DNA from: Malacoraja senta
Lineage: Eukaryota
Direction of reading: 5' to 3'
DNA: 64,000 nucleotides
Assembly (NCBI GenBank): GCA_038087875.1
Contig: CM075990.1
Coordinates: 17,362,001 to 17,426,000 of the forward strand
Part shown: piece after piece, positions 1-64,000 of the stretch
How the letters are laid out: the number at the start of each line of letters is the position of its first letter
Numbering within the stretch: the first letter of the stretch is position 1
Notes under the pieces: generated by a model
What the model was told of the DNA's origin: nothing
Databases searched by the model: none
The model's input: the letters and a program-made list of their open reading frames with translations, nothing else
Made by a program: the position numbers and the translations under genes

Positions 1-804
1 TGGGCAAAAAGCTGACAATTTATGGTGATAAAATAAATCAAAAGCTGGATGATTATCAAAGTGGAGAGAGACTGCAGATTTGTGATGATCAGAAGGATTG
101 AGATGTTCCAATACATGAATCACCAGATGTTAGCAGGCAGGGGCACCAAAGCAGAAGTGTCCACGTCGCGGGGCTGGAAGCTGGAAGTATCCTGAGCTAA
201 TTCTGCTGCCACCATCATCTATTGCAACAAGTGATGGCTTCCACTGATTGTCGCCGGAAGCTTGCGTCCTTTTCAGGATGGACGATGTCAACATTTGAAA
301 CATGGAAGGTGGACACGAAAGAAGTAGCAAGCAGGTCCAACAAGTAGTTTGGAGGGAAAGGAGCATGTTGACGTTAATTGTAGAGGATGGAGTTGAAGCA
401 TGGGGAAGGTTAGTTCCAGTTGTATGTAGCGTTGGTGAGGCCACACCTGGAATACCGTGCACAGTAAGGTGCCTTTACCTAAGACAATACAGTAACATGA
501 GGCAGTCCAAGGGAGAATCCCCACGTTAATTCCTGGGATCACAGGGTTGTCCGATCAAGAGAGGCACTTTGTATTTCTTGTAGTTTAGAAGAATGAGGGG
601 TGACCTATTCAAATGTATAAGATCCCAAGGAGGCTTGACAAGGTATTTACATTGAACAACTCTGACGGTCGACTCTATCTTTGCCTCTCATAATTTGATA
701 CACTTCTCCTCGCAACCTCCAGTATTCCAGAGAAAACAATCCAAGTCTGTCCAACTTCTCCCTGAAGTTAGCAGCTTTGCGTCTGTCTAAACTTTGAAGT
801 AAAG

Positions 805-1085
805 AAAGACACAGAGTGCTGGAGTAACTCAGCGGGTCAGGCAGCATCTGTGGAGAACATGGATAGGTGACGTTTCAGATCGGGACTCTTCTTCAGATTG
901 TGGTGGTGGGTCGGAGTGGTGGTGGTGGGGGGGGGGGGGATTAAGCTGGAAGAGAGGTGAGTCAGGACAAAGCCTGGAGAGTGATAGTTGGATACAGGTG
1001 AGGGGTGTGTTTGATAGGCAGATGGTTGGACAGAAGCCAGAGAAGTGTGAGAAAAGGCTAGAAAAGTTGGGATTTGTGAAGCCTG
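805..1085 (-). mobile_element. Penelope-like element terminal (pLTR) fragment
   Basis: Reverse complement reads ...ctgaagaagagtcccgatctgaaacgtcacctatccatgttctccacagatgctgcctgacccgctgagttactccagcac, the same terminus that follows the GIY-YIG remnant at 1880-2560. Confidence 0.75.
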
Positions 1086-1879
1086 AGGAAGGAATAGAGG
1101 TGGAAGGGAAGAAATGAGAGCAACACGTTGAAGTGATTTGTTCATCCCCGGGTACTGTCTTCTCTCTGTTCTCGCCTGCACCAATCAGGTGTTGATGGAT
1201 TGGCACAGCTTCAAGTTCCAGAGCTTTGCTGCACTTCAACAACTCTTTACACTCATTCACTAATCCTAATTTATCCTCTTCACCAGAATCCCTCCGTCCC
1301 ACACGATGGTCCTCTGCCCTTCACCTTGGATTCTCAATTAATATAGCAGATGCCATGCCAGAGATGCTGCAAATAGCGGCAATGAAATCATCTGCTCTGT
1401 CGAGCTGCAACATCTCACTCTTTCCAGCCCTTGGTGATCAGAGCTGCGGCTCGCTTTTTGCTTCAAGGACTCCATTTAGAGCTCTCTCCTGCGTAGCTCT
1501 GCGGATCTGAGACACCCAACCTTTTCAAATGTCCTGATTATTTATTTTAATAATAATCTGGCCACTCACCTGAACTCATGGGGAACTGAGCTGAATGTTA
1601 TAATCAATAACAGAATAGGACCTCTCTTTGATATAGTTATACCCTAACCCATTACATACCTTGAAAATTAGTGCCTGCATAGTGTCTGCCTTAATTGAGA
1701 CACTTTCCTAATTAAGTGTTCAAGAGTCTCGAGTGTTTAAATGATCATACACACCAGTTATTGGACAATTAAATCATTTTTTGCTACATCTTTACTGGCC
1801 TTTAAGCACAAGAACACAAACAACTAAATGTATAATAATCAGTTAAATAATAAGTAAATATTCAGCAATGCGAGATAAC

Positions 1880-2560
1880 TTCGCTCAGTCCGCCTGGGCC
1901 TATCATGATCTCCCAGTTGCCAAACACTTTAAGTCTCCCTCCCATTCCCACACTGACCTTTCTGTCCTGGGCCTCCTCCATTGTCAGTGAGGCCAAATGC
2001 AAATTGGAGGAACCGCATCTCATATTTCGCTTGGGCAGCTTACACCCCAGTGGTATGATAATTTATTTCTCTAACTTCAAGTAACCCTTGCTTTCCCTGT
2101 CCTTCTCCATCCTTCCCCCACCCAAGTCCTACCAGCTTCAAAGTTGTCAAAGTTGTCTTGTTGAATTTCATTGTTTATAGACAATAGGTGCAGGAGTAGG
2201 CCATTTGGCCCTTCGATCAACCATTCAATGTGATCACGGCTGATCATCCCCAATCAGTACACCGTTCCTGCCTTCTCCCCATATCCCCTGACTCCGCTAT
2301 CTTTAAGAGCCCTATGTAGCTCACTCGTTTTCACCTGGCCTACAGCTAACTACAGTATGGCTGTTTCCTTTATCGTCCTTACTTTTTTGCATATCTTTCA
2401 TTCATTTATTCTACATCTCTCTACATCACCGTCTATACCTCTCGTTTCCCTTCCCCCTCAGTTTGAAGAAAGGCCTCGACCCAAAACGCACCTATTCCTT
2501 TTCTCCAGAGATGCTGCCTGACCCACTGAGTTACTCCAGCTTTTTGAGCCTATCTTTGTG
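1880..2560 (+). mobile_element. Penelope-like retroelement 3' end (degenerate GIY-YIG C-terminus plus pLTR), interrupted by a CR1 3' fragment
   Basis: With frameshifts it translates to PVAKHFKSPSHSHTDLSVLGLLHCQ..AKCKLEEPHLIFRLGSLHPSGM..FSNFK*, a typical Penelope endonuclease tail. A CR1 3' end (minus) is inserted at about 2177-2317. Confidence 0.8.
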
Positions 2561-3499
2561 TGACCACTTGATGTGTCTGGTTTACACACATTATGTGCAT
2601 GAACATCTGCCAACAGCTGGATGCCCTGCGGCCTTGTTACCCCCTTCTTCCATTCAATGCTTAACTGGAATATTTCCAAGGCAGCCTTTATACCTGACTC
2701 AGTGTGACTTCATTTATCCAGTGATGATGCAGAACTTTCATTCTATTAACACACTATATTGTCTTCTTCAAACTGTGTCTTTGGTTGCACTACAGACTAT
2801 GTGGTTACCCAGCACTTTATGCTCATTAATTTATTGTATTTTTGATGACTGTATATTTATTTGTGTGATATTGTGTTTACAGGCCAGTTGTTAAGCTGCA
2901 GCAAGTAAGAATTATATTGTTCCATTGTTGGTACATATGACCATTAAACACTAGAAACAAGGAACTGCAGATGCTGGCTTACCAAAGAAAGACACAAAAT
3001 GCTGGAGTAACTCAGCAGGTCAGGCAGCATCGCGAGAGAACATGGACAGGTGGCATTTCAAGCCCCAACCTATCAAGTTCTCCAGGGATACTGCCTGACC
3101 CGTTTAGTTACTCCACTACATTGTGCCTTTCCTTGTCTCTTGACTACACCCAACCCACCTGATTGCGGACATTGGACTTTTTCTCTGGAATTGTTATGTT
3201 ATAATACCAAGAACTATATTCTGCACTCTATCTTTCTCTTCTCTCTACTTGTTGTACTGGAGTTTGGCTCAATTGTATTCATGGAGAGTATGATCTGATT
3301 TGTTTGGATTACAAGCAAAAGAAAGTCTTTACACTCTAACTCATTACATGCCAACAATAGTAAAGCTAAATGAAACCTAGGTGGTCAAAACTGCATGCAG
3401 TCCTTCAGATGTGGCCCGACCAATGTATTATTAAACTGCAATGTCTCCTTGCAACCAGTGCTGCAGGATAATGAGTCAGAACGAAAAATAATGAATGTG

Positions 3500-4043
3500 C
3501 CGTAGAAAGCATTTTACCAGGAATCATCACAGCTTTGACTGGGAACTGCTCCATCCAAGACTGCAAGAAATGGCAGCGAATTGTGGCCGCAGCCCAGACA
3601 ATCACACAAACCAACCTCCCTTCTATTGACTCGATTTATACTTCCCGCTGCCCCGGCAAGGCCAGCAGCATAATCAAGGACGAGTCGCACCCTGGCCACT
3701 CCCTCTTCTCCCCTCTCCCATCAGGCAAAAGGTACAGAAGTGTGAAAACGCACACCTCCAGATTCAGGGTCAGTTTCTTCCCAGCTGTTATCAGGCAACT
3801 GAATCATCCTACCACAACCAGAGAGCAGTGCTGAACTACTATCTACCTCATTGGTGACTCTCAGACTATCTTTGATTGGAGTTTACTGGCTTTACCTTGC
3901 ACTAAACGTTAATCCCACAGCATGTATCTGAACCCTGTAAATGGCTCGATTGTAATCATGTATTGTCTTTCCGCTGACTGGTTAGCACGCAACAAAAGCT
4001 TTTCACTGTACCTCGGTACATGTGACAATAAACTAAACTGAAT
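3500..4043 (+). mobile_element. Rex1/Babar-like LINE 3' fragment
   Basis: ORF 3535-3834 GNCSIQDCKKWQRIV...HPGHSLFSPLPSGKRYRS...SFFPAVIRQLN, followed by a 3' UTR ending caataaactaaact. Confidence 0.8.
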
Positions 4044-5064
4044 GGGAAAAGATGGAATGTACTGGGAAATGTCAGCAGGTCAGTCAGTTTGTGCTGAAGG
4101 AACAGAGCAGTTTGAGCTGTAGAAGTCAGCTCTGCCATTTGTAAGATCTCAATTAACCCCTTGCCTAAAGCCCAGCCTGATTCCCAAGTGTGCAATTTCC
4201 AGCATCTGCAAAATTCTGCCCATCAGGCAGCATCTCTGGAGAAAAGGAATAGATGACATTAAGGGTCTCGACCCGAAACAGCAATAAAAATCTGCTGAGT
4301 TACTCCAGCATTTTGTGTCTATCTTCAACCTACAAACCTGTACGGATTTGTAGTGTGGGAGGAAACCGGAGCACCCTGAGAAAACCCACGCGGTCACAGG
4401 GAGAACGTGCAAACTCCTAACAGGCACCCATTGGGGTGAAGATAATCCAAGGCTCCAGCAACGCCAATACCTGCCTGATTCACATTCACATCTTTCAATC
4501 CCGAGTGCGATCATTCCGGGATCAAAGAGCCCGGAGAACATTCTCCCTTTATGATGCATCATAATGTTTGCACTTTGTGTGTGTGTCATGCTGTGAATTG
4601 AAAGCTCGGGTTTCTATATGTGCATCAGCCATCCCTGTTTGCATCACTGGTGTGGGTTTCTGCAGAGGATGAAGCAATGTTGTGAATTTGCACATGGCTC
4701 CAATTGTAAACTGCTGATTGCTGGTTGGTTTATTCAGCTTGGAAACACCAGCCTTTGTTGGCTGACATCAATCGTAACTAATAAGCAGAGCTTCAGTTCT
4801 GCGAATATAAAAAACAAATTGCAATATGTTGCCCGTTCCTATTTCTGTGCATGTTTTTGAAGCTAAATGAGGCAACAGTTGGGGGTGAGATAATTCCAGA
4901 CGGGATTTAGTGTTCCGCTTAGTCTTTCCTTGGGCAGCGAAAAGAATACTCAACATAATCTGTCCATAAAAGGTGCCACCAAGCCCTGCTCTCCCAACAG
5001 CAAACAGACAGGGTCTGGAAATTCACACCAGGAATGATATCAGTGTGAGGGGAAATCCTGATCT

Positions 5065-5330
5065 GAAATATTATCTATCCATGTTCTCCACAGATGCTGC
5101 CTGACCCGCTGAGTTACTCCAGCACTCTGTGAAACGTCACCTATCCATGTTCTCCACAGATGCTGCCTGACCCACTGAGTTACTCCAGCACTTTGTGAAA
5201 CGTCACCTATCCATGTTCTCCACAGATGCTGCCTGACCCGCTGAGTTACTCCAGCACTCTGTGAAACGTCACCTATCCATGTTCTCCACAGATGCTGCCT
5301 GACCCGCTGAGTTACTCCAGCACTCTGTGT
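5065..5330 (+). repeat. Tandem array, 4 x 66 bp, of the Penelope terminal sequence
   Basis: Units start at 5065, 5131, 5197 and 5263 (gaaacgtcacctatccatgttctccacagatgctgcctgacccgctgagttactccagcactctgt). Confidence 0.95.
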
Positions 5331-5912
5331 CCCTTTGATATTGTGACAATTGCTGTAAAATAGACTATGGTGCAGCTCAATATTTTATTGCAGAATTGAC
5401 ACCCCAATTATAAATGCGTCAAAAGCAGAATTGCCAAAGGTCTGGAGCCGCACAGCTGGTATCCAAACGCAAACTGAGTAATGGTGGGAGTGTTTAATAG
5501 AGGAGGGAACAAAAAGTGCTGGAGGTTTATGATTATAATTGCCACGTATACCGAGGTATAACAAAAACGCTTTGTCTTGCATGGGATCCAAGCAGATCAG
5601 ATAATACCATGCATAAATGAAATTAGGCCAAACCCAAGTACCATAGAACAGAGGGGAAGATACAGAGTGCAGAATATAGTTCTCAGCATTGTCGAGCATT
5701 AGATCCATAGACAAAGTCTAATGTCTGCAATGGGGTAGAGGTGAATCAAATAGCACCCTAGCTTATGGAAGCACCGTTCAGAAGCTTCATAGCAATTCAA
5801 TGGGTCAGGCAGCATCTGTGGAGGGAAAAGACAGAGGAGGTTTCAAGTTGGAACCCTTCCTCGGACTTCTGTACCGACCCAAAATATCATTGGCTCATTC
5901 TCTTCACACATG

Positions 5913-6710
5913 CCCGTGATCGCATGGGTTTTCTCCAGGTGCTCCAGTTTCCTCCTACACTCCAAAGACATGCAGGATTGTAGGTTAGTTGTCCTGGTAA
6001 AATTGTAAATTGTCCCCAGTGTGTGTAGTGTATGGGGTACGGGGCCCCCCTTCCCCAGTGTATGTAGTGTATGGGGTACGGGGCCCCCTTCCCCAGTGTA
6101 TGTAGTGTATGGGGTACGGGGCCCCCCTTCCCCAGTGTGTGTAGTGTATGGGGTACGGGGCCCCCCTTCCCCAGTGTGTGTAGTGTATGGGGTACGGGGC
6201 CCCCCTTCCCCAGTGTATGTAGTGTATGGGGTACGGGGCCCCCCTTCCCCAGTGTGTGTAGTGTATGGGGTACGGGGCCCCCCTTCCCTAGTGTGTGTAG
6301 TGTATGGGGTACGGGGCCCCCCTTCCCTAGTGTGTGTAGTGTATGGGGTACGGGGCCCCCCTTCCCTAGTGTGTGTAGTGTATGGGGTACGGGGCCCCCC
6401 TTCCCCAGTGTGTGTAGTGTATGGGGTACGGGGCCCCCCTTCCCTAGTGTGTGTAGTGTATGGGGTACGGGGCCCCCCTTCCCCAGTGTGTGTAGTGTAT
6501 GGGGTATGGGGCCCCCCTTCCCCAGTGTGTATGGGGTACGGGGCCCCCCTTCCCCAGTGTGTGTAGCATATGGGGTACGGGGCCCCCCTTCCCCAGTGTG
6601 TGTAGTGTATGGGGTACGGGGCCCCCCTTCCCTAGTGTGTGTAGTGTACAGGGTGATCACTGGTCAGCATGGACTCGGTGGGCCAAACTCGCTGATTTTG
6701 TTTTGCAAAC
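5913..6710 (+). mobile_element. HE1/V-SINE-like element (5'-truncated) containing a minisatellite expansion
   Basis: V-domain-like gggttttctccaggtgctccagtttcctcctacactccaaagacatgcagg precedes the array; the SINE tail (gggtgatcactggtcagcatggactcggtgggcc) follows it. Confidence 0.8.
6014..6648. repeat. 39-bp minisatellite, about 16 copies
   Basis: Unit ccccagtgtgtgtagtgtatggggtacggggcccccctt; gives 13-aa periodicity in the ORF track. Confidence 0.97.
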
Positions 6711-8644
6711 CTCTACCCCATTGCGGACATTTTGTTTTTTGTATATATTGAATATCTGCATTGGCTCCACCTCCACATCTTCTGTAGTAGAGAGCTCCAA
6801 AAGTTCACAACCCTCTGGCAGAAGACATTCATTTTTACTTCTGTGTAAAATGGTTAGCTATTTATATTGTAAAACTTTTCTCCTAGTTGTAGATGTAAAC
6901 TCCACAAGCATCCTTCTCTCTGTCATGCCCCATCACATATCATTGGTCTGAATGGGAACATGGCTCAGAGGGTGACCAGCCTCCTGAGTCGGGGGTTTGT
7001 GAGTTAAACCTCAGCCTGGAGTTGTTCTGGGAGGCGTGCAGTCCAGACGGATCACTGACCATCACAGGTACCCATGGGAAGGTCATTTTTTGCTGGATAT
7101 TTTGGTTTTCATTTATTTTTTTGTTTCTGTATCTAACAGCAACAGTTGGCCACTGTTACATTCCCTCCACAGATGCTGCTTGACCTGTTGGGTTCCTGCA
7201 GCATTTTGTGTTTTTCTCTACAGTCCCTTGTGTCTCATCTTAAAGAAATGTTAGGTTTATTTTAGTCGACACGTGTACCATGGTTCAGTGAAAAGCTTTT
7301 TGTAGTGTGCAATCCAATCAGAGGAAAGACTATACCTGATTACAATCAATGTGTAAGAATGAACTGCAGATGCTGGTTTAAATGGCAGGTAGACACAAAA
7401 TGCTGGAGTAACTCAGCGGGTGAGGCAGCATCTCTGGAGAGAAGGAATGGGCGACGTTTCGGGTCGATATTTCAATCAAGCCGTCCACAGTGTACAGATA
7501 CAGGATAAAGGGAATAATGTTTACTGCAAGATAAAGTCCAGAATAGTCCAATTAAAGATAGTTCAAAAGGTCTCCAATGAGGTAGATGGGAGGTCAGGAC
7601 CGCTCTCTAGCTGGTGAGAGAACCGTTCAGTTGCCTGATAACAGCTGAGAAGAAAATGTTATCAAGCAACTGAACCCTTGGTTCAGATTCTTTGGTTTCT
7701 GTCTCATCACGTACGTTCATCTTCTGCTCTCTCAACCCGTCACCCACCCTTACAACTTAATACTTGTAACTGTGAATGGGCGATTGATGGCCAAGCTGGA
7801 CACAGCCCTTCAGCCTACTGAGTCAACGCCGGCCATTGATCACCCGTTCACACCAGTTCTGCTATCCTTTATCATCCACTCCCTACACACTGGGGGCAGC
7901 TTACAGAGGATGAATACAATGCATGGAATACACAAGGATTTCTAAAGATGATGATTGTAAATGGAGAAGTCAACATTGTTCTCTGCTGTCCAGTCACATT
8001 GAACCCATGTGTGGCTTGATTTGACTGGAGCGCTTGCAAGCAAAGCTTTTCTCTGTAGATTGGTACACGTAATATACCAATAGCAAAGTAAACTGTTGAA
8101 CAACATGGTTGTCTGTCCCCTTGAGTTGAGTGAATACAATATCTGTGCAGAACACTGTGGGCAGCTTGATTGTAGTCATGGATTAAGGAGAAAGGAACTG
8201 TGGCGGTTTTGGGCCGTGAACCGTGAATGAAGACAGAAGAGGCCAGCCGTGTTAATTGTAGCTACATTTTAAGAGAGAGAATGTTTAATTGGTCATAGGT
8301 ACCAGCACCAAAATGATAAATTGTATGTATGTGCTGCAGCTTTGCAATCAATATACAAATAAATATACAATTCTGTCATCAATAATACAATAAATTAATA
8401 ATCAGTAATATGAGGTAACCATACCAAACCAGTGCAAAACCACAGTCTGTTGTCCAACCAGACCTGGGCCTGAAGGGTCTCGACCCGAAACGTCACCCAT
8501 TCCTTCGCTCCAGAGATGCTGCCTGTCTCGCTGAGTTACTCCAGCATTTTGTGTCTATCTTCAAACGTGTTTATCTCAGCTGGCACGTGCCATCGCTTCT
8601 ATCAATAGTACCATTCATCGCTTGAACAGGTTGTTTGATGGGAT

Positions 8645-8972
8645 TTAGTTTAGTTTAGAAATACAGAGCAGAAATAGGCCCTTTGGCCAACTGAGTCCAA
8701 GCTGAGCAGTGATCACCCTGTACACTACACACACTAGGGACAGTGGCCCCCAACCCCAATGACCCCACACTACACACACTGGGGCAATGTACAATTTTAC
8801 CAAGACCATTAACCTACAAACCTGCACGTTTTTGGAGTGTAGGGGGAACCTAGAGCACCCGGAGAAAACCCATGCGATCACGGGGAGAACGTACAAACTC
8901 CGTGCAGACAACACCCAGAGTCAGGATCGAACCCGGTCTCTGGCGCTATGAGGCAGCAACTCTACCGCTGTC
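8645..8972 (-). mobile_element. HE1/V-SINE-like tRNA-derived SINE, near full length
   Basis: Minus strand: cagcggtagagttgctgcctca...ggttcgatcc (B box), V-like core, CR1-type tail ending ctaaactaaac. Confidence 0.85.
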
Positions 8973-9654
8973 CAAATGAAATGCACCCAATGGTTGCAGA
9001 CAGCTTTGTTTCACCCCTTATTGAAGCTTCCTCCATTCTGACCAAACCTTCATGCAAGGATTGACCTACAGGCATTGGCTTTGCAGTAATCGCACAGTGG
9101 GGAGTTATATAAGCCAGCAGCATGCGTGAATGGATTTGTGCGTTTCAGCAATAAATCCCTGATACTGAGTATCGAGCAATCTGTGGATTTCTGATCTCAT
9201 GGTTAAATATATACAGTGATGTAACATACCAGAGATCTGACTTTTAAATGTAAAGAACACCTCTCTGTGGCAGATGGAGTCCTGTTCCCTGTGGCTGTGA
9301 CATAACACAGGGGTGAGGGATAATTTAGCTTTCCATCTGAAAAAGATTAACTCATGAGTACTTCTTGTTCATGAGTACAGTCTAGTTTGGGATTTCATTC
9401 TTGGGCCATGGGTAACATGCTCAGACCAGCATTTATTGGGCTTGTTGGGGTCAAGGAAAGAGCGTTCACGTCGCGGCCCTGTTTCCACCAATCTTCCCAC
9501 CACCACGCACAAGAAGCGACAAGACAGACACCATTGTATGCAGATGCCGAGAAGTGCGATCAGCTCTGGCTGAACAACCTCTAATCTTGTGTGTGGATTC
9601 AATAAGAAGAATATTGGGCTTGTTAAAGTCTGGCTGGATTGCTGCTTTGGCCCA

Positions 9655-9925
9655 CTGCTGTCATACAGCACGGAAACAGGCCCTTCGGCCCAACCTGTCA
9701 ATGCTGACAAAGATGCCCCATCTAAGTTGTTGCCATTTGCCCGCGTTTGGACGATATCCCTCCAGATTTTTCCTGTCCATGCACCTATCCAAATGTCTTT
9801 AAAATATTGTTGTTGTACCCATCTCAACTACTTCCCCTGGTAGCTCATTCATTATACCCAGTACTCTCCGAGTGAGAAAGTTACCACTCTGGTTTCTATA
9901 AATCTTTCTCCTCTCACCTTAACCA
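9655..9925 (-). mobile_element. Old CR1-like LINE 3' fragment
   Basis: gaaacaggcccttcggccc...ccatttgcccgcgtttgg...ctatccaaatgtcttt...ctctcaccttaa, the CR1 ORF2 end and 3' UTR seen repeatedly in the window. Confidence 0.7.
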
Positions 9926-10024
9926 TTCTACCTGTGAGACTACTTTCAGGGAACTATTTACTTGCTCTCCTGGTTCCTTCTGCTTCATTTGGAACGATCT
10001 ATTTGTGGTAGGATTTGATTGATT

Positions 10025-10312
10025 GAAAGATACAGCATGGAAACAGGCCCTTCGGCCCACCGACTCCACACTGACCATTAATCGGTCGTTCACACTAGTT
10101 TCGCATCCACTCCTTACACACTAGGGGCAATTTACAGAAGCCAATTAACACACAAACCTGTATGTCTTTGGGATGTGGGAGGAAACTGGAGCACCCGGAG
10201 GAAACCCACGTGGTCACAGGGAGAACGTACAAACTGCACACAGACAGCATCCGAGGTCAGGATCGAACCCCGGTCTCTGGGTCTATGAGGCAGCAGCTCT
10301 ACCACTCTGTGG
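10025..10312 (-). mobile_element. HE1/V-SINE-like SINE
   Basis: Same head (ggttcgatcc), core and tail as 8645-8972. Confidence 0.85.
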
Positions 10313-10713
10313 CTTGTATTTAGGCCATTTCTCACTGCTATATATTCTGCACATCACTGAACTCTTCCAGGTTCGGAGAAATGACATTTACTGGAGCTCA
10401 GATCAGATGCAGTTAATTTGCAAATTACAAGTGCATGTAGTTATCTTTTATTGGCCTCAGCGTATGCAGACAGATAACCTGATATGGTTTCAGCAGCAGA
10501 CTTATTGACAGCTAATTTATCTTCCAATCACTGATGTGTGTCTCGAATTATACCATGGAAGGGAATACACCTTGTAGCAGCAGGGTGGATTTAACATCGT
10601 AAAACCCCAGTAGACTAGGCGAGTTCAACACCAATAAACCTCCAGCTTCTCAACTGCCTGAACCCAGCTTGGTCATTCTAGCTGGAAAATATAGCCACTA
10701 ATGTACTAAAGAC

Positions 10714-11190
10714 ATGCTCGACCAGGCAAAAAGCCCAGCCCACAGGCGCATCATCACCTCTCCATCCAGTCATTCATGGGGCAGTGCATCAGGAAGGCTG
10801 GAAGCATCACCGAGGATGCCCGCCACCCCGGCCATTCCCCTTTACTCTCTCATTCCTTCTGGGAGAAGATGCAGGAGCTTGAAAGCCCAAACATCTAGAC
10901 TTAACAGAGCATCTTCCAACTACTAACGGACCCCTGAACCAATCACCTTGTTCCCACCCTAATCACCGAGACCCTGTCACAAACTCTCACTCTGAACTTT
11001 ACTTTGCACTTTGTACTTTAATATTCTTTTGCAGTACTTGGACGTTGCATCACCATCTTGCACCGTTGTACTGTTTTGTACTCAGCATTGTATTTATTGC
11101 TGTATTTATCATTCCTGTGTATATAGTGTTTAGTCTATGAACTTCATGTGTACAAGGAATTTCAAGGTACTATCGTGCATATGACAATAC
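10714..11190 (+). mobile_element. Degenerate Rex1/Babar-like LINE 3' fragment
   Basis: YSLIPSGRRCRSLKAQTSRL motif followed by a 3' UTR ending atgacaata. Confidence 0.65.
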
Positions 11191-11339
11191 ATTGATCTAT
11201 ACTAATACTGTAGACATAAGGAACTGCAGTTGCTGGAATCAAGAAGGGTCCTGCCCATTCCCACCACAGATGCTGTCTGATCCGCTAAGACACTCCAGCA
11301 TTTTGTGCTTTAATCTGATACAATTCTTTGAGAACTCTG

Positions 11340-11670
11340 GGCTCCCATCAGGCAGAAGGTACAGAAGGTTGAAAGCTTGCACCACCAGACCCAGGAACAG
11401 CTTCTTCCCCTCTGTTATCAGGCTTCTGAACGGTCCTTCCATAAACTTGTTTGATTCACCTCTACCCCATTGCGGACATTGGACTTAGTCTCTGGAGCTG
11501 GTGCGCTACAATGCTGAGAACTATATTCTGCACTCTGTATCTTCCCCTTTGCTCTACCTGTTGTATGAGTTTGAACTGATTGTATCTATGAATGGTGCAT
11601 CTGATCTGTTTCGATAGCATGCTAAACAAAGCTTTGTACTCTACCTTGGTTCATGTGATAATAATAAATC
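11340..11670 (+). mobile_element. Rex1/Babar-like LINE 3' fragment
   Basis: LPSGRRYRRLKACTTRPRNSFFPSVIRLLN followed by a 3' UTR. Confidence 0.75.
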
Positions 11671-12709
11671 TGTAATACTGCTCTCCAGTGGCTTTCCAAT
11701 TGCCCCATGTGTTAGCCAGATCGTTAGCTTAGCTACTAAACTCTGGAATTACCTGTAAACACCTCGATCTCTCTTCCATTGAAGCCTCTCAAAGCCCATC
11801 TCTTTAACTAAGCCTTGGCTTCCTCCCTTTATATGGCTGAGTCTGAATGTTTCTTTGATTCTACTTTTGTGATGTTTTAACATGTTAAATCCAAGATATT
11901 GTTACACGGTGCTTTCACTTCCTGTGCAACAACCTGGAGCCACTCACCAATGATTGGGAGATAAATAAGTCTGCTGTGGAAACCATACCAGGTTATCAGC
12001 CTGAAAGATCAAAGTCCCACAAAGGTAACGGCATGTACTAGTATTTGCAAAGTTAGCTGCGTCTGATGTGCCTGTTAGTTGCAAGCTCCACTGACATGAC
12101 ACATCGCAGCACTTTAAACAGGTTCAGCAGTCATAGTTTTGTGTGAAGACTGACAGGGCATTCATTGCCCTGAAGTGATTTCTGCTATCATCCTTTACAA
12201 GTCTAACTTCTGCACCATCTCTGGTGAGGTGTGAGCCTCATAAAGAGACTATTAGCTCACAGGAAGTGGCACATGAATATTAATGTTAGAAGACAACTGA
12301 TGTCAAGTGATAAAGCCTCCACCACATCTTATTATTTACATATTTCACACTGTTAACTGCTTTCTTCCCAGCTATTATCAGGCAACTGAACCATCCCATC
12401 ACCAACTAAAGACCGGTCCTGACCTGCCATCCGCCTCATTGGAGACCCTCAGATTATCTTTAATCGCACTTTACTGGGCTTTATCCTGTATTAAACATTA
12501 TTCCCTTCATCCTGTGTCTGTACACTGTGGATGGCTTGGTTATAATCTTGTATAGTCTTTGTGCTGACTGGATAGCACGCGACAGAAAAGCTTTTCACTG
12601 TACCTCGGTAAACGTGACATAACAAACTAAACTAAACTAATCTATGTGTGACTTTGCCGAGTGCAATGTGTATCGCTGGTCAATGGCACTAATAGGATAA
12701 ACACCCAAT

Positions 12710-13135
12710 CCCTCCTTTCTCCCCCCCCCCCCACCGTGCCACATCTGGATTGGCCCCTATTTCTATCCCCTCTCCCTTCAACCACAATCCTTTCTCTGGC
12801 TTCACAATTCACAACTCTTCAATCCTTTTGACTCTCAATCTTCAATTTCAATATCTGACCTTTGTTCCAACCATCTGCCTATCAGCCCACAACACCCCCC
12901 CCCTCCCCACCCCTTCTCCCCTCGCATGTGTCTACCTGTCGGCTGCCACTCTTTGCCCTCTCTCCCCTCTCCCAGCTTTCCTCCCCCTTTCCCCCACCAC
13001 AATCAGTCTGAAGAAAGGTCCTGGCCCAAAACGTCACTCATCCATGTTCTCCTGAGTTGCAGCCTGACCTGCTGAGTTACTCCAGCACTTTGTCCTTTAA
13101 TGTAAACCAGGATGTGTGGTTTGTTATTTCTGCAT
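12710..13135 (+). mobile_element. Penelope-like pLTR fragment
   Basis: Same subfamily as 805-1085; cagtctgaagaaaggtcctggcccaaaacgtcac...gagttactccagcac. Confidence 0.7.
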
Positions 13136-13459
13136 TAATATATGTGTCAGGGTCAAGGTCAGGGTCAAGGTCAGTGCTTGTAGTTTCTAGAATCATTGCA
13201 TGAGTTGGGATCTCAATGACAGCATCCGTGAGTTCCCCAACTTCCATAATGGATTGCTTTGTACTTGGGTTCCTGAGAATACCGGCATAGCTTAGTGCCG
13301 CTCTCTACTAGTGTCATTAATACCTGAGTGTGTCAGAAAATATTTGAATACTGGATAATCTGAGATGCTGACGTGCCTAGGTATTTCATGGTATTTCTTT
13401 AACTGAATACCTGACGTGTGTACCTGAGGTACCTGAGCTTCCTTCATTCCTGGGTTTGG

Positions 13460-13755
13460 AAATACAGCGTGTAAGTAGTCGCTTCGACCCACTGAGTCCA
13501 CGTTGACTATCGATCACACATCCCACTTTCACATCCACTCCCCACATGCTAGAGGCAATATCCAGAGGCCAAATAACCTACGAACCCGCACGTCTTTGGG
13601 ATGTGGGCGGAAGCCAGAGCACCCACAGGAAATCCACATCGTTTCCCACAGGGTGGACATGCAAACTCCACACACACAGCGCCCGAGGTCAGGATCGAAC
13701 CGGGGTCTGTGATTGTGAGTTGGCAGCTCTGCCAGCTGCACCACTCTGTGCCATT
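13460..13755 (-). mobile_element. HE1/V-SINE-like SINE
   Basis: gaggtcaggatcgaaccgggg (antisense B box) and V-like core. Confidence 0.8.
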
Positions 13756-14052
13756 CTCAGAGTTCTCTGTGTATTCAGAGAGTTTGTGTCCTGCCAAAGT
13801 GACTGAAGGTCACAGCTATGTTTCGTCAAAGTTTTACAAGCTGAGGATCTTGTTCATTGAACTAAATTTAACCTTTCCCTCTAGATGGGCAGCAATGAGA
13901 CCAAATGACGGTGCGGCAAGAGGCTTTAAGTGTACACGAACCTGGGCGGAATGCACACGAGCCCAGCTGCTTCAGCTGACAAAGCAGGTACGTTTAAAAC
14001 CAATGCTGGGGCTCGTTCATAGAGGATGCACCGTTGCAGGGAGAGAAGATCA

Positions 14053-14322
14053 AAAACATCACCTATCCATGTTCTCCACAGATGCTGCCTGACCCGCTGA
14101 GTTACTCCAGCACTCTGTGAAACGTCACCTATTCATGTTCTCCAGAGATGTTGCCTGACCCACTGAGTTACTCCAGCACTCTGTGAAACGTCACCTATCT
14201 ATGTTCTCCACAGATGCTGCCTGACCCACTGTTACTCCAACACTCTGTGAAATGTCACCTATCCATGTTCTCCACAGATGCTGCCTGACCCACTGAGTTA
14301 CTCCAGCATTTTGTGTCTATCT
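14053..14322 (+). repeat. Tandem array, 4 x about 66 bp, of the Penelope terminal sequence
   Basis: Units start at 14053, 14119, 14185 and 14249; same junction (ccagcactctgt|gaaacgtc) as the 5065 array. Confidence 0.95.
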
Positions 14323-14858
14323 TAGATAGATATTCATTCGGATTTGAAAAAGAATTGGATAAATCTGAATATTTCTTGCCATGGAGCCCACTGGCCATGG
14401 TTCATTATCTGCATCTGGAATGTCCGTGACATAGAATGTAGAACAGAGAACATTACAGGCCCTCCACCCACAATGTTTCTGCTGAACACAATGCCATGAT
14501 CCATATCTCTCCATTCCCTGCATATCCTTGTCTCTATCTAAAAGCCTCGTAAAGAGTGAGTCGTAGAATAATGCAGCCTATGATGGGCCTGTTTCCAAAC
14601 TGGTGGAAACCCATGGGCCCTCCTTGCCCACTACACTGACCCACACATCCCATTACACAAGTCCCAGCGGCCTGCCTGCCTGCCTCCACCAACCCTGCCA
14701 GCACATTCCAGGCTCTCAGCACCCTCTGTGAAAATTCTTTCCTCACACATCTCCTTTACATGTGGCCTCTGTCACCTTTGAACCATGTCTTCTAGTCTGT
14801 GATTTTTCACCCCCTGGGATAAGTCTTCTGAAGCTCCACCCTATCTATGGCTCTCATA

Positions 14859-15499
14859 TGTTAGCATTCATAGCAAAAGGATTTGAGTATAGAAGCAGGG
14901 AGGTTCTACTGCAGTTGTACAGGGTCTTGGTGAGACCACACCTGGAGTATTGCGTACAGTTTTGGTCTCCTAATCTGAGGAAAGACATTCTTGCCATAGA
15001 GGGAGTACAGAGAAGGTTCACCAGACTGATTCCTGGGATGTCAGGACTTTCATATGAAGAAAGACTGGATAGACTCGGCTTGTACTCACTAGAATTTAGA
15101 AGATTGAGGGGGGGTCTTATAGAAACTTACAAAATTCTTAAGGGGTTGGACAGGCTAGATGCAGGAAGATTGTTCCCGATGTTGGGGAAGTCCAGAACAA
15201 GGGGTCACAGTTTAAGGATAAAGGAGAAATCTTTTAGGACTGAGATGAGAAAAACATTTTTTACACAGAGAGTGGTGAATCTCTGGAATTCTCTGCCACA
15301 GAATGTAGTTGAGGCCAGTTCATTGGCTATATTTAAGAGGGAGTTAGATGTGGCCCTTGTGGCTAAAGGGATCAGGGTGTATGGAGAGAAAGCCAGTACA
15401 GGATACTGAGTTGGATGATCAGCCATGATCATATTGAATGGCGGTGCAGGCTCGAAGGGCCGAATGGCCTACTCCTGCACCTATTTTCTATGTTTCTAT
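14859..15499 (+). mobile_element. Young CR1 (HER1-like) LINE, 5'-truncated, with open ORF2 C-terminus
   Basis: LYRVLVRPHLEYCVQFWSP...FFTQRVVNLWNSLP...GY* uninterrupted; 3' UTR ggctcgaagggccgaatggcctactcctgcacc and (ttctatgt) tail. It sits inside an older antisense CR1 remnant (about 14430-14858 and 15500-15580). Confidence 0.92.
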
Positions 15500-15691
15500 A
15501 ATTGTATATTCTTCTGTCTGGTCTCCCTTCAACCTCCGATGCTTTGGAGAAGACAATCCAAGTTTGTCCCACTTCTCCACATATCTAATGATCCTCTTTC
15601 TGTGATGCTGGAACACTTATTTACACATTGGTACACTTTCTCCAAATAGTTCCTGATATAGTTGCTCTTGCTGTATGTTGTGATGCATGTA

Positions 15692-16073
15692 GGATTCATG
15701 GGAGGTAGTCTTGGAAGGGAGGGGTTCTCCTCAAACTGCGGAGCATCCTGGACAATACAGCTCACCCCCTCCATGACAAACTGGTCAACCTGAGGAGTTC
15801 CACCAAGATGCAGGACAGAATGCCACAGGAGATCCTTCTTCCCTGTATCAAACTGTACAACTCCTTCCCCTTCTGTCGTGGGGTAGACTGGGACTGAGAC
15901 TGACTCCCTGTCCCCCCCCCCCCCCCCCCCCCCCATTCTTTGAACATTCCCCAATCCTTTCCACTCGGTACTTTAATTTCGTGTTTCATGTATTTTGTGT
16001 TTTGTGTTTTATGAGTGTCGGCAGATCAATTTCCCTCCTGGGATAAATAAAGTTCTATTGTATCGTATCGTGT
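15692..16073 (+). mobile_element. Rex1-like LINE 3' end
   Basis: KLRSILDNTAHPLHDKLVNLRS...RCRTECHRRSFFP, then caatttccctcctgggataaataaag and a (tatcg) tail. Confidence 0.7.
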
Positions 16074-19000
16074 TGATGCCAAATATACAAGCCAAGTTGG
16101 GGCGTAAAGATCTGTCCAGTTATATTAACATTACAAAGCTGCAGCAAAACATTACCTGCACTATTCCCAGCGTGGGGCAGGTTTGGAGTTTCCATGTGGT
16201 CCTGGTCTTGGAGAATGTCTCCAGTTCTCCATGAGTCCACTGGGGGGCAGCCAGCAAGACAAGGGGGGGGTGGGGGGGAAGCACAATCTGTCGTCTCAAG
16301 CCCTCCCAGGAGGATCGTCTGAAGTTCGGCAGCTAAATAAGACAGTGTGTGGAACTATGAAACACCTGTTACAGACTGTGTTAATAACGTGCACTGTGTC
16401 CGCGTTACTGCCAATGAAGGAGATTCAGTTTCAGTGATTAACATGCTCTTAAAATGTTTTAATAGGTTGCGTTGGATGAGGAGATCCTTCACTTTATGGA
16501 GCAGACTGCCTCCTACTGGCAGCTCACTTGTCAGCAGACTAGCTGCCTCAAAGAGTTTCAATGAAAACCACTCTGTTTATTTATTCTCCCTTTATCAAGA
16601 ATAACGAGAGAATTAAATCCAAGGATATTTTTTCAAAACATTGGAGAATGCAAGTGAGCATTGTAAATTAAGTATATTAAATATAACAAACATAGGTAAC
16701 AGGAAAAGGACGTTTATTCCAAAAATAACAGATACATACTGATGACTGCATCTATTGCGTATGTTGATATCAAATGTCATCAGGCACTTTGTTCATCAGT
16801 TAACTTTAAAGTGCTTTTTATGCAAAAATCAACATTAAAAATATCAACATAAAAAATAAAAATTGTCCAATTCCATCACAATTCAGATTGGACTATCTGT
16901 TGGTCATGTTGGTGAGGGAGCAATTGGAGTGTTGTGCTCTGATGTGGTCACTCTGCAATAGGAAGGATGTCATTAAACTGGGAAGGGTGCAGAGAAGATT
17001 TATGAGGCTGTGGAGATGGTGCAGAAGAGATTTACTAGGATGCTGCATAGATTACAGGGAATTAGCTGGAAGGAGAGGTTGGATGAGCTTGTGTTCCATT
17101 GTTGGAGCACTGGAGGCAGAAGGGAAACCTTATAGAATTATATAAAAATATGAGAGGTATTGATAGAGTAGACAAGAATGCTGGAGGAACTCAGCGGGTG
17201 AAGCAGCATCTATGGAGAGAAGGAATAGGCAACGCTTCGGGCCGAGACCCTTGTTCAGACTGAAGAATACAGATGCTGCCTCACCCGTTGAGTTCCTCCA
17301 GCATTTTTGTCTACCTCCGATTTTTCCAGCATCTGCAGTTCTTTCTTAAACCAATAGATAGAGAAGAAGTCAGATACAAGAGACTGCAGATGCTGGAGTC
17401 TTGAGCAAAAAGTGCTGGAGGAACTCAATGGTCAGGCAGTATCTGTGAAAGGTCTGAAGAAGGGTTTTGACCTGAAATGTCATCTTTCCATTCTGTGCAC
17501 AGATACTTCTTGACTGGTTGAGTTCTTCCCTGACTTTGTCTTTTGCTATGGATAGAGTCAAGCAGGTCTCATACATCCCACCACACCTCGAGATTTAAAC
17601 ACCATTTGTTGCAAAGTTTCAGCACACGTACACCTGAGTGACCAATAACTCTGAGACTATACCCTGGCAATTGACAGTGAATTCTCCTGCAATAGAAGAA
17701 AGAGCTAATGCAGCTCTCCTAGTGCGGAACCCTGCTCACTAACGCAGTGCAAGGCAAAGGGAAGACTGAGCACAGCACAAAGTGTAGGAGGGACTCGGCC
17801 AGTCGAGCAGCACCTGTGGAGGGAACAGGCAAAGGAGGTTTTGATTCAGGACCCTACTTCAAACTGTGTTTTCCACAAGATTCCAGCATCCGTCAATTCT
17901 GGTGTCTCCAAAGGGAAGTTTGCAGAATTTCCCAGGCTCTTCCCAAACTTTCCTGCATATACATGGGAGCACAGCTCATTAGTGATAGGAGCAGACAGGC
18001 CATTTGGCCCATCAAGTCTACTCTGCCATTAAATCATGGCTGATCTATCTTTCCGTCTCAACCCCATTCTCCTGCCTTCTAGTGGACTCTCCCACTAGTG
18101 GATACATCCTCTTCACATCCACTCTATCCAAGCCTTTCACTATTCAACGTTAAACAATATTTGATCAGGTCAGATTGTCAATAAGGTCAATTATTCTGAT
18201 CCTAATTTTAAGCTAAAATCCATGTTAATATCACCTGATCTACGAAATCAATCATTTCCAGTCAGTGAATACAAATTTGATTTTATTTGTGTGAACTTAA
18301 TTCTAAGGTAAACATAGACTGAGGTCTCTGCTCTGCATCCGTTCCCACACATCTGCCTGTTTATTAATTAAATAAGAGAAGAGAAAATGGATTATGGTAC
18401 TGAACACAAATGAAAAATTAAACATATTTACTGTAATTTAAATCAGGGTCTGTGTGATTGACAGCAAGCTTTGAATTATAATTCTCAGTAAGATGACCAC
18501 AGAAAGCCAAACATTAATTCCACAACAACAGGGGAATAGATAAAGTGAACGCACACAGTCTTTTCCCCAGAGTAGACAATGCTAAAACTAGAGGGTGCAG
18601 GCTTAATGTGAGAGGACAGGGATTGAAGAGGGACCCCATCTGTGGAATTATTTTCATTCAGAAGGTATGCGAATCTAGAATGAGCTGCCGGAGGAAGCTA
18701 TAGAAGCGGATTCAATTATCAATTTTTTTTTTCAAAGGCATACAGTATAGGAAGGGTTCAGAGGACTACGAGCCAAACGCAGCAAACTGGGACTAGCCCA
18801 ATATGCCAACTTGATCAGCGTGATCAAGGTGTGTTTCCGTGTTGTACGGTCCCGTGAGTCTTTAACATCAGCTTTATACAACAATGCAACATTATTTTTT
18901 TATTTTCAACATCTCGTTAATTTTATTAAACATTTTAACATTGCCATATACACCATGTTTTCCTCATAACCATTAGAATTTAATAATGAGATAATTAGCC

Positions 19001-19698
19001 ATACAGCACAGAAACAAACCCTTTGGCCCACCTTATTCCTGCTGACCAAGTTGACATATTGGGCTAGTCCTATTTGCCTGCATTTGGCCCAGAGCCCTCT
19101 GAACCGGTCCTATCCATAGATATCTCTGTAAATGCTTTTCAAAAGTTGTAAAATATTATAATTCCATTCTGATCACCATTAGACTTTTGCCCATGTTACA
19201 ACAGTGCAGGAAACTGAATTGAGAAGGCAGGCTTTTGAAGCTATAAAGATCATCACTTCTGAGGAATTTTCTCATTTTTCAAATGTTTTTATTGCAGATT
19301 TTACCACCTATTACCAATCTGCAGCTCCACAGTTCAGGGAAGGATATGGAAAGTAAAATGTTTGAGGTTCGGGAGCAGAGCATAGAAATATTATATAAAT
19401 AGATGGTTTAAGTGGCCTTTTAATTTGTTTGGCAAAGCCAAAATGCAGGGAATGGAGGGATATGGCTCACATGCAGATGGAGGAGGTTAATTTAATTTGG
19501 CATTGTGTTTGGACTGACATTGTGGGCCGAAGGGCCTATTCCTGTGCTGTACTGTTCTATATTCTAAAAGATTATGTTGGTAATTAGGAGGTACCAATCT
19601 ATCAACACTCATCATACCATTCTTGGTCGATCTCCATGTTGTAACTAGGAGTGTCTACAAAGAGCAGCACTGGTGGCAAGCATCAATAAAACACACCT

Positions 19699-19852
19699 GT
19701 AGGAAGTAACTGTAGATGCTGGTTTACATAGAAGATAGACACAAAATGCTGGAGTAACTCAACGGAACAGGCAGCATCTCTGGAGAGAAGAAAGGGTCTC
19801 AACCTGAAACATCAATCATTCCTTCTCTCCAGAGATGCTGCTTGTCCCGCTG
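19699..19852. mobile_element. Palindromic Penelope-derived short insertion
   Basis: Inverted terminal halves, flanked by aataaaacacacct (19685-19698) and aataaaacaaacct (19853-19866). Confidence 0.75.
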
Positions 19853-20072
19853 AATAAAACAAACCTTTCAGGTATTTAACTTAAAGTAAAATATTTTTTA
19901 ATCTTTACACAGGAAAGAAATCCTTGTTTGATGACCTGGTATGTGAATGGATGAAGGATGAAGGAGCCTCAAAGAGCTTAAGCACAAAGCAAAGCATTGT
20001 AGAAACACAGAGGGAAGAACTCCGGGAGAGAACCACCTCGACGAAAGCAACGCTGTGAAGCAGACCCGAGCC

Positions 20073-23000
20073 ATGGACTCGTTAAAGAACAGAGGTGCAG
20101 CTAAAACAAGAAAAATGCAGGGACATTCTAAAGCGGTGGATGGTTTTAGTGATACGTCAAGTGCAGGGAGCTTTTTGGATGAAGCAGATAGAGAAGTAAG
20201 TAGTCTTACAGAGCGTGCTTTTAAGAGCTTGTGTGTTGTAGAAGAAGCTATGTGTAGTGAGTTTGGGGCGCACAGTTCACCATCAGTGGCCAATGTGAAC
20301 CAGGCTGCCCCAGGGCCAGGCGGGAAGAAGCATTCTGCGGGAGAATTGAAAAACTGTAAGATGTCGCCAAAACTAATCAAGAAACGAGCAAAGGAGTTGC
20401 CCGAGACATTCCAGGAATCCGCGGGACAGTATTCTGTTGGAGGTGAGAAAGGGGACTTGGGAAATGGCTACCTGGTTGAAACCAAGGAGCAGAAGGCAAA
20501 GGGTTCTTCTCTGCCCAGAGATGTTGATCACAACAAGAGGGATTTCACAGGAACCGACGCGATCAATGCAAAAGCAGCTTCAGGCGTTCACCCTGAGCCA
20601 GCAGGAGAAGATGGTGTCAAAGACATCACGCAGTTCGATGTCTCATCCATCATCAACTTGCACCGAGAGAAGTCGAGCTTTTCTGCCGCTTGCCAGGAGA
20701 GCTATTGGGTAAATAAAAACCATCTCCCTCAGGCGAAAGGCAGCAAAACCAATATTTTAGGGTATCTGAAAGCCTCACAGTGTCGCAAAGCCACTGACTT
20801 GAAGAATCTTAACCCCACTGGTAAAAAGTTAGACAAGGCCCTTTCTGAGAAGGTCAGCAGAGTGAAGAAGGCTGACACAGCGAGCAGCTTCCTCCACAGT
20901 GAATGCAGTGCATTCAAATCCTGGCGCGATCACAGTAAGTCTCTGTCTGAAGAGGATAATCCGCCTGAAACCCACTACCCCACCAGCCTTCAGTCCAATG
21001 TTCATTTGCAGGGATCTGATGAAGATGTCATTGTTCAGATACAGGCCCCTTCTTTGGTGCAAGTAAAGTCTCCAAACAAAGTCATAGCTAGCGTGATGCA
21101 GAATCCAGGGAACCGCTCTCCCTGCAACAAAGATGATGCACATCTTCATGCATCTGTACCTGAAGAAAATCACTACATTGTCAAAGAAAGTCAAGATCCA
21201 GGTGAACATTTGCAGGGGGCTAAATGTGAAGAGGGCGGTGGTGGGACAGTGGAAAACGGAGTTGAGGAGAAAGGCTTCCAGCTGTGGAGAAACTCAAGGT
21301 TCCCGCTACATAAAAAGCAAATGGAGGCAGAGTTAGTGAGTGAGGAGGTCCCTGCCACAAGATGTCCACCAGTAGCTGAAGCTGCAACATCTGATGCAGC
21401 GATTCCTCAGGAGGCCACCTCTCTGTGCATCTCCAAGCTCCTCACGCCCAACATGGTGCCCAATGTCAATGGAATAGAAACGTCCAAAAACCAGCCAGTC
21501 ATAGTGACTCCTCCCCTCCTCATCCAGCCCGCGGCCAACCAGAGTGATGAGATTAAAGGGGACAACCAGTCACAGTTGGGCTACAGATGCAAGGCGTCAA
21601 GTCTGTTGTACAACTTGAAGGACGTGAGGAAGAGGGTGAAGTCCACCTACTCAACAGCAGGGGCACCACAAAACATCGCCGAGCCTGCAAGGGACAAGTA
21701 TGTTTTCCAGAACATACATCAAACTAGTGCAAGGACTTCTTCTGCTCCTGTCAGGCTACGAGTCAGGGGGAACTGTGCGACGGACGCCAATGGCCAGGGG
21801 AAACTGGACACGATGCCCCATGTTGACGGTACAAGACCCACCGCTGCCCGCCTCAAAGCTGTTGAGATACCTCAGGCTGAGTTAGACCCGTGGAAGGATG
21901 ATGACTATCTGAACCTACGGTCGCCACAGACGGTGAGAGAAGCCGGCGGCTATCCTCGGTGGAGGACGAGGAGCTCAAGACCACAGTCTGCAATGACGTC
22001 GTTGGAGGTCCATGCGGGCAAATGTCGGGACAGAAGGAGCTCCCAGCAGCTGAATAACCCCAATGCAAAGGACAAGGCAGATCTCCCAGTCAAAGCTTTC
22101 CAGTCTGCGAGGAACAGCCCAGAGGGAGTGACAATTGCACAGGAAAAAGAAGAGCTGCAGCAGAATATATTGCATGTTGGCAGAAAGCCAGAGTGTGAGT
22201 TAGTCAGTCACCAACAGCAAGATGTGCGGACACGTGAAAGTCAGACCAGAAAGCAGGAGGGATTGTTGATGCCACAGAGAGTGGAGGATGGAGGTTCCTC
22301 AAGCATGGACCGGTGTGTGCCCAGTCACCAGGGACCTTGCCATCCTGCAGGAGAAGGCAGAACTAGACTCGATGTCAAGTCATCCGGTCAGTCCTACATC
22401 GACTTGGGTAACAGCTACACTCAGGGTCCTGAGCAAATGAATGACTTGAAGGAACAGAGCACTGGGTGTAATGCTGATGCTTTGAATGGTCGCCCTGCAG
22501 TTGAGAACGACAAGAGTTGTGAGAAGATTGAGCTGCAGTATTACGCACTGAGTGATCCAACCATAAACTCGGAGAGGGGAGGGGAGAAACAAAACGCACC
22601 TCTGGTGTTTCAAAGTCATTCCCAACAGGTAACGTCAAGGGGTCTACCGGAGACTAGAACAATGGACAGTGCTTCTGTGGGCTTCTGTGAAGAAAAGTTC
22701 GATAGCATTTTTTCCAAGCAGCAAGAACGCGGGCCAGGAAGTAGCGTCCCGACTTCACCGAGACTTGGTTTATTTAAAGTCACAGACAATTCACCAATAG
22801 TCCCCACGGTAACTAAGCCCACAAAGCTCCTTCTCCCAAAAGGCGCAGGCGAGAATGCTGGCATCAACACTTTGAAAGAAAGACCAACCATGTTTACACC
22901 AAATGAGATGCGCGAAGAAGGTAAACGCGACTCAGGTGAGGTGTCGTTGGCCAGTTCAGTCACTCCCAATGCAAGGCCGGAGTCAACCTGCAGCATGGAC

Positions 23001-23804
23001 TCGAGAGCAGCAGGAAAACCGCCAGTGGTTCCCCCAAAGTCCGAGAAAGCTTTGCGTCGGGCCAAAAAGCTGGCGACCAGGAGGAAACGGACGGAGAACA
23101 AGCAGGACAAGCAGAGTGGTGGTGGTACAGATACTGACATTGCCCTGTCCAACATGCCAGTGTGCGCCCCAAGTGAGCCCACCTCACCACTGCCCAGCGT
23201 TTGCCCGTCAACCCCACACCCACTCAACTCATGCGGTTCCCCAGCCATCGCCGACACCCCGGCAGTAACCAGCACCCTGCCCTTCACATCTGCTCCTTCG
23301 CTTCCATTAAGTCAGCGAAAATTACTTCAAGATCCTGAATCTGGCCAATACTTTGTTGTAGATATCCCCATCCAAGTCCAGAGAAAGACTTTGTTTGACC
23401 CAGAAACTGGGAATTATTTCCAGGTGTCCATCCCCTCGGCCGGTCGAAACACCACACTAGATTTCTTAAACACTTCCTACGTGTTGTATCCCGGTTTCCC
23501 GTCCTTGCCGCTGTTGTCCACGGTTAGACCTCCCTCCCAAATGTCGGCACCGGCCGTTCTGCTGGACCCACACAAAGAGGAAGGGCCTTTCAACGTGCGG
23601 ACTAACTTTGATTTGGGATACACGGAGGAGCAAGAAAACCAGCCGTATATTGAGACGTTTTATGATCCTTACACTGGGAGCAGGGCGGGGAGTGAAAAGG
23701 AGATTTGGTGCAGTCCAATGAGCAGTCAAACGCAACCAGAAGACCATGACCTGGAATTAATTTTTATGGGGGATCTGGAAGATATTGCCATGGAAAATAA
23801 TTAG
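20073..23804 (+). CDS. C10orf71: Cardiac-enriched FHL2-interacting protein (CEFIP) orthologue, single coding exon, 1243 aa (1229 aa from ATG 20115)
   Basis: Uninterrupted 3.7-kb ORF with blocks I recognise from C10orf71: DGFSDTSSAGSFLDEADREVSSLTERAFKSLC, FLHSECSAFKSW, ISKLLTP, KASSLLYNLKDVRKRVKSTYS, KPPVVPPKSEKALRRAKKLA, KLLQDPESGQYFVVD...FDPETG (DUF4585-like) and DLEDIAME. Kozak-like gccATGg at 20073, in-frame stop at 19959, candidate acceptor ctttacacag at 19912, and DRGX is the neighbour as in human. Confidence 0.93.
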   Translation: MDSLKNRGAAKTRKMQGHSKAVDGFSDTSSAGSFLDEADREVSSLTERAFKSLCVVEEAMCSEFGAHSSPSVANVNQAAPGPGGKKHSAGELKNCKMSPKLIKKRAKELPETFQESAGQYSVGGEKGDLGNGYLVETKEQKAKGSSLPRDVDHNKRDFTGTDAINAKAASGVHPEPAGEDGVKDITQFDVSSIINLHREKSSFSAACQESYWVNKNHLPQAKGSKTNILGYLKASQCRKATDLKNLNPTGKKLDKALSEKVSRVKKADTASSFLHSECSAFKSWRDHSKSLSEEDNPPETHYPTSLQSNVHLQGSDEDVIVQIQAPSLVQVKSPNKVIASVMQNPGNRSPCNKDDAHLHASVPEENHYIVKESQDPGEHLQGAKCEEGGGGTVENGVEEKGFQLWRNSRFPLHKKQMEAELVSEEVPATRCPPVAEAATSDAAIPQEATSLCISKLLTPNMVPNVNGIETSKNQPVIVTPPLLIQPAANQSDEIKGDNQSQLGYRCKASSLLYNLKDVRKRVKSTYSTAGAPQNIAEPARDKYVFQNIHQTSARTSSAPVRLRVRGNCATDANGQGKLDTMPHVDGTRPTAARLKAVEIPQAELDPWKDDDYLNLRSPQTVREAGGYPRWRTRSSRPQSAMTSLEVHAGKCRDRRSSQQLNNPNAKDKADLPVKAFQSARNSPEGVTIAQEKEELQQNILHVGRKPECELVSHQQQDVRTRESQTRKQEGLLMPQRVEDGGSSSMDRCVPSHQGPCHPAGEGRTRLDVKSSGQSYIDLGNSYTQGPEQMNDLKEQSTGCNADALNGRPAVENDKSCEKIELQYYALSDPTINSERGGEKQNAPLVFQSHSQQVTSRGLPETRTMDSASVGFCEEKFDSIFSKQQERGPGSSVPTSPRLGLFKVTDNSPIVPTVTKPTKLLLPKGAGENAGINTLKERPTMFTPNEMREEGKRDSGEVSLASSVTPNARPESTCSMDSRAAGKPPVVPPKSEKALRRAKKLATRRKRTENKQDKQSGGGTDTDIALSNMPVCAPSEPTSPLPSVCPSTPHPLNSCGSPAIADTPAVTSTLPFTSAPSLPLSQRKLLQDPESGQYFVVDIPIQVQRKTLFDPETGNYFQVSIPSAGRNTTLDFLNTSYVLYPGFPSLPLLSTVRPPSQMSAPAVLLDPHKEEGPFNVRTNFDLGYTEEQENQPYIETFYDPYTGSRAGSEKEIWCSPMSSQTQPEDHDLELIFMGDLEDIAMENN

Positions 23805-23992
23805 CGCGAAGGTGATAAAAAGCAGTGCTGGTCCTTCACTGGAAGGGCTGGCAGTCTTTTATAGACTTTATAGATGTCTCTTCGGCAACTGAGAAATGAC
23901 ATATGGAGTGGTTCTGACATGTGCTGCTTTGTATAGTGGTTCTTCACTGTTCAGATGTTCAATTAGATGTGGCATCAGAGATTGGAAAATGA

Positions 23993-23998
23993 AATAAA
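23993..23998 (+). other. Candidate polyadenylation signal for C10orf71
   Basis: First AATAAA about 190 nt after the stop codon. Confidence 0.3.
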
Positions 23999-24154
23999 GA
24001 AGCAAAACTCGTGTAAGAATGCATCATTTCCTAATCAAGCAAGAGGAGTCATTGATGGGGGAGTGGACAGGCTGGGGTCATCTGATTGTCCACGCAATGG
24101 AACCTGGTTTGTGCTTTCTAAAGCTGCACAGTGGCAGAGCATGTTTAAATGGGG

Positions 24155-24480
24155 ACACGAGGTAATGCAGATGCTAGTTTAACAATGAAAATGACATAAA
24201 GTGCTGGAGTAACTCAGCAGGTCATGCAGAATCTCTGGAGAACATGGAGAGGAGATTTCGGGTCGGGACCAGACGTTGTCGTGGGGGGGGGGGGGGGTGG
24301 AAGCGAGGAGAAATGGGGGTGGGACAAAGCCAAGCAAGTGATAGGTGGATACAGGAGAGGAGGGTTTTGATCGGCAGATGGTTGGATAAAGGCAAGAGAT
24401 GAGAAAAGTAAAAGGTGGTCAGGTGAGATATGGAGAGAAGAGATGTGAAATGTGAAGACAGGGGAATGTTAAAATGGGGC
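24155..24480 (-). mobile_element. Penelope-like pLTR fragment
   Basis: gtgctggagtaactcagcaggtca...tttcgggtcgggacc...gataggtggatacagg, as at 805-1085. Confidence 0.7.
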
Positions 24481-24504
24481 CGGGGCAGAGAGAAGGTGTA
24501 TGTA

Positions 24505-25110
24505 GTTAGGTTCAGATTATCATGCGGTTTCATCAAAAGTGAAGAGTGTGGAATTGTCATGTGTTGACCACGGAACAATAGCATTCTCACTTGCAGCAGC
24601 TGAACAGGTGATGACACAATACACAGTGATCAATAAAATAATCAAAAGTAATTCAATAAATTAAGAATCATAATAATAATGCAAATAAAAAATGGTCAGC
24701 AGTGCAACCAAAGAACAGTCTATATAGGTGTCTAGTTGCTGAGGTTAGTGTTGAGCAGTGTTCAAGAGCCTGATGTTTGCTGCGAACAAACTGTTCTTGA
24801 ACCTGGAGGACCACGGTTTTCAGGCTCCTGTACCTTCTTCCAGATGGTAGCAGCGAGATGAGATTGTGACTAGTGTTGTGTGGAACATTGATGAAATTAG
24901 CTGCCTTTTTTGAGGCAGCGCCTCCTGTAGATCCCCTTGATGGTGGGAGGTCAGTATCGGCGATGGATTGGGTAATGTCCACCATTCTCTAGTCTTCTTT
25001 GTTCCTGGGGGTTCGAGTTGCCATAACAGGCCGTGATGCAACCAGTCAATCTGCTCTCTACCGCACACCTATAGACGTTGGTGAGTATTCCCCGACATAC
25101 CGAATCTTGT
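24505..25110 (-). mobile_element. Rex1/Babar-like LINE 3' fragment
   Basis: LISLLPSGRRYRSLKTV motif in ORF 24668-24985 plus 3' UTR. Confidence 0.7.
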
Positions 25111-25169
25111 TAATCGTCATTCATTCCATTGTCCAGGGCTGGCACTCTCCCAGTGACTGCACCATATCA

Positions 25170-25482
25170 TTTTAGTTCAGAGATACAGCGCGGAAGCAGG
25201 CCCTTCGGCCCACCGAGTCCGCACTGACCAGCAATCCCCACACATTAACACTACCCTACACACACTAGGGTCAATTTACAGTTATACCAAGCCAATTCAT
25301 CTACAAACCTGCACGTCTTTGGAGTGTGGGAGGAAACCGAAGATCTCGGAGAAAACCCACGCGGTCACAGGGAGAACGTACAAACTCCGTACAGACAGCA
25401 TCCATAGTCGGGATCGAACCCGGGTCTCCGTTGCTGCGAGCGCTGTAAGGCAACAACACTATCACAATGCCACCCTGCTGCC
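25170..25482 (-). mobile_element. HE1/V-SINE-like SINE
   Basis: gggatcgaacccgggtctc (antisense B box), V-like core and CR1-type tail. Confidence 0.85.
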
Positions 25483-27428
25483 CTATATGCTTCTACCTCT
25501 ATGCCTCTATGCCACTGAGAAAGGTTCCAGCATCCCATCCCACATATAATGTTTACCTCGTCACATCCAGACAAGCCAGCTTAAACTGGGTTTCAGAGTA
25601 ACATTAGTTGAAATATCATCATTGAGCCATACCACATGGACACAGGCCCTTCAGCCCGTCTTGTCCATATTCCAGACTCGTCCCATTTGCCTGCATTTGA
25701 CCCATATCCCTCGAAACCCTTTCTATCCATATATCTGTCCACTGAACAGCTGGCAACTAAGGTACCTTGAGCAAAAAAAAACTGCTGGAGGAAGTCAGCG
25801 GGTCAGGTAGCATCTGGGGAAGGAATGGACAGACAACATTTCAGGTCAGGACCCTCCTTCAGACTGAAGTACCTCTGTGGATCTCTAATTCCCCCTCAGA
25901 AAACCAATATGTAAAGTTCTTACATAGGAAGTAGTTTGACTTCCTAAAGCATGTATCATGAAAATGCGTTTAAGATGGGACTGCAGATGCTGGAAAATCA
26001 AAGGTAGACAGAAATGCTGGAGAAACTCAGCGGGTGAGGCAGCATCTATGGAGCGAAGGAAATAGGCAACGTTTAGGGTCGAGACCCTTCTTCAGACTGA
26101 CAATGACAATATCATGACAATGCAATGCTTTATACAACCACACAGACTCCATAATTGCTATCAGGATAATTAGCTTCAAATACACCACAGAAAGTCTGTA
26201 AAACCCTTATCCCACTATTTGAAAATCCCCATGGTTTGACATCTGGTTCACCTGCGTTCTGCTTCCTGCCCTGCCTTTAGCCTTCTGAATAGACAATAGG
26301 TGCAGGAGTAGGCCATTCGGCCCTTCAAGCTAGCACCGCCATTCATTGTGATCATGGCAGATCATCCACATTCTGAAGTTCCTAATGCTTGCCTTTCAAA
26401 GTTCATTGTTCTATCACGTAGCATCGAAAAGCAAGTGAATTAAAAGAGTGTTGGAGAATTAATAGTATGATTCAATCCTGACAATAGATTAATAGGCAAT
26501 AGACAATAGATGCAGGAGTAGGCCATTCGGCCCTTCGAGCCAGCACCGCATTTCAATGTGATCATGGCTGATCACCCACAATCAGTACCCCGTTCCTGCC
26601 GTCTCTCCATATCCCTTAACCCCGCTATCCCTAAGAGCTCTATCTAACTCTGACCTCGGCTACTGTCAGTGTGGAGCTTGCACGTTCTCCTTGTCACCAC
26701 GTGGGTTGCCTCCATGTTCCTCCGGTTTCCTCCCACATCTCAAAGACGTGCAGGTTTGTTGGTTAATTGGCCTCTGTAAAGTGTGTAGTGAGTGGATGAG
26801 AAAGCACGATAATATAGAACATGTGAACGGGTGATCGATGATCAGCGTGGAGTCGGTGGGCAGAAGGGTCTGTTTCCATACTGAGTCTTAATGATTGGGC
26901 AGCTGACTGCCATCTATTGAGGCATCTTTCCAATTCATGGAATAGTTTACAACTCGCTGCATTGTCCTGCTTGTGGAGCCAGGGTGGTGCCAACACCACT
27001 GGCAGAAAACCATCCTGGTCGCCTTGGTGTGGCAATGACTGGCCACTCAGGGAGCAGGGACTCGAGGCAAGTCCAGAGCTATGAGGGCTCCTTAGGGCTG
27101 GAGGAACCTTCAGACCATGTTGAACGGGAAGGTAAGAACTTGAAATTGGATGGAAAGATGAGCTGGGAGCCATGGGCAACAGAGAAATGCCATTGAGTGA
27201 AAATAAGGTAGTGTGGTGTGAACAATGTTCTCTTGGATCAGGCACTAGAGGTTGCTGTGTCCTGTAAAACTGCAAAGAGAAAGCTAACATTTTAAGAAGT
27301 GTTGTAGATTCCAAATATTCCACTAGGACAATAAAGGAATCTGAATCTGAATCTGAATCTGAGGATTGTTTCTTAATATTTGTCAGTAAAGGGCATGATT
27401 GGAATTATATGCAGCGTGAAATTTGCAA

Positions 27429-27645
27429 GATAGACACAAAATGCTGGAGTAACTCAGCGGGACAGGCAGCATCTCTGGATAGAAGGAATGGGCGACGTTT
27501 CAGATCCTTCAGATCTGAAGAAGGGTCTTGATCCGAAACAACAGTTATTCCTTCTATTTAGAGATGCTGCCTTTCCTGTTCAATTACTCCAGCATTTTGT
27601 GTCTATCTTCGATGTAAACTTGCATCTGCAGTTCCTTCCTACATA
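27429..27645. mobile_element. Palindromic Penelope-derived short insertion with 12-bp TSD
   Basis: Inverted halves; tgaaatttgcaa at 27417-27428 and 27646-27657. Confidence 0.85.
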
Positions 27646-29519
27646 TGAAATTTGCAAAGCCAGCCATGTTGTTGAAAGGCAATTTGCCCTGAGTCAATTA
27701 ATTCAGTGATTATTGTCACACGTACCTAGGTACAGTGAAATGCTTGACATACAACCCGGTAAGGTCATACAACAGACCTCACCTACAGTAGGTAGTACAC
27801 AAGTGTCGCCACATGTCCGTCATCGACAAAGTTACAAGAGTAACAGTAAGCCTCCAGTGCAGAAGTCCTCACACATTCTCTCACCAACACAAGCTGAGAT
27901 GGTGTTGACGCATGTTCATGGAGGGTCATTTATTGGTGAGTTGACGCAGTGGGCTGAAGCAACGGGGAATGTTACAGTTTCTACAAATCTATTTTTGATA
28001 CCATTTTTGAAATGCATTTTGGTAAAAATTCAAGTGTGAGAGGGCATAACTTTAAGGACCAAAGTTTAAAGGAGAAGTGCGGGGCAAATGGCCTTTCAAC
28101 AATCCTCAAGTAACACCAAGGATGGTGAGTACCAGGAATGTGCTTCCAGATGTGGTGGTGGAGGCATGTACAATAGAGGCATCTACAAGACGTTTGGATA
28201 GGCACATGGATATGGAGGGATACGGTCGTAGATAAATGGTAATGGCATCATGTACAGCACATATATTATGGGCCGAAAGGCCTGTTCCTGTGCTGCACTG
28301 TTCTATGTTCTAACATCTAACATAGATCCAGTAGTGCGTGCTTTGTACTGACCATTAACAGCCAGCCTGGATTTCACAAGATCACTCATATTTATGCTGC
28401 AGAAGAGCTTTGGACCACAGTTAGGATGCAAGCTGAGAATGCAGCCACTTAGATTCCTCCGACCCATATCGCACCCACAGAACACGGTTCTTAATGTTCT
28501 AAATGCTTCTTAAACGCACAAATATTCTGTCGCATACAGGCAATGAGTTCCACATGTTTCTCAAAAGCCCTTTCTTCCGCTGACTAACATAAATACAGGT
28601 CTCCTAGTGTTGACCTCTCTGCCAAGGGAAGTGTGCCCTTCCCGCTGAACCTCCTAAACATCCCATAATTATAAACACCTTTATGAAGAATTCACTCTGC
28701 CTCCTATGAACTGAGGAAAATGATCCGAGTCTTGCCAGCTTCCCCTGAAACCATGATTCTCCCTCAACCTCTATTACCTTTCAATTTCCTGCTGAAAGTA
28801 GACATACAGTTTGCGTCCAACCTTGACTAGTTCCAGACCTGACCAGCTCCCGACATCTCTGTAAATGAGCCTCATTCAAAACCCAGTTCCTGAACCAGCC
28901 ACAAGCCCTTAGCTTTGTCAAATCTGTGGATTTAGTGAGACAATAAATCCCTAGGACCCATTTGTCTACAATCCAGAAAGGTCTAGTTATTGTCTTCCAA
29001 AGTCCTACAGAACCTGGAATCATGCCACTCTGTAGGAAGGTAGCACCTTGTCCATGCTGATCATGTCAGCATTTTTGGTTGGTCCCATTTAACTGCATTT
29101 GGCCCATGGTCTAAACTTTTCCATTACATATGTCTATAGAAAAACTCTTAATAGTCTCCCCTTCCTCGGCTTCCTCTGCCCCCTCAATCCAGATACAGAC
29201 TATCTTCTATATGTATACACAACATGCTGGAGTAACTCAGTGGGACTGGCAGCATCTCTGGAGAGAAGGAATGGGCGACGTTTCGGGTCGAGACCCTTCT
29301 TCAGATTGCCTTCTGAGCGAACAGGTTTCACTGAGGTCCCTTTTAAATCTCTCTCCTTTACCTTAAGCCTGTGAGCATTCACTATATCAATCCCCCTCAT
29401 TATTCTATGTATTGCGTGTCAGCTTTTGTCTGCTGTTGTAGGCTTTTTGCTCACTGCGCTTAATATTGAACACCAGGAACACTCACTTCACATAATCATT
29501 GATAGGATTTCAGAACTGC

Positions 29520-29800
29520 ATGTTCATAAATTCATGTCATAGGGGCAGAATCAGTCAATTCGGCCCATCAAGTCTACTGCCATTCAATCATGGCTGATCT
29601 CTCTTTCCCACTCAACCCATTCTCCTGCCTTCTCCCCATGACCTTTAACACCCTTACTAATCAAGAACCTGTCAATCCCCACTTTAAAAATACCCATTGA
29701 CTGGGCCTCCACCGCCTTCTGTGGCAATGAACGCCACAGATTCACCACCCTCTGGATAAAGAGATTCCTCATCTCCTTTCTAAAGGTACGTCCTTATAAT
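29520..29800 (-). mobile_element. CR1-like LINE 3' fragment
   Basis: MRNLFIQRVVNLWRSLPQKAVEA...FKVGIDRFL. Confidence 0.8.
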
Positions 29801-31196
29801 TAGAGCACTCTTGTTCACAGCGAGCTCGACTTGGCACATGGTCCGTGTGAAACATGTGGCTTTGTATCACCTACCTGCGGCACCAATATAATGACAAAAA
29901 CAAACACCGCTCTCATCAGCTCTTGTGGCATCATTTATGGCTGAGTACATGTCCTAAACAAACTAAAAGTAACAGGTCGCCAAGAGGCAAAGGATCGAAG
30001 CCAGGGAACATATTTTCTTTCTGTTGATTAAATGTATCATGACATGCAAATGTTACCATCAGCTCTGAAACTCCTGCCGCAAGGTGCTCCACTTGCAGAT
30101 GTTCAGTGATACATTACCCATTCTTTAATTGCACGGTACCCTATTCTACAGATGTACAAGAGTATGTCCTTCAATAAGGTATCAGTTGGGATTAATTAAC
30201 AGCTCATTATATGGAGCAACAGAGAATTGGATCTATCCCAAGAAAGGTTCCTTCAACACATTCTGGCATGATATTGTTTCTTTGCACAGCATCTTATGTA
30301 TTATACAAACATCAGCCTCTGTCTCAGCAGTCTCCCTCCCCTATCAAGCTCCATCTGTCCATGATCCCCGCACCCACCCCTCACCTGGTTTCACCTATGA
30401 GCTACCTCTCTCACCCCTACCTCTCACTTCTAGATGCTGGCCATCTTCCCTCTACACTCTCCGTCCTGATGCAAGGTCTCAACCTGATACATTGACCATC
30501 CCTCTGCCAACACACACTCTCCCTGCCCTGCAGAGTTCCCCCATCATTGTGTTTCTTTGCTCCAGATTCCAGCATCTGGAGTCTCTTGTACCTGTATTCC
30601 GTTTGACAGCAGGAACCAGGCATCTATTCCTACGTAGTCCACTGGAGGTCTTTTCTTCTGAACCTGAACATAGAACAGTAGGGCATAGGAACAGGCCCTT
30701 CATCCCACAATGTACGTGCCCACATGATGCCAAGGTTAAACTTATCACTGTCTGCACCTGATCCACATCCCTCCATTCCCTGCATATCCATGTGCCTATC
30801 TAAAAGCCTCATAAATGCCCCGATCATATCTGCCTCCACCGCCACCACCCTTGCCTGAGCATACCACTCACCCACCACCCTCTGTATAAAATAACATGCC
30901 CCACACATCGCCTTTAAACTTTTCCACTTTAATCTTAAAGATATATCCTCCAGTCTTTTAATGCACGATTATATTGTTGTTCTGTTACTTTACAATGTTT
31001 GTCCAAAAGACAGCCAGTATTAACACGTAAAATCAATCACACCAAAGGTTGTGAAGCTATAATGGAGGCTGTGATGACCAGAAATCAATATTATTTCATT
31101 CTTGCTCCAGCGTACCGATAAACAATGAGTGTTCTTTCAATAAGTATCATGCACCAACCTAAGGGCGGGTGAGTATAACCTGATGTTATAATGGAA

Positions 31197-31595
31197 ATAG
31201 ACACAAAAAGCTGGAGTAACTCAGCGGGTCAGACAGCATCTCTGGAGAAAAGGAATAGGTGACGTTTCGGGTCGAGACCTTTCTTCAGACTGAGAATTGG
31301 GGGAAAGGGAAACGAGAGATATAGACGGTGATGTAGAGAGATAGAGAACAAATGATAGATATGCAAAAAAAGTTATGATGATAAAGGAAACAGCCCATTG
31401 GTAGCTGCGAGCTAGGTGAAAATGAGTTAGTGACAATGAGACTGAACAAGACGTCTTTGAAGCTGGTACGACTTGGGTGTGGGAATGATGGAGAGAGGGG
31501 GATGCAAGGGTTACTAGAAGTTAGAGAAATCAATATTCATTCCACTGGGTTGTAAACTGCCCAAGCAACATACGAGGTTCCTCCAATCTATGTTT
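31197..31595 (-). mobile_element. Penelope-like 3' end (GIY-YIG tail plus pLTR)
   Basis: Minus strand LGSLQPSGMNIDFSNF*, then a pLTR with ctgaagaaaggtctcgacccgaaacgtcacc; uninterrupted counterpart of 1880-2560. Confidence 0.8.
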
Positions 31596-33574
31596 GGATA
31601 TAACAGGCATGTTAAAAAATACATTTTGCATAAATGAAATTTCAACAAAAATCATTCTGCTAAACAATGACTTAGTTAAATGGCTTCTGTTCCTACTGCG
31701 TGTATAAGGTAAATGTAACCGTTTTGTTTCTGTATGAGCGGGCTGTTAAAAGTACAGATTGAATTTCTGTCAAATAACCAAAGAGACAATATTCATTTTA
31801 AGAGCAGTTTTGCATAAAATTCCATAAATATTATTTATTCACAGCTCCTATCCAGCAATTTCCCCACCCTTCAATGGTACTTCAATTATATATGAACTAC
31901 CAAGATCAAGACAAGTCCTGGGTTTTATGTTCAATTAACAGTGGGATGCTAAATCTCCGTCAGCCTAGCAAGTGAGATGTTAGAGAACTAACTGCCATAA
32001 TCCAGCATGCAGTTGTTGAATCCCCGTGGGTTGTCATTGGCCAAAAGTGACACAAATAGGGTGTCCATCGGAATCGGGGTCCAGCGTATGGGTAGGACAG
32101 GGTCTGTACTCTATGTGTGTGTGTGCGGAGAGAACTAGCATCAGGAACATTAGGGGCAATCTAAAACACACACACAAGCAGAAACATGCGTGGGTTCCAT
32201 CACCAACTCCCTTTGAACCCACTGAGTTCACTAGAACAATGATTATAAAACCGTGTAACACGGGGAAAGAGTGAAACAAACATGTTTTTTGGGTGTTGCA
32301 TGAGGTTACCTCCAGTGAACCAGAAAATCACGCTGTTTCCACGCTGTATCTCTAAACTAAACTGAGCTAAGGAGAGTTTTCATGAGTTTGGCCCAAACAT
32401 GGCATTGAGTGCGCAGGTAAATGTTCACTGATGCAGGTTCTGGACAGATAATGTCTCCGGTCAGGGCCCTTCTTCACTCCTTTTTACGTTGAAGGTGGTG
32501 GATTTCGAGTCATAGAACTGTACATCATGGAAACAGGCCCTATGTCCATGTTATCCATGCTGAACAAGTTGGCATATTGGGCTGTCCCATTTGCCTGCAC
32601 TTGAATCAGTCTTCAAAATCCTTCCACCCCTAGATCTGTTCAAATGTCTTTTGAAAGTCATAATTGTATCTATTTCTGTAACTTCTTCTGGCATCTCATT
32701 CCAGATGTGGACTTCCCTCTGAGTGAAAACGTTGCCGCTGACGTCTCTCTTAAATATCCCCCCTCTCACCCTAAGCCAATGGCCACCTCTCTGTTGGAGA
32801 ACAAAGTGTGGGATGCAGAGGCTGGTGGGGTGAAAGGTGAGGATCAGGGGACTTTCTTCCTTATGGGGAAAGGGGAGCAAGAACAGAACTATGGGACACA
32901 GAGCCTGAAGAAAGGTCCTGACCAGAATCGACATCTATCCATTCCCACCACGGATGCTGCCTGACCTGCTGAGGTTCTCCAGTAACTTATTTTTTGCTCA
33001 AGCTTCAAGAGGAAGGAGTGGAGTCAGATACAATAATGACATTTAAAAGACATTTGGACAGGTACATGGTTGAGATAGGATTGGAGGGATATGGGCCAAA
33101 CACAGGCAAATGGGACTAGCTTAGATGGGGCACTTGGACAAGTTAGACCAAAAGGCCTGTATCCATGCTGTAACTTCTGCTTATGATTATTCTTACAATC
33201 GTTTTTTAATAACAATTTATTTGAAGCAACACTAGAGTTCCTTTAGAACAACAATATTTGTATGTGTGTTTTTTTTCAAAAAATGAAACAAACCAGACAA
33301 TATGTAAAGGCAATGAACAGATCTTTAAAAATCTCCTGTTAAAATACATGGCCGAGGAAGTGATCAGTAAATGGTGGTGATATTAAAACTTAATTCAAGG
33401 ACCAGCTTTCTGCACAGGAATGAATCATTATGTTGAGAGCCCCCAGGCTAAAGTGTTCAAACTGACATGTAAATCTTAATAATTCTTCAGTGTATTGAAT
33501 TGTATTTCACGATGATCTCATTCAGCGTGGAAATAATTTGATTATTGAGGTTGAAACATAAAATATAAATTTGA

Positions 33575-34190
33575 GGCACAAGGAACCGCAGGTGCTGGAA
33601 TCTTGACTGCTGGCGAACTCAACGGGTCAGGCAGCATCTGCGGAGGGAATGGACAGACAACGTTTCTGGGCGGGACAGCAGTCAACATTAGTTGAGAGGT
33701 ATGAAAGGGAGAGTGGAACCAGGGCCAGAGTGGGTGAACGGTGGGTGTGGGAACAGGGGCCCTGGTGAATGGACGGGGCAGTTATTGAGGAATTAAAGGG
33801 CGTGTGAGGTGTCATGGGTGTAGTCAGAAGGGACTGGGCAAGGGGGGGTTGGGGGATGATGGAATAAAGGTACTTGGAGATGTTCAGGGGCAGGAAACAA
33901 CGTGTCTGTCAGGGGAAGACAAACAAGCTGGAGAAACTCAGCGGGTGAGGCAGCATCTATGGGGCGAAGGAATAGGTGACGTTTCGGGTCGAGACCTACC
34001 TTCCATTTTTCCAGCATCTGCAGTTCTTTCTTAAACAACGTGTCTGTCAGGGGAGTTCTGCTTGTGGATTTGGGGAAGAGAGAAGCAGGCAGGGCAGGGC
34101 TGGACAACGATAAGGTTGGAGGCTGTGGAGGGAAGGTCGCCAAAGGTGAAGAGTTTGGATTGCAGGCCTGATGAGATGACTTGCAGGAAA
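33575..34190 (-). mobile_element. Degenerate Penelope RT-region remnant with a nested short insertion
   Basis: Minus strand GDLPSTASNLIVVQPCPACFSLPQIHKQNSPDRHVV resembles the Penelope RT motif FYLLPKIHK..PGRPIV; a 22-bp duplication flanks the insert at 33917-34032. Confidence 0.65.
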
Positions 34191-34199
34191 ATGGTTCTG

Positions 34200-34560
34200 A
34201 CTGTCTACCCGATCTACGCCTCTCATAATGTTATATACTTCTATCAGGTCTCCCCTCAGCTTCCAACTCTCAGCAAAAACAATCCAAGTTTGTTCAACCT
34301 CTCCATATGGTTAATACCTTCAAAGCCAGCCAGCATTCTGGTAAATCTCTTCTGCATGCCTTCCAAAACCTCCACATCCTTCTTGCAATGGGCCATCCAG
34401 TACTGCATGCACGACTCCAAATGCAGCCAACCAAAGCTTTATACAGCTGCATCGTGATTTCCTGACTTTTATACTCAATGCCCCAGCCAATGATGGTGAA
34501 CATACAAGACACCCTTACTGCTCAAACTACTTGGGCTGACTCTTTCAGTGAACTATGGAC
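34200..34560 (-). mobile_element. Old CR1-like ORF2 fragment
   Basis: GIEYKSQEITMQLYKALV motif with frameshifts. Confidence 0.7.
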
Positions 34561-35022
34561 TTGGAGTTGCTCAATTATAGCGGAGCAGTGACCGTGAATG
34601 GTACACTTGAGATGCTCTGACCTCTGGGCCAGTGTGATGTCATTATAAAATTGGTCTGTTAGTGCAAACTGGTGCACAAACACAATGTTTTTTTAAGAAC
34701 GAGCATGTTATGCCATTGTGAATGTGCGGGCCGAGCTCGTTATTACCTTGCAAAGAAGCATGAACTCACATGGATTAATGCAGCAATCATAAAACCACTC
34801 AGTCGACAGGACTGGCAGCAGACGGATGCAACTAGCAATGGATATTCTCACAAGTGGAGGAAGCACATTCATTCAGCGGCAATCTGATTGAATGTTGAAC
34901 AGAAACTCACCAAGGCTTCACAAGCAGATCTTCCCAATCCGGAATTCTCCATCAAATGGATTGGCCAGACCATCCAGCTTGCAGGAGGCATCACCTTGAC
35001 CAGGGCCCACCATCAATATTGT

Positions 35023-35242
35023 GTAGGAAGGAACTGCAGATGCTGGTTTGAACTGAAGATAGGCACAAAAAGCTGGAGTAACTCAGTGGGACAGACAGCA
35101 TCTCTGGAGAGAAGGAATGGGTGACGTTTCAGGTCGAGAGCTATCTTTAGTCTGAAGAAGGGTCTCGCCCGAAACGCCTCCCATTCCTTCTCTCCACAGA
35201 AGCTGCCTGTCCAGCTGAGTTAATCCAGCTTTTTGTGTCTAT
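35023..35242. mobile_element. Palindromic Penelope-derived short insertion with 16-bp TSD
   Basis: ccaccatcaatattgt at 35007-35022 and 35243-35258; inverted halves around tctgaagaagggtctcgcccgaaacg. Confidence 0.85.
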
Positions 35243-36159
35243 CCACCATCAATATTGTTTCCTTTTATTTTGACAGTGGGTCAAAATCCGAGAACTGTCT
35301 TGTTTTAAAATACTGCAGGAACCTATAATCTCTGTCATCTTCCCAAGGACATTGAGGACAGGTGATACGTGGTGGCCATGCCAGTAAACACAATGTGCAA
35401 GGATGAAGTGACCTATTAATGTTAAGAATGGATGGATCCTCTGAGTCTGAAATCATAAAGCCATGACTGGGCAGAGATTAGTTCAAGTGCCCACAGATGA
35501 ACAAATGGGAACAATTCATGGGAATTGTTCAATCATTTTATTTTACTTAGAACAATAAAGGAATACAATAGGAATACTTTATTGTCACATGTGACTAGGT
35601 ACAGTGAGATTCTTTGTTTGCATGCCCAATGTATACAAACGTATAAAGAGGCCATTCAGCCCATTGAGTATAGCTCAAGTCCCAACACAGCAATCACATC
35701 AGTCCCATTTACCTGCCGTCCGAGTAATTTACAATGGCCAATTAAGCACCCAGCGGGTCTTTAGGGTGCAGGACGAGATCTAAACACCTGGAAGAAACCT
35801 GCACGATCACCGTGGGAACGTAAACCATAAAAAATAACATGTTGCACATAGTTCATAATAATTTAAAATGTTGACTATTTTAATGCCTGTCAAAGTCGAG
35901 AGAGTTAAAGAGCAGGAGGATCCTAGTTTTGAACAGGCACACCTCACAGACAAAGACCAAGGAATGGAGAGAACGGGAGACTGGGTGTATGATGGTAAAA
36001 TCTCCCGAGGAACCAGCGTTGCATAAAGTTAATGGTGACTGGAGAAGAAATGCCGAACTAAGTAGAGTCAGAGCCCCGCATCACTCTGTGACTTCATAAC
36101 ACCATGGGTGGAGCAGAAACAAAATTATTTCCCACTGACTCCATTTGCACTTCACCCTG

Positions 36160-36545
36160 CCGCAGAAAAGCAGGCAGCCTCAACAAAGACTTATCCACAC
36201 TGGCCATTCCTTCTTCTCCCCGCTCCCGTAAGGCAGAAAATACAGAAGCTTGAAAGCGCGCACCACCAGACTCAGGAACAGCTTCGTTCTTCTGTTATCT
36301 GAGCAATCCTTCTATTAGCTAGAGGACTGTTCGATTCCCCACGACCCCATTATGCACATTGGAATTTGTCTCTGGAACGATGAGGTATTACGCTAGGAAT
36401 TATATCCTGTACCCTTCATTCTACCTATTGTACTTGAGTTTGGCGTGATTGTATTTGTGTATAGTATTATCTGATTTGATTGAATAGCATGCAAAACAAA
36501 GCTGTTCATTGTACCTCAGTCCACATGAGAATAAGAAATCTAAAC
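36160..36545 (+). mobile_element. Rex1/Babar-like LINE 3' fragment
   Basis: ctggccattccttcttctccccgctcccgtaaggcagaaaatacagaagcttgaaagcgcgcaccaccagactcaggaacagc, as at 11340. Confidence 0.7.
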
Positions 36546-38871
36546 CTCCCCAAGTTGTTAACATCCAATTGCTCAATCTCCAACTATGAAGTAATCTTCT
36601 ATTCGTCGTTCTACGAGTCCCACTGTTCGCATCCTTTTATCCCTGTCGTTAGTACATCTTCCCCAGCCAACAATGGGCCTTTATTGACTCCACCCTACCT
36701 GAGGTCATCTGTTGGCGGCCCTGTTTTGTTCTGGCCTTCATCTTTCAGTCTGAAGGGTTCTGACACAAAACCCTTTCTCCAGAGATACTGCCTGACCAGT
36801 TCAGTTACTCCAGCACTTTGTGTTTATCTTCAGTATAAACCAGCATCTGCTGTTCCTTCCTACACTATTGAATCTTTTCTTTTTGTGCGCATATCATCAC
36901 AAACTTACAAAGCTTCAAGAACTCAAAAGCCTAAATAATTAAATGAGGTGATTGGCAGTGAGGGGCACCAGACACTGGAAGAGTTCAAACGTGAAATATT
37001 ACTGACAGTAAGGTCAGAAATGTTACTCATAAACCAGAAAGGAATAATGCCAATGCTTTTACAGTGTTGCTGAACAAGCACTATAGTATTCACCATATTG
37101 TGATACTGCAAGATTCACTGCATTTCAGAAGAATAGTATTTTAATGATTTGCAGCTGGGATGTCCAAAATTGATTGGGCGATTGATCAGGTCGTAGGCAA
37201 ATAACTTTAAAAGCTTCGGGATTCAAAATGGAATTCACAGCTCCACTGGACTTTCCAAAGCAACATTTACAAGGATGAATTTGTCGGGTTAGTGTGCTGC
37301 CCACCGACTCCATGACAAGTCTGTGGCATGATTTGATTCTTTACCTAATGCTTATTGTCCTGTTAAATAAATCGAGCCGTCTCTATTGCTTTTAATCTTT
37401 ATTAATTATTATTTTTTTAAACAAAGAGGTTAAACCATGCATCATAAACAACAACCTTCCGCCCTCTGTAACTGCACTCTGCCTGAAGCATCAGACAAGA
37501 AATTCACGTTATCTAGTGTGGCAATAGTCACTTGTGTCGCTTCATGAATTATTAAATCAGTACTTCGTGGTAATACATAATTTCTTATCAATTATTCATG
37601 CTAATGTGCGTGTAGTTTACTTAATTGTGTTATTGACGATTAAAAGTAATTTCCTGAAAATCCTCAAGGACAGAAAATTTAATCAGTGTAACTACTTTTC
37701 GGATGCAATGCTGTTAAGTATTCTTAATTTGTTCAACAGTCATTTATTTATGTACTTTTCTGCTGGAAATACAAATTTAATCAAACAATTAAATTTGAAA
37801 GTTGGATTTACAAGAACCTAGATCACATAAAGTTCAATGTTTTGCAAGTTAATTATATTTTCGAAAGAAGAAGTATGAACTTGATAATTAAAGATCGGGA
37901 TGCATTGTTTATCCCTGGATGTGACAATTAATCTCAGGCAGCGGCTATTTAAAAACATTACTGTGGCATATTGCTCCAGAATTCACAGATCAGATCCATT
38001 GTTCTTAGTAAAACACGACATTTATGAATTATTTTGAAAATAAAGCAGCAATAATGAAGATATTTTTCCAATGTCGTTTTTTAAAAACATTTTGCTCTAT
38101 CACATTTGTTTCCCCTTAACTAAATGCAGTTTTTGTTCTTCCTAAAAATCACACATTTGAATGGTATTTACAATCCACGATACATGTTCTCAGTCACTTA
38201 CAACATTCATATTTCATCAGAACTTCAAGTTAAAATTAACAGCATAAATTAAAATCATAAATCCTATTGCAGCAGAAAGTATACCAGAAATTGTGCTATT
38301 AATATTTTAAATGAATTCCTGTTAACAGTTTATCCACTTAATAGAAATCTACTATACCAGTGACCTCAAAGCATGGAGCTTTATTGCGTCCTAAAGGTCA
38401 CTTCTTGCAGAACAACGGACTTTTGTCTGCAAATGTATTAGAAACCTACAGTTACTGTATGTTTTCACATTTGGTCTACAAATGCTTACCTGCTTTTTAC
38501 TGCAATCTCCACCCTGCATGGTGAGCTGAGAATAGTTAACATTGCATGTGTTCTGAGGAGGTTCTTTCTGACATTCATCCCGACCATGCCAATTCTAGCA
38601 CGTGTCTGTCTGCCTTCCCATTAATCCATGAGTGGAATGAACACGGTTATAAGAAACAAAGGCAGGCAATTATTTTTGCTGCAAAAATCCAGAATCTATC
38701 TATTTACATCTTTTGGCTTTGACTCAGGTTGGAACATCTTAGCTTTTATACAGATAGAGTCATGTGTGATCAGAGTGTGGACCCGGCATGTCAGAGCTCT
38801 GAGGATATTCTCAAGGAACTCATAAAGTGATCTCAAGTGTTGTCTCTACAGTCAGGGTTGGGTTCTTCTGC

Positions 38872-39134
38872 TCATAGATTCCTTTCGCCCTCAAGCTTCT
38901 CTTTGGCGTGGCTTGCCTTCTCCTGGTCTGTGTCCAAGGGAGCCTTTGTTCCAACCGCGGGGCTGCTGTTGGGCGCGGGGAGCAGGTTGGCAGATTGGAG
39001 AACGGCCTCGGAGTGTTCACGCGCTTTCATCCGCAGAGCCGCCACGCTGGCCGTCCGATTACTCTGGCATCCGTATGGTGGCAAAAAGGACAGACCCATC
39101 GGATCCGGCACACAGCAGGAGCACAGGGAGTTTC
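38872..39134 (-). CDS. DRGX: Dorsal root ganglia homeobox protein, last coding exon (OAR motif)
   Basis: Acceptor tgtttgttttag|GA (phase 1); [52 protein letters not shown]...ERNL*, the DRGX C-terminus. Confidence 0.96.
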
Positions 39135-39171
39135 CTAAAACAAACACAAGCACCAGAGTAAGGAAAAAACA

Positions 39172-39390
39172 CACAAAGTACTGGAGTAACTCAGCGGGTC
39201 AGGCAGCATCTGTGGAGAACATGGATAGGTGACGTTTCACAGAGTGCTGGAGTAACTCAGCAGGTCAGGCAGCATCTGTGGAGAACATGGATAGGTGACG
39301 TTTCACAGAGTGCTGGAGTAACTTCGTGGGTCAGGCAGCATCTCTGGAGAACATGGATATGTGACGTTTCGGGTCAGGACCGTTCTTCAG
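39172..39390 (-). repeat. Tandem array, 3 x 66 bp, of the Penelope terminal sequence with a hammerhead-like core at its 5' end
   Basis: Same unit and junction as the 5065 and 14053 arrays, reverse-complemented; lies about 40 bp from the DRGX acceptor. Confidence 0.9.
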
Positions 39391-52625: not shown

Positions 52626-53831
52626 CTGACAAGTCTGAAGTAGGGTCTCGACCTGAAACGTCTCCTATTCCTTCACTCCAGTGATGCTGCCTGACCCACT
52701 GAGTTACTCCAGCATTTTATGTCTGTCTTCTGTACAAACCAGCATTTGCAGTTCCTTGTTACACATTTAGTTCCACTTATATTGCTAGCTTTACACACAT
52801 CCACCTGGCCCACTGAGTTCCTCCAGCGCTCTGTGTGTTGCTGAAGATCCCAGCATCTGCAGTTCCTGTGTCTCTACTTTTTGCTCAATGATTAGATCTG
52901 TTAGGATGGGGGGGGGGGAAAGCAAGAAAAAAACATAGATTGCGAGAAAAAAACAACTTTACAATAATCAAACGCCAGAGATGACGACTGTCGCAATAAG
53001 GGGGACGTTTAGGGAACATCACGGAGACGGTGTACACCAAATACTTCACTCGGGAATTGCTGTTTGACCCGCCGGGTTACTCCAGCAACTGCAGATGCTG
53101 GAAATCTAAATGACTTGTTGGAGATGGTCAGCGTGTCAGGCCGCAGCTGTGGGAAGAGAAACAGAGTGTGTGTTTCATGAAACGGCATTTTTAAACTTTG
53201 GTCTTAACCTGTGTGATTTGCCTTTTGATCAACGTATATGGACAGTCCCATAACTCAGAGACTCGGTGGCCCGGGCGTTAGAGAGCATCGCCTGTCTCAG
53301 GACGTGTGGACCAGAGGCCGGGCGCTGTGCCCCGTTTAAGGATGTCCAAACAGGTATATATAACCCGCAAGTGTTTCTCCTCTCACACAGGGCGGAGATT
53401 GCAGATCACGACGTAACTTCTGCACAGAATCCACTGCAGGCGGCTTTCTGTTCTGGGCGCTCCAGTTTTTTTTAAATTTGAATCAAAAATATTTATTCAA
53501 ATATTAATAGTATTTACAATAAAATAAAACAAAGCAGAACCCACCACCATAGTACAAGACAAACAATTATACTAAGTGAACAACTATATTGCAATGCTTG
53601 TCCCCCGCGGTGCCCAGCGGTCCCGGAAATCCCCCCAGGGCGCCCGTGGACAACGTGTAGTCCCTCTCTAACCCCACCCGGGAAAGGGGCAAAGGGCGTT
53701 CCAGGTTTTACCTTGTCGCATGTACAGAGATACAATGAGAAGCTTTGTTTCGCATGCTTGTCGATCAAATCAGGCAATACTATACTTGACTATACAATGC
53801 TATACCTTGTTTCCCTTTCCCCTGACTCTCA

Positions 53832-53863
53832 GTCTGAAGAAGGGTCTCGACCCGAAACGTCAC
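53832..53863 (+). ncRNA. Minimal type I hammerhead ribozyme-like motif in a Penelope terminus (best-preserved copy)
   Basis: GU CUGAAGA A GGGU CUCG ACCC GAAA CG UC AC: intact core, 4-bp stem II, palindromic ACGU in place of stem III; stem I only 2 bp. Confidence 0.6.
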
Positions 53864-54026
53864 CTATTCCTTCTCTCCAGAGATGCTGCCTGTCCCGCTA
53901 AGTTACTCCAGCATGTTGTGTCTATCTTCGGTTTAACCCAGCATCTGCAGTTCCTTCCTTCACATAAATACAACCAGGCCAAAGACAAGAGGTAGAGCGA
54001 AGCGAAAGATACCAGAGTGCAGAATA

Positions 54027-54267
54027 CGGCTCGTACGAGTAAGTAAAAAGTAAAAAACATTTTCATCACGAGTATTTTTTTACTCGTGGACATTTTTCAC
54101 AGTGTTGAAAAAACGTCACGAGTTTACCGGATTTCCCGAGTACCGACCGTTACTCGTACGAGCCGCTACGAGACATCCACGAACTCCTACGGACCCGCTA
54201 CGGACATTCTCCGAGTTCGAATCAGGGGGGAACTCGGGAGAACTCGTACAGTGGGACAGGCCCTTTA
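54027..54267. mobile_element. Truncated palindromic DNA-transposon derivative (MITE, PIF/Harbinger-like end)
   Basis: Perfect 16-bp inverted repeat at 54027-54042 / 54150-54165; CpG-rich; ends agtgggacaggccct-TTA; the left terminus is missing. Confidence 0.55.
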
Positions 54268-55579
54268 CAGTTCCAGAGAATAGCTCCGGATTGGAATTGT
54301 TCCAGAGTTTACTTAGTGCCAATATTATCGTCCTAAGGTACGGAATAAGCTCTTCTGCAAAACACCTCCATGCCGACCAAGTGGTAGAGGTATCCATAAG
54401 TTGGGAGTTCAGAACCTAATTGCCAGAGTTGAAGTTCACGTGGGTAAATTAGAACAGCAGATACTGGATAGGAAATGTTTAGAGTGACATGGGTCGAACA
54501 CAGGGCCATTGGTCACTATGGTCAAAGAGCCTGTTCCTATGATATATAACTCCATAATAGATTACAGGGAAATATGCGTGAGTATGGTGTTGGTCTGAAA
54601 GCTGGCATAAACTCAATGGGTGAATGGCCTCTATATCATAATGCCTGTGAGCATAGGTGAATATTTCCTGCAAATCAAAGTGGTTGGTTCCAATGAAGGA
54701 CACAACAATGGTCAAAAACATTTGTTGCCATGACCATGTGAAAGCAAGTTTGTAGACTGAAGGCATGTGTTCTCTGCTGTAGTTATCATTGATGGAGGAC
54801 CATTATCAGCTGCTGTATAGTCATTAGTAACATACTGCAGCGTTGGGAGATGTTAAATATGGGAAATGATATTTATGTCAACATTGACAGGGCTTTGGTG
54901 TTGTCAAGTGAAGGATACCACTGGGTGGAAAAGACCTTGGATTCATTCTTAAACTACCTCTGATCTCTTCAGTCTAGTAATATAGTACGTGCACATCCAT
55001 TAGTGCTTAATTAATTATGGATATGACTAATCAAATCACTGTCTTTAAAGAGTGAATTTATTCATGTCTATCTTATTTTTCATGATTTAAAGCTTTTGTT
55101 ACTCCCCTTGGTGACCATGGGAATAAAGAGCTTAATGTCAATGGAGTGAATCTACCAGTGAATGTAAAGTTGACTCAGAATTGAGAAATGGTGAACAAAG
55201 CCTCTGTTCTATAGAGCCTTCCTTGTCATTGAGACACACATGGTTTTTAAATCGTGCTAAATGGTATTGAAATGTCATCAAGGTGGAAAGAATGGAGGAA
55301 GATTTATGAGGATGTTGCCAGGACTGAGGACCTGAGCTATAGAGAGAGATTGGGCAGGCTAGGACTTTGTTCAAATGGCCAAATGGCCTACTCTTGCACC
55401 TATATTCTATGCTTCTATGTTTCTATTCCTTGGAGCGCAAGAGGCTGAGAGGTTTTATACACTTCTTGAAGTGTATAACATCATTCAGGAAACAGATAAG
55501 TTGTATACACAGAGTCTTTTACCCAGAGTAGGGGAATCAAGAACTAGAAGACACAGGTTGAAGATGAGAGGGGAAACAT

Positions 55580-56164
55580 AGATACATAGAAACATAGAAA
55601 ATAGGTGCAGGAGTAGACCATTCGGCCCTTCGAGCCTGTATCGCCATTCAATATGATCATGGCTGATCATCCAACTCAGTATCCCGTACCTGCCTTCTCT
55701 CCATACCCCCTGATCCCCTTAGCCACAAGGGCCACATCTAACTCCCTCTTAAATATAGCCAATGAACTGGCCTCAACTACCCTCTGTGGCAGAGAGTTCC
55801 AGAGATTCACCACTCTCTGTGTGAAAAAGTTTTTCCTCATCTCGGTCTTAAAGGATTTCCCCCTTATCCTTAAGCTGTGACCCCTTGTCCTGGACTTCCC
55901 CAACATCGGGAACAATCTTCCTGCATCTAGCCTGTCCAACCCCATAAGAATTTTGTACGTTTCTATAAGATCCCCTCTCAATCTCCTAAATTCTAGCGAG
56001 TATAAGCCAAGTCTATCCAGTCTTTCTTCATATGAAAGTCCTGCCATCCCAGGAATCAGTCTGGTGAACCTTCTCTGCACTCCCTCTATGGCTATAATGT
56101 CCTTCCTCAGATTTGGAGGCCAAAACTGTACGCAATACTCCAGGTGTGGTCTCACCAAGACCCT
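55580..56164 (-). mobile_element. Young CR1 (HER1-like) LINE, 5'-truncated, with 7-bp TSD
   Basis: ORF 55676-56158 is nearly identical to the 14859 copy; gaaacat duplicated at 55573-55579 and 56165-56171; inserted in an older + strand CR1 (about 55270-56425). Confidence 0.92.
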
Positions 56165-56705
56165 GAAACATTTAATAGGAAGCCAAGGAGCAACATTTTC
56201 ATACAGAGGGTGGGTGTATATCGAGTGATCTGCCAGAGGAGGTAGTTGAGGCCAGTATTATAACATCATTTAAAAGGCATTTGACCAGGAATATGGATTG
56301 GAAATGTTTAGAGGTATATGAGGCAAACACGGGCAAATGGGACTGGCATAGATTTAGCATCTTGGTTGGCACGGACAAGTTGGGCTGAAGGGTCTGTGTT
56401 TGTGCTGTGTGGATTTATGCCTCTAGACTATATGAAGTTTAGATTGTGTTGTAGTGTAGAAAACACAACAAACTCCCCAAACCAATAACGTGACAATGCA
56501 CAGACCTTTAGTGATGTTGACGAGATATAACTGGTGCGGTAGAGAGGTACCTGCTATAATGTGGATTCACACACCCATGAGAGCATCTATCTCAACATCT
56601 ATCCAAAGGTACCACCTCCAACACTATCCAATTTGAACAGATTAACCCAGTTAAGTTGGTCTTATTATCATTTGGACAACAATTTGAACTCAGGTTTTCA
56701 TCTGG

Positions 56706-58492
56706 AGTCAAGTCAAGTCAAGTCACATTTATTTATATAGCACATCTAAAAAACAACTCTCGTTGGCCAAAGTGCTTTACATTTGTTATAAGAATAGCAC
56801 AAACAAAACAAACTACATACATATATACATATAGCCCTCACTCAGAGGACATCAGGAAAGGCTTGGGAGTATAGATAGGTCTTTAGTCTTGACTTAAAAG
56901 AGTCGATGGAGGGGGCGGTTCTGATGGGAAAGGGGATGCTGTTCCACAGTCATGGGGCTGCAACCGCAAAGGCGCGGTCGCCCCTGAGCTTATGCCTAGA
57001 CCGTGGGATATTCAGCAACCCCAAGTCGGCCGATCTGAGGGGCCTGGAGGTGGAGTGGTGGGTGAGAAGACTTTTTATGTAGGTGGGGGCAAGCCCATTG
57101 AGGGCTTTGTAGACATGGAGGAGGATCTTGAAGTTTATACGGAACCGCACAGGGAGCCAGTGGAGAGAGGCCAGGATCGGGGTGATGTGGTCCCTTTTTC
57201 GGGTGCCCGTCAGGAGTCTCGCTGCGGCGTTTTGGACCAGTTGCAGGCGGGACAGGGAAGATTGGCTGATGCCAGTGTAAAGGGAGTTGCAGTAATCTAG
57301 GTGGGAGGAGATGAATGTGTGGATGATCTTTTCCAGGTCATCAAACTGGAGGAATTGTTTTATTTTAGCTATCGTCTGAAGCTGAAAGAAGCTAGCTTTT
57401 ACCATGGCATTGACTTGTTTGTCAAATTTCAGTGCTGAGTCAAATATCACACCAAGGTTTTTGACATGAGGTTTGAGTAGTGGGGTAAGGCTTCCAAGGC
57501 TGCCTGCTATCATTTTGATTGAGTCCGAGGGGCCGAGAAGGATGACGTCAGACATACTCTCGTTTAGTTGGAGGAAGTTCTGGGCCATCCAACACTTTAT
57601 ATCCTCGAGGCAGTGGGTAAGGTTAAACAGATTTGATTGGTTTTGGGGCTTCAGGGGGAGATAGAGTTGTGTATCATCTGCGTAGCAATGGAAGGAAATG
57701 CCGTGCCTTTCAATGACTTGGCCTAAGGGGAGCATATACAGGGAGAAGAGAATGGGGCCAAGGATGGAACCTTGTGGAACCCCACAGCACAGATTAGCTG
57801 GGGAGGAGAATGAGTTGCCTATGTTAGCTGAGAAACTCCTACCTTTGAGGTAGGAGATGAACCAGCTCAGGGCAGTGCCATCAATACCAACCCCATACCG
57901 GAGATGGTCAATTAGGATGGTGTGGTCGACAGTATTAAATGCTGCGCTGAGGTCAAGAAGGAGCAGGATTGCACAGTCGCCGGAGTCAACGGTGAGCAGT
58001 AGGTCATTGTGTACCTTCAACAAGGCAGACTCTGTGCTATGGTGAGCCCTGAAACCTGATTGGAAAGTTTCCAAGATAGCGTTTTGGTGAAGGTAAGGCA
58101 TAAGTTGACTTAAAATTACCTTTTCAAGGGCTTTTGAGAGGAAAGGCAGTTTAGAAATGGGCCTGTAGTTGCTTGGCAAGGTGGGGTCGAGGTTGGGTTT
58201 TTTCAGGAGTGGTTGGACCACCGCATGCTTGAAGCAGGTAGGTACAGTGCCAGTGGCCAGAGAGCTGTTGAAGATGGCGAGGATGCTGGGTCCAGCTGTT
58301 GTAATGATGTCCTTTAGGAGGGCAGAGGGGACAGTGTCGAGGGGGCAGGTAGTAGGTTTCATGGTGGTGATCAGTTTTACAAGGGAGGGTAGAGTAACGG
58401 GTTGGAAATGGTCTAATTTTGAAGAGCAGACCAATGAGACAGCCAGGTCACGGGTGGGAGGGGAAATATTCGTTCTTATATTCTTTACCTTG
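56706..58492 (-). mobile_element. L2-clade LINE, 5'-truncated, with RT domain open
   Basis: NYRPISKLPFLSK, FQSGFRAHHSTE, LLDLSAAFNTVDH, GVPQGSILGP, YADDTQLY, HITPILASLHWLPV. One nonsense codon at 56950-56952, after which the frame continues LWNSIP...AFPDVL* (56842); (ttgac)n tail. Confidence 0.92.
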
Positions 58493-58568
58493 CTTGTGGA
58501 GGGGGAGATGAATATTCTGTCTTGTGGCACAAAGACCACGGAGGTACAGTGACAATGCATAGAACTGA

Positions 58569-60022
58569 CATAAACATAGAAACATAGAAAATAGGTGCAG
58601 GAGTAGGCCATTCGGCCCTTCGAGCCTGCACCGCCATTCGATATGATCATGGCTGATCATCCAACTCAGTATCCCATCCCTGCCTTCTCTCCATACCCCC
58701 TGATCCCTTTAGCCACAAGGGCCACATCTAACCCTCTCTTAAATATAGCCAATGAACTGGCAGAGGATTCCACAGATTCACCACTCTCTGTGTAAAAAAT
58801 GATTTTCTCATCTCGGTCCTAAAAGACTTCCCTCTTATCCTTAAACTGACCCCTAGTTCTGGACTTCCCCAACATCGGGAATAATCTTCCTGCATCTAGC
58901 CTGTCCAACCCCTTAAGAATTTTGTAAGTTTCTATAAGATCCCCCCTCAATCTTCTAAATTCTAGCGAGTACAAGCCAAGTCTATCCAGTCTTTCATCAT
59001 ATGAAAGTCCTGCCATCCCAGGAATCAGTCTGGTGAACCTTCTCTGCACTCCCTCTATGGCAATAATATCTTTCCTCAGATTAGGAGACCAAAACTGTAC
59101 GCAATACTCCAGGTGTGGTCTCACCAAGACCCTGTACAACTGCAGTAGAATCTCCCTGCTCTTATACTCAAATCCTTTTGCTATGAATGCTAAGTACCAT
59201 TTGCTTTCTTCACTGCCTGCTGCACCTGCATGCCTACTTTCAATGATTGGTGTACCATGACACCCAGGTCTCGTTGCATCTCCCCTTTTCCTAATCGGCC
59301 ACCATTCAGATAATAGTCTACTTTCCTGTTTTTGCCACCAAAGTGGATAACCTCACATTTATCCACATTATACTGCATCTGCCATGCATTTGCCCGCTCA
59401 CCCAACCTATCCAAGTCACCTTGCAGCCTCCTAGCATCCTCCTCACAGCTAACACTGCCCCCCAGCTTCGTGTCATCCGCAAACTTGGAGATGTTGCATT
59501 CAATTCCCTCATCCAAATCATTAATATATCTTGTAAATAGCTGGGGTCCCAGCACTGAGCCTTGCGGTACCCCACTAGTCACTGCCTGCCATTGTGAAAA
59601 GGACCCGTTTACTCCTACTCTTTGCTTCCTGTCTGCCAGCCAGTTCTCTATCCACATCAATACTGAACCCCCAATACCGTGTGCTTTAAGTTTGCATACT
59701 AATCTCTTATGTGGGACCTTGTCGAAAGCCTTCTGAAAGTCCAGATATAACACATCCACTGGTTCTCCCTTATCCACCCTACTAGTTACATCCTCGAAAA
59801 ATTCTATAAGATTCGTCAGACATGATTTACCTTTCATAAATCCATGCTGACTTTGTCCAATGAATTCACCACTTTCCAAATGTGCTGCTATCCCATCTTT
59901 AATAAATGACTCCAGAATTTCCCCCACCACCGATGTTAGACTAACTGGTCTGTAATTCCCCGTTTTCTCTCTCCCTCCCTTTTTAAAAAGTGGGGTTACA
60001 TTAGCTACCCTCCAGTCCTCAG
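58569..60022 (-). mobile_element. Young CR1 (HER1-like) LINE, 5'-truncated, RT domain present, frameshifted downstream
   Basis: PEDWRVANVTPLFKKG, NYRPVSLTS, YLDFQKAFDKVPH, GVPQGSVLGP, FADDTKLGG; indels near 59193, 58848 and 58760; (ttctatgt) tail. Confidence 0.93.
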
Positions 60023-61630
60023 GAGGTGAAGAAGGTGAAAGTGTACCTTGTATACAGAACTGAATAACACCGAACCTTGGCTTAAAATCCCAGATGCAAA
60101 TTGTCACATGAAGCTAAATCCATGAAGAACGGTTCGGCACATACAAAGCTGCAATTAGAAATGACAGAACAAAAATATGAGATTAAGGTTTTCATCAAAA
60201 GGATATTATCACACAATAATAAATTAGCATATGGTCTTTGACCAAAATGCATTAGCTAAAAAAAACCTGAAAAGATAAGTTATTAATTTAATTAACAGGA
60301 AGATATATTCAACTCATTTTCAACTAAATTGATACCAGATAATAACTTTATAATGATTGTACATCACACTTCACCGAGAGGAAGAAACTGCTCCTAACTT
60401 ATTTATTAGCCAGTAGTCTATTCTGTGCTGAATGAAATGCTGGAGGAGCTTAATGGGTCAGGCCGCATCTGTGGAGGGAATGGCCAGGTGATGGGACCCT
60501 TCTTCAGACACAAAATGTCACCTATCTATTCCATCACAGGTGCTGCGGGACCTGATGATTCACTCCACACCTTGTGTTTCACTTCGGAGTTCAGCATTGT
60601 GTTCTTTGCTGTTCATACGCTCACAAGTTCGATCTATCTTTCCGTCTTAACCCCATTCTCCTGCCTTTTTCCCTTAACCCCTGACACCCATACTAATTTT
60701 GAATCAACCTATCTCTGCCTTAAAAACATCCATTGACTTGGGCTCCATGCTTCTGTTGCACACACATTTCTCTCAGCTTACTTTCAATGTACAATATTAA
60801 CAGCACATTGCACCTGTGTGCTGCCACACCAGGATCCCAGTTTGAGCCTCGTTTTCTCTCTCGGTCAAATTCAAACAACTTTTTAAAATATAAAGTTGGC
60901 CCAATTTTTGCCCTATCACCTTCTCCTTGTTCCTCTCCGGTTGAATGCGCTACCATTCAGAACTGACCCCCATTGATAATTTATTATCAATGATAATTTA
61001 TTTTTGTTTAGTTTATTATTGCCACGTGTACTGAGATACAGTGAAAGGGTTTTGTTTATGTCCTGTCCAGTCGAAGAAAAGACTGTACATGATTACAATC
61101 AAGTTGTCTGCAATATACAGATAAAGGATAAAGGGCACAACATTTAGTGCAAGATAAAATCCAATCAAGTCCAATTAAAGTTATCCCATTTTAGGCAAGT
61201 TTAATGATAATATTTCATTCCTAGTGATACAGTAGCAATCGTATTTTGTTTACTGTTTCACCATAACTCCTGCCAATGAAAGCTTTACCTCATTGATAAA
61301 GATCTCATCTTGGAAGAATAATTAATTGCATCTGTTGTTGCAAAAATCAAATCAAGATTCACAGACAAATTCTCATTTCAATTAGTTCCCTCCAAATACA
61401 GATAATTTCCAAAAGTGCTCCTTTAACAAAAGAAATTAAAGTGTCTTTTCTTTTTTTAAAGAATTTTAAAGTTCCTCCATACAACCTCCCTGTTGTTCTA
61501 AATGATATCCCAAACAGCTCAATTGTCATTTTTAATTTGCAGCAAGGGCAGACTCAAAGGTTTTCTGAAGCAAGGTTTAGAACATAGAGGAGTGCAGCGC
61601 AGGAACAGGTCCACCGGCCCACAATATCTA

Positions 61631-63248
61631 CAGTGGCTTGCAAAAGTATTCATACCCCTTGAACTTTTCCACATTTTGTCACGTTACAACCACAAATGTA
61701 AATGTATTTTATTGGGATTTTATGTGATAGACCAACACAAAGTGGCGCATAATTGTGAAGTGGAAGGAACATGATACATGGTTTTCAAATTTTTTTACAA
61801 ATAAAAAACTGAAAAGTGTCGCATGCAAAAGTATTCAGCCCCCTTTACTCTGATACCCCAAAATAAAATCCAGTGCAACCAATTGCCTTCAGAAGTCACC
61901 TAATTAGTAAATAGAGTCCACTTGTGTGTAATCTAATCTCAGTATAAATACAGCTGTTCTGTGAAGGCCTCAGAGGTTTGTTAGAGAACATTAGTGAACA
62001 AACAGCATCATGAAGCCAAAGGAACACACCAGACAGGTCAGGGATAAAGTTGTGGAGAAGTTTAAAGCAGGGTTAGGTTATACAAAAATATCCCAAGCTT
62101 TGAACATCTCACGGAGCACTGTTCAATCCATCATCCGAAAATGGAAAGAGTATGGCACAACTGCAAACCTACCAAGACATGGCCGTCCACCTAAACTGAC
62201 AGGCCGGGCAAGGAGAGCATTGATCAGAGAAGCAGCCAAGAGGCCCATGGTAACTCTGGAGGAGCTGCAGAGATCCACAGCTCAGGTGGGAGAATCTGTC
62301 CACAGGACAACTATTAGTCGTGCACTCCACAAATCGGACCTTTATGGAAGAGTGGCAAGAAGAAAGCCATTGTTGAAAAAAAGCCATAAGAAGTCCCGTT
62401 TGCAGTTTGCCACAAGCCATGTGGGGGACACAGCAAACATGTGGAGGAAGGTGGTCTGGTCAGATGAGACCAAAATTGAAGTTTTTGGCCTAAATGCAAA
62501 ACGCTATGTGTGGCGGAAAACTAACACTGCACATCACCCTGAACACACCATCCCCACTGTGAAACATGGTGGTGGCAGCATCATGCTGTGGGGATGCTTT
62601 TCTTCAGCAGGGACAGGGAAGCTGGTCAGAGTTGATGGGAAGATGGATGGAGCCAAATACAGGGCAATCTTGGAAGAAAACCTGTTAGAGTCTGCAAAAG
62701 ACTTGAGACTGGGGCGGAGGTTCACCTTCCAGCAGGACAACGACCCTAAACATACAGCCAGAGCTACAATGGAATGGTTTAGATCAAAGCATATTCATGT
62801 GTTAGAATGGCCCAGTCAAAGTCCAGACCTAAATCCAATTGAGAATCTCTGGCAAGACTTGAAAATTGCTGTTCACAGACGCTCTCCATCCAAACTGACT
62901 GAGCTTGAGCTATTTTGCAAAGAAGAATGGGCACAAATTTCAGCTGGTAGAGACACAAAAGCTGGTAGAGACATACCTCAAAAGACTTGCAGCTGTAATT
63001 GCAGCGAAAGGTGGTTCTACAAAGTATTGACTCAGGGGGGCTGAATACTTTTGCACGTGACACTTTTCAGGTTTTTATTTGCAAAAAAATTTGAAAACCA
63101 TGTATCATTTTCCTTCCACTTCACAATTATGCACCACTTTGTGTTGGTCTATCACATAAAATCCCAATAAAATACATTTACGTTTGTGGTTGTAACGTGA
63201 CAAAATGTGGAAAAGTTCAAGGGGTATGAATACTTTTGCAAGCTACTG
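61631..63248 (+). mobile_element. Full-length Tc1-family IR/DR DNA transposon (Passport/Eagle/Glan-like), 1618 bp
   Basis: TA duplication at 61629-61630 and 63249-63250; about 213-bp TIRs starting CAGT with tgcaaaagtattca at both the outer and inner ends; DD34E transposase. Confidence 0.96.
62010..63030 (+). pseudogene. Tc1 DD34E transposase, open except for a C-terminal frameshift
   Basis: GRPPK, WSDETK, QQDNDPKH, SPDLNPIENLW with 34 residues between D and E. The canonical end KLVETYLKRLAAVIAAKGGSTKY* (TGA 63028-63030) lies in a shifted frame after about 62958. Confidence 0.92.
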
Positions 63249-64000
63249 TATGTAGAACATGATGGCAAGTTAAACTAATATGCTCTGCCTGCACATGATC
63301 CATGTCATCCCATCCCCACATATCCATGTGTAGACATCAGGCAGGCATTTGGCCAGCAGTGGGTGAGAGACATTGCCACACCAGTCTTGTTGGTAGTTTG
63401 AAGGAATTAGCTATGAGCAATTCCTTTCACATTTATCCTTAATCGATCATAAAGTTGCATGAAAATGACCCTAAACTCTGACATCAACCCATGCCATGGA
63501 ATACATTAGTTTCTGTGCTGTGTGACTCTATGACTGTGACCTGCCCAACAGCTGAACACAACCACGTTTGACGTTTAAGAATTTTAAAGTTCCTGCATAT
63601 ATCCTCCCTGTTGACCTTTGGTGTAATATGATTGGGACATTTCAGTTTTAGACCTTAGAGAACCTACCGGCAAAAAATAACCACAACAATTTTAAAAAAC
63701 CTTGCCTGAAATGTAACTAAAAACAGAAAATACTGTAGAAAGTTCTGTACTGTAGAATAGAAAACTCAGTGTGTATATAGACACACTGAACTTGTATCTC
63801 CTGTTCTGTATTATGTTCACATATTCTGTTGTGCTGCAGCAAGCAAGAATTTCATTGTCCTATCTGGAACACATGACAATAAAACTCTCTTGACTCTTGA
63901 CACCCTCTGCATGTCAGGCTACTTCAATGTGAGGAGAAACGGAGGTAACATTTCACGACAAACTCCGTTTCACTTCCCACAGACTCGGACAGACTTGCTG

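Follow-up and report, generated by a model that had tools for sequence, protein, structure and literature searches.

The window, the 64,000-nt stretch of Malacoraja senta DNA analysed as a whole, contains a minimal type I hammerhead core at 53834–53861 (+), which we read from the sequence and which fits the consensus in Fig. S3 of PMC4209133. C3–A9 occupies 53834–53840, followed by an extra A (53841), a 4-bp stem II (53842–53845/53850–53853) with the 4-nt loop CUCG, and GAAA (53854–53857). An ACGU palindrome at 53857–53860 replaces helix III, and C17 (53861) completes a GUC triplet with a predicted cut at 53861/53862. Immediately upstream lies a 34-nt remnant of the pyrimidine-rich 3′ UTR of the host element (53800–53833, +), delimited by shared upstream extent and ending in TCAGT. 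The final two bases of this remnant supply the 5′ strand of helix I. Downstream, 53862–53962 (+) is part of a pLTR with the tail of a Penelope-like element (PLE), and it reaches the second of two 3′ end positions (nhmmer match 53829–53962). The original prediction of an intact core at 53832–53863 therefore stands, now with exact limits, as does its caveat that helix I is only 2 bp long. No Rfam hammerhead model matched the window at E up to 5, so the hammerhead call rests on the descriptor and on context.

Matches to this core with up to three mismatches occur ten times in the window, against none in 100 shuffles. The many decayed copies noted earlier are likewise present: 67 matches to the family were found, nine with all core bases and three with the complete motif. 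Two other copies had been described as intact, at 29277–29304 (−) and 44301–44328 (−). Their cores are exact, but their helices I retain one pair and none, respectively, because both copies are truncated just upstream: the first is a stub at 29214–29308 (−) with helix I mostly lost, and the second (44211–44328, −) begins at C3. A claimed variant at 40393–40420 does have the stem GGGU-UUCG-GCCC, but U4 is mutated and the core is broken; it belongs to a stub (40299–40424, −) of the youngest subfamily type, with a UUCG loop and GUU triplet. Upstream of longer copies come the pyrimidine-rich 3′ UTR and then the C-terminus of a GIY-YIG endonuclease, seen in the window at 1907–2078 and near 31590–31512. 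The former lies in a 5′-truncated copy (1874–2556, +) in which the endonuclease end is broken (68–80% identity to the protein of locus L099 by tblastn), followed by a 3′ UTR with an insertion, a decayed hammerhead at ~2463–2489, and the tail. The latter lies in another 5′-truncated copy (31197–31590, −) comprising the last endonuclease codons, the full 3′ UTR, a hammerhead with one stem II change (31261–31288), and the first tail end. An inverted, back-to-back pair of stubs, typical of PLE insertion, occupies 44747–44950, and further inverted pairs lie at 19698–19851, 27427–27649, 35020–35243, 40936–41082, and 43743–43947.

The window also holds features of other kinds. A 1,280-codon open frame at 19962–23804 (+) with a DUF4585 match (E 3e-26) is a large host exon. 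A Tc1/mariner transposase frame of ~345 aa with HTH and DDE_3 (61998–63044, +), flanked by 215-bp repeats at 61629–61843 and 63036–63250, appears nearly intact. Fragments of LINE reverse transcriptase (RT), which we take to be of CR1/L2 type, occur at 56950–58656 (−; RVT_1, E 6e-29), 59190–60113 (−), 14732–15409, and 55676–56257. Two minisatellites are unrelated to the hammerhead motif (6013–6648, 39 bp × 16.5; 49987–50219, 48 bp × 4.9). The Rfam model of the CPEB3 (HDV-like) ribozyme matched at 130–207 (+; 32.8 bits, E 7e-5) and 9435–9498 (+; 29.4 bits, E 1e-3), both below its gathering score of 35. These matches keep P1, P3, and L3 with a degenerate P4 and probably represent the 5′ ends, now decayed, of a different retroelement.

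As predicted, the motif agrees with the published minimal hammerhead consensus of PLEs (PMC4209133). The core bases C3–A9, G12–A14, A15.1, U16.1, and H17 are present, as are the extra base between positions 9 and 10.1, the G10.1–C11.1 pair, and stem II, and the palindromic 15.2/16.2 is ACGU in all six subfamily consensuses, which we derived from 546 copies with a mixture model. Among these consensuses, none of 11 core positions varied, compared with 33 of 101 in the tail, although the Fisher p of 0.03 is soft because the consensuses are related and the K of the mixture model is arbitrary. The middle of the tail was nearly as conserved as the core (7 of 40 positions variable). The extra A, the CG, and the upstream TCAGT were also invariant, and variation fell on three of the four loop positions and on the cut base (C or U). 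Preservation of pairing, as originally claimed, is weakly supported: the three stem changes between consensuses keep their pairs, but each is a one-sided transition to G-U, a kind of change that retains pairing by chance half of the time, and compensatory changes are absent. Two-sided covariation was absent among the six subfamily consensuses of this genome, a test of low power because the subfamilies are close. Covariation is cited as support for the minimal hammerhead in PMC4209133 and stands outside its descriptor. Canonical type I traits (a 6-bp helix I, a closed helix III, and loop 1–loop 2 contacts) are absent from the sequence, and the two pairs of helix I have a pair probability of at most 0.013. 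We infer that the core has been retained through selection on active masters.

To identify the host element, we searched with an RT fragment from locus L060; of 29,523 first-look candidates, 150 were scored, and 20 loci were selected for the longest RT frames. In 19 of these 20, the motif lay behind the RT(-EN) frame on the same strand, mostly ~120 nt past the stop, which places it in the pLTR. Two loci (L099 and L102) contain complete pLTR-ORF-pLTR units, in which the ORF is bracketed by two motifs separated by 3,946 and 3,910 nt, respectively. This linkage to a gene for RT and GIY-YIG endonuclease, together with the complete units, supports the earlier assignment to a PLE. The young elements with long frames bear the UUCG/GUU variant. 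In L062, an RT-EN gene is followed after 186 nt by the exact 28-mer of 53834–53861, and in L067, L069, and L089 such genes are followed by close variants of it. The L099 translation contains DKG, YIDD, a C-X4-C-X2-C linker, and a GIY-YIG domain with CCHH. Its Pfam matches to RVT_1 (E 3.8e-5) and GIY-YIG (E 9e-4) are both below the Pfam cut-off, and its atlas score is 0.98, with HTH_animal, RVT_1, and GIY-YIG clusters. The first ATG lies ~160 nt behind C3, and the ORF has an N-terminal extension of >400 aa without a Pfam match (L099, 6471–7742, −), in a different frame from RT-EN in L099 and L102 and apparently in one frame with it in L092 and L093. The traits of EN+ PLEs are thus present: an RT followed by a C-terminal GIY-YIG with CCHH, the pLTR-ORF-pLTR arrangement, an inverted 5′ copy, and a tail. 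A Cys linker between RT and EN (CX2-5CxxC) marks Neptune and Nematis (PMC8557442). The sequence features, including this linker common to both clades, point to a Neptune/Nematis-type EN+ PLE. At another locus (L091, 1922–5875), a PLE has landed in frame within an L1-like ORF2, creating by chance a 1,318-codon frame that joins an AP endonuclease and two RT parts to GIY-YIG.

The family is extremely abundant. The exact 28-nt core occurs 18,728 times in the genome (control 0), and a descriptor requiring the full set of core bases together with the CG and a 13-base spacer matches 102,633 core-intact places (control 27). A profile built on 16 seed copies gave 282 family matches in 600 kb, sampled as sixty evenly spaced 10-kb stretches of C1–C7, which extrapolates to about 0.9 million copies if the sampled density holds. 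All core bases were present in 70 of 281 sampled copies and the complete motif in 37. The original expectation of a very large ribozyme-bearing PLE family is thereby upheld, since the core-intact places are this numerous and the motif is linked to the RT-EN gene. We considered whether other hammerhead families were present in the window and the 600 kb, but 57 of the 59 descriptor matches there lie within the Penelope-like family and the remaining two are chance-like. A longer-spacer pattern gave 3,495 matches vs. 341 in the control, the first 100 of which were mostly insertion mutants of the PLE family. Two identical core-like strings on C1 (703464–703492 and 736943–736971), with a 14-base spacer and without the usual stem II, may represent a decayed copy that was duplicated or a separate family. 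The family was also found in contigs of presumed RNA runs from other organisms.

In contrast to the original prediction, self-cleavage likely does not set the ends of genomic copies, because copies extend across the cut site and their 5′ ends are concentrated elsewhere. C3 is included in 202 of 349 genomic copies, and only three of 348 begin no more than 2 nt from the cut. The 5′ ends instead accumulate within and just upstream of the core. Among the 202 core-complete copies, 59 have an inverted partner upstream, four a direct copy, and 139 neither; 89 of these 139 end a short distance upstream, most of them no more than about six bases from C3, and 50 continue into the UTR. The 3′ ends cluster at +86 to +104 and at +120 to +128 (the latter being the limit of the model), two positions of the PLE tail ~30 nt apart. 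In the 50 long copies, each position of TCAGT is 88–98% conserved. The pentamer (53829–53833) is invariant although the upstream UTRs differ between subfamilies, and short copies stop inside it. Placed after a pyrimidine tract, it has the appearance of both a 3′ splice site and an initiator. In D. virilis, an intron ends at helix I (PMC4209133), and splicing onto the CAG/T site here would likewise alter helix I. However, there was no splice joint at the CAG/T site among the 15 of 92 joints listed from four contig sets, and no recurrent foreign exon upstream among the best 70 of 139 shared extents, taken longest first. The 5′-end pile-up likely marks either the place where the RNA starts, near TCAGT by our guess, or a point at which the enzyme stalls. 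A single sharp start at the A of TCAGT was rejected, as the ends spread over about six bases. In contigs from four runs, loose ends fell at 53829–53832 among the matches listed, but the presumed RNA runs did not differ from the presumed DNA run in this respect, and contigs cannot display RNA ends. Among the 24 entries listed from these contigs, no 5′ loose end lay at 53862. We also dismissed the idea that the inverted partner supplies a long helix I, which would need a partner starting at the cut site, a rare arrangement.

These observations bear on what the motif does. One reading is that self-cleavage of a two-pLTR dimer releases a unit-length RNA and so fixes where the transposing RNA begins and ends. 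The complete units carry two motifs ~3.9 kb apart, the ACGU palindrome permits a 4-bp helix III, and PMC4209133 proposed this model and reported weak cutting of Schistosoma dimers. Yet a 5′-end peak at the cut is missing, the loose contig ends listed lie upstream of it, and hammerhead mutants of the anole element transpose normally in vitro (PMC11167929). Predicted folding is also strongly unfavourable: in nine of nine contexts the double-hammerhead fold was 16–36 kcal/mol above the cofold minimum, and the probability of stem II in this set was 0.00–0.51. We therefore give this reading little credence. It is even harder to see the copies as a stand-alone SINE or retrozyme family, a reading we consider extremely improbable. 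Most copies are indeed only 95–135 nt long and lack coding sequence, but their upstream extent grades continuously into 3′ UTR, endonuclease, and RT, full-core units are not tandem (a direct copy lies upstream in only four of 202), and the linkage of the motif to the RT-EN gene contradicts it.

A more serious competitor, which we nevertheless regard as the less probable account, is a vestigial hammerhead that never cuts and is retained as a protein-binding site, a promoter, or a splice-site context. Such a vestige would fit a helix I of 2 bp, a predicted best fold in which the purine run pairs with the downstream pyrimidine tract, and a TCAGT as invariant as the core that resembles a splice site or initiator. 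Eight of nine Xenopus dimers show no cleavage, and four of five strands of the motif region fold no better than shuffles. With the predicted hammerhead fold also disfavoured, the motif may be catalytically dead. By contrast, what varies (the loop, N17 as C or U, and wobble pairs) and what is fixed (11 core bases and the CG) obeys the rules of a hammerhead. A 2-bp helix I also occurs in the motifs of D. virilis, Culex, and Oikopleura, and cleavage in vitro was reported for an extended motif from D. virilis (PMC4209133). On balance, we lean towards a motif that could cut under favourable conditions. In the anole PLE, the hammerhead depends on protein and is not needed for insertion in vitro, and the data given in PMC11167929 include no reads ending at its cut site.

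We are fairly confident that the motif is a minimal hammerhead in the pLTR of a Neptune/Nematis-type PLE and that the window copies are 5′-truncated stubs, likely made from uncleaved RNA. In the anole PLE, uncleaved RNA is reverse-transcribed from two internal start sites (PMC11167929). By analogy, the protein of the skate element would nick DNA and prime reverse transcription within the tail. On the upstream pLTR, synthesis would proceed only ~100–135 nt before halting at an RNA 5′ end near TCAGT or stalling at the ribozyme, and such short synthesis would explain the mass of stubs. Cutting would become possible only once a second ACGU completes helix III and protein refolds the RNA. The hammerhead would then act as a slow, conditional ribozyme rather than as the end-forming step, and nearly all genomic copies would be passive.

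A second repeat in the window is built from the substrate half of the motif. Three arrays of a 66-bp unit lie at 5075–5329 (+; 3.9 units of substrate half and tail, within an old decayed copy), 14054–14315 (+; four units), and 39172–39390 (−; three units, with a full core at the head, 39363–39390). All three share one unit, which starts at GAAA and keeps the palindrome and cut site but has neither CUGANGA nor stem II. The exact unit junction occurs 14,759 times in the genome. Across 38 arrays, 84 inner units differed by 1.4% from one window unit. Ribozyme halves were recognisable before 18 of the 38 arrays and differed by 15% from the 53834–53861 copy; an intact core stood in front of eight. 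The arrays sit in register inside old copies, with flanks from different subfamilies and 1–27 junctions per array. Their density was uneven: one array in the 600 kb of evenly spaced samples, five in 200 kb of window neighbours, and 29 in 200 kb at a C1 cluster (2.7–3.4 Mb), where stretches were picked for known matches. A rare junction variant had 76 matches, and all 19 on C1–C6, some of them neighbours, lay within 4.1 Mb of an end, in zones that make up 5.3% of C1–C6 DNA.

The arrays are probably a minisatellite born once by duplication within the tail and spread by homology-directed DNA repair at recombination-rich chromosome ends. Young units behind far older ribozyme halves, flanks of mixed subfamily with the register retained, the crowding of the rare variant near ends, and the excess at the C1 cluster over the evenly spaced samples all agree with this. 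On the other side, a donor locus was not identified, the identical unit on different chromosomes demands an efficient source, and retrozyme multimers are likewise enriched at chromosome ends (bioRxiv 10.64898/2026.07.22.740005). The other route would be a substrate-only retrozyme, in which a head core cuts the following half-sites in cis, the 66-nt monomers circularise, and the PLE RT copies the circles, which use homology to home into old pLTR copies near chromosome ends. The unit keeps exactly the GAAAC-GUC half that is cut, it is young and uniform, and as a circle it folds better than shuffles (z −2.2, 18 of 500), compared with z −1.2 to +0.6 for six ordinary copies. However, an intact core precedes too few arrays, and in eight of eight testable arrays the cis fold was 8–27 kcal/mol above the minimum. 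This scheme accordingly seems to us very unlikely; if true, it would make the arrays a split-ribozyme parasite living on a ribozyme-bearing retroelement. We thus favour DNA repair, with reasonable but incomplete confidence, over rolling-circle reverse transcription of a 66-nt RNA circle. Under either mechanism, the arrays document in-register replacement, thousands of times over, of old dispersed repeats by a young tandem unit close to chromosome ends, and none of the papers listed by a literature search described a comparable case in title or abstract.

As a ribozyme, the motif is ordinary: PLE hammerheads were already known, having been published in 2014 (PMC4209133). It has in common with the minimal hammerheads described there CUGANGA, one extra base before stem II, G10.1–C11.1, GAAA, the palindromic CG at 15.2/16.2, and UH, along with a U-rich upstream region, placement in both pLTRs, and a majority of solitary copies. 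The 4-bp stem II and 4-nt loop are those of the Neptune motif of Acropora digitifera, whereas the fish motifs listed have 5–8 bp in stem II, and most listed motifs have 3–5 bp in helix I, vs. 2 bp here and in the three species named above. Cartilaginous fish are absent from the entries of Table S1 and Fig. S3 of that study that were consulted, and our literature searches listed no description of the motif in cartilaginous fish; the supplements of bioRxiv 10.64898/2026.07.22.740005, which sampled one cartilaginous fish with retrozymes averaging 363 bp, could bear on this point.

The 66-bp arrays are like the non-LTR retrozymes (PMC7229834; bioRxiv 10.64898/2026.07.22.740005) in being pLTR-derived tandems enriched at chromosome ends. 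Unlike them, they lie in register inside older copies, and their unit lacks CUGANGA and stem II, whereas each retrozyme unit carries a complete hammerhead as described in those sources. With Neptune and Nematis (PMC8557442), the skate element shares the order of RT, C-X4-C-X2-C linker, and GIY-YIG with CCHH, as well as partial tandems, an inverted 5′ copy, and an optional tail. It also resembles the anole Poseidon element PAc (PMC11167929), which has a pLTR hammerhead, copies made from uncleaved RNA, and two 3′ end positions ~30 nt apart, ~100–130 nt downstream. In PAc, however, the ORF starts inside the ribozyme, in contrast to the ATG well behind C3 here, and the skate protein differs in its Cys linker and long N-terminal extension. 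The core-intact places counted here exceed the ~9,000 copies reported in X. tropicalis (PMC4209133), although the descriptors differ. With >100,000 such places and ~0.9 million stubs, this genome is a good test bed for the function of PLE hammerheads, and its copy ends argue against end formation by the PLE hammerhead.
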